DNA from: an uncultured Rhodospirillaceae bacterium
Lineage (GTDB): Bacteria > Pseudomonadota > Alphaproteobacteria > JAEULC01
Assembly (NCBI GenBank): GCA_964393375.1
Contig: CAYMTM010000001.1
Coordinates: 258-64,257 of the forward strand
Length of the DNA stretch: 64,000 nucleotides
Direction: 5' to 3'
Part shown: one piece after another, positions 1 through 64,000 of the stretch
How the letters are laid out: each line of letters starts with the position of its first letter
How positions within the stretch are numbered: the stretch's first letter is position 1
Position numbers and translations under genes: made by a program
Notes under the pieces: generated by a model
Told to the model about the DNA's origin: nothing
The model's input: the letters and a program-made list of their open reading frames with translations, nothing else
The model's database searches: none

Positions 1-1115
1 TCGTCATCGGCGGCGGGCTGCATGGCTGTTCGGCCGCCCTGCACCTCGCCCGGCGCGGCATCAAGGCGCTGGTGATCGAGAAGGACCATGTCGGGCGGCA
101 CGCCTCGGGCGTCAATGCCGGCGGCGTTCGGCGGCTGGGCAGGCATCCCGCCGAGATCCCGCTTTCCGTTGCCTCGATGGAGTTGTGGCACCGCATCGCC
201 GAGGTGGTGGACGACGAATGCGGCTTCGAAAGCCACGGCCAGGTGAAGGTGGCGGAGAGCGAGGACGAGCTCGGCGTGCTGCGCCGGCGGGTCGCGGAGG
301 TGCGGGCGCTGGGCTTCGAGCACGAGGAACTGGTCGACCGGCAGGCGCTTCGGGAACTGGTGCCGGCAATATCGGATCACTGCGTCGGCGCCATCGTCTG
401 CCGCCGCGACGGGGCGGCGCTACCCTTCCGCACCACCGTGGCGTTCCGGCGCAAGGCGGAAAGTCTGGGTGCGCGGTTCCTGGAGCAGACGCGCGTGACG
501 GGCCTCAAGCGTGCCGGCACGCTGTGGCGGGTTCAAGCCGGCCGCGAGACGCACGCGGCGCCGGTCGTCGTCAATGCCGCAGGGGCCTGGGCGGGCGAGA
601 TCGCCGCCGCGCTGGGCGAGCCCGTGCCGCTTGAGGTTGTAGCCCTGATGCTGATGATCTCCGCGCCGATGCCGGCGTTCCTGAAGCCGGTGGTCGGCGC
701 GACGGCGCGGCCGCTGTCGTTCAAGCAGTTCCGCAACGGCACGGTCCTGATCGGCGGCGGTTACGAAGGCACGCCCGATCCCAGCACCAATCGCACCGCG
801 CTCGACTTTCGCCGTCTTGCGCTCAGCGCGCAGACGGTCTGGGACCTGTTCCCCGTGATGCGCGGGGCGCAGATCGTGCGCTGCTGGGCCGGCATCGAGG
901 CGCGCATGCCCGACGAGATCCCGGTGATCGGGCCGAGCGCGACCAGCCCGGGCGTCTTGCACGCCTTCGGTTTCTGCGGGCACGGGTTCCAGCTTGGGCC
1001 GATCGTCGGGTCGATCGTCGCCGAGCTCGTCGATACCGGCGCCACCAACCTGCCGATCGCGCCGTTCCGCATCGACCGCTTTGCCGCCGCCCACGCTTCC
1101 CGTGCGCTTGCCTAG
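1..1115 (+). CDS. FAD-dependent oxidoreductase (DAO family; sarcosine-oxidase-beta / D-amino-acid-dehydrogenase-like). The 5' end lies outside the window.
   Basis: The frame is open from base 3 and matches ORF 72..1115. It begins inside the dinucleotide-binding motif VIGGGLHGCSAALHLARRG and ends with GFCGHGFQLGPIVG, typical of the DAO family. Stop is TAG at 1113-1115. Confidence 0.7.
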   Translation, partial: VIGGGLHGCSAALHLARRGIKALVIEKDHVGRHASGVNAGGVRRLGRHPAEIPLSVASMELWHRIAEVVDDECGFESHGQVKVAESEDELGVLRRRVAEVRALGFEHEELVDRQALRELVPAISDHCVGAIVCRRDGAALPFRTTVAFRRKAESLGARFLEQTRVTGLKRAGTLWRVQAGRETHAAPVVVNAAGAWAGEIAAALGEPVPLEVVALMLMISAPMPAFLKPVVGATARPLSFKQFRNGTVLIGGGYEGTPDPSTNRTALDFRRLALSAQTVWDLFPVMRGAQIVRCWAGIEARMPDEIPVIGPSATSPGVLHAFGFCGHGFQLGPIVGSIVAELVDTGATNLPIAPFRIDRFAAAHASRALA

Positions 1116-1163
1116 GCGCCGGGCGCTCCGCCACAATCGGTCCGACAACGCGGGGGAGGGACT

Positions 1164-2774
1164 ATGACCCACGGGATGGTGGTCGCGCCGCAGCCGGAAG
1201 CCGTCGAGGCGGGCTGCGAGATGCTGATGCGCGGGGGCAACGCGGTCGATGCGGCGATCGGCTGCGCGCTGGTGCAGGGCGTCGTCGATCCGCTGATGAC
1301 GGGCATCGCAGGCTTCGGCAGCCTGCAGGTCTATCTGCCGGGCAAGAAGGTCCATACCTGCATCGACTTCCACGGCAAGGTGCCCGGTGCGGCCAGGCCC
1401 GACATGTGGGCGCATCTGATCGAAGGCGAGGCGCGCGACGGGTTCGGCTTCATCCTCAAGGGCCATGTCAACGATGCCGGCTACCAGTCGATCACCGTGC
1501 CGGGCAGCCTGAAAGCCTACGCGGAGGCGCATGGCGAATGGGGCGCGCTGCCCTGGCGCGAGGTGATGGCGCCGGCGATCGCCTGGGCCGAGAACGGCTG
1601 GATCATGCGGCCCGAGGTGTTCCGCTTCATGTTCCAGCGCGAGAACATGGGCCGCGTCGAGAGCGACGAGCGGATCAGGATGTCCGCCACCGGGCGGCGC
1701 CTGTTCGTCGACGAGAAGGGCGAGATCAGACGCCCCGGCTCGAAGATCAAGAACCCGGACATGGCGGCCACGCTGCGCCAGATCGCCGAGCAGGGCGTGG
1801 ACGCGTTCTATACCGGCGAGATCGCGCGCAAGATAGCCGCCGACATGAAAAAGAACGGTGGGCTGCTGAGCTACGAAGACCTGGCGACTTACAAGACCAA
1901 ACGCAACGATCCGCTCCGCGGCAGCTACCAGTCCTGGAACCTTGCGACCAACCGGCCGCCGGGCGGCGGGATCATGCTGGTCGAGATGCTGAACATACTG
2001 GAGAATTTCGACCTTGCGGCGCTGGGGCACAACACGCCGGAATACATCCGCGTGGTATGCGAGGCGATGAAGCGAGCCACCGTCGACAAGGACCAATATG
2101 TCGGCGATCCGGACTTCTTTCCCGTGCCGGTCGATCGCCTCACCGACAAGGAATACGCCCGCACGGCGGCCGAGGCGATCAAGCGCGGCGAGAAGGTGAC
2201 GGTCCCGCGTCTGCAGCAGAAGAAGGAAGCGGCCGACACGACCCATGTCTCGACGGTCGACGAGCACGGAAACTGCGTGACCATGACGCATTCCCTCGGC
2301 ATGCCTTCGGGCGTCATCACCGACGGGCTCGGCTTCATGTACAACGGCTGCATGGGCGTATTCGACCCGCGCCCTGGGCGCGCCGGTTCGATCGCGCCGG
2401 GCAAGAGCCGGTTCAGCTCGGTCTGCCCGACCATCGTGTTCGAGAAGGACCGCCCCCATATCGCCATCGGCGCGCCGGGCGGCACGCAGATCGCGATGGG
2501 CGTCTTGCAGGCGATCCTGAACGCGCTGGATTTCAAGATGACCATGGCCGAGGCGGTCGCGGCGCCGCGCTTTTCGTCCACGAGCGACGCGATCGACGTC
2601 AGCAACCGCATCCCGCACTTCGTGACGCGCGCGCTGGAGAAGATGGGCTACGAGGTGATCCGCAGCCATTACAGCTATGCTTTCGCCGCGGTGCACGGGA
2701 TCATGATCGGCGCGGACGGCGCCTTGAGCGGCGGCGCGGATCCCGGCCGCGACGGCATGGCGCTGGCGGTCTAG
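1164..2774 (+). CDS. ggt: gamma-glutamyltransferase
   Basis: 536 aa. Strong SD GGGAGGGA 5 nt upstream of the ATG. GGT family hallmarks are present: an N-terminal AP(Q)PEA..GGNAVDAA segment and the autoprocessing threonine region TTHVSTVDEHGN. Length and C-terminal motifs fit Ntn-hydrolase GGT. Confidence 0.9.
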   Translation: MTHGMVVAPQPEAVEAGCEMLMRGGNAVDAAIGCALVQGVVDPLMTGIAGFGSLQVYLPGKKVHTCIDFHGKVPGAARPDMWAHLIEGEARDGFGFILKGHVNDAGYQSITVPGSLKAYAEAHGEWGALPWREVMAPAIAWAENGWIMRPEVFRFMFQRENMGRVESDERIRMSATGRRLFVDEKGEIRRPGSKIKNPDMAATLRQIAEQGVDAFYTGEIARKIAADMKKNGGLLSYEDLATYKTKRNDPLRGSYQSWNLATNRPPGGGIMLVEMLNILENFDLAALGHNTPEYIRVVCEAMKRATVDKDQYVGDPDFFPVPVDRLTDKEYARTAAEAIKRGEKVTVPRLQQKKEAADTTHVSTVDEHGNCVTMTHSLGMPSGVITDGLGFMYNGCMGVFDPRPGRAGSIAPGKSRFSSVCPTIVFEKDRPHIAIGAPGGTQIAMGVLQAILNALDFKMTMAEAVAAPRFSSTSDAIDVSNRIPHFVTRALEKMGYEVIRSHYSYAFAAVHGIMIGADGALSGGADPGRDGMALAV

Positions 2775-2775
2775 C

Positions 2776-3573
2776 TCAGGCCGCGGACGTGGCCCGCAGC
2801 GTGCGGTCGGAAGCGACGATGTCGCCGAGCTGGCGCATGAAGTCGCGGTAATACGCCGTCGTGTAATGGAAGGGCTCCAGGCTCCACTTGTGCCCGGCGT
2901 CGCCCAACCGATACTCGGGCCTGGGGCGGATGGTTCGAATCGCCGCTGAATCCGCTTCGATCCTGGCATAGTAGGTCGACAGGACCTCGTTGATCGCGTG
3001 GATTTCGTCGCGGTTCGGGAACTGGACGACCTTTTCCTCGCCGTCGAGGAAGCATTCCGACCACAGCGCTTCGTGCAGGATGGTGCGCTCGGGCGGCACG
3101 ATCGTCCCGAGCCGCCGCATGAAGCGGGGTATGTTCGAAAGCGTCGCCTCCACGACGCGTGGATCGAGCGCGCCGCGCCGTTCGAACCGGCTGGTGTCGA
3201 TGCCGTGGGCCTGGGCCGTGCGCACGAAAGGCACCGAATAGCACAGGCAGGTCTCGCCGGAGACCAGGATCGAGTGGCGCTCGTCGATCAGGTCGACAAG
3301 CAGGTAGTCGAATTCGTGCTGGGCGAGGGTGTCGAATTGCAGCTTCAGCAGGTCGATGGCGACACAACGCTCCTCGAAGGGGCGCCGCTCGACCGTCGGT
3401 GCGATCCGGTCGATCGGCGGCGCCGGTGACAGGCTCGAGTTGATCGTCGTGCGGGCGAGGTAGACCGCGATCGTCCATTCGCCCCGCGGTTCCCCCGATA
3501 GCTCGAACGCATCGCGGGTAACGCAACTTCCGAAGATGCCGAACCGCAAGGCGTTTGCCCCCTTTTTCGTCAT
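2776..3573 (-). CDS. hypothetical protein, DUF6270-like (GSCVxRD N-terminal motif); likely polysaccharide-cluster accessory enzyme
   Basis: 265 aa. The N-terminus MTKKGANALRFGIFGSCVTRDAF resembles the DUF6270 family seen next to glycosyltransferase clusters. It is divergent from the multi-GT gene and shares an AT-rich promoter region with it. Family recalled from memory. Confidence 0.5.
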   Translation of the reverse strand: MTKKGANALRFGIFGSCVTRDAFELSGEPRGEWTIAVYLARTTINSSLSPAPPIDRIAPTVERRPFEERCVAIDLLKLQFDTLAQHEFDYLLVDLIDERHSILVSGETCLCYSVPFVRTAQAHGIDTSRFERRGALDPRVVEATLSNIPRFMRRLGTIVPPERTILHEALWSECFLDGEEKVVQFPNRDEIHAINEVLSTYYARIEADSAAIRTIRPRPEYRLGDAGHKWSLEPFHYTTAYYRDFMRQLGDIVASDRTLRATSAA

Positions 3574-3682
3574 TGCGGCGCCCGGGACCTGGACACCATG
3601 GACAGGTTTATATTGACCTTTATTAAGGGACCGTTAGCCATTCGCGCGTTAGAAAAAGCTCGGCGCAAATGGAGCGAGTTAG

Positions 3683-6600
3683 ATGATAAACTCCTATATT
3701 TTTAAGGACCTTATGACCACACCTCAAACTCTTCATTTGCGCGGCGTCTGTCCTCAATTCGGTGTATTTACGCTTAATTTTATTGATGAGAACGGACTGC
3801 AGCCGCTTCACATGGCCTTCCGGGTCAGCGTCGGCCATATCGCGCTGAACGACAATCTCAAGGGCCATTGGGGTGAGGAACTTGTCATCGACAACGTCGA
3901 GTTCCCGATGGGCCTGCCGTTCGAGATCAGCATCGAACTCCTGGGCCGTCAGCGCATTCGGCTCTCGATGGACGGCTCCGTGCTCGGCGAGTTCCCCTGG
4001 CGCCATGACATCGCGGCGGCAGTACGATTGGACATGGTGGACGTCGAGTTCAGCCTGTTCCGCAACGACACCAGCTTCAAGACCCTTCCCGAGAACGTGA
4101 TTGCGCCCGAAGAAGAGGCAGCGGAGCCGGGGCAGGCGGCGGCGCGGTTCGAGGACGGTTCGGATCAATTAGCGCGGCATTTGCGCGAATTGCGCGCCGA
4201 TTACATGCAGGGGCTCGAACGGCTGGAGAACCGGATCGAGGGGATTTCGGAGGAGCTGCGCGCGCTGCAGAAGGTCGCCTCCGGCATCGCCGCCAGCGTG
4301 CAGGCCCTCATCGCGCTTGACGTGCGCGCGGTGGAATCCGCGCAGCGCCCTGCCGGCGCACCGCGGATCGCGCCGCCGCAGGCATCGCCGCGCGGACTTG
4401 TGGTGGAGGACAAGTTCGTCAAGGGTTGGGGCGACTGGCGTCACCACCAGAAAGTCAAGCTTTCCGACCTGGGCCTGTTCCAGGTGCAGCAGGAGCGCAG
4501 CACGCCCGGCATCGAGCGCAAGGCGCTCGCCGTGGAGCCGGGGTCCTATTACGAGTTCTCGGTGACGGGAAACTTCAAGGTCGCCAATCGCGAACTGTTC
4601 ATCGCCGCCTACGACCCGGACAACGATCTGACGCTGACCGCCGCCCGTTATGCCGAGAAGGAGTCGGGCACCGTCACCGAGACTTTCATGACCACCGCGC
4701 GCACCAAGCGGGTGATCCTGCGCGTCATGGTCGACCAGCCGAAGATCGGCGACGAATGCCGTCTGGAAAGCGCAAGCCTGACCCTGCTTGGGCGCGCCGA
4801 CCTCTACGCGCCGGCGCGCGCGGGAGAAGCGCAGCCAGAGGAGGGCATCTGCGCGTCGATGGCGTCGGTCGCCGGGCGCGAGGCCATGGTGGTCGACGCG
4901 GTGCTGAGCCTCTATCCCTTCGTCGACAAGGTGCGCGTGTACCTCAACAACTATTCCAGCGTGCCCGAGGGCCTGAAGCTGCCGCGCGTCGAGATCGTGC
5001 GGTCGCAGCAATACGGCGACAACGGCGACGCAGGCAAGTTCTTCTGGGTAGAGGACAAGCAATATCCGTTGAATCTGGTCTGCGACGACGACCTGATCTT
5101 TCCGCCGGACTACGTGCCGCAGATGGTTGCCGCGCTCAAGCGGTGCGGGAACAAGGCGGTCGTCGGCATCCACGGGGTGCTGTTGAAGCAACCCTCGCCG
5201 TCCTATTACGACGAGAGGTTCCGCCATGTGCGCCGCTATCCGCACGCCAACCGCGAGGACTGCCAGGTCCATGTGCTGGGCACGGGTGCGGTGCTCTACG
5301 ATCGGCGCACGCTGAAGCTCGAATGGCGCGACTTCCAGTACCGCAACATGGCCGATATATGGCTCATGGAGCAGTGCCAGAAGCAGGGCATTCCGTCGAT
5401 CTGCATCGCCCGGCCGCGCAATTGGGTGATCCAGAACCAGGTCAAGGGCGGCGTGCCTACCATCTATGACGCCTCGCACGGCCGGCAGGGCAACGGCTTC
5501 GACACCGGCGCGGTCCAGACCTATGTGGTCAACAAGAACTGGCCGGTGACACTGAAGCCAACGGTCGTCAACGGCCAACGCCGGCCGAAGGTCGTCCTGT
5601 CGATCACGACCTGGAACCGGTGCGACTACCTGAAGGAATGCATCGAATCGTTCGAGCGTACGCGCTCCACCAGGTACGATTGGGTGCTGATCGTGGCGGA
5701 CGACGGTTCGACCGACGGGACGCTCGCCTATCTCGACCAGCTCGTCCTGCCGCACGAGGTTCACGTCATCCGCAACAAGGGGCGCTATGCCTGCGGACAG
5801 ACGAATACGATTTTCGATTTGTGCCGGAAGATCGGCTTCGACTTCGCCTTCAAGATCGACGACGACATCCTGTTTAAGAAGCGCGGCTGGGACACGCTCT
5901 ATATCGAGGCCGCAGCCGCCAGCGGTTACGACCATCTCTGCCACCGGAATTGGAAGCACTTCACGGGGTTGAAGCGCCGCAACAACCCCAACTACTCGCC
6001 GCCGCCGCCGCATATCGACGCGTCGGGAAAGTGCGAGACGATCGTCGGGGTGTGGGAGTGCGACGGGTGCCTGTTCACCTTCACGCCGACGATGATCGAA
6101 AAGGTGGGTTATTGCGACGAGGCCAATTTCCCGATCCGCGGCCAGTGGCATATCGACTACTCGATCCGGGCCTGCCGTGCCGGCTTCAACGACGCCAAGC
6201 ACTTCTACGACGCGCGCGACAGCAACGCCTATATCGAACTGCAGGCCAACAAGCCGACCTATCGCTGCTCGCTGCCCTGGGGCGACGCGTACAAGAAGAC
6301 CAAGGAACCGGCGGAGCTCGAGCGCCGCGAGCGGGTGATGCGCGACGAGAGCCGTGTCTACGTGGCGCCGGTGAGCGCGCCGGCGCCGCTGCGGCGGCCG
6401 TTGCGGGCGGCGACGTTCTTCGACAAGGTCTACGTGCTGAACCTCGACCGCCGGCCCGATCGGCTGGCGACGGTCAGTGCGCATCTGAAGCGCCTGGGCA
6501 TTCCGTTCGAGCGCTATGCGGCAGTGGACGGCCGCGCCAAGCCGCATATCGACGAGTGGAGCGTCTATCAAAAGCAGCCCCTCGTAACCGCCCCCGAGGG

Positions 6601-7306
6601 CGTACGCAAGCTGACGCGGTCCAAGGACTTCTACCAGAACTACGACAGCCACGTGGCCCGCGTCGCGTTCATGGAGGGCCAGCTGAAGGCCAAGGCGATC
6701 CGTACACCCGGCGCCTGGGGCTACTTGAAGAGCTATATCGGCATCCTCGAAACGGCGCTGAAGGCCGGGTACGAGTCGATCCTCGTGCTGGACGATGACG
6801 CGCTGTTCCACCGCGACTTCGACGCGCTGTTCCAGGCTGCGGCCAAGGAACTTCCGCCGGATTGGGCGATCTTCCAGCTCGGCGCCCTGCAATACGATTG
6901 GGGCGACCAGTGGATCGCCAAGTATTCCGAGCACCTCTATATGTGCAACGGCTCGAGCGTCGGCTCGCATGCCACCGGCATCCGGCGCAGCGTGCTGCCC
7001 GCCCTGCTGCACGAGGCACAGCGCTTCGACATGCCGCTCGACGTCGGTGCGCTGTGCCGGGTCAAGCGGGCCTTTGCGGAGCGCAGCTTCACCGTCCTGC
7101 CGAACTTGGTCATCCAGGACACCAGCGAGAGCGACATCGCGTCCTCCGATGTCCAGCAGGCCGAGGGGATGAAGAAGACGAATATCTATCGCTGGAAGCT
7201 GGAAGACTATCCGGGCGCGATCGTGGAAGCGGACGCCAGGCAGCGCAACCCGCGCCGTCCGGCCGCCAAGCAGGCGCAAGCGGCCGCCATGACGGGTACG
7301 GACTGA
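3683..7306 (+). CDS. 1207-aa multidomain glycosyltransferase: N-terminal galectin-like lectin domain, coiled coil, beta-sandwich, then three GT domains (GT-A with DDD motif, GT2-like, GT25)
   Basis: SD GGAGCGAG before the ATG.
- aa ~40-110: LHMAFRVSVGHIALNDN..GHWGEEL..FPMGLPFEISIEL parallels the galectin CRD motifs HFNPRF / VCN / WGxEE / FPF..F.I.I.
- aa ~150-215: heptad-rich coiled coil.
- aa ~400-600: GT-A fold with LVCDDDLIFPPDY.
- aa ~635-900: SITTWNRCDYLKECIESF..LIVADDGSTDGT (GT2-like).
- aa ~915-1150: FFDKVYVLNLDRRPDRL (the GT25 LPS/LOS galactosyltransferase signature).
The first ~120 nt of the coding region is AT-rich. Confidence 0.8.
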   Translation: MINSYIFKDLMTTPQTLHLRGVCPQFGVFTLNFIDENGLQPLHMAFRVSVGHIALNDNLKGHWGEELVIDNVEFPMGLPFEISIELLGRQRIRLSMDGSVLGEFPWRHDIAAAVRLDMVDVEFSLFRNDTSFKTLPENVIAPEEEAAEPGQAAARFEDGSDQLARHLRELRADYMQGLERLENRIEGISEELRALQKVASGIAASVQALIALDVRAVESAQRPAGAPRIAPPQASPRGLVVEDKFVKGWGDWRHHQKVKLSDLGLFQVQQERSTPGIERKALAVEPGSYYEFSVTGNFKVANRELFIAAYDPDNDLTLTAARYAEKESGTVTETFMTTARTKRVILRVMVDQPKIGDECRLESASLTLLGRADLYAPARAGEAQPEEGICASMASVAGREAMVVDAVLSLYPFVDKVRVYLNNYSSVPEGLKLPRVEIVRSQQYGDNGDAGKFFWVEDKQYPLNLVCDDDLIFPPDYVPQMVAALKRCGNKAVVGIHGVLLKQPSPSYYDERFRHVRRYPHANREDCQVHVLGTGAVLYDRRTLKLEWRDFQYRNMADIWLMEQCQKQGIPSICIARPRNWVIQNQVKGGVPTIYDASHGRQGNGFDTGAVQTYVVNKNWPVTLKPTVVNGQRRPKVVLSITTWNRCDYLKECIESFERTRSTRYDWVLIVADDGSTDGTLAYLDQLVLPHEVHVIRNKGRYACGQTNTIFDLCRKIGFDFAFKIDDDILFKKRGWDTLYIEAAAASGYDHLCHRNWKHFTGLKRRNNPNYSPPPPHIDASGKCETIVGVWECDGCLFTFTPTMIEKVGYCDEANFPIRGQWHIDYSIRACRAGFNDAKHFYDARDSNAYIELQANKPTYRCSLPWGDAYKKTKEPAELERRERVMRDESRVYVAPVSAPAPLRRPLRAATFFDKVYVLNLDRRPDRLATVSAHLKRLGIPFERYAAVDGRAKPHIDEWSVYQKQPLVTAPEGVRKLTRSKDFYQNYDSHVARVAFMEGQLKAKAIRTPGAWGYLKSYIGILETALKAGYESILVLDDDALFHRDFDALFQAAAKELPPDWAIFQLGALQYDWGDQWIAKYSEHLYMCNGSSVGSHATGIRRSVLPALLHEAQRFDMPLDVGALCRVKRAFAERSFTVLPNLVIQDTSESDIASSDVQQAEGMKKTNIYRWKLEDYPGAIVEADARQRNPRRPAAKQAQAAAMTGTD

Positions 7307-7376
7307 CCGCAGGGCGCCGGGACGCGGCCGAGTGCCGCCCAGCGGCGCCCGATCCGGGGCGGGAACGGAGACCCAC

Positions 7377-9989
7377 GTGATCCCCCGAATCCTTCATTAT
7401 GTCTGGGTCGGCGGTCGGCCGCTGCCGGAGAAATCCAGGATCAATATCGAGACCTGGAAGCGGTTCTGCCCGGATTTCGAGATCCGGGCCTGGACCGACG
7501 ACAACGTCGCCTTCGACCGGCCATACCTGGCGCGCTGCCGGGCGCTCGGCCACTGGGCCAACGCGTCGAACTACTTGCGGCTGGAGAAGCTGCTGGAGCA
7601 CGGCGGAGTCTACCTGGACGTCGATATCATGATGCGCCGGACGTTGGCACCTATGCTGCGAAATCGCTGTTTCCTGGGATTCCAGGTCGAGGCCCAGGAG
7701 AACGACTGGGTCAACAATGCGGTCTTCGGCGCCGAGCCCGCCCACTGGTTCGTTGCGCTGTGCCGCGACCGCCTGCTGGCTGAATTCGACGGCGCCGAGC
7801 CGGCGAACCACTCCTCGCCCCGATTGGTGACAAGGCTCCTGCTCGAGCAAGGATTGACCCGCTATCGCCCGGGCGGCGTAATGGTGCGGGACGTCCGTGT
7901 CTATCCGCAGCCGGTATTCTATCCCTACTCGTGGAAGGAGGAGTTCACGCTGGGGGCGATCAGGCCGGAGACGGCGACGGTGCATTTCTGGGAGAAATCC
8001 TGGCACATTGATGCGGCTGCCCGACCGGTCGGCGACGAGGAATTGCGTGCGCGGCTGGCGAGGCTCGAGATCGCGCATCATCGCCTGATCCGCGACGCCG
8101 TGCTGGCGGTCGCGCCGCGGCCCGAGGGTCGGTGGTCGTGGGCGGGACTTCGCTATTGGTTCCAGCGCCTGGGCCGTCCCCGCCGGCACGCGGTCAGGCC
8201 GCTGCTACTGGCGGGCGCGACGTCCTTGTGGGCGTTGCTTGCGTCGCCGGTTCTCGCGGCAGCCGCTTGCGGCCTTTCTTTCGACGATGCCGGCTTGCGC
8301 GCAGGCCCGGTGGTAACCGGCGGGGCGACGGTCAGGCGGGTGGGGTGCGCATCCGACGCCGCCTCTACCCATCATTGTATCGCCATCGTGCTGGAAAGCG
8401 GCGATCGTGCGTCCGTGGCGCGCTTTACCGCCGCCGCCCCGCGGCCGTACCGGCTTTGGCTGCGGGTAGGCACCGATGCGCGGTCGGGCAAGATGCGGCT
8501 GGGACTCAACGACGGCCCGGTGCGCGACTGGTTCGTTCCGCCGACGCAGGCCGGTAACTGGCAGCTTGTTACGCTGCCGGACGGTAGGACGCCCGCGATG
8601 TTCGATCTCAAACCGGGCGAGAACAGCCTGCGTATCGAGCCGCCGACCGATGGCAGGACCGTCGCGGCGGCGGATTGCGCCGTATTGTCGGCCGACCCGC
8701 ATTTCATCCCCACCTTCACGGCCGTGCACGAGCTCGACCGCGCCTGGTCGGGCGTCGGCGTGCTGTTCGACGCCTTGGCCGACGAGCGCAACGTCTATGT
8801 CGGCTATTACAATGCCGAGCGGATGCTGTCGGCGGCATCGTTCGATCGCGACACCAGATCGTGGCGCCGCGTGCCGCTGGCCAGCCGGTTCGAGGGCTGG
8901 GACAACCACAACGCCATCGCTCTGGCGCTCGACAAGGCGGGCAATCTGCATGTCGCCGGCAACATGCATGCCTCGCCGCTGGTCTATGCCCGCACGGCCG
9001 AGCCGCGCCGCCTGGAAACGTTGCAGCTGCTCAACCGCATGGTCGGGTCGGACGAGGCCAGGACGACCTATCCGACCTGGGTGGCGATGCCCGATGGCGG
9101 CTTGGCCTTCATCTATCGCTCGGGCGTTAGCGGGACAGGGCAGCACGTCATCGACGTCCTGGTCGACGGCCAGTGGCGCCGGCAAGGCGACGCGGCGCTG
9201 TTCGGCCAGGCTTCCGGCGGCTTCAGCGCCTATCCGACCGATCCGCTGCGCGGACCGGATGGCCGGCTGCACATGGCCTGGGTTTGGCGGCGGACGTCGG
9301 AGGCGCAGACGACCTTCCAGGTTTCCTATGCGCGCAGCCGGGACTTGGTTCACTGGGAAGACGCGGCCGGCAAGCCGCTCCAGTTGCCGCTGCGGCCGGG
9401 GCCGATGGGCGTGGTCGACAACGTGCCGGAGCGGGCGGGCCTGGCCAACCAGGTGGTCCTTGGGTTCGACGCCGAGGGCCGGCCGATCGTCTCCTACCTG
9501 AAGTTCGACGCCAAGGGCGCGACACAGCTCTACAACGCGCGGCCGACGGCCGCGGGGTCCTGGCAGATCGTCCAGACCAGCGACTGGCAGGACCGTTGGG
9601 AATTCGAAGGCCGCGGCACGATCCAGGCGCTGGTCCGCCTCGAGGCGGCGGCAGTGGACGATGCCGGGGCGCTGGTCCAGGGGGTGCGGCACTGGCGCGC
9701 CGGTCGGTTCGAGTTCGTGCTCGATCCCGGAACGCTGCGGCCCGTGGCGGCGCGTCCGCCCAAGCGCATGCTGCCCTGGGTGCTGACCCAGCCGAGCACG
9801 GACGAGCCCGGCTTCTTCGCGATTGCGATCCCGGTCCGCGACGCGCGGGCCGCCGGCAAGCCGACCGGCTTCGTCCTGCGCTGGGAGGCGCAGAACAGCG
9901 ACCGCGACGCAATGCCTGCCTGCACGCCGCAGCGCCCGCGCGCCTGCGACCCGCCGCCGTCGCTGTTGACGGTGTTGGAGAAACGATGA
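7377..9989 (+). CDS. glycosyltransferase (sugar-binding DXD-region family, GT32/Gly_transf_sug-like) fused via a TM segment to a C-terminal BNR_4-like beta-propeller domain
   Basis: GTG 7377 has SD GGAGA 7 nt upstream; ATG 7332 is an in-frame alternative. The N-terminus has ILHYVWVGG..P and YLDVDIMM (DXD), typical of the sugar-binding DXD GT family. A hydrophobic stretch LLAGATSLWALLASPVLAAAA follows at aa ~280-305. The C-terminal ~550 aa carries repeated His/Trp-rich blades (NLHVAGNMHASPLVY, RLHMAWVWRRT) resembling BNR_4-type propellers. The propeller assignment is tentative. Confidence 0.65.
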   Translation: MIPRILHYVWVGGRPLPEKSRINIETWKRFCPDFEIRAWTDDNVAFDRPYLARCRALGHWANASNYLRLEKLLEHGGVYLDVDIMMRRTLAPMLRNRCFLGFQVEAQENDWVNNAVFGAEPAHWFVALCRDRLLAEFDGAEPANHSSPRLVTRLLLEQGLTRYRPGGVMVRDVRVYPQPVFYPYSWKEEFTLGAIRPETATVHFWEKSWHIDAAARPVGDEELRARLARLEIAHHRLIRDAVLAVAPRPEGRWSWAGLRYWFQRLGRPRRHAVRPLLLAGATSLWALLASPVLAAAACGLSFDDAGLRAGPVVTGGATVRRVGCASDAASTHHCIAIVLESGDRASVARFTAAAPRPYRLWLRVGTDARSGKMRLGLNDGPVRDWFVPPTQAGNWQLVTLPDGRTPAMFDLKPGENSLRIEPPTDGRTVAAADCAVLSADPHFIPTFTAVHELDRAWSGVGVLFDALADERNVYVGYYNAERMLSAASFDRDTRSWRRVPLASRFEGWDNHNAIALALDKAGNLHVAGNMHASPLVYARTAEPRRLETLQLLNRMVGSDEARTTYPTWVAMPDGGLAFIYRSGVSGTGQHVIDVLVDGQWRRQGDAALFGQASGGFSAYPTDPLRGPDGRLHMAWVWRRTSEAQTTFQVSYARSRDLVHWEDAAGKPLQLPLRPGPMGVVDNVPERAGLANQVVLGFDAEGRPIVSYLKFDAKGATQLYNARPTAAGSWQIVQTSDWQDRWEFEGRGTIQALVRLEAAAVDDAGALVQGVRHWRAGRFEFVLDPGTLRPVAARPPKRMLPWVLTQPSTDEPGFFAIAIPVRDARAAGKPTGFVLRWEAQNSDRDAMPACTPQRPRACDPPPSLLTVLEKR

Positions 9990-10831
9990 CCGAGCCGCGC
10001 AAGTTCGACGGGGTGGGCGGTCGCCTCGTCGTACTGGCGGTCACGACGTTCAACCGCCGCGACTATCTGCGCGAATGCCTGGAATCCTGGGCGGCGACGC
10101 GCAACCCCGCCTATCGCTGGCTGGTCGTCGTCGCGGACGACGGCTCGACCGACGGCACGCTGAATTATCTCGAAAAGCCCGACATCCCGGCAGATTGCCA
10201 TCTGATCCGCAATGTCCGACGCGGCGCAGGCGGCCAGACAAACACGATCTTCCAGCTCTGCCGCCGGCTGGACTACGCCATCGGCTTCAAGATCGACGAC
10301 GACCTGGTCTTCAAGCGGAAGGGCTGGGACGACCTTTACATCAATGCCGTTCGCAGGAGCGGCTACGAGCATCTCTGCCACCTGAATCTGCGGCTGTTCA
10401 ACGCCGAGCGTCGCCCGCCGGTGCCGCTCTCGGCGGGCAGGCCGCTGGCCCTCGACCCGTCGGGGAGCTGCGCCGCCTACACCGACGTATACAACTGCAT
10501 GGGCTGCCTGTTCACTTTCACCCCCAGGCTGCTCGCGGCGGTTGGCAATGTCGATGAGTCCAACTTCCCGATCCGCGGCGACTGGCATATCGACTATTCG
10601 GCCCGCGCGGCACGCGCCGGCTTCAACCGCGTCGACACGTTCTTCGACGCCCGCGACAGCGGCCGCTATATCGACATCCAGAACAACCTGAAAAGCGTCT
10701 ATCAGCATACGATCGCGCCGCACAGCGCGCAGATGCGCGCCGTCTCCAGCCCCGCCGAGATCGAACGCCGGCGCAAGGTGGTGCGTGACGAGACCCGCGT
10801 CTTCGTGGAGATGGCAAAAAAGGCGGGCTGA
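9986..10831 (+). CDS. GT2-like glycosyltransferase, paralogue of the middle domain of the 1207-aa protein
   Basis: Its ATG overlaps the upstream stop as ATGA at 9986-9989. The 281-aa product (VVLAVTTFNRRDYLRECLESW..VVVADDGSTDGTL..FKIDDDLVFKRKGWD..CMGCLFTFTP..NFPIRGDWHIDYS) aligns residue-for-residue, at roughly 50-55 % identity, with aa ~635-900 of ORF 3683..7306. The longer 9173 start in the track is an off-frame extension. Confidence 0.75.
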   Translation: MTEPRKFDGVGGRLVVLAVTTFNRRDYLRECLESWAATRNPAYRWLVVVADDGSTDGTLNYLEKPDIPADCHLIRNVRRGAGGQTNTIFQLCRRLDYAIGFKIDDDLVFKRKGWDDLYINAVRRSGYEHLCHLNLRLFNAERRPPVPLSAGRPLALDPSGSCAAYTDVYNCMGCLFTFTPRLLAAVGNVDESNFPIRGDWHIDYSARAARAGFNRVDTFFDARDSGRYIDIQNNLKSVYQHTIAPHSAQMRAVSSPAEIERRRKVVRDETRVFVEMAKKAG

Positions 10832-10873
10832 GCCCCTATAATGCCGGCAGCGAAGCCCGGGAGGAGGGCGGCA

Positions 10874-11290
10874 ATGCCGGTGATTTATGTGGCAAGGAGC
10901 TTGTTGCTGCAGAAGTGGAGCGCCGAGGTGGGGCTCGGCAAGCACGTCTACAAGGTCGGGATCGGCGAGGGCAAGGCAGCCGAGATCGAAGCGGCGCTCA
11001 ATGCGCAGAGCCTGGCCGGAATGACTGACTGGAAGGCATTGAAAGTGCAGAAGCTCGATGAACCGGTCGACGAGGCCGCCGCGCTCGCCCGGCTGGCCGG
11101 GCGCGAGAAGGAGATCGACCCCAATTTCTATCCCCGGATCCGGGGCGCACGCGGCATCTTCAAGGTGAAGGTCGAGAACGTCGCCAATTCATTGCTGGTG
11201 CAGCAGGCGCTCGGCACCGGCGAGCTGAAGATCGACAAGGTGAAACCCGCCGATATAGCCGCCTACCTGATCCGCAACGCAATCGAGTAG
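10874..11290 (+). CDS. small hypothetical protein (possible GIY-YIG/T5orf172-like N-terminal motif)
   Basis: 138 aa from ATG 10874, preceded by SD GGGAGGAGGG. The N-terminus PVIYVARS...HVYKVGIGEG loosely resembles T5orf172/GIY-YIG openings. No confident family assignment. The 10841 ATG is an in-frame alternative. Confidence 0.45.
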   Translation: MPVIYVARSLLLQKWSAEVGLGKHVYKVGIGEGKAAEIEAALNAQSLAGMTDWKALKVQKLDEPVDEAAALARLAGREKEIDPNFYPRIRGARGIFKVKVENVANSLLVQQALGTGELKIDKVKPADIAAYLIRNAIE

Positions 11291-11295
11291 ACGGG

Positions 11296-12258
11296 CTATG
11301 ATCCCGGAAAATGACAGGCCGCGGCCTGGGGCCCGGTCGCGCGCAAGCCGGGCTCTTGCGCTGCGCAGATCGCCTGCGCCTTGGGACAGCGCGTCCGGAA
11401 GCGGCAGCCCGATGGCAGGTTGCCCGGATCGGGCGGCTCGCCCTCCAGCCAGAAATCCCGGGTGACGCGGGCGCCGCCGATCTTGGGGATCGCGGCCAGC
11501 AGCGAACGTGTATAGGGATGCTGCGGCCGGTCGAAGATCGCCTCGACCGGACCGGTCTCGACGATCCTGCCCAGGTACATCACCGCCACGCGCCGGCACA
11601 TCATGCGCACGACCGCAAGGTCGTGGCTGATCAGGATGTAGGTGAGGCTGAATATGCGCCGGAGGTCGGCGAACAGGTTCAGCACCGTCGCCTGCACCGA
11701 GACGTCGAGACCGGAGGTCGGCTCGTCGAGGATCACCACCTTGGGCTGCAGCGTCAGGATGCGTGCCAGGCCGACACGCCGCTGCTGGCCGCCGCTGATC
11801 TCGTGCGGGTAGAGGTCGAGATGCGTCGCGGGCAAGCCGACCGCGGCCATGATCTCGCGCACCCGCGCCTCGCGCGCCGCGGCCGAAAGGTCGGTGTGGA
11901 TGACGAGCGGCTCATGCAACGACGAACGGATTTTCCAGCGCGGGTCGAGCGAGGTGCCAGGGTCCTGGTAGGCGTATTGCAGGTGTCGGCGCAGAGCACG
12001 GCTCTTGCTCGGCTTGACCCCGGCGATCTCGGCGCCCTCGAAGCGGATGCTGCCGGCGTCGGGCTGATGGATGCCCATGATCGTCTTGCCGAGCGTCGAC
12101 TTGCCGCAGCCGCTTTCGCCAACCAGGCCGATGATCTCTCCCGGCATCAGGTCGAACGAGACGTCGTCCAGCGCCTTGATCCAGCCGATGCGCCGGTTGA
12201 AGGCGCCCCGGATGGGGAAGTAGCGGCGCAACCCGCGAATGCTGAGGATCGGTTCCAT
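11296..12258 (-). CDS. ABC transporter ATP-binding protein (oligopeptide/dipeptide DppF/OppF type)
   Basis: Walker A GESGCGKST, signature LSGGQQQRV, Walker B ILDEPTS, and a C-terminal oligopeptide-type extension with Cys residues. Start at MEPILS, 5 nt after the upstream ATPase stop (translational coupling). Confidence 0.85.
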   Translation of the reverse strand: MEPILSIRGLRRYFPIRGAFNRRIGWIKALDDVSFDLMPGEIIGLVGESGCGKSTLGKTIMGIHQPDAGSIRFEGAEIAGVKPSKSRALRRHLQYAYQDPGTSLDPRWKIRSSLHEPLVIHTDLSAAAREARVREIMAAVGLPATHLDLYPHEISGGQQRRVGLARILTLQPKVVILDEPTSGLDVSVQATVLNLFADLRRIFSLTYILISHDLAVVRMMCRRVAVMYLGRIVETGPVEAIFDRPQHPYTRSLLAAIPKIGGARVTRDFWLEGEPPDPGNLPSGCRFRTRCPKAQAICAAQEPGLRATGPQAAACHFPGS

Positions 12259-12262
12259 GGAG

Positions 12263-13258
12263 TCACGCCTGCGGGTGGTAGCAGCGTACGGCATGGCGGT
12301 AGCCGGGCAGGCTGACGGGCGGGCGGTCGCGCCAGCAAGAGTCGTCGGCGCGCGTGCAGCGCGGATGGAACCGGCATCCCTGCGGCGGGTCGATCAGGCT
12401 CGGGACTTCGCCGGGAATTCCCTGCACCTTGCCGTCGGCGCGCGGCAGGCTGGCGAGCAACCGCGCCGTATACGGATGCGCGGGGCGACCGAAGAAGGCG
12501 TCGGTCGGGGCGGTCTCGACCTCCTGGCCGGCATACATCACCGTGATCGCGTCGCAGATCTCGTAGGCCGTGCCGAGATCGTGCGTCGTCAACAACACCG
12601 CCACGCCGCGCTCGGTCGCCAATCGCCGCAGCAATTTCAGGATCTGGGCCTGGATCGTGACATCGAGCGCCGTGGTCGGCTCGTCGGCGATCACCAGCCG
12701 CGGTTCGGGCAGCAGCGCCATGGCGATCATCAGGCGCTGGCGCTGGCCGCCCGACACCTCGTGCGGGTATTTCGCCAGCACTTGGCGCGGCTGCGGCAAT
12801 TGCACGGCGTCGAGCATCGCCAGAACCGCGTCGCGATCGGCGGCCTGACGCGCCCGCGGATAGAGGCGCTCGGTGCCGCCGCGGCGCGGCGACTTCCAGC
12901 GCATGATCTCCATCATCTGCGTGCCGATGGTGAAGACCGGGTTGAACGAGGTGAAGGGATCCTGGGGGATGAACGTAATCGCCCGGCCGCGCACCTCGTC
13001 GTTCAGGACCGCATCGCAGGCCGACAACAGGTCCCTGCCCTCGAAGCGTATCCGGCCGCGGTCGACCGCCACGACATGGCGCGGCAGGACACCCAGTACG
13101 GCGCGGGCCAGGGTCGTCTTGCCGCAGCCGCTCTCGCCGACCAGGCCCATGACCTGGCCGGCCTCGATCGCAAGATTTACCCCGTCCAGCACGCGCGCCA
13201 GCCCGGCATCCGTGCGGAAGCCGAGCGAGAGATCCTCGACGGAGAGCAGTTCAGGCAT
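12263..13258 (-). CDS. ABC transporter ATP-binding protein (DppD/OppD type)
   Basis: GESGCGKTT Walker A, YPHEVSGGQRQRLMIAMAL, ADEPTTALDV. Its start overlaps the permease stop by 8 nt. Confidence 0.85.
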   Translation of the reverse strand: MPELLSVEDLSLGFRTDAGLARVLDGVNLAIEAGQVMGLVGESGCGKTTLARAVLGVLPRHVVAVDRGRIRFEGRDLLSACDAVLNDEVRGRAITFIPQDPFTSFNPVFTIGTQMMEIMRWKSPRRGGTERLYPRARQAADRDAVLAMLDAVQLPQPRQVLAKYPHEVSGGQRQRLMIAMALLPEPRLVIADEPTTALDVTIQAQILKLLRRLATERGVAVLLTTHDLGTAYEICDAITVMYAGQEVETAPTDAFFGRPAHPYTARLLASLPRADGKVQGIPGEVPSLIDPPQGCRFHPRCTRADDSCWRDRPPVSLPGYRHAVRCYHPQA

Positions 13259-14117
13259 TGCGGCCGACCGCGCGTCGGATGCGCGGATCGAGGATGTCGC
13301 GCAATCCGTCGCCCAGCAGATTGAAGCCCATCACCACCATGAAAATCGCGATCCCCGGCGCGGTGGCGTACCACCATGCCTCGGGCAGGAATTCGCGCGA
13401 CTCGGCGATCATCCGGCCCCATTCCGGCGCCGGCGGCGGGGCGCCGAGGCCAAGGAAGCCCAGGGCTGCGGCGGTGAGGATCGTCGCCCCCATGCCGATC
13501 GAGGTGCGCACGATAATCGCCGAGGCGATGTTGGGCAGGATATGCATCACCATCACGCGAAAGGACGAGGCGCCCAGTGCGATGGCCGATTCGACGAATA
13601 CCTCGTTCTTGACCGAGCGCGTCTCCGCATAGACCAGGCGCGCCCAGAACGGCCAGTAGGTGATGCTGAGGGCCAGGATCACGTTCTCGATCGAGGGGCC
13701 CAGGGTCTGCGCGATGGCGATGGCCAGCACGATCTGCGGCACGGCCAGGAAGATGTCGGATATCCGCATCAGAAAATTGCTGGCCCAGCCGGTGTAGAAC
13801 CCGGCGACGAGCCCGATCGGCACGCCGACGACGACTGCGGTCCCGACCGCGATGACCGCGATGGTGATGGTGATGCGTGCGCCGAACAGGATGCGGCTCA
13901 GCAGGTCGCTGCCCATCCGGTCGGTGCCCAGCAGGTTGACCGCGTCGGGCGGCCGCAGGCGATTGGCGGTGTGGAACTCGTAGACGTCCGCCGGGAAGGG
14001 CGAAAGCACCGGCGCGAATACCGCCGCGAGCATCAAGAGCAGGATCAGGCTGGCGCCGAGCATCGCCGCGCGGTCGGCAAGGAAGCGCGCGAGCGTTCGG
14101 CGCCACGCCCCGGTCAT
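13251..14117 (-). CDS. ABC transporter permease (DppC/OppC type)
   Basis: 288 aa with a polytopic hydrophobic profile. Permease motifs of the binding-protein-dependent family are present (ALSITYWPFWARLV..). There is a 4-nt overlap with the upstream permease. Confidence 0.85.
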   Translation of the reverse strand: MTGAWRRTLARFLADRAAMLGASLILLLMLAAVFAPVLSPFPADVYEFHTANRLRPPDAVNLLGTDRMGSDLLSRILFGARITITIAVIAVGTAVVVGVPIGLVAGFYTGWASNFLMRISDIFLAVPQIVLAIAIAQTLGPSIENVILALSITYWPFWARLVYAETRSVKNEVFVESAIALGASSFRVMVMHILPNIASAIIVRTSIGMGATILTAAALGFLGLGAPPPAPEWGRMIAESREFLPEAWWYATAPGIAIFMVVMGFNLLGDGLRDILDPRIRRAVGRNA

Positions 14118-15118
14118 CGCGCCCCCCGCGGGTCGATGACCGAGTGCACGATGTCCACCAGCAGGTTGACCACCACGATCAATCCGCCGGTCCAGATCGT
14201 GAAGCCGATGATCGCCTTGTGGTCGGACTGCAGGATCGACTGCACCGCGAAGCTGCCGAGGCCGGGCCAGTCGAACACGGTTTCGATCACCACGGCATTG
14301 GTCAGCAGCACGCCGAAGATCAGGCCGATCTGTGTGACCGTCGAGATCAGCGCGTTGCGCAGCACATATTTCCAGACGATCAGCCGGGGCGGTATGCCCA
14401 TGGCGCGCTGGTAAAGCACGTGGTTGCTGTTGATGACCTCCAGCACGCCGGCGCGCGCGAAGCGCACGATCGTCGCCGCGGCAGGCAGCGCCAGGGTGAC
14501 GGCGGGCAGGGCGAGATGCGCAAGGGCGCTGCGCAGCGATTCCCAGTCGCGGCTGATCAGGGAATCGAGCACCATGAAGCCGGTTATGGGATCGGGCCCG
14601 AAGCCGTCGATGCGGCCGTTGAGCGGCGCGAGGCGCAGCTTCATCGAGAACAGGAACTGCAGCTCCATCGCCAGCCAGAAGGCGGCGATGGCGAGGCCGG
14701 ACACGCTGAGCACGCGCAGCAGGTGGTCGATCCAGGCATTGCGCTTGAGCGCCGAAACCACACCCAGCGGGATGCCGAGGGCGATCGCCAGGGCAATCGC
14801 GGCCAAGGACAGTTCGAGCGTGGCGGGCAGGCGCTTGGCCAGATCCTCGGAGATCGGCCGCTGGGTGTAGATGCTGACGCCCAGATTGCCGGACAGGACG
14901 TCGCGGAAATGGTTCAGCAATTGAATTGGGATCGGCTTGTCGTAGCCCAGCTTGACGCGCAGCGCCTCGACCTGCTCCACGGTGGCGTTCTCGCCCGCCA
15001 GGATGCGCACCGGGTCGGTCGGGATGACGTTGGAAATCAGGAAGACGATGACGATCAGCCCCGCCATGGTCGGGAAGAACCAGGCGAGCCGCGAAAGCAC
15101 CATTTCCAGACGGCGCAT
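14114..15118 (-). CDS. ABC transporter permease (DppB/OppB type)
   Basis: 334 aa. The N-terminus has FLISNVIPTDPVRILAGENAT, typical of DppB/OppB. A conserved EAA-like loop is present. Confidence 0.85.
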   Translation of the reverse strand: MRRLEMVLSRLAWFFPTMAGLIVIVFLISNVIPTDPVRILAGENATVEQVEALRVKLGYDKPIPIQLLNHFRDVLSGNLGVSIYTQRPISEDLAKRLPATLELSLAAIALAIALGIPLGVVSALKRNAWIDHLLRVLSVSGLAIAAFWLAMELQFLFSMKLRLAPLNGRIDGFGPDPITGFMVLDSLISRDWESLRSALAHLALPAVTLALPAAATIVRFARAGVLEVINSNHVLYQRAMGIPPRLIVWKYVLRNALISTVTQIGLIFGVLLTNAVVIETVFDWPGLGSFAVQSILQSDHKAIIGFTIWTGGLIVVVNLLVDIVHSVIDPRGAR

Positions 15119-15190
15119 GTGATGGCCCCGCTAGAAAGCCGACGGCGGCCCGCTGCCCCGGGCCGCCGTGCGACTATAAGGCAGAAGCGG

Positions 15191-16732
15191 CTACTTGAAC
15201 GAGGCCCAACGCACGTCCTGGCCGCTGCCGATCGGGCAGAAGCGGATGCCCTGGACGTTCGCCGCGTATGGGCCGTACCACTTCGTGTTGTAGACGAAGA
15301 TGCCCATGGCCTCTTCGGTCACCTTGCGCGCCGCCTTCTCGTAGAGCTCCTGGCGCTTCTCCTGGTCGGTGATGGCGAGCGCCTCGTTGATCCACTTATC
15401 GAGCTCGTCATCCTTGTTGTAGGAGTAGTTGCGCGTCCCGAGGTAGCGCGACCCGTAGAGCTCACCCACCCAGTTGTTGGGGTCCACGTAGTAGGTGCTC
15501 TTCCAGAGCGGGACCATGTCGTAGTTCTTCTCGCGGTCCTGCATGCGGCTCTGGACGACCTGCCAGGGGGCCGATTCGATCTTGATCTCGATGCCGATCT
15601 TCTTGGCGGCGTTCTGCAACAGTGTCGCCGCCTGCTCCGTCTCGCTGAAGCCGGCGAGCGTGCCGATGGTGATCGGGCGGATCGGCTCCTTGACCAGCGC
15701 GAGCTCCGCCTTGGCCTTCTCCAGGTCGTAGGTGAAGCCCTTGAGATCCTTGGGCGCGCCCCAAAGGTTGTTCGGGTTCGGCCCCGGATTACGCGCGACG
15801 GCGCCTTTCAGGATGTCCTTGATGAACCCGTCGTAGTCGAAGGCATAGGCAAGCGCCTTGCGGAAATGCACGTCGTTCAGCGGCGAGCGGCCGTTGTGGA
15901 TCGAGAAGTAGAAAACGCGCATCGATTCCTGCTCGAGAATCTGCACGCTCTTCTCCTGCTTCAGCCGCAGGATCTGGTCGTAGGGCAGATAGCCGTCGGT
16001 CCCATGGTAGTCGCCCTTGATCAGGCCCTGGACCCGCGTGTTGGTCTCCAGCACGGTGCGGAACTCGATCTCGTCGAAGGCTTTCGGCCCCCAGCCCGCG
16101 AAATGCTCCTTGAAGCGCTCGCCGATGAAGCCCACGGCCGGATCGTAGCGCTTCAGCTTGAAAGAACCGGTGCTGGCCACGTTCTTCGCGAGCCAGGCCT
16201 GGCCCCAGTCGCCGTCCTTCTCGTTCGCCTTCACCAGCTTGGAGTTGACGATCAATATTTCCGGAATGGTCGAAATGAAGATGGCCGAGGCCTCTTTCAG
16301 GTTGAAGACGACCGTGTGCTTGTCCGGCGCCTTGGTGGAGCCTGGGTCGATGATCGGGATGAACAGCGAGGCCGCGCCCTTTTTCATCGCCAGCATGCGC
16401 TCGATGCTGTAGACCACGTCGTCGGCGGTCATCTCGCTGCCGTCGTGGAACTTGACGCCCTTCTTCAGCTTGAAGGTCCAGGTCTTGCCGTCAGCCGAGG
16501 CGCTGTGGCTTTCGGCCAACCACGGAATCAGCTTGGGCGGGTTGTCGACCCATCGGTAAAGCCCGTCATAAAAATTGATGCGCGAGGCGGCGCGGCCCAC
16601 GTCGAAGATCGCATGGGGATCGAGGTTGTCGTAGCCGCTGTTGTTGGCGTGGACGTATTTGCCCTGTGCGAGCGCGAGCGCCGGCGCCGACGCGGCCAGG
16701 ACGGCGATCAGACCGATCAGTGTTCGCTTCAT
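15191..16732 (-). CDS. ABC transporter substrate-binding protein, family 5 (peptide/nickel/opine type), periplasmic
   Basis: 513 aa. Signal peptide MKRTLIGLIAVLAASAPALALAQG. Strong SD AGGAGGGAGAC before the ATG. Family-5 SBP length and motifs. It is the first gene of the five-gene ABC operon. Confidence 0.85.
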   Translation of the reverse strand: MKRTLIGLIAVLAASAPALALAQGKYVHANNSGYDNLDPHAIFDVGRAASRINFYDGLYRWVDNPPKLIPWLAESHSASADGKTWTFKLKKGVKFHDGSEMTADDVVYSIERMLAMKKGAASLFIPIIDPGSTKAPDKHTVVFNLKEASAIFISTIPEILIVNSKLVKANEKDGDWGQAWLAKNVASTGSFKLKRYDPAVGFIGERFKEHFAGWGPKAFDEIEFRTVLETNTRVQGLIKGDYHGTDGYLPYDQILRLKQEKSVQILEQESMRVFYFSIHNGRSPLNDVHFRKALAYAFDYDGFIKDILKGAVARNPGPNPNNLWGAPKDLKGFTYDLEKAKAELALVKEPIRPITIGTLAGFSETEQAATLLQNAAKKIGIEIKIESAPWQVVQSRMQDREKNYDMVPLWKSTYYVDPNNWVGELYGSRYLGTRNYSYNKDDELDKWINEALAITDQEKRQELYEKAARKVTEEAMGIFVYNTKWYGPYAANVQGIRFCPIGSGQDVRWASFK

Positions 16733-16759
16733 GTCTCCCTCCTTTTCGCTTCCCTTGTG

Positions 16760-17535
16760 CTAGGCGACAGGCCCGCCGGTGACGGGCAGGACCTGGCCGG
16801 TAATCCACGACGCGTAGGGCGAGGCCAGGAACATCACGGCGTACGCGATGTCCCGGGGCTCGCCCAGCCTACGCATGGCGACACGCTCGACCATCGCCTT
16901 CTGGCCTGCTTCGCCGTAGGACTGCCACTGGCGCTCGTAGTCCGGGCTCGTGCGCAAGAAGCCCGGCGCCACGGCGTTGACCGTGATGCCGAACGGTCCG
17001 AGCTCGTGGGCAAGCTGGCGCACCAGGCCGATCTGGCCGGCCTTGGCGGTGGCGTAGGACTGGATGCCGGTCAGGCTGACCGTCAAGCCGGCCCGGCTGG
17101 AGATGACGACGATCCGCCCGGCGGCGGCGCGCTTCATGCCCGGCACCACGGCGCGCACGGCGTAGAAAGCGCTGGTCAGATTGGCGTCCTGAATCGCTTC
17201 CCAGGCCTCGTCGCTGACCGTCTCGACCGGCTGCCTGGTCTGTCCGCGCACTCCCCCCGCGACATGGACCAGCACGTCGATCGCCCCCGTGGCCCGCTCC
17301 GCCTCGCGCGCAAAGACGTTGACATCGTCCGACTGGGCAAGGTCGACGACCCGCGTCTCGACGCCACCGCCGCGGCCCGGCCTCGTGCGCGCTTTCAGCT
17401 TTTCCAGTTCGTCCGCCAGCAGGTCGCAGGCCCACACCCGTGCGCCGCGTTCGGCGAAGGCTTCGACGATACCGCCGCCGATGCCCCGCGCGGCGCCCGT
17501 CACCGCGACCGTCTTGCCCTCGAACCCGATCTCCA
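16760..17535 (-). CDS. SDR-family short-chain dehydrogenase/reductase
   Basis: The Rossmann motif TVAVTGAARGIGGG lies ~10 aa after GTG 17535. That GTG sits 9 nt after the hyuB stop. The 311-aa ORF from 17695 would overlap hyuB by ~150 nt and its extension is Arg-rich junk. Catalytic YxxxK region and NAVAPG are present. Confidence 0.7.
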
Positions 17536-17544
17536 CGTCCGTCG

Positions 17545-19548
17545 CTATTCCGCCGCGCGATGCGGCCTGAGCTGGGGAAACTCCTGGACGGCGGCCGCGA
17601 ATGCGCGACGCACCTCGCTGCCGTCGCCGCGCCGCTCGCCGGCGGGCATCGCTTCGATCTCCTCGAACACGCGCTTCTTGAGGAAGTGCCGCCAATGCAC
17701 GGGCAGGGTCTGCAGCAGGCCGGCCAGCGCCGCGTAATTGGCGTCGGTCCAGATCCGCTCAAATTCGACACGGGTCTCGTTGTAGTTGAAGTGCGCCGGC
17801 TTGCGCTCGGCGGCGGCAAGGCGCGCGCGGGCTACCGCGGTGGCGGCCGCATCGACCGCACCGTCGCGGATCACCACGCCGTAAAAACGCTCCGCCGCGG
17901 CGATGGAAACCTTGCCTTGTTGGACGTCGAACAGAACCTCGGCTGCGTCACGCTCCCAGGGATTGCCCCAGCCGCCGCCGCCGCAGCCCGCGACCAGGAT
18001 CACGTCGCCGGGGTCCAGCGCCACGACGTCGGTATTGCCGAGATCGGCCGCCTTGGCGCTGCCCTTGTTGCGCCAGAAGGCGGAGGTCGCGCCCGGCTCT
18101 CCGCCATTGGCGCCCCAGGCGGCGAAGCGCGTGCGGTCGCGGTTGCGCGCGGTCACCACGGTGTTCGGCGCAAAGACCTGGAACTCCAGGTAGGTGCCCA
18201 GGCCGCCCCGGTGCTTCCCGGCGCCGCCGGAATCGGGGATCAGCCCGTAGCCGCGGACATGGATCGGCACCTCGACCTCGTTGATCTCCACCGGCGTGTT
18301 CTTCAGGAAGCTGGAATTGGCGCCCGAACCGTCGGCGCCGTCGCCGCCGCACCACCCGCCGGCGCCGCCGGTGATCGGGTCGATCGAGGCCATCAGCAGG
18401 CGCCCTGTGCGGTTGTCGATGGTCTTGACGTTCATGATCGCGCTGCTGCCGGCCGGGCCGGCGGGCAGCAGGTCAGGCACGGCCGCCTGGAACGCGCCGA
18501 TGGTCACCCCCTGCAGCCGGCCGCAGGTCAGGCTGCGCATGCCCACGGCGGCGGGGAATTTCGGGTTGAGGATCGTGCCCTCGGGAATGATGCAGCGTGC
18601 CGGCCGCGTGATCCCGCCATTGAGCAGGATCGAAGGATCGATCGAGTAGAGGCAGTAGTTGTAGCCGACCATCAGCAGGATGTGGCGCTCGGCGCCGCCG
18701 GTCGGCACGTTCATCGAGGACAGGAGCTGCGGGTCGGAGCCGGTAAAGTCCAACACCGCCTCGTCGCCGCGGATCTTCAGGTTGAGCGCCAGCCGGACCG
18801 GCAGGCCGCCCGGCGCATCCTCGTCCAGGTAGTCGGCGAAGAAATAGTCGCCGTCGGGGATACGCGAAATCAGGTTGCGCGCCTGCTTCTCCCCGAGGTC
18901 GAGCAGATCCTTCACTCCCTGCTGGAAGATGTCGCCGCCGAATTTGCGGCACATGTCGTGGACCTTGCGCTCGCCGGTGTTCATGGCGGCGATCTGGGCC
19001 TTCAGGTCGCCGTGGTTCTGCTCGGGCATGCGCACGTTGGTCAGCATGATGTCGAGCAGGGCCTGGTTGAGCTTGCCCGCCTCGTAGAGCTTGGCCGGCG
19101 GGATGCGGATGCCTTCCTGGTGGATTTCGGTCAACTGGCGCGACAGCGAGGCCGGCACCGCGCCGCCCACGTCGGTGTTGTGGATATGGCTGACGGCGAA
19201 CGCGACCAGCTTGTCCTGCCAGAAGATCGGCTTCCACATGTGCAGGTCGGGCGTATGGGTGCACACGAAGCCGCTATAGGGGTCGTTGGTGACGCAGATA
19301 TCGCCCGGCTTGTAGTCCTTGATCAGTTTGATGGCGTTGGCATAGTCCAGTCCGATGAACCATGTGGCGCCCAGATCGCGCGGACTGGCGAAGGTCATGC
19401 CGCCCGGCGTGGTCAGCCCGGTCGTGAAATCCTCGGTTTCCTTGACGAAGGTCGAGTGCGCCGTGCGGAACAGCGTGAAGGCCATGCTGTCGGCCGCGGC
19501 CTGGGCATGGTTGGCGAAGATCTGCAGCGTTACCTTGTCGATCGACAT
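17545..19548 (-). CDS. hyuB: hydantoinase B / 5-oxoprolinase (HyuB) family protein
   Basis: 667 aa. The N-terminus MSIDKVTLQIFANHAQAAADSMAFTLFRTAHSTFVKETEDFTTGL is the characteristic HyuB/acetone-carboxylase-alpha opening. It starts 9 nt after the hyuA stop. Confidence 0.85.
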   Translation of the reverse strand: MSIDKVTLQIFANHAQAAADSMAFTLFRTAHSTFVKETEDFTTGLTTPGGMTFASPRDLGATWFIGLDYANAIKLIKDYKPGDICVTNDPYSGFVCTHTPDLHMWKPIFWQDKLVAFAVSHIHNTDVGGAVPASLSRQLTEIHQEGIRIPPAKLYEAGKLNQALLDIMLTNVRMPEQNHGDLKAQIAAMNTGERKVHDMCRKFGGDIFQQGVKDLLDLGEKQARNLISRIPDGDYFFADYLDEDAPGGLPVRLALNLKIRGDEAVLDFTGSDPQLLSSMNVPTGGAERHILLMVGYNYCLYSIDPSILLNGGITRPARCIIPEGTILNPKFPAAVGMRSLTCGRLQGVTIGAFQAAVPDLLPAGPAGSSAIMNVKTIDNRTGRLLMASIDPITGGAGGWCGGDGADGSGANSSFLKNTPVEINEVEVPIHVRGYGLIPDSGGAGKHRGGLGTYLEFQVFAPNTVVTARNRDRTRFAAWGANGGEPGATSAFWRNKGSAKAADLGNTDVVALDPGDVILVAGCGGGGWGNPWERDAAEVLFDVQQGKVSIAAAERFYGVVIRDGAVDAAATAVARARLAAAERKPAHFNYNETRVEFERIWTDANYAALAGLLQTLPVHWRHFLKKRVFEEIEAMPAGERRGDGSEVRRAFAAAVQEFPQLRPHRAAE

Positions 19549-19557
19549 GCTCGCCCC

Positions 19558-21600
19558 CTAGGCCGTCAGGCTCAACAGGATGTTACCGTGCGCGTCGACC
19601 GCGCCGTCGAAGCCGGCCGGGACGCAGATGGTGCTGTCCTCCTGCACGATCACGCAGGGGCTGGCGAAACGGTTGCCGTGGCCGAGATCGGCGCGGCGGT
19701 AGAGCGGCACGCTCTGGCGCTTGCCGTCCATCCAGACCTCGATCTGCTTGGCAGGTTTCGGTGCGTCGGTGCGTTTGTCCTGCAGCGGCAGCTTCGGTTG
19801 GGGCGAGGCGCCCACCACCACCATGCGCAGGCTGATGATCTGGATCGCATCCGCCGAGTCGCTGTGGCCGTAGATGCGGTCGTGCTCCTCGTGGAAGGCC
19901 TGGGCGATGCGCTCCACGTCGCCCGACACGATCCATTCCATCTTCAGAGGGACCTCGATCTCGAAGGACTGGCCGCGATAGCGCATGTCGGCCGACGGCA
20001 GCAGGGCGTGCGGTCCGGCGAACTTCTGCTCCTCGGCGATCCAGGCCTTGGCGCGGCGCGCCAGCGCGTCGAACTCGCGTTTCAGGCGCCCGGTCTCCGA
20101 CGGCTCCAGCATGTAGTAGGCAGTCGAGATGAAGTCGTTCTTGATGTCCGCGATCAACCCGCCGAGCGCCGACAGAACGCCGGGAGCGGTCGGGATCATC
20201 ACCTTGCGCATCCCAAGCTCGCGCGCGAGGAAGCAGCCGAGCATTGGCCCGGCGCCGCCGAAGGCAAGCAACGCGAAGTCGCGCGGGTCGATGCCCTGGC
20301 GCGATGCCAGTTTGCTGACCTCGCGGTACATGCCGGCCACCGCCATCTGGATGACCGCCTCGGCGGCCTGCTCGACGTTGCGCCCCAGCTTGCCGGCGAT
20401 CGTGCCGATCGCCTCGCGCGCCTTGGCGAGGTCGACCGTGACGGCGTCGTAGCCCAGGTTGCCGTGGCCGATGAAGCCGCACACCGCGAAGGCGTCGGTC
20501 ATGGTCGGCCGCGTGCCGCCGCGGCCGTAGCAGGCGGGTCCCGGGGTCGAGCCCGCGCTTTCCGGCCCGACGGTCAACGCGCCGAAGGCGTCGACCTTGG
20601 CGATCGAGCCGCCGCCATCACCGATCGAGGTGACGGACACGGTGGGAATGTAGACCGGAAACTCGCCGACGGTTTCGCCCGTGCCATAGCTGGGCGTGCC
20701 GTCGACAATGACCGCCACATCGGCCGACGTGCCGCCGATATCCAGGCTCATCACCCGGTCGAGCCCCGCCTGGCGCGCGGCGAAGCCGGCGCCGATCACG
20801 CCGGCCGCGGTGCCCGACAGCAACATCTGCAGGCAGGATTGCTTGCCAAGCTCGGCGGTCATCACGCCGCCGTTGGATTTCGTCACCATCGCCTCGGCCT
20901 TGACGCCGGCGTGTCGCAGGGCCGCCTGGAGCGAGGTCAGGTATTGCGTGATGCGCGGCTGGACGTATCCGTGGATCACCGCGGTGGTCGTGCGCTCGTA
21001 TTCGCGGATGATCGGCCACACGTCGCTGGAGCAGTAAACCGGCAGCTCCGGCGCCCATTCGCCGATCAGCCGCTTCACCTCGCGCTCGTGCGCGGGATTG
21101 CGGTAGGAATGCAGCAGGGCCACGACGATGCCCTCGGCACCAAGCGCGCGGGCGCGGTCGAGCGCCTTACGGACGCTGTCTTTGTCCAGCGGATCCTTGA
21201 CTGTGCCGTCCGCCAGCATGCGCTCGCGCACGGGGATCACGCGGTCGCGAGTCACCAGCGGCTGCGGGCGCGACGACATCAGGTGATAGGGGTCGGGCAT
21301 CTTCAGGCGCGCCAGTTCCAGCACATCGACGAAGTTCTCGGTGGTGAACAGGCAGAGCCTGATGCCCTTGCGCTGGATCACCGAGTTGATGCCGACCGTC
21401 GTGCCGTGCGTGAAATAGGACACATTGCCCGGCTGGATCGCGAACCGCCGCTCCAGTTCGCTCAGGCCCGTGATCACCTCGCGCCCGGGCTCGGCCGGGG
21501 TCGAGAGGACCTTGAGGGTCGACAGTTGCCCAGTGCTTTCGTCCAGCGCGCAGAAATCCGCGAACGTTCCACCGATATCGACGCCGATGCGATAACCCAT
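19558..21600 (-). CDS. hyuA: hydantoinase A / N-methylhydantoinase A (HyuA) family protein
   Basis: 680 aa. MGYRIGVDIGGTFADF (ASKHA-fold N-terminus) and the internal DIGGTSAD motif typical of HyuA. Confidence 0.85.
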   Translation of the reverse strand: MGYRIGVDIGGTFADFCALDESTGQLSTLKVLSTPAEPGREVITGLSELERRFAIQPGNVSYFTHGTTVGINSVIQRKGIRLCLFTTENFVDVLELARLKMPDPYHLMSSRPQPLVTRDRVIPVRERMLADGTVKDPLDKDSVRKALDRARALGAEGIVVALLHSYRNPAHEREVKRLIGEWAPELPVYCSSDVWPIIREYERTTTAVIHGYVQPRITQYLTSLQAALRHAGVKAEAMVTKSNGGVMTAELGKQSCLQMLLSGTAAGVIGAGFAARQAGLDRVMSLDIGGTSADVAVIVDGTPSYGTGETVGEFPVYIPTVSVTSIGDGGGSIAKVDAFGALTVGPESAGSTPGPACYGRGGTRPTMTDAFAVCGFIGHGNLGYDAVTVDLAKAREAIGTIAGKLGRNVEQAAEAVIQMAVAGMYREVSKLASRQGIDPRDFALLAFGGAGPMLGCFLARELGMRKVMIPTAPGVLSALGGLIADIKNDFISTAYYMLEPSETGRLKREFDALARRAKAWIAEEQKFAGPHALLPSADMRYRGQSFEIEVPLKMEWIVSGDVERIAQAFHEEHDRIYGHSDSADAIQIISLRMVVVGASPQPKLPLQDKRTDAPKPAKQIEVWMDGKRQSVPLYRRADLGHGNRFASPCVIVQEDSTICVPAGFDGAVDAHGNILLSLTA

Positions 21601-21614
21601 GATCTCTCCGTTGT

Positions 21615-22382
21615 TCAGGCCGCCCGCCGGTATCCCAGCCGCTGGCTGAGCGTGGCGGCCGCGCGCACGACCGCCGCAATGATCCGGCGCTTTGCCTGCG
21701 GGTAGCGCGAGGAGACGGTGCCGACGTTAAGGGCGGCGATCACCGTCCCGTCGCGATGAAAGACCGGCGCGGCCGTGGCGGAACCGCCCAGCACGTATTC
21801 CTGGTCGAGCACGGCATGGCCGTCGTGGCGAACCCGCGCCAGGATCGCCCTGAGCTTCTGCGGATCGGTCACGGTATGTGGCGTGTAAGCCTTGAGCCTG
21901 GTGCGCGTCAGGTAGGACTCGGTCGAGACCGGATCCCAATACGCAAGCAGGACCCGGCCCATCCCGGTGCAATAGGCGGGGCGCAGGCCGACGAGATCTG
22001 CGTCATAGCGGATCGGCGCGCGGCTGGCGGCCTTGCCCAGCGCCTTGACGTCGCCGCGCGCGCCGCGCACGCCGAGGAACACCGTTTCGCCGAGCTCGTC
22101 GCGCAACTGGTCCATGATCGGCTGGGCGATCGCCAGAAGCTGGGCCTCGGCGCCGCCGAAACGGCCCGGCCCCTGCCGGAACGACTCGTGCAGCGCATAG
22201 CGCTCGGTGGAGTCCCGTTCGGCATAGCCGCGCGCGACCAGCGTCTGCAGCAGGCCGTGGGCGCTGCTCTTGGGGATGCCGAGGGTGGCGACGACATCCT
22301 TCAGCGCGATCGGCGCCGTACAGCGGCCCAGAAGCTCCAGCAGCTCCAGCACGCGCGCGGCCGACTTGACTTCGCTGTTCAT
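21615..22382 (-). CDS. IclR-family transcriptional regulator
   Basis: Start taken at the internal ATG 22382 (MNSEVKSAARVLELLELLG..., 255 aa). It has an IclR-type N-terminal HTH (GIPKSSAHGLLQTLV) and a C-terminal effector domain. The 398-aa upstream extension is GC-rich junk. Its stop is 14 nt from the hyuA start, so it is probably co-transcribed. Confidence 0.8.
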   Translation of the reverse strand: MNSEVKSAARVLELLELLGRCTAPIALKDVVATLGIPKSSAHGLLQTLVARGYAERDSTERYALHESFRQGPGRFGGAEAQLLAIAQPIMDQLRDELGETVFLGVRGARGDVKALGKAASRAPIRYDADLVGLRPAYCTGMGRVLLAYWDPVSTESYLTRTRLKAYTPHTVTDPQKLRAILARVRHDGHAVLDQEYVLGGSATAAPVFHRDGTVIAALNVGTVSSRYPQAKRRIIAAVVRAAATLSQRLGYRRAA

Positions 22383-22511
22383 GGATATGAACGCCGTTCT
22401 TTCCCTTAAACAGCCTAGGAAGGGCAGGCTCTCCGAGTCAAGCGGGCTCTCTTGTTCCGACGGCCAACCTGTTTCAAGCTGCGAAATCGGTAGCCGATAG
22501 GACATTCCAGC

Positions 22512-22898
22512 ATGCTGAGACCGCATACGCCGCCTACCATCGCTCCGCCGGCCGCGCTTTACGTCCACGGGATGGAAGTGCCGTCCAACGCGCGCTGGCT
22601 GTTCATCTCGGGCCAGGTGGGGGTGCATCCGGACGGCACGGTCGGCCGCGATGCGCAAGAGCAGGCGGAGATCGTCTGGGCGAATATCCGGAGCATCCTG
22701 CAAAGCGCCGATATGCGGCTCCGGGACATCGTGAAGCTCACGACCTATGCGGTGGGCCGCGAACACTTGCCGGCCCTGCGGGCGGTGCGTGAGCGCGTGC
22801 TGGCGGGGCATCAGCCGGCGTCCACGCTGTTGGTCGTCGCCGGGCTGGGGCAGCCGTCGTGGCTGGTCGAGGTCGAGGCCTATGCCGCGCGGACATGA
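22512..22898 (+). CDS. RidA/YjgF/TdcF-family enamine/imine deaminase
   Basis: 128 aa. The Rid-family length and a C-terminal motif (PARSTLLVVAGLGQPSWLVEVEAYA) are present. It is divergent from the IclR gene. Confidence 0.8.
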   Translation: MLRPHTPPTIAPPAALYVHGMEVPSNARWLFISGQVGVHPDGTVGRDAQEQAEIVWANIRSILQSADMRLRDIVKLTTYAVGREHLPALRAVRERVLAGHQPASTLLVVAGLGQPSWLVEVEAYAART

Positions 22899-22902
22899 AC
22901 CG

Positions 22903-23706
22903 ATGAAGGCGCTGCGTCGCTATTGGCAGGACATGACGACCGAGGACTTCGCCTCCCTGTCGGCCGACCAGGTCGTTGCCGTTCTGCCGGTGGCCGCCAT
23001 CGAGCAGCACGGGCCGCATTTGCCGGTCGTGGTGGATGCCTGCATCGTCGACGGCATCGTCGCCAGGACGCTGGAGCTGATGCCGACGGATCTGCCGGTG
23101 ACGGTGTTACCGACCCAGGCGATCGGCAAGAGCAACGAACACCTGGCTTTTCCGGGCACGCTGACGCTGTCGGCCGAAACCCTGGCGCGGGTGTGGACGG
23201 AGATCGGCGAATCCGTCCATCGGGCCGGCATCCGCAAGCTGGTGTTTTTCAATTCCCATGGCGGCCAGCCGCAGGTGGTGGAGATCGTGGCGCGCGAGCT
23301 GCGCGTGCGGCTGGGAATGATCGCCGTGGCGGCGAATTGGTATTCGTTCGGCGTCCCGGACGGGCTGTTTCCGGCCGGGGAGTTGCGCCACGGCATCCAT
23401 GGCGGCTCCGTGGAAACCTCGATGATGATGCACCTGCGGCCCGACCTCGTCCGGCGCGACCAGCTGCGCAATTTCCAATCGCTCGGCCAGCGCATGGCGG
23501 GGGAATACCGGCTGCTGGGGCCGACGGGCACGGCCAAACTCGCCTGGCAGACCCAGGACCTCAATCCGGCCGGCGCTTGCGGCAATGCGCGCGACGCGGA
23601 CGCCGAACGCGGGGCCAAGGTGGTCGACCATGCGGCGCGGCAGCTCGTCGTGTTGCTGCAAGAAGTATCCCGCCTGCCGTTGTCGACCATCCGCAACGAC
23701 AAATAG
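22903..23706 (+). CDS. creatininase-family amidohydrolase (creatinine amidohydrolase-like)
   Basis: Start at ATG 22903 (MKALRRYWQDMT...), 4 nt after the RidA stop. LPVAAIEQHGPHLP is the creatininase metal-binding signature. ~267 aa. Confidence 0.8.
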   Translation: MKALRRYWQDMTTEDFASLSADQVVAVLPVAAIEQHGPHLPVVVDACIVDGIVARTLELMPTDLPVTVLPTQAIGKSNEHLAFPGTLTLSAETLARVWTEIGESVHRAGIRKLVFFNSHGGQPQVVEIVARELRVRLGMIAVAANWYSFGVPDGLFPAGELRHGIHGGSVETSMMMHLRPDLVRRDQLRNFQSLGQRMAGEYRLLGPTGTAKLAWQTQDLNPAGACGNARDADAERGAKVVDHAARQLVVLLQEVSRLPLSTIRNDK

Positions 23707-23848
23707 ACGGTGAAACATGGCGGTAACGGCCGGCAGCTAATGTCGCGCCTCAAGTTGCCAAGCCTTCCCGGTACGGCATATGGTTTGCTTCGCAGGACAC
23801 GGGGCGATCCCGGCGGGTTGGCGATCGCGGTTGCAGGGGGAATTGACG

Positions 23849-24847
23849 ATGGATCGACATGGAATTTCGGCCCTGGCCGGCGTGCTGGCCGTGCTGGCCG
23901 TGCCGGCAGCGGCGCAGGACAAGGTGACCTTCGCCACGAATTGGAAGGCCGAAGCCGAACATGGCGGCTACTACCAGGCGATCGCCGACGGCACGTTCAG
24001 AAGGTACAACCTCGACGTCACCATCCGCCCGGGCGGACCGCAGAGCAACGAGCGCGCGCTGTTGCCGGCGGGCCGCATCGAGTTCCTGATGGGCGGGAAC
24101 ATGATCCAGGCCTTCAGCGCGGTGAGGGAGGGCATCCCCACCAGGGTCGTGGCGGCGGCCATGCAGAAGGACCCGCAATGCTTCATGACCCATCCCGGGC
24201 AGGGGCTCGACACGTTCGAGTCGTTGAAAAAGACGACCTTGCTGGTGGGCAAGGGCGGGTTCGCCAGCTTTTACCAGTGGATGATCGCCGAATACGGCTT
24301 CACCGAGGGGCAGGTGAAACCGTACACCTTCAATCCCGCACCGTTCCTGGCGGACAAGAGGCTTGCGCAGCAGGGCTACGTGACGGCGGAGCCGTTCGAG
24401 ATCGAGCGCCAGGGCAAGTTCAAGCCCAATATCTTCCTGCTGGCGGACTATGGCTTCGACACCTACGCCACGACGGTCGAGACCCGCGTGGACCTGATCG
24501 AAAAGAACCCCGACCTGGTACAGCGCTTCGTCGATGCCACGGCGATCGGCTGGTACAACTACCTTTACGGCGACAACAAGGCGGCCAACGAATTGATCAA
24601 GAAAGACAATCCCGAGATGGACGACGCCCAGATCGCCTTCACCATCGCCAAGATGAAGGAGTACGGCATCGTCGACTCGGGCGATACGCTGAAGCTCGGC
24701 ATCAATGCGATGACCGAGGCGCGGCACAAGAGTTTCTTCGACAAGATGGTCAAGTCGAAGGTGATCGACGCCAGCCTGGACTACAAAAAGGCCTACACGC
24801 TGCAGTTCGTGAACAAGGGCGTGGGGCTGAACCTGCGCAAACCCTAA
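23849..24847 (+). CDS. ABC transporter substrate-binding protein, NitT/TauT (NMT1/THI5-like) family
   Basis: ATG 23849 with SD AGGGGG 8 nt upstream. Signal peptide MDRHGISALAGVLAVLAVPAAAQ. NMT1-like fold residues (KVTFATNWKAEAEHGGYY). Confidence 0.75.
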   Translation: MDRHGISALAGVLAVLAVPAAAQDKVTFATNWKAEAEHGGYYQAIADGTFRRYNLDVTIRPGGPQSNERALLPAGRIEFLMGGNMIQAFSAVREGIPTRVVAAAMQKDPQCFMTHPGQGLDTFESLKKTTLLVGKGGFASFYQWMIAEYGFTEGQVKPYTFNPAPFLADKRLAQQGYVTAEPFEIERQGKFKPNIFLLADYGFDTYATTVETRVDLIEKNPDLVQRFVDATAIGWYNYLYGDNKAANELIKKDNPEMDDAQIAFTIAKMKEYGIVDSGDTLKLGINAMTEARHKSFFDKMVKSKVIDASLDYKKAYTLQFVNKGVGLNLRKP

Positions 24848-24850
24848 TGG

Positions 24851-25669
24851 GTGGCGCAAACGGTGAATGACAGTGCCGCCGGGCGCCGTGGCGCCGGGGT
24901 GAATGCACCGGCACGCCCGCTGGTGCGTCTGCGCGGGGTCGGCAAGCGCTTCGGCAACGGCGTTCTGGCGCTCGAAGGCCTCGACCTCGACATCGCCGAG
25001 CATGAATTCCTGAGCCTTCTGGGCCCGTCGGGCTGCGGCAAGAGCACGGCGCTGCGCCTGATCGCCGGCCTGGGCGATGCCACGGCCGGCGCGATCGGAT
25101 GGGGCGCGGCGCACGGCAAGGGCGACATCGGCTTCGTGTTCCAGGAGCCGACCTTGATGCCTTGGGCCACGGTCTTCGACAATGTCTACCTGCCGCTGCG
25201 CCTGCAGGGCTTGGGGCGCGGTTCCGCCACGGGCGACGTCCGGGCGGCGATCGCGATGGTCGGCCTTCAAGGGTTCGAAAAGGCCTATCCGCGCGAGCTG
25301 TCGGGCGGCATGAAAATGCGCGTGTCGATCGCCCGCGCGCTGGCAACCAAGCCCCGGCTGCTGCTGATGGACGAGCCCTTCGCCGCGCTGGACGAGATCA
25401 CGCGCTTCAAGCTCAACAACGACCTGATCGAGCTGTGGCGCAAGCAGAGCTGGACCGTGGTGTTCGTGACCCATAGCGTCTACGAGTCGGTCTACCTGTC
25501 CAGCCGCATCGTCGTGATGGCGCCGCGCCCCGCGCGCGTGGTCGCCGAGCACCGGATCGACGCGCCCTATCCGCGCAGCGACGAGTTCCGCACCTCGCCG
25601 GTCTACAACGATCACTGCCGCATCGTCTCGCGCAGCCTCGCCCGGGCGATGCAGGGCCAGCCGGCATGA
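24851..25669 (+). CDS. ABC transporter ATP-binding protein (NitT/TauT family)
   Basis: GTG start 3 nt after the SBP stop. Walker [10 protein letters not shown], signature [15 protein letters not shown], Walker B LLMDEPF. Confidence 0.85.
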
Positions 25670-26490
25670 CCGACGAAGCCCGCTCTCCGCGCGACCGGTC
25701 GGAGCGCATCGAGCGCGCGTTGCGCATCGTGCTGCCGGCGGTGATCGCCGTGCTGGCGATAACCGCCTGGGACTTGGTGGTCAGGATCAACCAGATCCCG
25801 CACTACATCCTTCCCGGCCCGCTGCTGGTGGCCAAGACCTTCGTCAACGACTGGCACACGCTGTGGCCGGCCTGGTTGGTGACCTTGCGCTTCACCTTCA
25901 TGGCGCTTGCGGTGGCGGTCGTCGGCGGGGTTGGGCTGGCGTTGCTGTTCGCGCAGTCCAAGTGGATCGAGTTCAGCTTCTTTCCCTATGCCGTGATCTT
26001 GCAGGTCACGCCCCTGATCGCGATCGCGCCGCTGATCCTCATCTACGTCGAGAGCACGCATATAGCCCTGCTGATCTGCGCCTGGATCGTCGCTTTCTTC
26101 CCGATCCTTTCCAACACCACCCTAGGCCTCAACAGCGCCGACCATAACCTGGTTAACCTGTTCCAGCTCTACGGCGCCAGTCGCTGGCAGGTGCTGCGCT
26201 ACCTGCGCATCCCCTCGGCCATGCCGTACTTCCTCGGCGGGTTGCGCATCGCCGGCGGCCTGTCGCTGATCGGCTCGGTCGTCGCCGAGTTCGTGGCCGG
26301 CACGGCGGGGCAGGGCTCGGGGCTCGCCTACCGCATTCTCGAGGCCGGCTATCGCCTCAACGTGCCGCGCCTGTTCGCGGCCCTCGCGATGATCTCCGCG
26401 ACGGGCATCCTGATATTTGCGCTTTTCAGCGCGGTCTCGCATTTCTCGCTGCGGCGTTGGCACGAGAGTGCGATGAAGCGCGAGAACTGA
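25666..26490 (+). CDS. ABC transporter permease (NitT/TauT family)
   Basis: ATGA overlap with the ATPase stop. 274 aa with six predicted TM segments. Confidence 0.85.
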
Positions 26491-26493
26491 GCC

Positions 26494-27807
26494 ATGCGTC
26501 GCTGGCCGCCGGTGTTCCCCGCCGACGGGCGCTTCGTGCTGCGCGATGCGCGCGTGCCGGCCTGCCTGGTCGACGTGCTGCCCGCGGGCGCCCGCGCCGA
26601 CGGCGAGGGGCTGGCCAGGCTCGACATCGCCGTCGCCGATGGTCGGATCGCGACAGTGCGCCCGGCTTCGTCGCAGACCGGTCAGCAGGACATCGACCTT
26701 GCCGGGACCCAGGTCTGGCCCTGCTTCGTCGACATGCACACGCATCTCGACAAGGGCCATATCTGGCCGCGCGCGGAAAACCCGGACGGCACGTTCGACG
26801 GCGCGATCGACACCGTCATGCGTGACCGCGAGCAGAACTGGTCGGCCGAGGACGTTGCGGCGCGGATGGACTGGGGCCTGCGCGCCTCCTACGCCCATGG
26901 TACCGCCGCGATCCGCACGCATATCGACTCGCAGCCGCCCCAAGCCGCTGTTTCCTGGCGGGTCTTTGCGCGGATGCGCGAGGAATGGAAGGGGAGGGTC
27001 GAACTGCAGGGCGCCACGATCATCCTGCTGGAGAACCTGCTGGGACCCTATGGGGAAGAGCTGGCCGACTTGGTGGCGCGGCATGGCGGCCTGCTGGGCG
27101 GGGTCGCCGCATGGTCGCAGGATATAGATGCCCATCTGGATCGCGTATTCGCGCTGGCGGGCGCACGCGGTCTCGATCTCGATTTCCATGCCGACGAAAG
27201 CGATGACCCTCAAGGGGCGAGTTTGCGGGCGATCGCTGCGGCCAAGCTGCGCCATCGGTTCACCGGCCGAGTCAATGTCGGGCATTGTTGTACGCTGGCT
27301 TTGCAGGCCCCGGCGGAGGTCGACCGGACGCTCGACCTCGTGGCGCGAGCCGGCCTGTCGGTCGTCAGCCTGCCGATGTGCAATCTCTATCTGCAGGACC
27401 GTACCTCGGGCCGGACGCCACGCTGGCGGGGCGTGACGCTGCTGCACGAGATGCGCGCGCGCGGCATTGCCGTTTCCGTCGCGAGCGACAATTGCCGCGA
27501 TCCGTTCTACGGTTACGGCGACCACGACGGGCTGGAGGTCTTCGCCCAGGCCGTGCGCATCGCGCATCTCGACCGGCCGATGGGCGGCTGGCCTTCGGCT
27601 ATCACGCGCACGCCGGCCGCTGTCATGGGGCTGCGGGCCGCCGGGCGCATCGCCGTGGGCGGACCGGCGGACCTGATCCTGTTCGACGCGCGCGGCTACA
27701 GCGAATTGCTGTCGCGGCCCCAGGCCGACCGCGTGGTGCTGCGCGCGGGAAGGCCGATCGACACGACGCTCCCCAGCTACCGCGAACTGGACGCACTGTA
27801 CGCATGA
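26494..27807 (+). CDS. metal-dependent amidohydrolase of the cytosine/creatinine deaminase (CodA-like) family
   Basis: 437 aa. The HTHLDKG metal ligands, a downstream HADE motif and a C-terminal Asp align with CodA-type deaminases. Confidence 0.75.
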   Translation: MRRWPPVFPADGRFVLRDARVPACLVDVLPAGARADGEGLARLDIAVADGRIATVRPASSQTGQQDIDLAGTQVWPCFVDMHTHLDKGHIWPRAENPDGTFDGAIDTVMRDREQNWSAEDVAARMDWGLRASYAHGTAAIRTHIDSQPPQAAVSWRVFARMREEWKGRVELQGATIILLENLLGPYGEELADLVARHGGLLGGVAAWSQDIDAHLDRVFALAGARGLDLDFHADESDDPQGASLRAIAAAKLRHRFTGRVNVGHCCTLALQAPAEVDRTLDLVARAGLSVVSLPMCNLYLQDRTSGRTPRWRGVTLLHEMRARGIAVSVASDNCRDPFYGYGDHDGLEVFAQAVRIAHLDRPMGGWPSAITRTPAAVMGLRAAGRIAVGGPADLILFDARGYSELLSRPQADRVVLRAGRPIDTTLPSYRELDALYA

Positions 27808-29204
27808 GCGGCATCGATGCCCTGCTCGGCGACCTGGGCGCGATCAGGACCATCGTCGACCGCGCACAGGTCAAGCTGCGCAGCCGCGACTTTTACTGGT
27901 ACAGCCCGATCCTGAAGAAGCAACTGAAGGACGTGACCGCCGATCTGGTCGTCCTGCCGGCGAGTGAGGATGAGCTGATCCAAACCCTGCGCGCGTGCCA
28001 TGCGCGTCGCATCCCGGTCACGCCGCGCGGCGCCGGCACGGGAAACTACGGACAGGCCATGCCCGTGCGGGGCGGCGTGGTGCTCGACCTGTCGCTGCTG
28101 ACCAAGGTGGAGCTGCGCGATCACGGCGTGCTGCGTGCCGCCGCCGGCGCCAAGCTGTGCGACATCGACCAGCAGGCGCGGGCGGCCGCGGGGTTGGAAC
28201 TGCGCATGCACCCCAGCACATGGCGCACCGCGACCATCGGGGGCTTCGTGTGCGGCGGATCCGGCGGTGTCGGCTCGGCCACCTGGGGCGGCCTGCGCGA
28301 CCGCGGCAATGTCACCGGCCTGCGTGTCGTCACCATGGAAGCGAAACCTCGCATTCTCGATCTCCGCGGCGACGACGTGCAAAAGGTGATCCACGCCTAT
28401 GGCACGACCGGGATCGTGACCGCGGTCGAGATGCCCCTGGCGCCGGCCCATGCCTGGATCGACCTGGTGGTGGCGTTCGACGACTTCGCCGAGGCGGCGC
28501 GTTTCGGCCACGTTCTGACGGCCCAGGATGCGCTGTTGAAGAAGCTTGTCACGCCGATCGCTGCGCCGATTCCGCGGCTGTATTTCCGCCAGATGCGCGA
28601 TATCGCGCCGCCCGAGTCCGCCCTGGTGCTGGCGATGATCGCACCCCAGGCGATGGAAGCGTTCCTGGCGCTCCTGTCGGGCTGGCGGGCGCAGCTTGTC
28701 TATCGCTCCGACACGACCGGGCGCGCTTCGCTGCCGCCGATCTACGAGTTCTCGTGGAACCATACGACGCTGCAGGCGCTGAAAGTCGATCGCACGGTCA
28801 CCTATCATCAGGTGCTCTATCCGCCGCCCGACCATCTCAGCCGTGTCGCGCGTCTGCGTGGCCGACTGGGCGACGACGTGCTGGATCACTTGGAATTCGT
28901 TCGCTACGACGGTCAAGTCGGGTGCTTCGGCCTGCCGCTGATCCGCTTCGCGGGCGCCGCGCGCCTGGCGGAAATCGAGGCGATCTATGCCGGCGAAGGC
29001 TGTCCCACCTTCAGCCCACACGCCTATACGCTGGAGGAGGGGGGAATGAAGAAGGTCGACCCGGTCCAACTCGCCTTCAAGCGCGAAACCGACCCTGACG
29101 GGCTGTTGAATCCAGGCAAGATGATTGCGTGGGACCGGCCGGACTACGACGACACGACGCAGAGGACGCATCTTTTCCCTGCGACCAACGCGGAGGCGCA
29201 ATAG
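27804..29204 (+). CDS. FAD-binding oxidase (FAD_binding_4 / GlcD-D-lactate-dehydrogenase-like)
   Basis: ATGA overlap with the upstream stop. The 27285 start in the track is an out-of-context extension. It has a PCMH-type FAD domain (PASEDELIQTLRACHARRIPVTPRGAGTGNYGQA). Confidence 0.75.
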   Translation: MSGIDALLGDLGAIRTIVDRAQVKLRSRDFYWYSPILKKQLKDVTADLVVLPASEDELIQTLRACHARRIPVTPRGAGTGNYGQAMPVRGGVVLDLSLLTKVELRDHGVLRAAAGAKLCDIDQQARAAAGLELRMHPSTWRTATIGGFVCGGSGGVGSATWGGLRDRGNVTGLRVVTMEAKPRILDLRGDDVQKVIHAYGTTGIVTAVEMPLAPAHAWIDLVVAFDDFAEAARFGHVLTAQDALLKKLVTPIAAPIPRLYFRQMRDIAPPESALVLAMIAPQAMEAFLALLSGWRAQLVYRSDTTGRASLPPIYEFSWNHTTLQALKVDRTVTYHQVLYPPPDHLSRVARLRGRLGDDVLDHLEFVRYDGQVGCFGLPLIRFAGAARLAEIEAIYAGEGCPTFSPHAYTLEEGGMKKVDPVQLAFKRETDPDGLLNPGKMIAWDRPDYDDTTQRTHLFPATNAEAQ

Positions 29205-29211
29205 ACCCGCG

Positions 29212-29796
29212 ATGCGCTGCCTCGTCGTCTATGCGCACCCTGTCGCGGAGAGCTACTGCGCGGCGCTGTGCGACCGCGCCGTTGGCGCTTTGAAGGAAGC
29301 AGGGCATGAGGTGCGGCTGGTCGACCTCTATGCCGAAGGCTTCGCGCCTGCGCTGTCGCGGGCCGAGCGCTTGACCTATCACACGCCTGGGGACAACGAG
29401 CAGACGGTCCGCGACCACATCGACCACATCAAGTGGGCCGAAGCCCTGATCTTCGTCTATCCGACCTGGTGGTACGGGCTGCCGGCGATGCTCAAGGGCT
29501 GGTTCGACCGTGTGTGGGTGCCTTTCGTCACCTTCACGCTGCCGAAGCAGGGACCGATCCGCGGCCTGATGGGCAATATCGTCCGGCTGGTGGTTATCAC
29601 GACCGCGGGTTCGCCCCGCCTGTGGTTAACGTTGATGGGCAATCCCGGACGGCATACGATCATGCGCGGGGTGCGTGCTTTGTGCCATCGCCGCTGCCGG
29701 CGCATATGGCTGGCGCATTACCGCATCGACCATTCGACCCCGGAAAGCCGCGCGGCGTTTCTCGACCGCGTCGCAAGGCGATTGAGGCGGCTCTAG
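29212..29796 (+). CDS. flavodoxin-like fold NAD(P)H:quinone oxidoreductase-type protein
   Basis: ATG 29212 (MRCLVVYAHPVAESYCAAL...). The motif YAHP...LIFVYPTWWYGLPAMLKGWFDRV is typical of the Flavodoxin_2 / NQO1-like family. Confidence 0.7.
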   Translation: MRCLVVYAHPVAESYCAALCDRAVGALKEAGHEVRLVDLYAEGFAPALSRAERLTYHTPGDNEQTVRDHIDHIKWAEALIFVYPTWWYGLPAMLKGWFDRVWVPFVTFTLPKQGPIRGLMGNIVRLVVITTAGSPRLWLTLMGNPGRHTIMRGVRALCHRRCRRIWLAHYRIDHSTPESRAAFLDRVARRLRRL

Positions 29797-30863
29797 CCGA
29801 GATCGAGACGCAGGAAATCGAAGAAGGCGTAGCTCTCCATCAGACGGTCGGGATCGATCTTGAGGAAACTTGCGGCCGGCAGCGGGGAAGAGGTGTCCCC
29901 CTGCGCTTTGATCGGCGGCGGGCCTTTGGCGAGTCCGCCCAGCAGATCATGGGGGCTGCTCTGCGAGGCGGCTTGGACATGCACTGGCCCGCAAGCAAAG
30001 GGCGCGTAACCATGCGCCTGGAACCGATGCCGGATCCAGTCACGGCTGTTGAGACGTTCCTCGCCCAGGTTCTGATACAGGAACAGGCCTACATCCGAGT
30101 CCTCGAGGACCAGCTTGGCGAGATGAATCAGGTAGCGCGCGGCGAACGGGTCCATCTCGCCCATCGCCGCATCGCAAACCACGACGTCCGCCTTGATGGG
30201 CGTCGATCGAAACAGCTCGGCGAAATGCCACCACGGGATCAGTGCGGCGCGTCCGGGAGGGAATGCGGCCGGCGGCGTGTCGGAGACGGCATAGTCCGTC
30301 AGATCGCCGCGCGCGATCCAGCGAAACAGGCGGTGCTGCCAAAGATACAACGCCTGGGTATTGTCGATCCCGACATAGCGATGGCCGCGCAGGAGACAAT
30401 AGGCGCCGAGGAACCCCGAGCCGGGTCCGACCTCGAGGACGCGCAGCCGGCGCCCGCGATGCGCGGCCGCGGCCTCGATCAGCCGGAGGATCGGCAGGGG
30501 CGGGAACAGGCACATCAGCGGCTGGACCGGCCGCCGGAAGAGTCTTGCCGTGAGCGTCTCGACCTCGCCCCGCAGAGTCAGGATGGCGTCCTGTTCGGCC
30601 CGCGACCATTCCAGGCGATTCAGCCAGTGGTCGCGGTCGAGGAGCTCGTACATGATGTCCGCGTAGCGGCGTAGCTCCGATTCCTGTGACACCTGCGTTG
30701 GGAAACCCACTTGCGCGAACGCAACGGGCGCGAACGACCGGATTGCGGGATAGGTCGCGCGTGCACGGGCGGCCGCCTGGCGGCGGTCGTACTCCTCGAT
30801 CGACAGGACGGGCAGCGCGGCATCGCTGGGCGGCGCAAGCGTTGCGAAAGGGTCCGGTGTCAT
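29793..30863 (-). CDS. class I SAM-dependent methyltransferase
   Basis: 357 aa from ATG 30863 (MTPDPFATL...). Motif I is LEVGPGSGFLGAY. The ATGA overlap with the upstream MT stop indicates coupling. The 729-aa ORF in the track fuses this gene with antisense junk. Confidence 0.7.
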   Translation of the reverse strand: MTPDPFATLAPPSDAALPVLSIEEYDRRQAAARARATYPAIRSFAPVAFAQVGFPTQVSQESELRRYADIMYELLDRDHWLNRLEWSRAEQDAILTLRGEVETLTARLFRRPVQPLMCLFPPLPILRLIEAAAAHRGRRLRVLEVGPGSGFLGAYCLLRGHRYVGIDNTQALYLWQHRLFRWIARGDLTDYAVSDTPPAAFPPGRAALIPWWHFAELFRSTPIKADVVVCDAAMGEMDPFAARYLIHLAKLVLEDSDVGLFLYQNLGEERLNSRDWIRHRFQAHGYAPFACGPVHVQAASQSSPHDLLGGLAKGPPPIKAQGDTSSPLPAASFLKIDPDRLMESYAFFDFLRLDLG

Positions 30864-31891
30864 CGCATGCCGACGGTTCTGGCCGCGCGGCCGAGCACGC
30901 GCCGCCACAGGGGACGGCGACGCGCAACGGGCGTCGGCATGGGGGTGGGAGGCGGCGGACGCCGTGCCGCGCCATCGAGCGGCGCAACGCCTTCCATCCG
31001 CTGGATCGGGGCGCGCAGCTTTTGCTCGCGCATCGGCTTGGCCAGGGCGACAAACATAAGATCGAACACGAAGCAAAGATGATGCCGCTCGGCCGGATAG
31101 GTGGCGTCGCCGGCGTCCCCGGGCGATAGGGATTCGAGGACCGCCCGTGTCTCGCCCGATAAGATGTTGGCGTGAAACCGGCGGACGACCTTCGTCATGA
31201 ACGTCTGCGTGTCTTCCATGTCGTGAAGCTGAATCGGCAGCCCGTCGAATTCGAACCGGCACGGCGGTCGCTCGGCTTGCAGCTTCTCGCGCACGAACAT
31301 GTTGTCGACATAGGAGAAGTCGAGCAGGCGATAGCCGTTGGCGCGGGCGAACTCGACGAACAGGTTGGGATTCGGCGTATAGAAACCGTGATTGGAAAAA
31401 GCAAAGGCCGGCACCACATGGAGCGCGACGCCGCCCGGCTTCAGCAGCGCATGCATGGTCTCGAAGACCCGCGCGATGTCGTAGACATGTTCTGCGGTGC
31501 CGAAGTCGGTAACGATGTCGAACTGGGGCAAGCCCTCGGCCGCGCGGTTGAGGTCGAGCTTGTAGGTGGCGCGATCGTCGTCCAGATCGGCGGAGCAGTA
31601 CTTCTCGACACCGAACAGCGCATAGTAGGCGGCCTGCCCGTCGCGTCGCGGCGTTTGCCCGTCGTACACCGCGGCGGCACCTACGGCGGCCGCGCCGCCC
31701 AGCGCCTGCTGCGCACGCGCCTCGAGATAGGCGCGCGGCACTTGGATGTCCTGCGGCCCAAGGTCGATCAGGCTGGCGCCGGCCGGCAGGAAACTCCGCC
31801 CATGCAGGCGGAACATCCACTCGGTATGCACGCATCCTATGGCCATGAACGCCGGTTCCGGCTGGTTGGCGCCGATTGACCGGCCTTGCAT
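30860..31891 (-). CDS. class I SAM-dependent methyltransferase (Methyltransf_11/12/23-like)
   Basis: Conserved DIVTDFGTAEHV / LLKPGGVALHVVP core. It has a low-complexity Pro/Arg tail. The start is uncertain (ATG 31891 or 31846); I chose 31891 to avoid overlap with the FkbM gene, which ends at 31948. Confidence 0.6.
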   Translation of the reverse strand: MQGRSIGANQPEPAFMAIGCVHTEWMFRLHGRSFLPAGASLIDLGPQDIQVPRAYLEARAQQALGGAAAVGAAAVYDGQTPRRDGQAAYYALFGVEKYCSADLDDDRATYKLDLNRAAEGLPQFDIVTDFGTAEHVYDIARVFETMHALLKPGGVALHVVPAFAFSNHGFYTPNPNLFVEFARANGYRLLDFSYVDNMFVREKLQAERPPCRFEFDGLPIQLHDMEDTQTFMTKVVRRFHANILSGETRAVLESLSPGDAGDATYPAERHHLCFVFDLMFVALAKPMREQKLRAPIQRMEGVAPLDGAARRPPPPTPMPTPVARRRPLWRRVLGRAARTVGMR

Positions 31892-31947
31892 ACAAGGCGG
31901 TCCAGCAGCGGTCAACGGCAGGTCGGTGGCGGGATGTCCGCGCAGGT

Positions 31948-33753
31948 TCAGAAGGTCGAGCTGCCGCGCACCGGCGCCGCATCGCCGCGGTAAAGAGCCG
32001 CGGCCGTATCGACGGCAGCCGTCAACGCGGCGGCTTGCGCCTGATCGCCGGCGGCGCGGAGGCGGGCGGCAAGCCATTGGCTGACTTCGAACGCGAATTC
32101 CACCTGCCCGAAGACTTCGGCGATCACTGCAAGCTTGATGGTTTGGTTCGTGTCAAGGGCCGTGAGCCCGCTGCTGCCGTCCGCGTCGACGGGATCACGC
32201 AAATACAGCGAATGCCCCTCGATCAGTTGGCCCCAGCTCGACACGAGTTGGCCCAGGCGGCCCACGAAGCCCGGCAAATGCTGGACGACGACCGGCGCCG
32301 CGGCACGCCCGACATAGTGATGGGCGACCAGGTCGAAGAAGGTGAATCCGGCGCGACGCAGGAAGGCGTCGATGTCGGAGAAGAACGGCCGCGCGAGATA
32401 GGATTCGACGAAGGCGGTCTCGGCCAGCACGCCCAGCATCCCGTCGAGGCATGGGCCGGCGGCTGCCAGAATGTCCAGCTCGGCACCTTGCACGTTGAGC
32501 TTGCAGAAATCGATCGCGGGGACGCCGGCGGATGCGGCCCATCGCGCGATCGAGGTGACCGGCATGTCCACGGTGCGCTCGGGCCGGAAAATCTCGCGCG
32601 CAAGCGACGTTTGGTGCGGGTTCTCGAACCGCCACCGGTCCGTGACCTTTGTGTTCTGATCGAGAAACGAACTGCCGCCGCTTGCCTTGTTGACGTGAAA
32701 GGGCAGCCTGCCGTCGTCCTTCCAAAGGCCGACCGGATAGTAGGCGCCCTGATAGCCGAGGTCGCGCAGGGTGCGGTTGAGGCGCTCGCATTCCGGCGGG
32801 TCCGGCTCGAAGCCGTGGAAGGAAAGGCGGTCCGCCGGCAGCTCGCGCCAGCGCGGATCGGCATGGGCGTCGCGCGCGCCTCCATCGAGCACGACAATCC
32901 GTTCGCCGCGCGGCAGCATTGCCAGGAGTCCCGGCGCAAGGCGCAGCCGCGGCTCCGGCTGGCGCGTTGGCGCGGCAGGGTTAGCCGTCCCGGCGCCGTC
33001 GGCCTCTCCAGCTCCGTCCAGATAGCTCGCCACTTGCCGCGCGATCTCGCCGATGTTGCGGCTGCCCGTCTGCTGGCGCGCCAGGTGGACCACGGCTGCC
33101 CATCCGCCCTCGTTGGAGGGATCGCGGCGCAAGAGGCCCTGGAAGACCCGCGCGGAGTCGGCGAAGCGGCCCAAATGGGCAAGCACCTGGCCCAGCGTGG
33201 CGCGCGCCGTGAGGTTGGCGGGATCGAGCGCGATCGCTTCCTCGAAGGCGGCAAGCGCGTCGTCGTAGCGCCCAAGCCGGGCATGGATGCTGCCGAGCTG
33301 AAACCAGGTATCGGCGCGGCGCGGCGCGAGCGCGCTTGCCACCCGGGCAAGGCGCTCGGCCTCGGCGGGATGGCCGGCATCGACGGCAGCGACGGCCGCC
33401 CCGAGAGCCGCGTCCGGATCGGAGACGCGCTCGATCAACGCCGAGAGTTCCGCCGCGCGCCCCGCCCTTACCAGCGATCCAAGCAGTTCCGTCTGCGCGA
33501 GCCGGCCCGCGCCGCGGCCAAGCCCATCCTGCAAGGCAGCGATTTTGAGCGGCAGTCCGCCGTGCACTTCCAGGAACCTGCCGAGGGCGGCCCAGGATTC
33601 ATCCGAGTCCGGCACGAGGCGCACGGCACGCGCATAGGCCCACTGTGCGTCGTGGAAACGACCGCGCCGGGCCAGGTAGGTCGCTTGCAGGCGCCCCAAC
33701 AGCCCAAACCGATGGCGGGCCGCGGAGACAAGCCGTTTCAGGTGCTGCTTCAT
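31948..33753 (-). CDS. TPR-repeat protein fused to an FkbM-family methyltransferase domain
   Basis: N-terminal TPR-like Ala/Leu repeats (AEAERLARVASALAPRRADTWFQLGSIHARLGRYDDALAAFEEAIALDP). The C-terminus has the FkbM signature (FHGFEPDP...IDFCKLNVQGAELDIL). The start at ATG 33753 is uncertain because there is no clear SD. Confidence 0.7.
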   Translation of the reverse strand: MKQHLKRLVSAARHRFGLLGRLQATYLARRGRFHDAQWAYARAVRLVPDSDESWAALGRFLEVHGGLPLKIAALQDGLGRGAGRLAQTELLGSLVRAGRAAELSALIERVSDPDAALGAAVAAVDAGHPAEAERLARVASALAPRRADTWFQLGSIHARLGRYDDALAAFEEAIALDPANLTARATLGQVLAHLGRFADSARVFQGLLRRDPSNEGGWAAVVHLARQQTGSRNIGEIARQVASYLDGAGEADGAGTANPAAPTRQPEPRLRLAPGLLAMLPRGERIVVLDGGARDAHADPRWRELPADRLSFHGFEPDPPECERLNRTLRDLGYQGAYYPVGLWKDDGRLPFHVNKASGGSSFLDQNTKVTDRWRFENPHQTSLAREIFRPERTVDMPVTSIARWAASAGVPAIDFCKLNVQGAELDILAAAGPCLDGMLGVLAETAFVESYLARPFFSDIDAFLRRAGFTFFDLVAHHYVGRAAAPVVVQHLPGFVGRLGQLVSSWGQLIEGHSLYLRDPVDADGSSGLTALDTNQTIKLAVIAEVFGQVEFAFEVSQWLAARLRAAGDQAQAAALTAAVDTAAALYRGDAAPVRGSSTF

Positions 33754-34083
33754 CCGAGCGATCGAACTTGCGGAGGGGCGAAGGGCCGCAGAGTAGCGGG
33801 TTTCTGTTCGCGCGAGTAGGCCCCTTCGCCACGCGACCGGAGGCCCGGTGCACCCGGTTGCCCGCATGGCGCAGCCAGCGCGGCGCGAGCCGTGCGGGCC
33901 AAGCGTGACAGTCGGCATCGCGATAGATATATAGGGCCGTCGCTGAGCGTCCATGACGGCGAAGGGCGAAACCGGAGTAGGGGCTAGGACAACCAGTCCG
34001 AAGACTGCTTTGGCGCAATCTGGCTACTCCTGAAGACGTGACAGATAAAGAGGGGCGCGTGGTCCAATGCGCCAGGAGCGATT

Positions 34084-35403
34084 ATGCGCGTTGCCGTGTT
34101 TGGTTTGGGTTATGTAGGTGTCGTTTCGGCTGCTTGCTTGGCCGAAGGAGGGCATGACGTCATCGGGGTCGACGTCAACCCCGTCAAGGTCAAGATGGTC
34201 TTGGACGGAACGTCACCAATCCTCGAAGATCGCATCGAGGACCTTGTGAAGGCGGCGGTCGCCGCCGGGAAGTTGCGCGCCACGGGCAGCGCCGAAGAGG
34301 CGGTCGCCGGCTCCGACATTTCGCTGATCTCCGCGGGGACTCCCTCGGGCCCCACCGGCGCTCCGATGCTCGACGCCGTCGACGCCTGCGTCGAAGCGAT
34401 CGGGCGGGCCATTCGCAGCGGCAATCCGAACAACCACACGGTCATTGTCCGATCGACAATTCCGCCGGGGACAACGGAGAAGCGCTTGCGGCCGATACTC
34501 GAGAAAGCCAGCGGGCGCACGATCGGCAACGGCCTCGACCTTTGCTTCAATCCGGAATTCCTGCGCGAGGGCTCGTCCGTTCACGATTTTCATCATCCGC
34601 CGCAGACGATCATCGGCTCGTTCACGGCCGAGGGACACGAGGCCGTCGAGCGGCTCTATGCCGGGATCGAGGCGCCCGTCGTCCGCACCAACTGCACGCT
34701 CGCAGAGTCAGTCAAGTATCTTTGCAACGCGTTTCACGCGGTGAAGATCGGCTTTGCCAACGAAGCCGGCGCTGTCCTGAAAGCGATGGGCGTCGATGCC
34801 CGAGACGCGCTGTCGGCGCTATGCAACGACACCGTGCTGAACATTTCGCCCGCCTATCTTCGCCCCGGCTTCGCGTTCGGCGGTTCCTGTCTACCGAAAG
34901 ACCTGAAGGGATTTCTTTACGCTGCCCAGCAGCACAATGTTCGCCTGCCATTTCTGGGACATTTGCTGGAAAGCAATCAGGCGCATATCGACCGCGCGTT
35001 CGACATGATAGCGCGGCTCGGCAGGCGCAAGGTGGCCCTGTTCGGCCTGGCGTTCAAGCCCGGGACGGACGACTTGCGGGAAAGCCCGCTCGTGACACTG
35101 GCAGAACGGTTGATCGGCAAGGGGTACGAACTCGCGATCTACGACCGCTACGTGGATGCAAGCCGCCTGCTGGGGAAGAACCGTGAGTTCATCGATCGCG
35201 AAATTCCGCATTTCGAGCGGCTTCTTGCCGCGAGTGCGGAAGAAGCGATAGCGCGATCCGAGACGATCGTGGTCGGTCATGCCGATCGGGCAGCACAGGC
35301 GGTGATCGCATCGGGCCATGGCGGCAGGCCGGTGATCGACCTGCAGGGGTTGCGCGCGCTGCAGACAGCGGAGGGCATGCGCTACGAGGGCATCTGCTGG
35401 TGA
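34084..35403 (+). CDS. algD: GDP-mannose 6-dehydrogenase (AlgD-type nucleotide-sugar dehydrogenase)
   Basis: 439 aa with SD AGGAG. The alignment with Pseudomonas AlgD (sequence recalled from memory) is nearly colinear: MRVAVFGLGYVGVVSAACL / NPEFLREGSSVHDF / YLRPGFAFGGSCLPKD / FKPGTDDLRESPLVTLAERLIGKGYELAIYDRYV. This is clearly not the UDP-glucose type, which is represented separately at 55924. Confidence 0.85.
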   Translation: MRVAVFGLGYVGVVSAACLAEGGHDVIGVDVNPVKVKMVLDGTSPILEDRIEDLVKAAVAAGKLRATGSAEEAVAGSDISLISAGTPSGPTGAPMLDAVDACVEAIGRAIRSGNPNNHTVIVRSTIPPGTTEKRLRPILEKASGRTIGNGLDLCFNPEFLREGSSVHDFHHPPQTIIGSFTAEGHEAVERLYAGIEAPVVRTNCTLAESVKYLCNAFHAVKIGFANEAGAVLKAMGVDARDALSALCNDTVLNISPAYLRPGFAFGGSCLPKDLKGFLYAAQQHNVRLPFLGHLLESNQAHIDRAFDMIARLGRRKVALFGLAFKPGTDDLRESPLVTLAERLIGKGYELAIYDRYVDASRLLGKNREFIDREIPHFERLLAASAEEAIARSETIVVGHADRAAQAVIASGHGGRPVIDLQGLRALQTAEGMRYEGICW

Positions 35404-36638
35404 GCCGCCGCCGGCTTCTGTTCGTCTCGCCCCAGTTCCTGTTCCCGACGGATGCCGGCGGCAAGATCCGCACCGCGAACATCCTGCGGGGAATGAAGGG
35501 CCGGGAATTCGACATCACCCTCGTTTCGCCCGCTGTCGCTGGCGCAGCCGAGGCCTGGCGGAACGAAATCGCCAAGGTCGCCGACCACTACGCCACATGG
35601 CCGGACCCGACGAAGGGGTTGAGTGGCAAACTGCGGCGCATCTTGAGTGTGCTGCACCGATTGCCGGTAACCGTCGCCGTCGACGTGTCGCGCGCAGGCT
35701 GCGCATTGGTCGGGCGCGCACTTGCGGACCGGTTCGACGTGGTCGTCTTCGACTACGTCCATTCCGCGATATTCAAGCCGGCGCGGTGCCCGACGCCTTC
35801 GGTGTGCCTGACGCACAACGTGGAGGCCGAGATACTCCTGCGGCATGCCAACGTGGAGCGCCGCGCCGCCATGCGACTTCTCTGGCGAAGTCAGCACGCA
35901 AAGATGCAGCGTTTCGAGCGCAAGGCGTTGGCCGGCTTCGACGTGGTGGTCGCAGTTTCCGAGCGGGACGCGCGGATGTTCCGCGATGAGTACGGGCTCT
36001 CGAACGTTGCCTCGATCCCGACTGGGGTAGATTTGGACTATTTCGGCTACGCCGAGCCTTCTGGAACCGTCGCGGATCGACCGCTGGTCGTATTCACAGG
36101 TTCGATGGATTCGCGCGCCAATGTAAACGGTGTCGAATGGTTCATCGATGCAATCTGGCCGCGGGTCGCCAAGGCACATCCTGGCGCGCGCTGCGTCATT
36201 GTCGGGAAGAATCCACCGGAGATGCTGGTTCTGCGGGCGCGGGCGGGGGGGCACGACATTACGTTCACCGGCTTCGTGGACGATGTCCGTCCCTACATGC
36301 GCGGGGCCGATGTTGCGGTTATCCCTCTTCTGGTGGGCGGCGGGACGCGCATCAAGGCATACGAGGCCATGGCGATGGGCGTCCCGATCGTGTCGACCGC
36401 ATTGGGGGTGGAGGGGCTGCCGGTGCAGGACGGCGAGCATCTCCTGGTCTCGGACGATGCCGTGGGGTTCGGCGACCGGGTAGTGGAACTCATAACGAAG
36501 CCTGAACGGCGCTTGGCGATCGCGGCGGCTGCCCGAAGGTTGGTCGAAGAGAATTTTGGGGCAGCGGGCGTCGCCGAGCGGTTCGAGGGCATTTGTCTGG
36601 ATGCAATAGAGAATCATGCAGCAACAGCGCACGTATAA
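35400..36638 (+). CDS. glycosyltransferase family 4 (GT-B, Glycos_transf_1)
   Basis: GTGA overlap with the algD stop. The C-terminal GT4 motifs are present (VGKNPPE...ADVAVIPLLVGGGTRIKAYEAMAMGVPIVST..EG). Confidence 0.8.
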   Translation: MSRRRLLFVSPQFLFPTDAGGKIRTANILRGMKGREFDITLVSPAVAGAAEAWRNEIAKVADHYATWPDPTKGLSGKLRRILSVLHRLPVTVAVDVSRAGCALVGRALADRFDVVVFDYVHSAIFKPARCPTPSVCLTHNVEAEILLRHANVERRAAMRLLWRSQHAKMQRFERKALAGFDVVVAVSERDARMFRDEYGLSNVASIPTGVDLDYFGYAEPSGTVADRPLVVFTGSMDSRANVNGVEWFIDAIWPRVAKAHPGARCVIVGKNPPEMLVLRARAGGHDITFTGFVDDVRPYMRGADVAVIPLLVGGGTRIKAYEAMAMGVPIVSTALGVEGLPVQDGEHLLVSDDAVGFGDRVVELITKPERRLAIAAAARRLVEENFGAAGVAERFEGICLDAIENHAATAHV

Positions 36639-36742
36639 AAGGCCGATTGCAGCGCCGCGCTGAATTTCCTTGTGCGCCATTCAAACGGATGGTGCCCAAG
36701 GACGATCACAGGGGCGGAGAGGCGTGCGCATCGAGGACGCTC

Positions 36743-36771
36743 CCGCGCCGCCGCAGGCGGCGCGGGGTTTG
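36743..36771. terminator. GC-rich hairpin between the convergent GT4 and RTX genes
   Basis: CCCGCGCCGCC-GCA-GGCGGCGCGGG is a perfect 11-bp inverted repeat, followed by GTTT. It sits 105 nt after the GT4 stop and 10 nt after the RTX stop. Confidence 0.45.
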
Positions 36772-36780
36772 GAAACCTCC

Positions 36781-39700
36781 CTACCCGAATACGAACTGTT
36801 GTGCGGCGAGTTGGGCGATGGTGGTGTTCTGGAGGAGGATGGAATTGTTGGCGTCGAAGGCGATGGTGACGCCGGCGGCGCTCTGGGACATGTGGGCCTG
36901 GAGTTGGGCGAAGGTGGAGATGCCGTAGAGGTTGGCGTCGTTGAGCAGGATGGTGTCGCCCTGGGATGGGGTGAAGTCGGCGATGGTGTCGCGGCCGCCC
37001 GAGAACTCCCAGACGAACTGGTCGGCGCCCGCCCCGCCGGTCAAGGTGTCGTTGCCCATGCCGCCGGTGAGGAAGTCGTTGCCGTTGCCGCCCTGCAGGA
37101 TGTCGTTGCCCGAGTTGCCGTAGAGGTAGTCGTTGCCGTCGTCGCCCTGGACCAGGTCGTCGCCGGCGCCGCCGAACAAGAGGTCGATGCCGCCGCCGCC
37201 GGCGATGGTGTTGTTGGCGGTGCCGCCGTAGACCAGCTCGTTCTTGGCGCTGCCGGTGTAGTTGGCGCCGGCGCCGGTCTGGACCAGGATGTCGCCGCTG
37301 TCGAGGTAGCTGCCGTCGGCGAGCTTGGGCGTGACGTTCCACAGCGGGTTGTCCTCGAACGACCCCTTGGCGAGGTTGAAGGTCTGGGCGATGACGTAGC
37401 CGTAGGCCTCGACCGCCTGGGCCGAGCCGGTGGCGCTGACCAGCGTGGCCATGGCGGCGCGGGCCTGGGCGGCGTAGCCGCCGGACCAGTCGGGATAGCC
37501 CTCCATGGTCATGGTGGCGGAGGCGGTGGCGGGGTCGTAGCCGGAGGCCTGGTAGGCCTCGGCCCAGGTGTCGAGATAGTTGCCCTGGGCGTCGCGGATG
37601 GCGAGGTTATAGGTCGGGCCGGCGGCGGGGTTGTAGCCGAGCTCGCCGCTGGTGAACCGCCCGGCGGAGAAGTTCTCCATCCAGGCCAAGAGCGTGCCGG
37701 CGTCGGCGTAGCCGCGGCTGTAGGCCTCGCCGAGCACGGTGATCAGGTAGTCCTGCTGCCAGGGGGCCATGATCGTGCCGCTGCCGTCGCCGTAGTAGGA
37801 ATCGATCCAGCCCTCGAGCTGGCCGGCGGCGTCGTTCCTGCCGCCGGTGACGTAGGTCTGGACCAGGTAGGCGAGGTTGGATTTGACCAGCCCGTCGAAG
37901 TAGGCCTTCATCGGATCGCCGTTGGGGGTGATGTAGGCGGCGTCCATCAGGTCGCGCAGGGTCCAGGCCAGCGCGCGCAGCTGCTCGGCGCCCGGCGACA
38001 TCACCCCGCCGCCCTCGGTGTAGTAGGGGTCGCGCATGGCGATCTCGGTGGCGGCCTGGGCCTGCAGCTCGTCGAGATAGTAGTGGCTGCCGGTGAAGAG
38101 ATAGGGCAGGTAGCTGAGCGCCGGCGGGTGGGCCAGGTCCGGCGTCCAGCCGGCCAGGCTGGCGCCGCTGGGATAGTCCGGGATGCTGCCGGCGCCGGTC
38201 CCGCGCGAGTCGATCCACAGGTTGGGGTGCTGGTCGACGCGTACCGGGTTAGAGGTCGCCTCGTCGGTGTAGTGCCAGGGCACCGCCCCGGCGGCGTCGG
38301 CCTGGGCCAGCATGACGTCGAGCGCGCGGGCGTCCTGGGTCAACAGATAGCGCGCATACCATTCCGGGATCGGGCCGATATCCGGCCGGCCGCCGGTCTG
38401 CGGCATGTACTGCAGCACGAAGGCCGCGCCCAGCGGGCCGGTGTCGGCCGCCGCCAGCGCGGCGTAGTCGCCCGCCACCGCGGCCGCGTCGACCCCCTGG
38501 GCGGTGTCGAGCGCCGGCACCGCGCCGGTCTTGATCAGGTAGTCGACGTCGCGCTGCACGTTGATCGAAGGCTCGCCCTTCAGCCACGCCTCGACGTGCC
38601 AGGTCGAATTGGCGTGGTGGAACATGTTGGCTTCGCTGTAGACCACCGTGGCGCCCTGCTTGACCGCCACGTCGTAGGTGAAGGAGTTGATGCCGGGCGT
38701 GAAGGTCGAATCGTTGGCCAGGATCACGTCGGTCATGACGTTGCCGTCGGCCGTCACGCGGATGTCGAAGATCGCCTTCAGGCCCGTCGTCAGCGTGGTC
38801 TGGACGCGGAACTCCGAGGCCTGGCTGCCGCTCATCCAGGTCTCGACCGTGCCGTTGGCGATCGAGCTCTGCAGCAGCTGGGCGACGTTGACCGACTTCA
38901 GGGTGGTGGTGCCGTTGGCGTTGTGCAGGTTGACGTCGAGCGTCACGTTGAGGCCCTTGGCGATCGCGTCCTGCGCGGTCAGGACGGCGCCGCCCGCGGC
39001 CGCCGCGTGCTTCAGCATCACGTCGACCTCGCCGTTGCCGGCCAGCGCCGGCGCCTGCAGGGTCAGGATCGCGTGGCGCACCGAGCCGTCGGCGTTGAGC
39101 GCCTTGACGTCGATCTGCACCGGCACCGAAACGCCGTTGATCGCCGCCACCAGCCCGGTCCCCGGCATCAGGTCGCCGGCTTTGAACACCTGCCCGAACG
39201 AGACGATCGCCGCCGCCTGGGCCGAAGCCGAGGTGTTCTGCAGGGTCATGCCCACCAGATCGCCCGCCGCGCTCGCCGCCGGCACGTCCGGCACCGCGAT
39301 CAGCCCCGTCGTGCTGCCCCCCGTGGAGCCGCCCGTGGAGCCGCCGGTGGAGCCGCCCGTGGAGCCGCCCGTGGAGCCGCCCGTGGACCCGCCGGTGGTG
39401 GTCCCGCCATTGGTCAGGTCGATCACCCGGTCGGCGAACCTGGCGTACTCCACCGAAACCAGGTGGTCGCTGCCCTCGGCCAGCCCGGCGCCGGCGGTGC
39501 CGGTGATCTGCCACGACCCGTCGGCCAGCTTCGCCACCGTGTAGTCGGCGTAGTTGCCCTGGAACACCGCCGTGTCGCTGCCCGTGCCGCCGTCCAGCCA
39601 GTCGTTGCCGCCCCCGCCTTTCAGCGTGTCGTCGCCCGCCATCCCCAGCAGCGTGTCGCCCCCCGACCCGCCGGTGATCGTGTCGTGCCAGCCCGCCCCC

Positions 39701-42700
39701 TGCAGCGCCGAAATCCCCGTCAGCTTGGTGGCGGAGAAGTCCAGCACGCTGCCTTCCCACGACCCCACCACCGTGACGTTGGCATAGCCGCCCGCCGAGA
39801 CCTCCTCGATCCCGCTCGCGGGCGCGAAGTTGCGCAACTGGATCGTCGTGCCGGCCTGCGTCGCCAGGATGATGTCGTAGCCCGCCGTCCCGGTGTCGAC
39901 GATCGTGTCGATGCCGTCGGCGGTACCCCCCACCAGGTAGGTGTCGCTGCCCTGGCCGCCGTCCATCGTGTCGTCGCCGCCGCCGCCGCGGATCACGTCG
40001 TTGCCGGCCCCGCCCCAGATCGTGTCGTGCCAGCCCCCGCCGTTGATCGCCACGATCCCCGTCAAGGTCGTGTTGCGGAAGTCCAGCACGCTGCCGCTCC
40101 ACCAGCCCTGGATCGTCACGTTGGCGTAGCCGTTGGCGGTGATCTCCTCGATCCCGCTCGCGCTCTTGAGCCCGATCGCCGTGCCGGCCTGCGTCGCCGC
40201 GATCCGGTCGAAGCCGGAGGTGCCCGTATCGGCGATCGTGTCGTAGCCGTCCCCGGTGCCCCCCACCAGGTATATGTCGCTGCCCTGGCCCCCGTTCAGC
40301 GTGTCGTCGCCGCCCGCCCCGCGGATCACGTCGTTGCCCGCGGTCCCGTTCAGCACCTCGCCCGAAGCCGTGCCCACGATCGTCGGCGTGTACGTCACCG
40401 TCCCCGCCGAAACCGGGTCCACCACCACGCTCAAGCTTGCCGTCGCCGTCGCCGTCGCGCCCCCGTTCGACTCCGTCGACGTCGCCCTGACCGTCAGCAC
40501 GAAATCCGCGTCCGAGTTCGCCGGCGGCGTGATCTTCAGCCCCGACAACTGCGAAGCCGTCAGCAGCCACGTCCCGTTGCCCTGGTTCGTCCCCGCCGAA
40601 AGCGTCGCCCCCGCCGGAACCCCGGAAATCGTCACCGACAGGCTCTCCGAACCGTCCAGGTCCGTCAGCGCCGCCGAAATGTTCAACCCAATCGCCGTGT
40701 TCACCAGGCCCTGCGCCGGCGAAACCGACAGCGTCGGCATCGACGCCGTCGTGTCGACCGCCGGCAGCGTCACCGGCAGGATCGCCGTGGTCGTCGCCGT
40801 AGATCCGCCGGTCGCCTCCGTCGACTTCGCCGTCACCGTCAGGCTGAAGCTGCTGGAGTTCGCCGGGGGCGTGATGGTCAGGCCGGAAAGCTGGGCCGGC
40901 GTCAGCAGCCACGTGCCGCCGCCCTGGTTGGTCCCCGCCGACAGCGTCGCCCCGGTCGGCACTCCGGCGATCGTGATGGACAGTGACTCCGACCCGTCCG
41001 TGTCGGTCAATGCCGCCGCTATGTTGAGCGGCACCGCCCCGGAGCCCGATCCCGACGCCGGCGACAGGGTCAGGCTCGGCGCGTCGGCCACCGCCGCGAC
41101 CGTCACCGGCAGGCTTGCCGTCGTCGTCGCCTTGGCCCCGCCGTTCGATTCGGTGGACGTGGCCGTCACCGTCAGCGCGAAGTCTGCGTCCGAATTGGCC
41201 TTCGGCGTGATCGTCAGGCCGGAAAGCTGCGCCGGGGTCAGCAGCCACGTGCCGCTGCCCAGGTTGGTGCCGGCCGACAACGTGGCGCCGGCCGGAACGC
41301 CGCTGATCGCGATCGACAGCGTCTCCGACCCGTCGAGATCCGTCAGCGCCGCCGCGATGTTCAGCGCGATCGGCTTGTCCTCCTGGCCAGAGGCGGCCGA
41401 AACGCTGAGCGTCGGCTTCGACGCGGTGATGTCGCCCGACAATCCGCCCGAGGCGAGCTGGCTGACCGCGATCGTGGTGTCGGCGAAGCTGATGAAACTG
41501 ATACCCTGCAGCAGGTCGGTACCGTCGCCGCCCACGTTGTCGCGCACCGTCACGTTGCCGTTGGCCGCAAGGGTCACGGAATAGTTCGCCGCGGCGCCCC
41601 TGAAGACGGCCGTATCGACGCCGCCGCCGCCGATCATCGTGTCGTTGCCGCCGCCGCCGGAAAGGGTATCGTTGCCGGCATTGCCCCTCAGCGTGTTGGC
41701 CAGCGCGTTGCCGGTCAGCGATGCGCCCGTGGTAAGACCGATATTGCCCCACTCGACGTTCGCCGCCAGCGTATAGGCCTGGATGAACGTGCCGACGCCG
41801 TCGTTTCCGCCGCCGGCCGCCTCGATCACCACATCGTTGGCGCTGTAGATGCCGTAGATGTCGTCCCCGGCGCCGCCGATCAGCGTGTCGCCGCCGCCCA
41901 TGCCGAGCAGCACGTTGTTGCCCGCGTTGCCGACCAGCGTCTCGCCGCCACCAGCCGTGCCCCATCCGGTCAGATTGCCGGTGCCCCCGAGTTCGAGGAT
42001 CTCCACGTTCGCCGCGATGGTCGTGTTATCGACGAACGTAATCATGCGGTCGGCCGTGCCCTGGCCCGCCGCCTCGATCACCACGTCGCCGGATTGGTCG
42101 ATATAGTAGGTGTCGTTGCCGGCACCTCCCGACATCGCGTCGGCGCCGGCGCCGCCGTTCAGGACGTTGTCGCCGCTGTTCCCGTAGAGCGTATCGTTGC
42201 CGGCGCTGCCGGCGCCCGCCAGGTTGCCGCTGCCGGTCAGCCGCAGCACCTCGACATTGGCGGAAAGCGTGTAGCTGACGCTGGAATAGATCGTGTCGAT
42301 GCCTTCGCCGGCGTTCTCGGCCACCACGTCGCCGGACGAATCGACGAAATAAGTATCGTCCCCGGCCCCGCCGATCATCGTGTCGTTGCCGGCGCCGCCC
42401 GTCAGCGTATCGTTGCCGGCATTGCCCCTCAGCGTGTTGGCCAGCGCGTTGCCGGTCAGCGATGCGCCCGTGGTAAGACCGATATTGCCCCACTCGACGT
42501 TCGCCGCCAGCGTATAGGCCTGGATGAACGTGCCGACGCCGTCGTTTCCGCCGCCGGCCGCCTCGATCACCACATCGTTGGCGCTGTAGATGCCGTAGAT
42601 GTCGTCCCCGGCGCCGCCGATCAGCGTGTCGCCGCCGCCCATGCCGAGCAGCACGTTGTTGCCCGCGTTGCCGATCAGCGTCTCGCCGCCGCCGGCCGTG

Positions 42701-44418
42701 CCCCAGGCAAGATTGTTGCCGGTGCCGCCGAGCTCGAGGGCTTCCACGTTCGCAGTTAGGTAGTTGTTGAACGCGAAGCCGATGATCTTGTCGGCCGTTC
42801 CCCCGCCGGCCTGCTCGATCACCACGTCGCCGGAATCGTCCACATAGTACGTGTCGTTCCCGGCGCCGCCGATCATCGTGTCGGCGCCCTCGCCGCCGTC
42901 CAAGATATTGTCGCCGCTATTGCCCACGAGGACATTGACGCCGGCATTGCCGGTGCCGGTCAGGTTGCCGCTGCCCGTCAGCTCGAGCCGCTCGATGTCG
43001 GGCGACAGCGTATAGCTGACGCTCGCGCGAACCGTGTCGTAGCCCGCGCCCGGCTGCTCGGCCACGATGTCGCCGGCCGAATCCACGACATACACGTCGT
43101 CGCCGGCACCGCCGGCCATCGAATCGCTGCCGGCGCCGCCGTCCAGCGTGTCGTTGCCGGCATTGCCATAGAGCGTGTTGTTAAGCGAATTGCCGGTCAG
43201 CGTGGCTCCGGCGGTAAGGCCGATAGAACCGAGCTCGACATTGGCCGCTAGAGTGTAAGACTGCAGATAGGTCGCAACCCAATCTGTACCGCCCCCCGCC
43301 GCCTCGGTGACGACATCGCTGGCGTCATCGACCAGGTAAATGTCGTTGCCGGCGCCGCCGATCATTACGTCCGCGCCGCCCATGCCGAGCAGCACGTTGT
43401 TACCCGCGTTGCCGATCAGCGTATCGTTGCCGGCACCGCCCCAGGCGGTCAGGTTGCCGCTCCCGCCGAGTTCGAGAATCTCGACGTTCGCCGCGATCGT
43501 CGTATTGTCGAGCGTGGTTACGATCCGGTCGGCCGTCCCCTGGCCCGACGCCTCGACGACAACGTCGCCCGCGTTGTCGACGTAATAGGTGTCGTTACCG
43601 AGACCGCCGACCATCAGGTCCGCCCCGGCGCGGCCGTCAAGGATATTGTTGCCGCTGTTGCCGTAAAGCGTGTCGTTGCCCGCGGTCCCGGTCGCCATCA
43701 GATCACCGGTCCCCGTGAGTTGCAGCACTTCCACATTGGCAGCCAGCGAGTAGTCGACGCTGGCCAGTACCCGATCAAGCCCATCACCCGGATTCTCTAC
43801 CACCACATCGCCGGTTGAGTCGACGACATAGGTATCATCGCCGGCCCCGCCTGCGGTTGTGTCATTTCCGAGGCCGCCGTCCAGCGTGTCGTTGCCGGCA
43901 TTGCCGTAAAGCGTGTTGGCGAGCCCATTGCCATCGAGGCGAGCGCCGGTGGCAAGCCCGATGGAGCCCAGCTCGACATTGGCCGCCAATGCATAACTCT
44001 GCAGATAGGATGCCACCCAGTCGGTGCCGCCCCCCGCCGCCTCGGTGATGAGATCGCCCGAGTTATCCACAACATAAATGTCGTTGCCGGCTCCGCCGAT
44101 CATGACGTCTGCGCCGGCTCCGCCGATCAATACATTGTTGCCGGCATTGCCAATAAGCGTGTCGGTGCCGGCGCTACCCCAGGCAGTGCCGTTGCCGGAG
44201 CCGCCAAGCTCGAGGATCTCGACGTTCGCCGCGATCGTTGTGTTGGCAACGGTCGACACCATGCGGTCCGCCGTACCCTGGCCCGCCAACTCGACCACCA
44301 CGTCGCCCGCGTCGTCGACGATGTAGGTATCGTTCCCGGCGCCGCCGGCCAGATAGTCCGGGCCCGCCCCGCCATCCAGGGTATCGGTGCCCGTCGTGCC
44401 GAATAAGGTGGTGTTCAA
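36781..44418 (-). CDS. 2545-aa secreted RTX (hemolysin-type calcium-binding repeat) protein with Ig-like repeats and a large central putative polysaccharide-lyase/glycanase-like domain; probable type I secretion substrate
   Basis: TTG start with SD GAGGAT 6 nt upstream.
- aa 1-~1000: dense GGxGxDxUx nonapeptide blocks organised as four or more tandem ~247-aa modules.
- aa ~1000-1400: three ~105-aa repeats (..[48 protein letters not shown]..).
- Then two ~110-aa RTX-containing modules.
- (GGST)7 linker.
- ~680-aa Trp/Tyr-rich non-repeat domain.
- C-terminal RTX block, ending ..QQFVFG. Confidence 0.85.
39325..39410. repeat. tandem 12-nt repeat (ggagccgcccgt)x7 encoding a (GGST)n linker inside the RTX gene
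   Basis: The repeat is seen directly in sequence 39325-39410. It translates on the minus strand as [12 protein letters not shown]... Confidence 0.8.
41640..41970. repeat. internal direct repeat copy A (~270-bp perfect core) of a ~741-bp module in the RTX gene
   Basis: Sequence 41667-41937 is identical to 42408-42678 (tatcgttgccggcattgcccctcagcgtgttggccagcgcgttgccggtcagcgatgcgcccgtggtaagaccg...). Diverged copies of the same module occur near 43140 and 43880. Confidence 0.85.
42380..42710. repeat. internal direct repeat copy B of the same RTX module
   Basis: Offset of 741 bp (247 codons) from copy A. It is perfect over ~270 bp. Confidence 0.85.
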
Positions 44419-44689
44419 AGCAGCATCCTCGCGAAGGCTTTGGCTTCCTAGGCGCCGTCTACCTTTGCGGGCATGCCCTTGGGCCGCATGCCGCGCCCAC
44501 TTCGCGGGGCGCTGGGACCGCTTCAGACGACGCGCCGACCCGTCCGTGCTGTGGTTTTGCCCAGGTCGGACCGACGCTTAATGGTGTGGATAACTCTCTT
44601 AAGGAAAACCTAAGTGTAATGATGAAGCGTTTACTAATGCTTCCAATTTTCGCTGATCTTGAAGCAAGTTAAACGGCAGAAAACACAAC

Positions 44690-44731
44690 GGCCCGGCAGG
44701 TTTAGCCGCCGGGCCGTTAGTCTTTACTTTT
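44690..44731 (+). terminator. intrinsic terminator-like hairpin after the mini-ORF / downstream of the convergent phasin gene
   Basis: Stem GGCCCGGC (44690-44697) pairs with GCCGGGCC (44708-44715) around a 10-nt loop, followed by GTTAGTCTTTACTTTT. A second hairpin CCCCCCTGGCGCGGGGG lies at 44733-44750 and could serve the minus-strand phasin. Confidence 0.5.
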
Positions 44732-44762
44732 AACCCCCCTGGCGCGGGGGCCTGTGACCTTT

Positions 44763-45296
44763 TTAGGCCGCGATCGGCTTGGTCAGCTTTTCGACGGCGA
44801 GGTTGACGCGCGCTTGGATCGGCGCGATCGCGTCGTTGGTCACCTTGAACGACATTTCCGACAGCTTGGTGCCCTCGGCAACCAGCGAGTCGAAATTCGA
44901 GCGCGCGAAGTCGGCCTGCAGGTCGATCACGTCGCGCAGGGTCTTGCAACCCATCAGCGCCTTGGCAGTCGACACCGAGCTCTGCATCGAGCTCTGGGTC
45001 AGCGCCATCACCTGCTTGCTGATCTGCTCGGCGCCCTTGGCGAAGATGGTGCTCGCCTGCACGAAGGCCTCGACGTTCTCCTTGCCGAAGCCCTGGATGT
45101 CCTCACAGCCCTTGATGAAGGCCGAATTGGCCTTCGCCACCTGCTCCTGGGTCATCTGCACGGCCTGCTCATAGCCCTTGGCGGCAGCCTCGTTGCCGGC
45201 CTTCACGAAGGCGTCGAAGGTTTGCTTGCCTGCCTGGACCGCCTCCTCGAACGGCTTCGCGGCAGCCTTGCTGGTGTAGGTCTTCTTCATAGCCAT
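44763..45296 (-). CDS. phaP: phasin (PHA granule-associated protein) family
   Basis: Start at ATG 45296 with SD GAGAGG (MAMKKTYTSKAAAKPFEEAVQAGKQTFDAFVKAGNEAAAKG...). 177 aa, Ala/Lys/Gln-rich amphipathic helices typical of alphaproteobacterial phasins. The 5' extension in the track is rejected. Confidence 0.8.
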   Translation of the reverse strand: MAMKKTYTSKAAAKPFEEAVQAGKQTFDAFVKAGNEAAAKGYEQAVQMTQEQVAKANSAFIKGCEDIQGFGKENVEAFVQASTIFAKGAEQISKQVMALTQSSMQSSVSTAKALMGCKTLRDVIDLQADFARSNFDSLVAEGTKLSEMSFKVTNDAIAPIQARVNLAVEKLTKPIAA

Positions 45297-45433
45297 GATA
45301 CCTCTCATTTCGGGGAGCATTTCGCTTTGCTGCAATGCAGCATGAGGGCAATTTGGCATATGTCCGCCGTTTGTCAAGGGTTTTTGTGCGCCGCAACATG
45401 GGTTGCTTCGGCAGCGCAGCGACACCTGATCGT

Positions 45434-45454
45434 CAATGTTATGTTATTACATTG
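45434..45454. promoter_or_regulatory. candidate Zur box (imperfect palindrome CAATGTTATGTTATTACATTG) upstream of the znu genes
   Basis: The left half CAATGTTATG matches the reverse complement of the right half at 8 of 10 positions. It has the ATGTTAT core of Zur operators. It lies in the phaP / znuC intergenic region. Confidence 0.5.
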
Positions 45455-45525
45455 ACCTTCCGGTGCCATTGCGTTCATCTAATACGCCAACCGGATCGCT
45501 ATAGCCCGCATCGCCATCACACGCG

Positions 45526-45720
45526 GTGAGCCGAATGGACCAGCCAGACAACCATGCGCCGGCGCGAGCGCCAGCAGGGGAGCCGCACGCGCCTGGCCAT
45601 GCCGGGCGGCGCTGGTCGGCGCTGGCGAGCGATGCCCGCGGGCGCCTGCTGCGGGTCGGTGCGCTCGTCGCGGTGCTGTGGCTGGCGGTCGGATGGGCGC
45701 TTGGCGTGGGGGCGCCGTGA
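45526..45720 (+). CDS. possible small membrane protein upstream of znuC (speculative)
   Basis: 64-aa ORF with a C-terminal hydrophobic helix LLRVGALVAVLWLAVGWALGV. Its TGA overlaps the znuC ATG. It lies between the Zur box and znuC. The only support is position and GC-frame. Confidence 0.25.
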   Translation: MSRMDQPDNHAPARAPAGEPHAPGHAGRRWSALASDARGRLLRVGALVAVLWLAVGWALGVGAP

Positions 45721-46466
45721 TGCAATCCGCGGCCATCCGCATCCACGACCTCACGGTCGCCTATGACCGGCATCCCGCCATCCACCACGTCTCCGGCGAG
45801 TTCAAGCCGGGCAGCCTGACCGCGGTCGTCGGCCCGAACGGTGCCGGCAAGACCACGTTGATTAAGGCGATCGTCGGCCTGCTGCAGCCCACCGCGGGCC
45901 ATGTCGAGCTGGTCGGCGTGGAGCGCCGGGACATAGCCTACCTGCCGCAGCAGGCCGAAATCGACCGCAGCTTTCCCATCAGCGTGATCGACGCGGTCCT
46001 CACCGGCCATTGGCGGCGCGTCGGCGCATTCGGCGGCGTGCCCGAGCGGCTGCGCGCGGAGGCCCTGCGCACGCTCGATGGCGTGGGCCTGGGCGGTTTC
46101 GAGAACCGCCCGATCGGCACGCTGTCGGCCGGGCAGTTCCAGCGCGCGCTGTTTGCGCGGATGATGCTGCAGGACGCGCCGCTGATCCTGCTCGACGAGC
46201 CGTTCAACGCGATCGACGCGCGCACCACGCACGACCTTCTCGATCTCGTGCGCCGCTGGCACGGCGAGAATCGCACGATCGTGACCGTGCTGCACGACAT
46301 GGAGATGGTGCGCGCGCATTTCCCCGATTGCCTGATGGTGGCGCGCGAGTGCGTGGGCTGGGGCCCCACGCCGGAGGTGGCGACGCCAATGAACCTGCTG
46401 CGCGCGCGGCAGATGTCGGAGGCATGGGACGACGAGGCCGAACGCTGCCTGCGGCACTCGGCGTGA
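45720..46466 (+). CDS. znuC: zinc ABC transporter ATP-binding protein
   Basis: ATG 45720 (MQSAAIRIHDLTVAY...). Walker A GPNGAGKTT, LSAGQFQRALFARML, LLDEPFNAID. Its position is directly upstream of the ABC-3 permease and a ZnuA-like SBP. Confidence 0.8.
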   Translation: MQSAAIRIHDLTVAYDRHPAIHHVSGEFKPGSLTAVVGPNGAGKTTLIKAIVGLLQPTAGHVELVGVERRDIAYLPQQAEIDRSFPISVIDAVLTGHWRRVGAFGGVPERLRAEALRTLDGVGLGGFENRPIGTLSAGQFQRALFARMMLQDAPLILLDEPFNAIDARTTHDLLDLVRRWHGENRTIVTVLHDMEMVRAHFPDCLMVARECVGWGPTPEVATPMNLLRARQMSEAWDDEAERCLRHSA

Positions 46467-47341
46467 TGCGCATGCTTTACGACCTGCTGATCGGTCCTTT
46501 CGTCGAATTCGCGTTCATGCGCCGGGCGCTGGTCGCCTCGCTGGCGCTGGCGATGGGATGCGGGCCGGTGGGCGTGTTCCTGGTCATCCGGCGCATGAGC
46601 CTGATCGGCGACGCCATGTCGCACGCGGTCCTGCCCGGCGCCGCGCTGGGATTCGTCATCGCCGGCCTGTCGCTGCTCTGGATGAGCCTGGGCGGATTCC
46701 TGGCCGGGCTCCTGGTTGCCCTTATGTCGGGCCTCATCTCGCGCGCCACGACCTTGCGCGAGGACGCCAGCTTCGCCGCCTTCTATCTGATCTCGCTGGC
46801 GACGGGCGTCGTGCTGGTGTCGACCCACGGCAGCAATATCGACCTGATCCATGTACTGTTCGGCACCATCCTTGCGGTCGACGACGCGGCCCTGCTCCTG
46901 GTGGCGACGATCAGTTCGGCCACGCTGGCGATCCTGGCGCTGGTCTATCGGCCGCTGATCATCGAATGCTTCGATCCGGGCTTCCTGAGCGCCGCCGGGG
47001 TACGCGGCGGGGCGTATCACGCGCTGTTCATGGTGCTGGTCGTGGTCAACCTGGTCGCCGGGTTCCAGGCGCTGGGCACGCTGATGGCCGTGGGCATGAT
47101 GATGCTGCCGGCGACCGCCGCCCGGTTCTGGGCGCGCGAGATCTGGCCCTTGTGCACCATTGCGGTCGCCATCGGCGCAGGGTCGGGTGCGGTCGGGCTG
47201 CTGATCTCCTATCACGTCGATCTGCCCTCCGGGCCGGCCATCGTGCTGACCGCGGGCGCCGCCTATCTGGCCTCGATGGCGTTCGGCTCGAACGACTCCC
47301 TGCTCGCCCGCTACCTGCCCCGCGCCCATCTGCGGGCTTGA
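46466..47341 (+). CDS. znuB: zinc/manganese ABC transporter permease (ABC-3 family)
   Basis: The ATG overlaps the znuC TGA (MRMLYDLLIGPFVEFAFMRRALVASLALAMGCGPVGVFLV...). It has a polytopic ABC-3 profile. The 443-aa ORF from 46010 in the track is off-frame over znuC and is rejected. Confidence 0.8.
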   Translation: MRMLYDLLIGPFVEFAFMRRALVASLALAMGCGPVGVFLVIRRMSLIGDAMSHAVLPGAALGFVIAGLSLLWMSLGGFLAGLLVALMSGLISRATTLREDASFAAFYLISLATGVVLVSTHGSNIDLIHVLFGTILAVDDAALLLVATISSATLAILALVYRPLIIECFDPGFLSAAGVRGGAYHALFMVLVVVNLVAGFQALGTLMAVGMMMLPATAARFWAREIWPLCTIAVAIGAGSGAVGLLISYHVDLPSGPAIVLTAGAAYLASMAFGSNDSLLARYLPRAHLRA

Positions 47342-47377
47342 TCTCGTTCGACAGGTCCGGAGAAAGGAGACCTCCGA

Positions 47378-48337
47378 GTGGTTATGTTATTTCGTTGCAT
47401 TACGGCGGTGTTCTTCTTATCCGCCCTCTGCGGCCCCAGCGCAGCGCAGAGCCCGATCAAGGCGGTCGCCACGTTCAGCATTCTGGGCGACATAGTGAAG
47501 AATGTCGGTGGCGAGCGGGTCGCGGTGACGACCCTGGTCGGGCCGGACGGCGACGCCCATGTCTTCCAGCCCTCGCCCGCCGATGCCAGGGCGGTGGCGG
47601 ATGCCAGGGTCGTCTTCATCAACGGTCTCGGCTTCGAAGGCTGGATCGAGCGCCTGACCGAGAGCGCCGGCTATAAAGGCACGGTCGTCACCGCCACCGC
47701 CGGTATCCAGCCGCAAAAAATGGCGGTGGAGGAACAGGGCGGCGGCCATGCGCATGCCCACGGCCATTCCCACGCGGGCAAGGAGAAGGGTGCGCACGCG
47801 CACGGCGCGATCGATCCGCATGCCTGGCAGGATCTGCGCAATGCCCTGGTCTATCTCGACAACATCGCCGCCGGGCTGGCAGCGGCGGACCCGGCCGGTG
47901 CCGCGACGTACAAGGCGAACGCCGAGGCTTACAGGAAGCAGCTGACGGAACTCGACGCCTGGGTGAAAGCAGAGATCGGCCAGGTGCCCAAGGCCAAGCG
48001 CCGCGTGATCACTTCGCACGACGCCTTCGGGTATTTCGCGACAGCCTATGGAGTGAGGTTCGTGGCGCCCGTGGGCATGAGCACCGATGCCGAGCCTTCG
48101 GCCAGGCAGGTCGCGGCGCTGATCCGCCAGATCAAGAAGGAAAAGATCACCGCCTTGTTCGTCGAGAACATCACCAACCCCAGGCTGATCGACCAGATCG
48201 CCAAGGAGACCGGCGTGAAACCGGGCGGCGCGCTCTACTCCGACGCGCTCTCCAAGCCGGGCCAAGGCGCGGACACGTACATCAAGATGTTCCGCCACAA
48301 CGTCCAGATGCTGAAGGCGGCGATGATGGGGAACTAG
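47378..48337 (+). CDS. znuA: periplasmic zinc-binding protein (ZnuA/TroA family) with His-rich loop
   Basis: SD AAAGGAGA. Signal peptide. His-rich loop GGGHAHAHGHSHAGKEKGAHAHG. Conserved metal ligands HVFQP / DPHAWQ. Confidence 0.8.
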   Translation: MVMLFRCITAVFFLSALCGPSAAQSPIKAVATFSILGDIVKNVGGERVAVTTLVGPDGDAHVFQPSPADARAVADARVVFINGLGFEGWIERLTESAGYKGTVVTATAGIQPQKMAVEEQGGGHAHAHGHSHAGKEKGAHAHGAIDPHAWQDLRNALVYLDNIAAGLAAADPAGAATYKANAEAYRKQLTELDAWVKAEIGQVPKAKRRVITSHDAFGYFATAYGVRFVAPVGMSTDAEPSARQVAALIRQIKKEKITALFVENITNPRLIDQIAKETGVKPGGALYSDALSKPGQGADTYIKMFRHNVQMLKAAMMGN

Positions 48338-48378
48338 GGGAGCGGGCGGCGCATCCGCCTGCGAGCCGGCATCGAATA

Positions 48379-48396
48379 GAAATGTTATAACGTTTC
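48379..48396. promoter_or_regulatory. candidate Zur box GAAATGTTATAACGTTTC
   Basis: Near-perfect 18-bp palindrome (8 of 9 half-site matches). It sits 21 nt upstream of the ATG at 48417, overlapping the likely -10 region and just 5' of the SD AGGAGGA. Confidence 0.55.
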
Positions 48397-48416
48397 ATAT
48401 AAGAGGAGGACTGGGG

Positions 48417-49847
48417 ATGAATCCTCGAACGGAGTCCGGGCGCCATGGGCGCCGATCGTCCAGCCGGCCTTGGGCCACCTGGTTGGGCGCGGTCGCGGTG
48501 GGCCTGTTCGCGGCAACGGCAACGCAGGCCCAGACCCTCGCCGACTGCGATGCGGCGATCACAGGGCTGCGCGCCGGCATGACCGCGACGCGGAACGAGG
48601 TCGGCCGCGCCGGGGCGCAAGGGCATTTGCGGGCGGCCGAGCGCGAGCACGAGGACCAAAACGTGGCGGCATGTCTTGCGGAGGTGACGGCAGGGACGGC
48701 GGCGCTGGGCGCTGGCGAATTCCAGCCCACCGTGACGGGCGTGCTGCATCTCGACCTGCAAAACGACTACACCTATCGTCGGCGCGGCGGCCGCGCCACG
48801 AACGACCTGCGTTCGGACAGCGAGTTCGAGATGGCGGTCAACCTGACGCCGTTCTTCTCGATCGTCTCGCTGCTGCACTCCGAGCCGGTGCGCGAGCCGC
48901 CGGACGGCGACCGGTTCCTGACCGACAACGCGCTGTGGTTGGAGGAGCTTTACGGCCGCTTCGACTGGCAGCGCGGCGGCATCCGCGTGGGCAAATTCAA
49001 CCCGGCCTTCGGCAAGGCCTGGGACGAGCATGTTGCGCCCGGCATCTATGGCCGCTTCTTCGCCGAGGACAGCTACAAGCTGACCGAAGGAATGGGCTTC
49101 AACCCCTATCTGCGCTTCGACGGCGGACCGGCCGGCAAGGTGACCGCGGGCGCCAGCGTCTTCAAGTTCGACAACACCTGGCTCAGCAATTCGGCGTTCG
49201 TCAGCCCCCGCTTCGACGAGGATCGAACCGAGCGCGTGGGCCGCAACCGCGTCCGTTTTGGCGGCCCGGGCAACACGGCCTGGCCCACCTCGCTCGCGGC
49301 GACGGTCGAGGGCGAGAACCTGCTTGGCGTCGCCGGCCTCGGCTGGAACATCGGGGCCGAGCGTCTGGCGCGCGGGCGGGCGGCGGGCGACACCTCGCAA
49401 TACGGCGCCGTAGCCGGGCTCACCTATGACGGCCCGATCGCGCCGCTGTGGGACCTGAGGGCGGTGGCGGAAGTCGCCTATCTGCGCCGGTTCGAGGGTG
49501 CGCGGCACGACAACCTGGTTGCGACCGTTGGCGCCGAGGCGACCTACGACAAGACCTGGCGCTTCTTCGCCCACTACGCCCAGGCCCGACGGCAGAGCGA
49601 GCGTACCCTGACGAACCCCATCCAGGTCGAGGACGAGGACGGCAACCTGGTGGACGATGTCGAGCAGTTCGACCTGCGGGAGACCGCGATCGACCGAATC
49701 TACAGCGTGGGCGTCGGCTACAGCTTCGATTTCGGGCTGAACCTCGACCTGGCCTGGGTGCGCCGAACCGGCGACCGCGAGGCGCTGGTGCGCGACACGG
49801 CGCGCGACGGCATCGGATTTCGCGCGCATTACGCGTTTACGTTCTAA
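48417..49847 (+). CDS. putative outer-membrane beta-barrel protein, probably Zur-regulated
   Basis: 476 aa. N-terminal signal region (..WLGAVAVGLFAATATQAQT). Alternating amphipathic beta-strands. The C-terminus ..RAHYAFTF ends with an aromatic residue, typical of OMP barrels. It is preceded by a Zur-box-like palindrome. Confidence 0.5.
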   Translation: MNPRTESGRHGRRSSSRPWATWLGAVAVGLFAATATQAQTLADCDAAITGLRAGMTATRNEVGRAGAQGHLRAAEREHEDQNVAACLAEVTAGTAALGAGEFQPTVTGVLHLDLQNDYTYRRRGGRATNDLRSDSEFEMAVNLTPFFSIVSLLHSEPVREPPDGDRFLTDNALWLEELYGRFDWQRGGIRVGKFNPAFGKAWDEHVAPGIYGRFFAEDSYKLTEGMGFNPYLRFDGGPAGKVTAGASVFKFDNTWLSNSAFVSPRFDEDRTERVGRNRVRFGGPGNTAWPTSLAATVEGENLLGVAGLGWNIGAERLARGRAAGDTSQYGAVAGLTYDGPIAPLWDLRAVAEVAYLRRFEGARHDNLVATVGAEATYDKTWRFFAHYAQARRQSERTLTNPIQVEDEDGNLVDDVEQFDLRETAIDRIYSVGVGYSFDFGLNLDLAWVRRTGDREALVRDTARDGIGFRAHYAFTF

Positions 49848-49994
49848 ACGCGCCGGGAGCGCCACGCTCCCCCTCAGTAGCCAACCCCTGCCCGCTTTGT
49901 TAGGGTCCGCCGCCGCCGGGGCGCCCCTTGGCTCGCCGTGTGGCGCGCCCTATCTAGGGGTCATCCCGGCCGAGGGTTGGAGATCCGCAGAACC

Positions 49995-51062
49995 ATGTCG
50001 CAAGCAGTGCCCGTCACCGTGCTCACCGGCTTCCTGGGGGCCGGCAAGACCACCTTGCTCAACCGCATCCTCACCCAGCCGCACGGCAGGAAATACGCGG
50101 TCATCGTCAACGAGTTCGGCGAGCTGGGCATCGACGGCGACCTGGTGGTCGGCGCCGACGAGGAAGTGTTCGAGATGAACAACGGCTGCATCTGCTGCAC
50201 CGTGCGCGGCGATTTGATCCGCATCATCTCGGGCCTGATGAAGCGCAAGGGCAAGTTCGACGCCATCGTGATCGAAACCACGGGCCTGGCGGACCCGGCG
50301 CCGGTCGCGCAGACCTTCTTCGTCGACGACGAGGTCAAGGACCGCGCCAAGCTCGATTCGATCGTGACTGTCGTCGACGCCAAGCACCTGCCGGCGCGGC
50401 TCAAGGACAGCCGCGAGGCCGAGGAGCAGATCGCCTTTGCCGACGTGATCCTGCTCAACAAGACCGACCTGGTCTCGCCGCAGGAACTTAAGGACGTCGA
50501 GGCGACGATCCGTGCCATCAACCGCTTCGCGGCGATCCATCGCACGCGCCAGTGCGACGTGGACATCGCCAAGCTGCTCGACCGCGGCGCCTTCGACCTC
50601 GACCGCATCCTTGCGATCGAGCCGGACTTCCTGGATCGCCGGCCAGAGGACCACAACCACGCGCACGATCACGACGATCGCGACGACCACCACGGCCACG
50701 AGCACGGCCATGATCACGCGCACGAGCACGACCATGGCGCCACGGCCGGCGTGCTGCGCCACAACCCCGAGGTGACCAGCGTTTCGCTGCGGCTGGACAG
50801 GCCCCTGTCGGTCGAGAAATTCGAGAACTGGATTCGCCACCTGCTGGCCGCCAAGGGCCAGGACATCCTCCGGATGAAAGGCATCCTCAACATGGCCGGC
50901 CAGAACCAGCGCTATGTCGTTCACGGCGTGCACATGCAGATCGACGGCAAGCCGACCAGCCCGTGGCGCGAGGGCGAGAAGCGCGAGAGCCGGATCGTCT
51001 TCATCGGCCGCAAGCTGGACGCCGAGGCGCTGAAGCAGGGCTTCGAGGGCTGCGCCGCCTGA
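49995..51062 (+). CDS. COG0523 / CobW-family G3E GTPase metallochaperone (ZigA/YeiR-like) with His-rich insert
   Basis: Start is ATG 49995; the 49938 ORF start in the track is an upstream extension. GFLGAGKTTL P-loop, CxCC metal motif (NGCICCTVRGD), and a His/Asp-rich stretch HNHAHDHDDRDDHHGHEHGHDHAHEHDHG. Confidence 0.85.
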   Translation: MSQAVPVTVLTGFLGAGKTTLLNRILTQPHGRKYAVIVNEFGELGIDGDLVVGADEEVFEMNNGCICCTVRGDLIRIISGLMKRKGKFDAIVIETTGLADPAPVAQTFFVDDEVKDRAKLDSIVTVVDAKHLPARLKDSREAEEQIAFADVILLNKTDLVSPQELKDVEATIRAINRFAAIHRTRQCDVDIAKLLDRGAFDLDRILAIEPDFLDRRPEDHNHAHDHDDRDDHHGHEHGHDHAHEHDHGATAGVLRHNPEVTSVSLRLDRPLSVEKFENWIRHLLAAKGQDILRMKGILNMAGQNQRYVVHGVHMQIDGKPTSPWREGEKRESRIVFIGRKLDAEALKQGFEGCAA

Positions 51063-51065
51063 GCG

Positions 51066-52094
51066 ATGGCCACGCTGGAAGAAACCGCCGTCGCCTGGGA
51101 ACTGGGCGGGCCGGTCGGCGCGCTGGCGTTCGACCGCGCGGGCAAGACACTCGCCTTCGCGCTCGGCGACGGGTCGCTGGCACTGGCCGACCCGCGCACG
51201 CGCGACGCGCCGCGCCGTATTGCCGCGCATGACGGCGCGATCCTCTGCCTGGCGGCGGACGGCGACGAGCCCGCCTTCCTGACCGGCGGCGACGACGGCA
51301 AGCTCAACCGCGTCGCCGCGGACGGCGCGGTCGCCGCCATCCACGCCTGGAAGGGCAAATGGGTCGAGCATGTGCTGGCGCCCGCGGGCGCGCCGTTCCG
51401 CGCCGCCGCGGTCGGCAGATGCGCCTACCTGTTCCAGCGCAAGGGCGCGGAGGCGCCGGCGGAACTGCAGCATCCCAGCACCGTGGGCGGCATCGCGGCC
51501 AACCCCAAGGCCAAGCGCCTGGCGGTCGCGCATTACAACGGCGTCAGCCTGTGGTGGACGCATGGGCGCGAGCAGAAGCCGAAGCTGCTCAAGTGGTCGG
51601 GCTCGCATATCGGCGTGACCTGGAGCCCGGACGGCGAATATGTCGTATCGATGATGCAGGAGAATGCGCTGCACGGCTGGCGTTTGAGCGACGGCCAGGA
51701 CATGCGCATGTCGGGCTACCCGACCAAGGTGCGCTCGGTCGCCTGGTCGCCGCAGCCCTATTTCCTCGCCACCGCGGGCGCCGATCGGATCGTGTGCTGG
51801 CCGTTCTCGGGCTCGGGGCCGATGGGCAAGCCGCCGGTCGAGCTTGGCTATGGCCGTGATGGCATGGTTGCGACGGTGGCGGCGCATCCCAAAGGCGACA
51901 TGATCGCCGCCGGCTATACCGACGGCGCCGTCGCGCTGGCGCGCATCTCCAACAACGCCGCCGGCTTCGCCAAGCCGCCGGGCGGCGGCCGGGTGGCGGC
52001 GCTCGCCTTCGGCCCGGACGGCAAGTGCGTCGCCTACGGCACCGAGGACGGGCTGGCCGGCGTCATCGACCTGCAGGCGCTGGCGCAGGCTTAG
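51066..52094 (+). CDS. WD40 / beta-propeller repeat protein
   Basis: 342 aa with repeated blade motifs ending in GxDG / W (LTGGDDGKLNRV, AHYNGVSLWW, SVAWSP, ATAGADRIVCW). It starts 4 nt after the COG0523 stop. Confidence 0.7.
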   Translation: MATLEETAVAWELGGPVGALAFDRAGKTLAFALGDGSLALADPRTRDAPRRIAAHDGAILCLAADGDEPAFLTGGDDGKLNRVAADGAVAAIHAWKGKWVEHVLAPAGAPFRAAAVGRCAYLFQRKGAEAPAELQHPSTVGGIAANPKAKRLAVAHYNGVSLWWTHGREQKPKLLKWSGSHIGVTWSPDGEYVVSMMQENALHGWRLSDGQDMRMSGYPTKVRSVAWSPQPYFLATAGADRIVCWPFSGSGPMGKPPVELGYGRDGMVATVAAHPKGDMIAAGYTDGAVALARISNNAAGFAKPPGGGRVAALAFGPDGKCVAYGTEDGLAGVIDLQALAQA

Positions 52095-52786
52095 AAGTTC
52101 GGCACGCGCCCGACCACGCCGCCGTCATCCAGCCGCACGTCGAAGGCGGGCTGGGTGTCGAGCTTGCTCTGGTTGCCGCTGCGCGCGCGCATCCGTTCGC
52201 CGGCATCGACCGGGCGCGGCTTGTTGACCGGCACGCCGGTGCCGTCGCGCGCGAACAGCAGCACGGGAAAGCGCAGCGCCGCGAACCGCGGCGTGGGATG
52301 GAGCCAGCCCTGGATGTCGAATGTGCCGCCCAGGCAGCCGCTGACGATCCAGTAGAACCCGTCCGAGGGCAGGGTCAGCCCCTTGGGCACGGGGTCGGTC
52401 CAGCCGTCGGCGATCAAGGCAGCCACCAGCGCCTCGGCGCCCGGGGGGTCGACCGCCGCGTCGAAGACGTGGTCGCGCGAGCCGAAGATCAGCTCGCCGA
52501 TCGTGAAGCTCGCGAAATTCGGCCGCGTCAGCACGCGCGACCGCAAGCTCGCCGGCGCGCCGGGCGCGGCACGGACGAACTCGTAGACCCTGATCTGCTC
52601 CCGATAGACGGCGTTGTAGACGAAGCGCAGCCGGTCGGGCGCGCCGGGCACGCAGCCCTCGCGCAAATCCTTGCCGTCGAGGAATCCGAACCACGTGAAG
52701 CCGCGCAGAAGGAAATTTTCGGCCTGTGCCGAGCCGGCGGCCAGCGCGCCGGCCGTTGCGATCGCCAAGATGGTGCGCCGGTTCAT
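52091..52786 (-). CDS. secreted hypothetical protein
   Basis: Start at ATG 52786 with SD GAGGGA (MNRRTILAIATAGALAAGSAQAENF...). 231 aa, no recognised family. It is convergent with the WD40 gene and overlaps it by 4 nt. Confidence 0.5.
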   Translation of the reverse strand: MNRRTILAIATAGALAAGSAQAENFLLRGFTWFGFLDGKDLREGCVPGAPDRLRFVYNAVYREQIRVYEFVRAAPGAPASLRSRVLTRPNFASFTIGELIFGSRDHVFDAAVDPPGAEALVAALIADGWTDPVPKGLTLPSDGFYWIVSGCLGGTFDIQGWLHPTPRFAALRFPVLLFARDGTGVPVNKPRPVDAGERMRARSGNQSKLDTQPAFDVRLDDGGVVGRVPNF

Positions 52787-52954
52787 GGTCCCTCGATAGC
52801 GCCCGCGCGTGGCGGCACCGTGGCAAGGCGGTGACTCCCTGACTCGAAACGGAAAATTCGGCTTCACGCTGCAATCTCCGTTGGACAGCGAATCGTCATT
52901 TTACTAGACTTCGCGCCGTTTTGCGGGCTGTGGCCCAAAATCTGGTGGAGAGTC

Positions 52955-54298
52955 ATGCGCCAACCTGCCCTGGTCCGGACCTTCCGCAGCCCCGCTTCCG
53001 TCTTCTCCTGGCTCTTCCTGGCGCTCCTGGCCGCCACGACCGCGGGCGCGCCTGCCGCCGCCGCCAGGAAGCCGGTCTACGCTTCGATCGTGGTCGACGC
53101 CAATACCGGCGAGGTCCTGCACGCGGTCAACGCGGACACGCGGACCTACCCCGCCTCGACCGCCAAGATCATGACGCTCTACCTTTTGTTCGAGGCGCTG
53201 GAGCGCGGCAAGGTGAGGATGGACACGCCGCTGCGCGTTTCCGACCGCGCGGCATCGCAGGCGCCCTCGAAGCTGGGCATCGAAGCCGGGCGCACGGTCA
53301 GCGTGCGCGACGCGATGCTGGCGCTGGTGACGAAATCGGCCAACGACATGGCGGTGGTCGTCGCCGAGGCGCTGGCGGGCAGCGAGGAAGCCTTCGCCGA
53401 GCAGATGACCCGGCGCGCCCGCGCGCTGGGGATGCGCGCCACGCGGTTCAGGAACGCCTCCGGCCTGCCCGACCCGGACCAGGTGACCACCGCGCGCGAC
53501 CTTGCGATCCTCGGCATGGCGGTGCTGCGCGACTTCCCGCGCCAGTACCAGGTGTTCTCGGTGCACGACTTCGTCTACGAAGGCGCCGTCCACAACAACC
53601 ACAACAAGCTGCTCGGGCGCTACCCGGGCGTCGACGGCATCAAGACCGGCTATATCCGCGCCTCGGGCTTCAACCTGGTCGCCTCGGCCGAGCGCGAAGG
53701 GCGCCGGCTGGTGGCGGTGGTGCTGGGCGGCAACGCGCCGGGCTGGCGCGACGTGCACATGATGCAATTGCTCGACAAGGCCTTCGACAAGCGCCCGCCG
53801 GTGCAGGTGGCCAAGGCCGAAGCCCGGCAGCCGGCGCCGATCGCGCGCGAGCTCAAGCGCCGCCCGGGACAGCCCGCGCCCGAGCCGGTGATCGCGACGG
53901 CCACGCCGCAGCCGCCCGAACCGGCCTACGCCGAAGACCTGGACATGGATCAGCCCACCATCGCCGACCTGATCTCCGACGACGCCGCCGAGGCGATCGC
54001 CGCCTCCGGCAACTGGGGCGTGCAGGTCGGCGCGTTCAAGCAGGCGGACAACGCCAGGCGCGCGGCCGACGACGCGCGGCGCCTGCTGGGCGGCGCGCTG
54101 AACGGCGCCAGGCCGGTGGTCGAGGAAACCCGTTCGCGCGCCGGCAGCCTCTACCAGGCACGCCTGGTCGGCATGACCGAGGGCGAGGCGCGCGCGGCCT
54201 GCCGCGAGTTCAAGAAGAAGAAGCTCGCCTGCCTGGCCGTGCCGCCGGCGGTGCCGAACGGCAAGACCGCGCAGCAGTCGGCGCAGGGGTCGAAGTAG
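52955..54298 (+). CDS. D-alanyl-D-alanine carboxypeptidase (peptidase S11, PBP5/6-type) with C-terminal SPOR domain
   Basis: Signal peptide. SxxK motif in STAKIMTLYLLFEAL, then SGN and KTG (GIKTGYI) motifs. A Pro-rich linker, then SPOR-like NWGVQVGAFKQADNARRAADDARRLLGG...YQARLVG. Confidence 0.8.
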   Translation: MRQPALVRTFRSPASVFSWLFLALLAATTAGAPAAAARKPVYASIVVDANTGEVLHAVNADTRTYPASTAKIMTLYLLFEALERGKVRMDTPLRVSDRAASQAPSKLGIEAGRTVSVRDAMLALVTKSANDMAVVVAEALAGSEEAFAEQMTRRARALGMRATRFRNASGLPDPDQVTTARDLAILGMAVLRDFPRQYQVFSVHDFVYEGAVHNNHNKLLGRYPGVDGIKTGYIRASGFNLVASAEREGRRLVAVVLGGNAPGWRDVHMMQLLDKAFDKRPPVQVAKAEARQPAPIARELKRRPGQPAPEPVIATATPQPPEPAYAEDLDMDQPTIADLISDDAAEAIAASGNWGVQVGAFKQADNARRAADDARRLLGGALNGARPVVEETRSRAGSLYQARLVGMTEGEARAACREFKKKKLACLAVPPAVPNGKTAQQSAQGSK

Positions 54299-54301
54299 GC
54301 G

Positions 54302-54757
54302 CTACGCCGCCGGGCGGCTCCGCTTGCGGCGCGTGCGCGCCGCGGCGGCCGGCCTGAACTGCCTGCCCCACCCGCTCAGCGCCAGCGCCACGTCGCGGAA
54401 GCCGCGACCGACCTCGGTCAATTCGTAGGCCACGCGCACCGGAGGCCCGGGTTCGACCCGGCGCAGCACCAGGCCGCGCGATTCCAGCTCCTTCAGCCGC
54501 TCCGACAGCATGCGGTCGCCCATCGCGCTCAAGCCCGCGCGCAGCTCGCTGAACCGCAGGGCCCCCTTGGTCTGCAGCATCGCCATGATCAGCCCGTTCC
54601 AGGGCCTGGACAGGACGTCCATCGCGGTCTGGAACCAGGGGCAGAGATGCTCGCAGTGGGGATGCTTCACGGACGATCGTCTCGCATTTGTGAACGAATC
54701 ATTATGCGGCCGGCGACGGGAAAAGGGAAGAAGCGCTTGTTTCTGTGGATAAGCCAC
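54302..54757 (-). CDS. HxlR-family transcriptional regulator
   Basis: CEHLCPW..VLSRPWNGLIMAMLQTKGALRFSELRAGL is the HxlR-type winged HTH. The start is uncertain (ATG 54757 or GTG 54670). It is divergent from the GST gene. Confidence 0.7.
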   Translation of the reverse strand: MAYPQKQALLPFSRRRPHNDSFTNARRSSVKHPHCEHLCPWFQTAMDVLSRPWNGLIMAMLQTKGALRFSELRAGLSAMGDRMLSERLKELESRGLVLRRVEPGPPVRVAYELTEVGRGFRDVALALSGWGRQFRPAAAARTRRKRSRPAA

Positions 54758-54868
54758 ACAAAAAGCTGTTGCTTCCTTTTATATAGTTTGACAAGGTACC
54801 GGCGGTTCGGATCGCGGCGGCCGCGCGGCGCCCCCGGGATCCGGTTGCTGCACCGAAGGAGACGTCCG

Positions 54869-55486
54869 ATGAAGCTCTACTACATGCCCGGCGCCTGCTC
54901 GCTTGCCTCCCACATCGCGCTTCGCGAGGCCGGCCTTCCCGTCGTCCTGGTCAAGGTCGATGGCAAGACCAAGAAGACCGAGACCGGCGCCGACTTCAAC
55001 GCGATCAACCCCAAGAGCTACGTGCCGGCGCTGGAACTCGACAACGGCCGCGTGCTCACGGAAGGCGCGATGCTCCTGCAATACATCGCCGACAAGAACC
55101 CCGCCGCCAAGCTGGCGCCGCCGGCGGGCAGCGAGGCGCGCTACGACCTGCAGGAATGGCTGACCTTCATCTCCGGAGAAATCCACAAGGGGACCGGACC
55201 GCTGTTCAACCCGCAGATCCCGGCGGACTGGAAGAAGGTCGTCCTCGACAGGCTCGCCCAGCGCTACGACTACCTGAACAAGCACCTGGAAAAGAACCAG
55301 TACGTGATGGGCAACGCCTACAGCGTGGCCGACGCCTACCTATTCACGGTGCTGAACTGGACCAATTTCGTCGGCATCGATCTCGGCAAGTGGCCGGCGC
55401 TGAAAGGCTACCAGGCGCGCATCGCCGCCCGCCCGGCGGTCCAGGCCGCGCTCAAGGCCGAAGGCTTGTTGAAGCAGGCGGCATAG
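54869..55486 (+). CDS. glutathione S-transferase
   Basis: SD AAGGAGA. MKLYYMPGACSLASHIALREAGLP is the beta-class / GstA-like N-terminal thioredoxin-fold. 205 aa. Confidence 0.85.
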   Translation: MKLYYMPGACSLASHIALREAGLPVVLVKVDGKTKKTETGADFNAINPKSYVPALELDNGRVLTEGAMLLQYIADKNPAAKLAPPAGSEARYDLQEWLTFISGEIHKGTGPLFNPQIPADWKKVVLDRLAQRYDYLNKHLEKNQYVMGNAYSVADAYLFTVLNWTNFVGIDLGKWPALKGYQARIAARPAVQAALKAEGLLKQAA

Positions 55487-55916
55487 CCCCGCCGGCGGAG
55501 AGGCCGCGCAGGACGCGCGGCTTCTCCGCACGCTGCCAGGGTTCGAGTTCCCAGGGCTCGTTGCTCGGCTTCAGCGCGCCGGCCCGGGCAAGGAAGACCA
55601 GCCCCGTCGCCGCCTTGCCGCCGGCAAGGCGCAAAGCCACGCGCTCGAGCGCGTAGTGCGGCCCCTCGTAGGCGACCAGCCGCGCGATCTCCGCATGGCC
55701 GAAGCCCGCGGCCAGCACGCCGTCCACCGTGTCGCCGGCCAGGCCCGGCACCAGCATCGGGAACCACTTCCCCACCACCCGCACGCGGCGGTAGCCCGCA
55801 AGCATCGCGGGCGTAACCGCCGCGTCCGGCACGGCACGACCGACGACGATGCGCCGGACGTCGGCGTCGAGCAGCGTGCCGTAGAAGAAGAATTTCGTCG
55901 AAGGTCCGAGCTTCAC
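55452..55916 (-). CDS. gamma-glutamylcyclotransferase-like (GGCT/AIG2 fold) protein
   Basis: The FFYGTL motif near the N-terminus (MKLGPSTKFFFYGTLLDADVRR) is the GGCT-like signature. Its 3' end overlaps the convergent GST gene by ~35 nt, so the true C-terminus is uncertain. Confidence 0.6.
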   Translation of the reverse strand: MKLGPSTKFFFYGTLLDADVRRIVVGRAVPDAAVTPAMLAGYRRVRVVGKWFPMLVPGLAGDTVDGVLAAGFGHAEIARLVAYEGPHYALERVALRLAGGKAATGLVFLARAGALKPSNEPWELEPWQRAEKPRVLRGLSAGGAMPPASTSLRP

Positions 55917-55923
55917 CGCAGCA

Positions 55924-57246
55924 TCACCCGGCCGGCGCGAGCGAGGCGCGGCCGATCGAGTGGTAGGTGAAGCCCTGGGCCGCCATGTCGGCGGGATTGT
56001 AGACGTTGCGCAGGTCGACGATCAGTTTCCGGCGCAGGAGCTGGCGCATCCGGTTCACGTCGAGCGCGCGGAACTCGTTCCACTCCGTGACGATCACCAG
56101 GCAGTCGGCGTCGGTCATGGCGTCGTAGGCATTTTCGCACCACGCCACGCCGTTCAGCAGCTTCCTGGCTTCCTTCATGCCCTCGGGATCGTAGACGCGC
56201 ACCGTGGCGCCGGCCTTGACGAGCGCCGGCACGATGTCGAGCGAGGGCGCGTCGCGCATGTCGTCGGTATTGGGTTTGAACGTAAGGCCCAGGACGGCCA
56301 CCGTCTTGCCCTGGACCGACCCGCCGCAGGCCTTGACCACGCGCCCGGCCATGGATTTCTTGCGCGCGTCGTTCACGGCGATCGTGGTCTCGACCAGCTT
56401 GAGCGGCGCGCCGAAATCCTGGGCGGTTTTGGCGAGCGCGAGGGTGTCCTTGGGGAAGCACGACCCGCCGTACCCGGCGCCGGCGTGCAGGAACTTGCGG
56501 CCGATGCGCCCGTCCAGACCGATCCCGCGCGCCACGTCGTTGACGTCGGCACCGACCTTCTCGCACAGGTCCGCCACCTCGTTGATGAAGGTGATCTTGG
56601 CGGCCAGGAAACTGTTGGCGGCGTACTTGATCAGCTCGGCCGTCTCCAGGCCGGTGAAGACGATCGGCGTCTCGATCAGGTAGAGCGGCCGGTAGAGCGC
56701 GCGCATCACCTCGCGGGCGCGGTCGCCGTCGGCACCGATCACCACGCGGTCGGGGCGCATGAAATCGCCGATCGCCGAGCCCTCGCGCAGGAATTCCGGG
56801 TTCGAGACCACGTCGAACTGGGCATCCGGCCGCTCGGCCTTGATGATCTTGTGCACCTCGCGTCCGGTGCCGACGGGCACGGTCGACTTTGTGACCACCA
56901 CGGTGTAGCGCCGGATCGACTGCGCGATCTCCTTGGCGGCGGCAAACACGTAGCTGAGGTCGGCATGCCCGTCGCCGCGCCGGCTGGGCGTGCCCACGGC
57001 GATGAACACCGCGTCGGCCTCGGCCACCGCCGGCCCCAGCTCGGTCGAGAAGCTGAGCCGCCCCGCGCGCACGTTGTTTGCGACCAGCGTGTCGAGGCCG
57101 GGCTCGTAGATCGGCATCTCGCCGCGCTTCAGTCCCTCGATCTTCGCCGCGTCCTTGTCGACGCAGGCGACATGCACGCCGAACTCCGAAAAGCAGGCGC
57201 CGGAAACGAGGCCGACATAGCCGGTTCCGATCATCGCGATGCGCAT
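55924..57246 (-). CDS. ugd: UDP-glucose 6-dehydrogenase
   Basis: Start at ATG 57246 with SD AAGAGG (MRIAMIGTGYVGLVSGACFSEFGVHV...). GGSCFPKD catalytic Cys. 441 aa. The upstream 630-aa extension in the track is rejected. Confidence 0.9.
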   Translation of the reverse strand: MRIAMIGTGYVGLVSGACFSEFGVHVACVDKDAAKIEGLKRGEMPIYEPGLDTLVANNVRAGRLSFSTELGPAVAEADAVFIAVGTPSRRGDGHADLSYVFAAAKEIAQSIRRYTVVVTKSTVPVGTGREVHKIIKAERPDAQFDVVSNPEFLREGSAIGDFMRPDRVVIGADGDRAREVMRALYRPLYLIETPIVFTGLETAELIKYAANSFLAAKITFINEVADLCEKVGADVNDVARGIGLDGRIGRKFLHAGAGYGGSCFPKDTLALAKTAQDFGAPLKLVETTIAVNDARKKSMAGRVVKACGGSVQGKTVAVLGLTFKPNTDDMRDAPSLDIVPALVKAGATVRVYDPEGMKEARKLLNGVAWCENAYDAMTDADCLVIVTEWNEFRALDVNRMRQLLRRKLIVDLRNVYNPADMAAQGFTYHSIGRASLAPAG

Positions 57247-57287
57247 GAACTCATACCTCTTGGATCCGGAACCGGCGCGCCGGCCGG

Positions 57288-58163
57288 CTAGTTGCCGGCG
57301 TAGGTCCTGACGATCGCCTTGACGTCCTTGGCCATGTCCGCGCGCGCCAGGGCATAGGCGACCTGGGCCTCGAAGAAGCCGATCTTGTCGCCGCAGTCGA
57401 ACCGCTTGCCTGCGAAGCGCAGCCCGTGGAACGGGTAGCGGCCGATCATCTTGGCCATGGCGTCGGTCAACTGGATCTCGCCGCCGGCGCCGCGCTCGGC
57501 CGCGCCCAGGTGCCGGAAGATTTCCGGCAGCAGGATATAGCGGCCGATGATCGAGAGGGTCGAGGGCGCCTTGTCCGGCGCCGGCTTCTCGACCAGGCCC
57601 CTGACTGCGGCAAGGCGCCCGTCGTCGGTCATCACATCGAGCACCCCGTAGCGCCTGGTGTGCTCGCGCGGCACGTCCATGACGGCCACCATGTTGCCGC
57701 CGGTATAGACATGGGCGTCGACCATCTGCTTCAGGCACGGCGTGTCGGCCAGCACCAGGTCGTCGGCGAGAAGGATCGCCACCGGCTCGTCGCCCACCAG
57801 GTTGCGCGCGCACCACACCGCGTGGCCCAGCCCCAGCGGCTCCTGCTGGCGGATATAGGCGACCTGGCCGGGCTTCGGCAGCATGGCGTGGATCGCCTCG
57901 AGTTCGACCTGCTTGCCGCGCTCCGACAGGGTCGACTGCAATTCGTAGCTGACGTCGAAATGATCCTCGATGGCCGACTTGCCGCGGCCGGTGACGAAGA
58001 TGAACTGCTCGATCCCGGCGGCCTTCGCTTCCTCGACCGCGTACTGGATCAGCGGCTTGTCGACGACCGGCAGCATCTCCTTCGGCATCGACTTGGTGGC
58101 CGGCAGGAACCGCGTGCCCAGGCCGCCGACGGGGAAGATCGCCTTGCGGACGGGTTTAAACAT
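57288..58163 (-). CDS. galU: UTP--glucose-1-phosphate uridylyltransferase
   Basis: MFKPVRKAIFPVGGLGTRFLPATKSMPKEMLPVVDKPLIQY is the canonical GalU N-terminus. 291 aa. Confidence 0.9.
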   Translation of the reverse strand: MFKPVRKAIFPVGGLGTRFLPATKSMPKEMLPVVDKPLIQYAVEEAKAAGIEQFIFVTGRGKSAIEDHFDVSYELQSTLSERGKQVELEAIHAMLPKPGQVAYIRQQEPLGLGHAVWCARNLVGDEPVAILLADDLVLADTPCLKQMVDAHVYTGGNMVAVMDVPREHTRRYGVLDVMTDDGRLAAVRGLVEKPAPDKAPSTLSIIGRYILLPEIFRHLGAAERGAGGEIQLTDAMAKMIGRYPFHGLRFAGKRFDCGDKIGFFEAQVAYALARADMAKDVKAIVRTYAGN

Positions 58164-58401
58164 GGGAGCGCATCACTTTTTTCGAGGGACAGCCGGAACC
58201 TGGCGGATCGCGCGGCGCGCGCCTGTCTGCCATAGCGCCTGCCGCGACGCAACATTCCAAAGCTCTGCTTAACAATGACTTAACCGCGCCGTCCCGTGAT
58301 CGAGGACACAACGCTAGCGTGATGGCCGGCACAGGTCGACCAACGCAATTCGCGTAAAACCGAGTGGCTAGTTCAACCAACGCCGACAGGGAGTCAGCGT
58401 C

Positions 58402-59061
58402 ATGTTCAGGAAGATCGTCCTCGCCGCGTTCGTTTCCATCTTCGCCCTTGCCGCCGTCACCGGCACCGCCGAAGCGCGGCCCGGCGGCGTGCTCGGCGGC
58501 GGGCATGGGCCCGGCGCGCTGGCCGGCGGCCCAGGCGGGCATGGCGGCGGCAGGATTGGCGGCGGGCCCTTGGCCAACGGGCCGCAGGAAGTCGGGCCCT
58601 CGGGAAAGCTCGGCAAGAAGCAGGGCGGGCCGCTGGCGCAGCGCCAGGGCCAGGGCAGCGGCCCGGCCAATCAACTCGCCAATACCCAAACGTCCCCCGC
58701 CGCCGTGACGAACAACGCGGCGAACACGGCGAGCGGAACCGCGACCGGCACCTATGCCGGCGGCAACGCGGCGACCGTCAGCGGAAACACCGTCAGCGGC
58801 AACACGACCGCCAGCAACAACCAGGTCAGCGTCTACGGCAACCAGGCTGCGGCCACCGGCACGGCGTATCCCTACCCGTACCCGTCGTACCCGTCGCTCG
58901 TGGTGGCGCCGACCGCCGGCACGTCGACCAGTTCCTCTTCGGGCACGACGACGACGTCCGCTGCGGCGCCCGCTCCCCAGTGCCCTGCCGGTACGTCGCT
59001 GCAGTCCGCGACCGTCAGCTCGACCGGCCAGACGACGATCGTCTGCGTGGCCGCGAAGTGA
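58402..59061 (+). CDS. secreted Gly/Ala/Thr-rich low-complexity protein
   Basis: Signal peptide MFRKIVLAAFVSIFALAAVTGTAEA, then GGxG and NT/SG repeats, with two Cys near the C-terminus. No family recognised. Confidence 0.45.
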   Translation: MFRKIVLAAFVSIFALAAVTGTAEARPGGVLGGGHGPGALAGGPGGHGGGRIGGGPLANGPQEVGPSGKLGKKQGGPLAQRQGQGSGPANQLANTQTSPAAVTNNAANTASGTATGTYAGGNAATVSGNTVSGNTTASNNQVSVYGNQAAATGTAYPYPYPSYPSLVVAPTAGTSTSSSSGTTTTSAAAPAPQCPAGTSLQSATVSSTGQTTIVCVAAK

Positions 59062-59215
59062 CGCGCCCATAGGCACGACCGCGACGCGCCGCGGTCGCGC
59101 GCGCGAAGGGAAAATGCCGGCCTGACCGCTAATTCCTCTTGCAATGTGAGGGGTTTTGCCCCATGTGAAGCGCCGCGTTTTCACTTCTGGGTCATCTGCT
59201 GGTTAGGATTGGAAG

Positions 59216-59701
59216 ATGGTGGAAGACATCACTTCCTTCCAATTGGGGATCGACTTGGACATCAAGCCAAGCAAAGCCCAAGCGGAAGTCGGTGCTGCGC
59301 GCGTCAACGAATTCGCGGCGGAGGATGCCAGCGACCATTTCGTCACGCGCGACGGAATGACGTTCGCCGGCACGCATCTGCTGGTCGACCTTTGGGGCGC
59401 CGAACGGCTGAGCGACCTTGCGCATGTCGAATCCGCGCTGCGCGAGGCGGTGACGGCGTCGCGCGCGACCCTGCTGCACATCCATCTGCACCACTTCACC
59501 CCGAACGGCGGCGTCTCGGGCGTGGCGGTGCTGGCGGAATCGCACATCTCGATCCACACCTGGCCCGAGCGCGGCTATGCGGCGCTCGACATCTTCATGT
59601 GCGGCGAGGCCGACCCGCAGGCGGCGGTGCCGGTGCTGGATCGCGCCTTCAAACCCTCGCGCATCGAGGTCGAGGAACTGCGCCGGGGCCGGGTGAAGTG
59701 A
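59216..59701 (+). CDS. speH: S-adenosylmethionine decarboxylase proenzyme (pyruvoyl-dependent, SpeH/SpeD bacterial type)
   Basis: Self-processing motif AESHISIHTWPE and the THLLVDLWG core. ATG 59216 has a good SD (AGGATTGGAAG) but gives a ~47-aa N-terminal extension relative to typical ~115-aa SpeH. An alternative start at ATG 59357 is possible. Confidence 0.75.
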   Translation: MVEDITSFQLGIDLDIKPSKAQAEVGAARVNEFAAEDASDHFVTRDGMTFAGTHLLVDLWGAERLSDLAHVESALREAVTASRATLLHIHLHHFTPNGGVSGVAVLAESHISIHTWPERGYAALDIFMCGEADPQAAVPVLDRAFKPSRIEVEELRRGRVK

Positions 59702-60549
59702 CGGAGTGGTTCGACGAAACGCTTTACAGGGACATAGGCCAGCGTTTCGCCGTTTCCAAGGTCATCTTCCGCGAGCGCACCGAGCATCAGGACCTGGTGA
59801 TCTTCGAGAATCCGGTGATGGGCCGGATGCTGGCGCTGGACGGCGTGATCCAGACCGCCGAGGGCGACGAGTTCGTCTATCACGAAATGCTGACCCATGT
59901 GCCGATCCTCGCGCATGGGGGCGCGCGGCGCGTGCTGATCGTGGGCGGCGGCGACGGCGGCATGGCGCGCGAGGCGCTGAAGCACCGGGCGGTCGAGCGC
60001 GTGACCATGGTCGAGATCGACCGCGGCGTGGTCGACCTTTGCACGACCTACCTTCCGTCAATCGGCGCCGAGGCGTTCAAGAACCCGCGGCTCGACCTGG
60101 TGATCGCCGACGGCGCGGCCTACGTGAAAACCTGCCAGGACCGGTTCGATGTCATCATCATCGACTCGACCGATCCCCAGGGACCGGGGGCCGTGCTGTT
60201 CACGCGCGAATTCTACGCGGACTGCAAGCGGTGCCTGGCCCCGGGCGGCATCCTGGTGACGCAGAACGGCGTGCCGTTCCTGCAGCCGGACGAGCTGCGC
60301 AACACGGCGCAGCGCCTGGGTTCGCTGTTCGCCGACACGGCCTTCTATGTGGCCGCCGTGCCGAGCTACTACGGCGGCTTCATGGCCTTCGGCTGGGGAT
60401 CGGACAACGCCGAGCCGCGCCGGGTCGGTCCGCAAGAGATCGCCAGGCGCTTCGCCGCCGCCGGGATCGCGACGCGTTACTACACCCCCTCGCTGCATGC
60501 CGCCAGTTTCGCCCTGCCGCGGTTCATCGAGAAGCTGACGGCGACGTAG
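59698..60549 (+). CDS. speE: spermidine synthase
   Basis: GTGA overlap with the speH stop. HEMLTHVPILAHGGARRVLIVGGGDGGMAREALKH and DVIIIDSTDPQGP are the canonical SpeE motifs. Confidence 0.85.
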   Translation: MTEWFDETLYRDIGQRFAVSKVIFRERTEHQDLVIFENPVMGRMLALDGVIQTAEGDEFVYHEMLTHVPILAHGGARRVLIVGGGDGGMAREALKHRAVERVTMVEIDRGVVDLCTTYLPSIGAEAFKNPRLDLVIADGAAYVKTCQDRFDVIIIDSTDPQGPGAVLFTREFYADCKRCLAPGGILVTQNGVPFLQPDELRNTAQRLGSLFADTAFYVAAVPSYYGGFMAFGWGSDNAEPRRVGPQEIARRFAAAGIATRYYTPSLHAASFALPRFIEKLTAT

Positions 60550-60895
60550 GTCGCGCTGTGGGCGCGAGGCGCCGCGCGCGTCCCGCCGGGCGGCACCGTC
60601 GACCAATCCGGTTGCTCCAATTGCGCCCCCGCAGGGGATTCCTCACGGGCTGGGACAAGCCGTCCGGCGATGATCGAGGCGCGCCAGGGCCGCGACGAGG
60701 CGGTTGAGCCGCGACCGTTGACAAAGTGGGCCGAAATCGCTTGTTATCAACACCTTAGAGCCAACGCTCGGGCTAGGCGGCGGCTCTTTGCCATTTCTTA
60801 ATGTGAGCCAAATCACGGGCTTGACCGCCGCACTGTGGTAGTCTGTCCGGCGTGAAATGTATTTCGCGCGGGCAACCGCGCGGGCGAGGTCGGCC

Positions 60896-63433
60896 ATGCG
60901 CACTCAGGGTTTGATACTATTGGCTGCAAGCCTGCTTGCCGCGGCTCCGGCCGACGCCCAGGTGGGCGTGCAGTTCGGCGGCGGCAGCCATCAGCGCGGC
61001 GGGGTGCTGTTCAACCCCGGCAAGGGCCGCGGCCAATTCCTGCTGGAGCCGACCCGGCCGTCGGACATGCGGCTGTGCGAGCAGGAGTACGGCCAGCGCG
61101 CGGTCGATGCCTGCTCCCAGGTCCTTGGCCGCGACCGCAACAACGCCAAGGCGCATCGGCTTCTGGCCGACGCGCTGCTGGCGACGGGCCGGCCGGACGT
61201 GGCGCTGGTCGAGTACAACGAGGCGCTGCGGCTCGATCCCGACATGGATGAAGCCAAGCGCGGCCGCGAGATGGCGCAGCGCTACCTGGCCGGCAGCCAG
61301 CCGCCGCCGTCGCCGCCAGCGCCCTACGTCGCGCAGCCCGCCCCGGTCCCGGCCTCGACGCCAACGCCTACGGTCGCCGCGGGCCCGCAGGACGGCGAAT
61401 GGTCGGGCCGGATGCTGCGCCAGTGCACCGGGTTCAGCGACGAGGGCGCATCTTCGGTGATGGTCTCGGGCAACCAGTTCTCGGGCGTGTTCTTCTCCGG
61501 CGGCGGCGGACGCGATCTGCGCGGCACGATCGCGCCGGACGGCACGGTCGAAGCCGCGGGCAAGGACACCGCGGGCAACCCCGTCGTCGTCAAGGGCAAG
61601 CTGCTCAGCGCGCAGACCCTGGTCGCCGAGGGCTACGCAGCCAATTGCAAGATGACGCTGGCGCTGGGCCGCGCCGGCGCGCCGGTGGCGCTGCCGTCCG
61701 CGACGGCCGCTTCCGCCGCGCCGCTTCCGGCATCCGCACGCGGCGGCTCGCCCTTCGATGGCGAGTGGTCGGGCACGCTGACCGGGCGCGCAGGCCACTT
61801 CCCGGTCACCGCCAACGTTGCCGACGGCAAGATGGTGATCCAGCAGGAACGCATGGGTTCGCGCATCGCGGCCCGCGGCGAGGTCGACGCCGGCGGCCAG
61901 GCGTCGCTGAGCGGGTCGGCCGGCGACGCCGCGACGCGCGGCGACAGCATGGAGATCAAGGGCACCTTCTCGGGCAACCTGTTCGTCGGCCAGGGCCGCG
62001 TCGGCGACAAATGGGCCGAGATGCGCCTGACGCGCGCCTCGCCGCCGCCCGCAGCACCGCAGGGCCCCGCGACGGCAGTGGCCCAGGCGGCGCCGCAGCC
62101 GGCGCCCCTGGCAGCCCCCAGTGCTCCACCCGCGCAGAGCCTGGCGGCGAACGCCGCGCCGATCGCCAGCCCGCAGGCCCCGGCGCCCGCGCCGACGGCT
62201 GCGCCCGCCACGAAGACCGCGGCGGCCGAACCGGCGCCGGCGCCAAAAACCTCCGCGGCGGAGCCCGCGCCGAAGCCGGCGCCGGCCGCGGCGCCCAAGA
62301 CCCAGACCGCCGCCACCACCGTCGCCCCCACGCCCGCGCCGATGGTCGACAAGCAGCCGCCGGCGATCACCGCCCCGGCGAAGCTCGAGACCGACGGGCC
62401 CGTGGTCGAATTGACCGGCAAGATCGCCGACGCCTCGGCCATCATCGAGTTCTCGGTCAACGGCCAGCCCGTGCCGATCGGCGCCGGCGGCGCGTTCAGC
62501 GTGAAGCGCGGCGTGCCGGTCGGCGCCAGCGAGCTGAAGCTCGCGGCGGTCGACGAATGGGGCAACATGTCCCAGAAGACGATCAGCGTGACCCGCCGCG
62601 CGCCACAGCCGACGACGCAGACCGCGACGGCGCCGACCGCCGACGAGCCCAAGGAAAAGCCGGTCCAGGTCGCCAGCATCGCCGACCAGCTGCGCAAGAT
62701 CGAGTTCGGCACCTACCGCGCGCTGGTGATCGGCAACAACAGGTACGCCAAGATCCGGTCGCTCGAGACCGCGCAGAACGACGCGCAGGTGGTCGGCAAG
62801 CTGCTGCGCGAGCAGTACGGGTTCCAGGTGACCACCCTGATGGACGCCACGCGCCAGCAGATCATGGAGGCGCTCTACAAGATGCGCGCCGAGCTGAGCG
62901 AGAAGGACAACCTGCTGGTCTACTACGCCGGCCACGGCGTGCGCGACGACCAGACCGGGCGCGGCTACTGGCTGCCCGTGGACGCCGATCCGGACCTGCC
63001 GACCAACTGGGTGCCGACGACCGACCTGACCGACGTGATCAAGGCGATGCGCGCGCGGCACATCATGGTGGTGGCCGACTCGTGCTACTCCGGCACGCTG
63101 GTGCGCAGCGTCACCGCCGGCATGCGCAGCGCCAAGGACGCGGACATCTCGGCCTGGGTTCGCCGGATCCTGGAGAAGCGCTCGCGCACCGTCATGAGCT
63201 CGGGCGGGCTCGAGCCGGTCATGGACGGCGGCGGCGGCGGCCACTCGGTGTTCGCCAAGGCCTTCATCGACGCGCTGCGCGAGAACCCGGACGTGATCGA
63301 CGGCCAGGGCCTGTTCGCCTCGATCCGCCGGCCGATCGTGCTCAACTCCGACCAGACCCCGGAATACTCCGACATCCGCCAGGCCGGGCACGACGGCGGC
63401 GACTTCCTGTTCGTCAAGCGCACGCCGAAATAG
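60896..63433 (+). CDS. secreted multidomain protein with C-terminal caspase (peptidase C14) domain
   Basis: ATG 60896 (MRTQGLILLAASLLAAAPADAQ signal).
- TPR-like segment (AKAHRLLADALLATGRPDVALVEYNEALRLDPD).
- Two homologous ~150-aa modules starting DGEWSGRM../DGEWSGTL..
- Long Ala/Pro-rich linker.
- Ig-like segment.
- Caspase core YRALVIGNNRY..YYAGHG..VVADSCYSG (His/Cys dyad). Confidence 0.75.
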   Translation: MRTQGLILLAASLLAAAPADAQVGVQFGGGSHQRGGVLFNPGKGRGQFLLEPTRPSDMRLCEQEYGQRAVDACSQVLGRDRNNAKAHRLLADALLATGRPDVALVEYNEALRLDPDMDEAKRGREMAQRYLAGSQPPPSPPAPYVAQPAPVPASTPTPTVAAGPQDGEWSGRMLRQCTGFSDEGASSVMVSGNQFSGVFFSGGGGRDLRGTIAPDGTVEAAGKDTAGNPVVVKGKLLSAQTLVAEGYAANCKMTLALGRAGAPVALPSATAASAAPLPASARGGSPFDGEWSGTLTGRAGHFPVTANVADGKMVIQQERMGSRIAARGEVDAGGQASLSGSAGDAATRGDSMEIKGTFSGNLFVGQGRVGDKWAEMRLTRASPPPAAPQGPATAVAQAAPQPAPLAAPSAPPAQSLAANAAPIASPQAPAPAPTAAPATKTAAAEPAPAPKTSAAEPAPKPAPAAAPKTQTAATTVAPTPAPMVDKQPPAITAPAKLETDGPVVELTGKIADASAIIEFSVNGQPVPIGAGGAFSVKRGVPVGASELKLAAVDEWGNMSQKTISVTRRAPQPTTQTATAPTADEPKEKPVQVASIADQLRKIEFGTYRALVIGNNRYAKIRSLETAQNDAQVVGKLLREQYGFQVTTLMDATRQQIMEALYKMRAELSEKDNLLVYYAGHGVRDDQTGRGYWLPVDADPDLPTNWVPTTDLTDVIKAMRARHIMVVADSCYSGTLVRSVTAGMRSAKDADISAWVRRILEKRSRTVMSSGGLEPVMDGGGGGHSVFAKAFIDALRENPDVIDGQGLFASIRRPIVLNSDQTPEYSDIRQAGHDGGDFLFVKRTPK

Positions 63434-63509
63434 CCGCAAGCGATTGACAGCGGCCGCCGCGCGACGGAATCTCCCCTCTCGGAAAACGCCAGGAACGGGG
63501 GCACGCACC

Positions 63510-63845
63510 ATGGCGCATTGGAATCGGACGGCGGCGGTCGCGCTCGCGACGATGGCGTTCGGGGCGTCGGCCGCGCTGGCAGACACCATGACCTACAAGA
63601 ACATGCCGGCCGACAAGGATATCGTGCTGTACCAGAGCGGCGACCGCGACGTGCGCTCGCGGGTGGCCCTGTGCTTCTGGTTCAAGGCCGAGCAGGGCAG
63701 CTTCAAGATCAGTTCGGAAAAGTTCCGCGAGCCGATCGAACTCGGCGGCGCCGACAAGCCCGAGCAGCGCGTGGTCTGTGGCGCGATCATCACCGTTCGC
63801 GCCGTGGGTGCGGAGAACGCGCTGCAGTATGCGGTGGTGAAGTAA
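63510..63845 (+). CDS. small secreted hypothetical protein
   Basis: 111 aa. Signal peptide MAHWNRTAAVALATMAFGASAALA. Two Cys. It lies downstream of the caspase-domain gene on the same strand. Confidence 0.45.
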   Translation: MAHWNRTAAVALATMAFGASAALADTMTYKNMPADKDIVLYQSGDRDVRSRVALCFWFKAEQGSFKISSEKFREPIELGGADKPEQRVVCGAIITVRAVGAENALQYAVVK

Positions 63846-63877
63846 AGCCGTCGCCCTTCGACGCTGCGCGACCGCCT

Positions 63878-64000
63878 CACGCCCAGAGGCGTTCCTTCTC
63901 CAGGCCCTTGTAGAGGTCGGCCACGTAGTCCGCGTAGCCGTTGAACAGCAGGGTCGGAATCTTTTCCTGCGTGCCGATGTCCGTCTCCATCGCCTGGCTC
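63878..64000 (-). CDS. 3' end of an unidentified CDS (continues beyond window)
   Basis: The minus-strand frame stays open to the window edge and ends ..IPTLLFNGYADYVADLYKGLEKERLWA* with a TGA at 63878-63880. There is too little sequence to name it. Confidence 0.35.

What the first reader, a model, noticed from the sequence alone, without database searches (positions are those of the whole stretch)
60896..63433. Secreted 858-aa caspase-domain protein with TPR, duplicated DGEWSG modules and long Pro/Ala linker
The protein has an intact His/Cys dyad (YYAGHG...ADSCYSG), so it is a probable active C14 peptidase. It also has a cleavable signal peptide, a TPR-like segment, two homologous ~150-aa modules each starting DGEWSG, and a ~130-aa APAP-type linker. 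This indicates a periplasmic or outer-surface orthocaspase. A small secreted 111-aa protein follows on the same strand. Exported bacterial caspase homologues with this architecture are largely uncharacterised and could act in envelope remodelling, programmed lysis, or processing of the neighbouring secreted proteins.
Basis: partly seen in the sequence, partly recalled or inferred. Interest (0 to 1): 0.5.

Follow-up and report, generated by a model that had tools for sequence, protein, structure and literature searches.

The report
Exported bacterial caspase with barrel modules
This gene encodes an exported, probably active caspase-family protease from an uncultured alphaproteobacterium. It is one more member of a surveyed but unstudied class, and its repeated "DGEWSG" modules are an uncatalogued small beta-barrel domain that also sits on the outer side of membrane cyclases.

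Summary
The interval 60896..63433 (+) encodes 845 aa; the 858-aa figure counts from an upstream ATG at 60857.

Domain order, N to C:
- Sec-type signal peptide
- Gly-rich stretch
- short TPR unit with a conserved Cys pair
- two homologous modules of about 99 aa (not about 150)
- 108-aa Pro/Ala spacer
- a complete C14 caspase domain

The catalytic His693 and Cys743 sit just after two beta strands, where clan CD enzymes carry them. The two acidic pocket residues of MALT1 and the metacaspases (Asp642, Asp741) are present, which predicts cleavage after Arg/Lys.

The same module recurs after signal peptides of small proteins, outside the membrane on class III cyclases, and with caspases in at least five other domain orders.

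A conserved 111-aa exported protein follows the gene in every relative examined.

Best reading: a periplasmic Arg/Lys-specific protease targeted or regulated by its binding modules. Its substrate and biological role are unknown.

The parts
60896..63433 (+). Gene for the exported multidomain C14 peptidase (845 aa from the likely start; an in-frame ATG at 60857 would give 858 aa)
   Evidence: ORF and GC3 of 0.93. Identical to the 845-aa database protein P0001. Homologues start at the equivalent Met. GAGG lies 6 nt upstream.
60896..60958 (+). Sec-type signal peptide MRTQGLILLAASLLAAAPADA, predicted cleavage before Gln35
   Evidence: n/h/c regions and A-x-A|Q are conserved in 10 of 10 full-length relatives. 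There is no twin-Arg motif and no lipobox Cys (sequence).
60959..61072 (+). Conserved Gly-rich segment (QVGVQFGGG...RGG..F), role unknown
   Evidence: Conserved in alignment A1; no family hit.
61073..61291 (+). TPR-like unit (about two repeats) carrying a conserved C-x11-C pair
   Evidence: Pfam TPR_19 scores 27.3 against a cutoff of 25, with other TPR models just below their cutoffs. Matches designed TPR proteins in the PDB at E 3e-6. Cys74 and Cys86 are invariant.
61382..61678 (+). Barrel module 1 (GPQDGEWSG...), 99 aa, with a conserved Cys pair (Cys190/Cys264)
61745..62041 (+). Barrel module 2 (SPFDGEWSG...), 99 aa, without the Cys pair; absent from some relatives
   Evidence: The L007 and L008 proteins (692 and 701 aa) lack it.
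62042..62365 (+). Pro/Ala-rich spacer, 108 aa
   Evidence: About 65% P+A; its length varies from 59 to 104 aa among homologues measured between fixed motifs; poorly conserved in sequence.
62366..62596 (+). Ig-like beta-sandwich domain immediately before the caspase domain
62702..63433 (+). C14 caspase/hemoglobinase-fold catalytic domain, including the stop codon
62933..62935 (+). Catalytic His693 codon
63083..63085 (+). Catalytic Cys743 codon
62780..62782 (+). Asp642 (helix alpha1), equivalent to MALT1 Asp365 and TbMCA2 Asp95 in the S1 pocket
   Evidence: Invariant in A5; aligned; lies in helix 140-155 of the model; residue roles from PMC4357240.
63077..63079 (+). Asp741, two residues before the catalytic Cys, equivalent to MALT1 Asp462 and TbMCA2 Asp211
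   Evidence: Invariant in A5; aligned; residue roles from PMC4357240.
63510..63845 (+). Conserved 111-aa exported protein (signal peptide plus about 87 aa with two invariant Cys), probably co-transcribed
   Evidence: Alignment A2. 51 relatives, all at least 59% identical and all unnamed. Directly downstream (6-85 nt) at all seven loci whose gene maps were read; L005 and L006 inferred from matching contig lengths. No terminator-like site between the two genes.
63849..63891 (.). Terminator-like hairpins after the small gene, between convergent genes
   Evidence: consensus scan only.

Best explanation
The gene encodes a Sec-exported, soluble periplasmic cysteine peptidase of family C14. It belongs to the metacaspase/paracaspase/orthocaspase branch, which cleaves after Arg or Lys.

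Shown here:
- the domain order
- an intact His-Cys dyad in the canonical structural positions
- two of the acidic S1-pocket residues
- a complete caspase fold
- signal-peptide features
- conserved Cys pairs
- an 8-stranded barrel fold for the DGEWSG modules

Inferred:
- After export, the TPR unit and the one or two barrel modules act as binding or sensing domains. They bring the catalytic Ig-caspase unit to a partner in the envelope, or gate its activity.
- The Pro/Ala spacer, which varies in length, lets the two halves work tens of nanometres apart.
- The disordered Arg/Lys-containing loop just after the catalytic Cys (residues 746-762) is a candidate self-processing site.
- The small exported protein encoded just downstream is the most likely specific partner, as substrate or regulator.

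The same barrel forms the extracytoplasmic part of membrane-anchored class III cyclases. Its general role is therefore most simply ligand or partner recognition outside the cytoplasm.
For: Family and catalysis:
- Pfam PF00656 well above cutoff.
- His, Cys, Asp642 and Asp741 are invariant across 15 diverse relatives and align to MALT1 His415, Cys464, Asp365 and Asp462. The S1 roles of those residues are described in PMC4357240.

Export:
- Signal-peptide features are conserved and Cys pairs are invariant.
- The module follows signal peptides in about 27 small proteins, and follows the single membrane helix of 7 cyclases.

Binding role of the modules:
- The module is fused to caspases in at least five other arrangements: P0025, P0071, P0067/P0085, P0026 and P0053.
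- A free-standing TPR-plus-module paralogue lies next to the caspase gene in L004 and L007.

Partner gene:
- The caspase gene and the small gene stay adjacent where the upstream genes (L007) or downstream genes (the 169-kb contig) differ.
Against: - No activity, localisation or expression data exist for this protein or for any close relative.
- The third S1 acid (MALT1 Glu500) has no clear equivalent. Only Asp790 or Glu786 lie nearby in the alignment.
- Both AF2 models rest on shallow alignments (9 and 15 sequences; pLDDT 74 and 77).
- The relatives that carry the small gene are all from one narrow lineage with broadly conserved gene order. Adjacency is therefore weak evidence of a functional link.
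- Other caspase-plus-module proteins (P0053, P0026) have no such neighbour.
- The ligand of the barrels is unknown.
- The signal peptide was judged by simple rules, not by a trained predictor.
Confidence: 0.6

Rival explanations
1. The protein is surface-displayed or released, not periplasmic. The TbpB-like barrels would act as an outer-membrane translocation signal, as in cargo of the type 11 (Slam) secretion system. The protease would then act on external proteins, for nutrient capture or antagonism.
For: The best structural matches of the modules are exactly the 8-stranded barrels of Slam/T11SS cargo: TbpB, LbpB, hemophilin, fHbp and HpuA. That barrel is reported to direct cargo to the T11SS outer-membrane protein (PMC12282271). 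Two of 14 module copies give a weak Pfam TbpB_B_D hit (E 0.02).
Against: - The barrels lie in the N-terminal half, not at the C-terminus.
- There is no lipobox.
- No DUF560 gene appears within about 8 kb in six related loci, nor among the 19 window proteins scanned.
- The same module forms the outer domain of inner-membrane cyclases, which are not secreted cargo.
- Sequence similarity to TbpB_B_D is below any threshold.
Confidence: 0.12
2. The caspase domain is not a hydrolytic endopeptidase. It would act as a transpeptidase or ligase, as legumain-type ligases and GPI transamidase do, or as a binding scaffold only.
Confidence: 0.05
3. It is a cytoplasmic conflict or cell-death caspase of the kind linked to NTPase or defence systems, and the hydrophobic N-terminus is not a signal peptide.
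For: NCBIfam caspase_w_EACC1 gives 86.7 bits, and the PADLOC 'caspase' model gives E 3e-11 over the first 130 of its 453 positions.
Against: The NCBIfam score is far below its cutoff of 140. The PADLOC match covers only the generic catalytic core. No NTPase, NACHT, SAVED, CHAT or other defence genes lie nearby. The neighbours are housekeeping genes (galU, speD, speE, ferritin, EF-G). The signal-peptide features, the Cys pairs and the extracytoplasmic context of the module all argue for export.
Confidence: 0.03

Closest known systems
MALT1 paracaspase (human; PDB 3V4O, 6F7I and others)
   Different: MALT1 is a eukaryotic cytosolic signalling protein with a death domain and a C-terminal Ig3 domain. 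The window protein has a signal peptide, no death domain, an Ig-like domain of a different Pfam family (PF09136), no clear equivalent of Glu500, and TPR plus barrel modules.
Bacterial orthocaspases and metacaspase-like C14 proteins (for example MaOC1 of Microcystis; GSU0716, PDB 3BIJ)
   Different: MaOC1, the orthocaspase shown to be proteolytically active (PMC6426788), comes from a cyanobacterium. My paper searches turned up no exported member that has been studied. The barrel modules are not among the Pfam domains listed in those surveys, because they have no Pfam model.
Eight-stranded soluble barrels of TbpB, LbpB, hemophilin, NHBA and fHbp (Pfam TbpB_B_D; T11SS/Slam cargo)
   Different: Sequence identity is 8-14%, and there is no significant sequence match. 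The modules are N-terminal or internal rather than C-terminal. No handle domain, lipid anchor or DUF560 partner was found.
Other caspase-plus-module proteins found here (P0019, P0025, P0026, P0053, P0067, P0071, P0085)
   Same: They carry the same barrel module together with a C14 domain. In P0019, P0026, P0053, P0067, P0071 and P0085 the caspase domain is of the same subfamily (E 1e-93 to 1e-180 against the family profile). All have signal peptides.
   Different: The domain order is permuted, with modules before or after the caspase. Module number ranges from 1 to 3. The TPR unit and the Ig-like domain may or may not be present. P0026 and P0053 have helical repeats instead, and where their neighbourhoods could be read there is no small partner gene.

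Membership tests
Peptidase family C14 (Pfam PF00656, clan CD) | Match to the family model above its curated cutoff | tested here: met
   82.2 bits against a cutoff of 21.4, residues 621-837, profile positions 3-223 of 233.
Peptidase family C14 (Pfam PF00656, clan CD) | His-Cys catalytic dyad at the C-terminal ends of strands beta3 and beta4 | tested here: met
   His693 follows model strand 185-192 and Cys743 follows strand 236-242. Both are invariant in A5 and aligned to MALT1 His415 and Cys464. The positional rule is from PMC4357240.
Peptidase family C14 (Pfam PF00656, clan CD) | Caspase/hemoglobinase fold | tested here: met
C14B branch (metacaspase, paracaspase, orthocaspase; P1 = Arg/Lys) | Acidic S1 pocket: an Asp on helix alpha1 and an Asp two residues before the catalytic Cys | tested here: met
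   Asp642 and Asp741 are invariant and align with MALT1 Asp365 and Asp462 (PMC4357240). The third acid (Glu500) has no clear equivalent.
C14B branch (metacaspase, paracaspase, orthocaspase; P1 = Arg/Lys) | Measured cleavage after Arg/Lys | not testable with these tools
   Requires an enzyme assay.
Paracaspase (as defined in PMC6426788) | A Pfam Ig, Ig_2 or Ig_3 domain before the p20 region; eukaryotic death-domain architecture | tested here: not met
   Pfam at E <= 0.1 lists only Glucodextran_B (PF09136) before the caspase domain. There is no PF00047, PF13895 or PF13927 hit and no death domain. This is a resemblance in layout only.
Metacaspase (p20 plus a p10 domain with a Ca-binding Asp) | Separate p10 model hit and conserved p10 Cys/Asp positions | not tested
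   The p10 HMM used in PMC6426788 was not available. The fold after Cys743 is complete, so the choice between 'orthocaspase' and 'type I-like metacaspase' is left open.
NCBIfam NF047832 (caspase, EACC1-associated type) | Score at or above the curated cutoff (140 bits) | tested here: not met
   86.7 bits. No conflict-system genes lie nearby.
Pfam TbpB_B_D / T11SS (Slam) cargo barrel | Sequence match to PF01298 | tested here: not met
   Best E 0.021, in 2 of 14 module copies. No PDB sequence match.
Pfam TbpB_B_D / T11SS (Slam) cargo barrel | Eight-stranded soluble barrel fold | tested here: met
Pfam TbpB_B_D / T11SS (Slam) cargo barrel | Barrel at the C-terminus and a DUF560 outer-membrane partner nearby | tested here: not met
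   The barrels are at residues 176-395 of 858. No DUF560 gene is called in the neighbourhoods or among the scanned window proteins. The whole genome was not available.
TPR repeat | Match to a TPR model above its cutoff | tested here: met
   TPR_19 scores 27.3 against a cutoff of 25. TPR_12, TPR_2 and TPR_16 fall just below theirs. Matches designed TPR proteins at E 3e-6. Only about two repeats are present.
Sec (SPase I) signal peptide | Basic n-region, hydrophobic core, small residues at -3 and -1 | tested here: met
   MR / LILLAASLLA (mean Kyte-Doolittle 2.8) / A-D-A|Q, conserved in all full-length relatives. This is a rule-based check only. SignalP was not available and cleavage is not shown.

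The most novel reading that the evidence does not exclude
The PFDGxWxG ('DGEWSG') 8-stranded barrel is an undescribed family of extracytoplasmic sensor or ligand-binding domains. Bacteria would have wired it repeatedly to two different outputs: a periplasmic caspase-type protease and, across the membrane, a class III nucleotide cyclase. On this reading the window protein is a ligand-gated periplasmic protease, a bacterial envelope counterpart of regulated caspase signalling, with the co-transcribed 111-aa protein as its dedicated substrate or inhibitor.
Probability: 0.25. Interest if true: 0.65.

Novelty: new variant of a known kind. Interest (0 to 1): 0.4.

Why it matters
Bacterial caspase homologues are abundant, especially in Alphaproteobacteria, and are usually discussed as cytoplasmic cell-death or defence enzymes. 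A sizeable exported subset has been noted in surveys, but my searches found none that has been studied. This locus is a clean example of one. It has an intact active site and a conserved partner gene, so it offers a direct target for enzymology.

The more useful by-product is the barrel module. It has no Pfam or NCBIfam model, yet it appears in about 50 clusters at 50% identity. Its partners (caspases, cyclases, and small secreted proteins on their own) point to a general role in recognition outside the cytoplasm. Defining it as a domain family would improve annotation of many hypothetical proteins. It would also give a testable route to what exported caspases respond to.

None of this is a mechanistic surprise yet. 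Without biochemistry the finding stays a well-described but functionally open member of a known class.

Tried and rejected
- A third homology search, using the module profile A3, returned only one fragment. The word index does not serve this short, divergent profile, so that search was wasted.
- The afdb50 fold library was not available. I could not get UniProt names or taxa for structural relatives of the module.
- Sequence searches of the PDB with the module profile and with the small-protein profile found nothing meaningful.
- Pfam and NCBIfam gave no family for the module, for the small protein or for the 219-aa upstream protein.
- The scan of representative genomes found only two MAG loci. 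The organism is known only as an uncultured Rhodospirillales/Alphaproteobacteria lineage, from the source names.
- The promoter scan found no sigma-70-like site, so operon structure rests on short gaps and the lack of a terminator-like site.
- PADLOC matched only a generic caspase core. I rejected a defence-system reading.
- I considered a functional link to the upstream speD-speE genes and rejected it. They are not adjacent in L007, whereas the caspase gene and the small gene stay together there.
- I checked a signal-peptide-bearing 476-aa protein with a C-terminal Phe (48417-49847) as a possible Slam-type partner. It has no DUF560 or any other Pfam match.
- Model coordinates are not exposed to the scripting tool. 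I could not measure residue-level superposition of the S1 pocket or the His-Cys distance.
Full report
**1. What is in the sequence**

A long ORF runs from 60857 to 63433 on the + strand. Its third-position GC is 0.93, as in the other real genes of this 67% GC window.

Counted from the first ATG it is 858 aa. The finding's own start coordinate, 60896, is the second Met (MRTQ...) and gives 845 aa. That start is the one used by the identical database protein P0001 and by every homologue, and GAGG lies 6 nt upstream of it. I use the 858-aa numbering below so that positions match the finding.

DGEWSG occurs at residues 179 and 301. YYAGHG carries His693 and ADSCYSG carries Cys743.

**2. Domain map**

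Pfam finds Peptidase_C14 at 621-837 (E 6e-23).

Coordinates checked by translation, in residues:

| Segment | Residues |
|---|---|
| Signal peptide | 14-34 |
| Gly-rich segment | 35-72 |
| TPR-like unit with invariant Cys74 and Cys86 | 73-145 |
| Pro-rich linker | 146-175 |
| Module 1, with invariant Cys190 and Cys264 | 176-274 |
| Linker | 275-296 |
| Module 2 | 297-395 |
| Pro/Ala spacer (108 aa, about 65% P+A) | 396-503 |
| Ig-like domain | 504-580 |
| Linker | 581-615 |
| Caspase domain | 616-858 |

The modules are about 99 aa each, not about 150. They are homologous to each other (28% identity, E 8e-5; joint alignment A3).

**3. Relatives**

The whole architecture is conserved at 59-81% identity in about nine database clusters. 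All come from metagenomes or MAGs labelled Rhodospirillales or Alphaproteobacteria.

The family is somewhat larger than that search showed. Two more members, found through the neighbouring gene, have only module 1 (L007, 692 aa; L008, 701 aa).

The spacer length ranges from 59 to 104 aa among homologues. That is expected of a linker with little sequence constraint.

**4. The catalytic domain**

I aligned the family with nine distant caspase proteins (A5). Only a handful of columns stay invariant, and they include G-H-G, D-x-C and the Asp of the N-D-A motif.

A profile of A5 hits MALT1 paracaspase best among solved structures (E 2e-23 across the whole domain). GSU0716 and the metacaspases come next. 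In that alignment:
- YYAGHG pairs with MALT1 YYAGHG (His415).
- D-x-C pairs with Asp462-Met-Cys464.
- N-D-A pairs with the Asp365 position.

The review PMC4357240 names Asp365, Asp462 and Glu500 of MALT1, and Asp95 and Asp211 of TbMCA2, as the residues that make the S1 pocket acidic and Arg-specific. It also states that the clan CD dyad sits at the C-terminal ends of beta3 and beta4.

Two caveats apply. I found no clear equivalent of Glu500, and I could not inspect coordinates.

The loop right after the catalytic Cys (residues 746-762) is predicted disordered and holds Arg750, Arg756 and Lys759. It corresponds in position to the loop caspases cut during activation. Self-processing there is only an inference.

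**5. Export**

No trained predictor was available, so I applied the classical rules. The window protein and all ten full-length relatives have one to three basic residues, then a hydrophobic core of at least 10 residues (mean Kyte-Doolittle 2.5-3.2), then A-x-A followed by Gln. There is no twin-arginine motif and no lipobox Cys.

Two independent lines agree. The TPR unit and module 1 each carry an invariant Cys pair, as disulfide-bonded periplasmic domains do. The module also occurs in plainly extracytoplasmic settings in other proteins (section 6).

**6. The DGEWSG modules**

Neither Pfam nor NCBIfam has a model for them. The only trace is a TbpB_B_D hit at E 0.02 for 2 of 14 copies.

A profile of the 14 copies, searched against 1.8 billion cluster representatives, found 75 proteins at E <= 0.001. 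I re-examined these with local HMMs. Fifty-four have a module covering at least 70 of the 99 profile positions, and they split as follows:

| Context | Number |
|---|---|
| Small proteins of 360 aa or less, usually with the module directly after a signal peptide | 27 |
| C14 caspases (10 of the 73 further hits carry a C14 domain; one has only a partial module) | 9 |
| Proteins with an N-terminal class III cyclase domain, most with one hydrophobic helix near residue 190-210, and one or two C-terminal modules | 7 |
| Other, several of them probably spurious repeat proteins | 11 |

The consensus is pFDG.W.G ... G.v..DG.v.l.G ... G.FsG..F.G, often with a Cys pair near the first and last strands.

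The caspase fusions come in several orders:
- modules, Ig, caspase (P0019)
- three modules, then caspase (P0025)
- two modules, then caspase (P0071)
- one module, then caspase (P0067, P0085)
- signal peptide, Ig, caspase, helical repeats, two modules (P0026)
- signal peptide, caspase, helical repeats, two modules (P0053)

In most of these the caspase domain belongs to the same subfamily as the window protein (E 1e-93 to 1e-180 against the family profile). The pairing of this barrel with an exported caspase is therefore recurrent and independent of domain order. That argues for a functional partnership between the two domains.

**7. Neighbourhood**

Upstream lie galU (-), a small low-complexity secreted protein, and speD and speE (+). 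Downstream lie the 111-aa gene (+), and then a molybdopterin oxidoreductase, ferritin and EF-G (-). This order is shared across the lineage, so most of it says little about function.

The exception is the small gene.
- It sits directly downstream, 6-85 nt away, at all seven loci whose gene maps I read. For L005 and L006 I infer the same from matching contig lengths.
- It stays there in L007, where speDE is not upstream, and on a 169-kb contig where an ABC transporter is inserted downstream.
- No terminator-like hairpin separates it from the caspase gene, and one follows it.
- Its product has a signal peptide, two invariant Cys and no known family.
- Caspase-plus-module proteins of other lineages lack it, so it is a lineage-specific partner at most.

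In L004 and L007 an extra gene just upstream of the caspase gene encodes a 250-aa secreted paralogue. It consists of the TPR unit (38% identity) plus one barrel of the module-2 type (34% identity). This shows that TPR plus barrel can work as a unit without the protease. The window has no such gene.

**8. Interpretation**

Firmly supported: this is an exported, multidomain C14 peptidase with a complete active site of the Arg/Lys-specific type.

Inferred: the TPR unit and the barrels are recognition or sensing domains, the Pro/Ala stretch is a flexible spacer, the Ig-caspase pair is the catalytic unit, and the small protein is a partner. I give the composite reading 0.6.

The main rival is surface display or release through a Slam/T11SS-like route. 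It is suggested by the fold match, and by the reported role of such barrels in directing cargo to that system (PMC12282271). Against it:
- the barrels are not C-terminal
- there is no lipid anchor
- no DUF560 gene was seen in any neighbourhood or among the window proteins scanned
- the same module decorates inner-membrane cyclases

A ligase or scaffold role, and a cytoplasmic conflict-system role, are both unlikely.

**9. Comparison with what is known**

Surveys have already reported that many prokaryotic caspase homologues carry TPR, WD40 or Sel1 repeats. They also report that dozens have a single N-terminal helix that may be a signal peptide, with extracellular localisation suggested (PMC3501461). 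Alphaproteobacteria hold 28% of bacterial orthocaspases (PMC6426788).

That later survey found no bacterial paracaspases, using Ig, Ig_2 and Ig_3 models. The window protein does have an Ig-like domain before its caspase domain, and MALT1 is its best solved match. However, the domain belongs to another Pfam family and there is no death domain. This is a resemblance in layout, not membership.

The protein is a new variant within a known and largely uncharacterised class. The new element is the barrel module and its wider distribution.

**10. Verdict**

Interest is moderate (0.4).

Noticed in passing
L004:6982-7737 and L007:2929-3681 (no counterpart in the window): A 250-aa secreted paralogue lies just upstream of the caspase gene in some relatives. 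It consists of the same Cys-bridged TPR unit plus one barrel of the module-2 type. In L007 and L008 the caspase protein itself has lost module 2. This looks like gene fission or fusion within the family.
   Followed up: partly
window 36781-44418 (-): A 2545-aa protein with 14 matched stretches of RTX calcium-binding repeats (HemolysinCabind, E 2e-129). It is probably a giant secreted adhesin or toxin-like protein.
   Followed up: no
window 3683-7306 (+) and 7332-9989 (+): A 1207-aa protein combines an N-terminal galectin-type lectin domain with GT2 and GT25 glycosyltransferase domains. It is followed by an 885-aa protein with a DXD sugar-transferase region and a BNR_4 domain. A galectin-like domain on a bacterial glycosyltransferase is unusual.
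   Followed up: no
window 58402-59061 (+): A 219-aa protein with a signal peptide and a Gly/Thr/Ala/Ser-rich low-complexity body, with no family match. It sits between galU and speD. A gene of 80-210 aa occupies the same place in L003, L004, L008 and the 169-kb contig.
   Followed up: no
window 48417-49847 (+): A 476-aa protein with a signal peptide and a C-terminal ...YAFTF motif typical of outer-membrane barrels. It has no Pfam match even at E 1. It is flanked by ZnuA and a CobW-family GTPase, so it may be an undescribed outer-membrane protein of a zinc-uptake cluster.
   Followed up: partly
window 60959-61072 (+): A conserved Gly-rich segment (QVGVQFGGG...RGG..F) lies directly after the signal-peptide cleavage site in all family members. 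It has no known motif or role.
   Followed up: no
P0028, P0035, P0039, P0043, P0046, P0054, P0076 (representative library): Class III adenylate/guanylate cyclases; most show one hydrophobic helix, followed by one or two of the same barrel modules on the outer side. This is an apparently undescribed sensor-cyclase architecture.
   Followed up: partly
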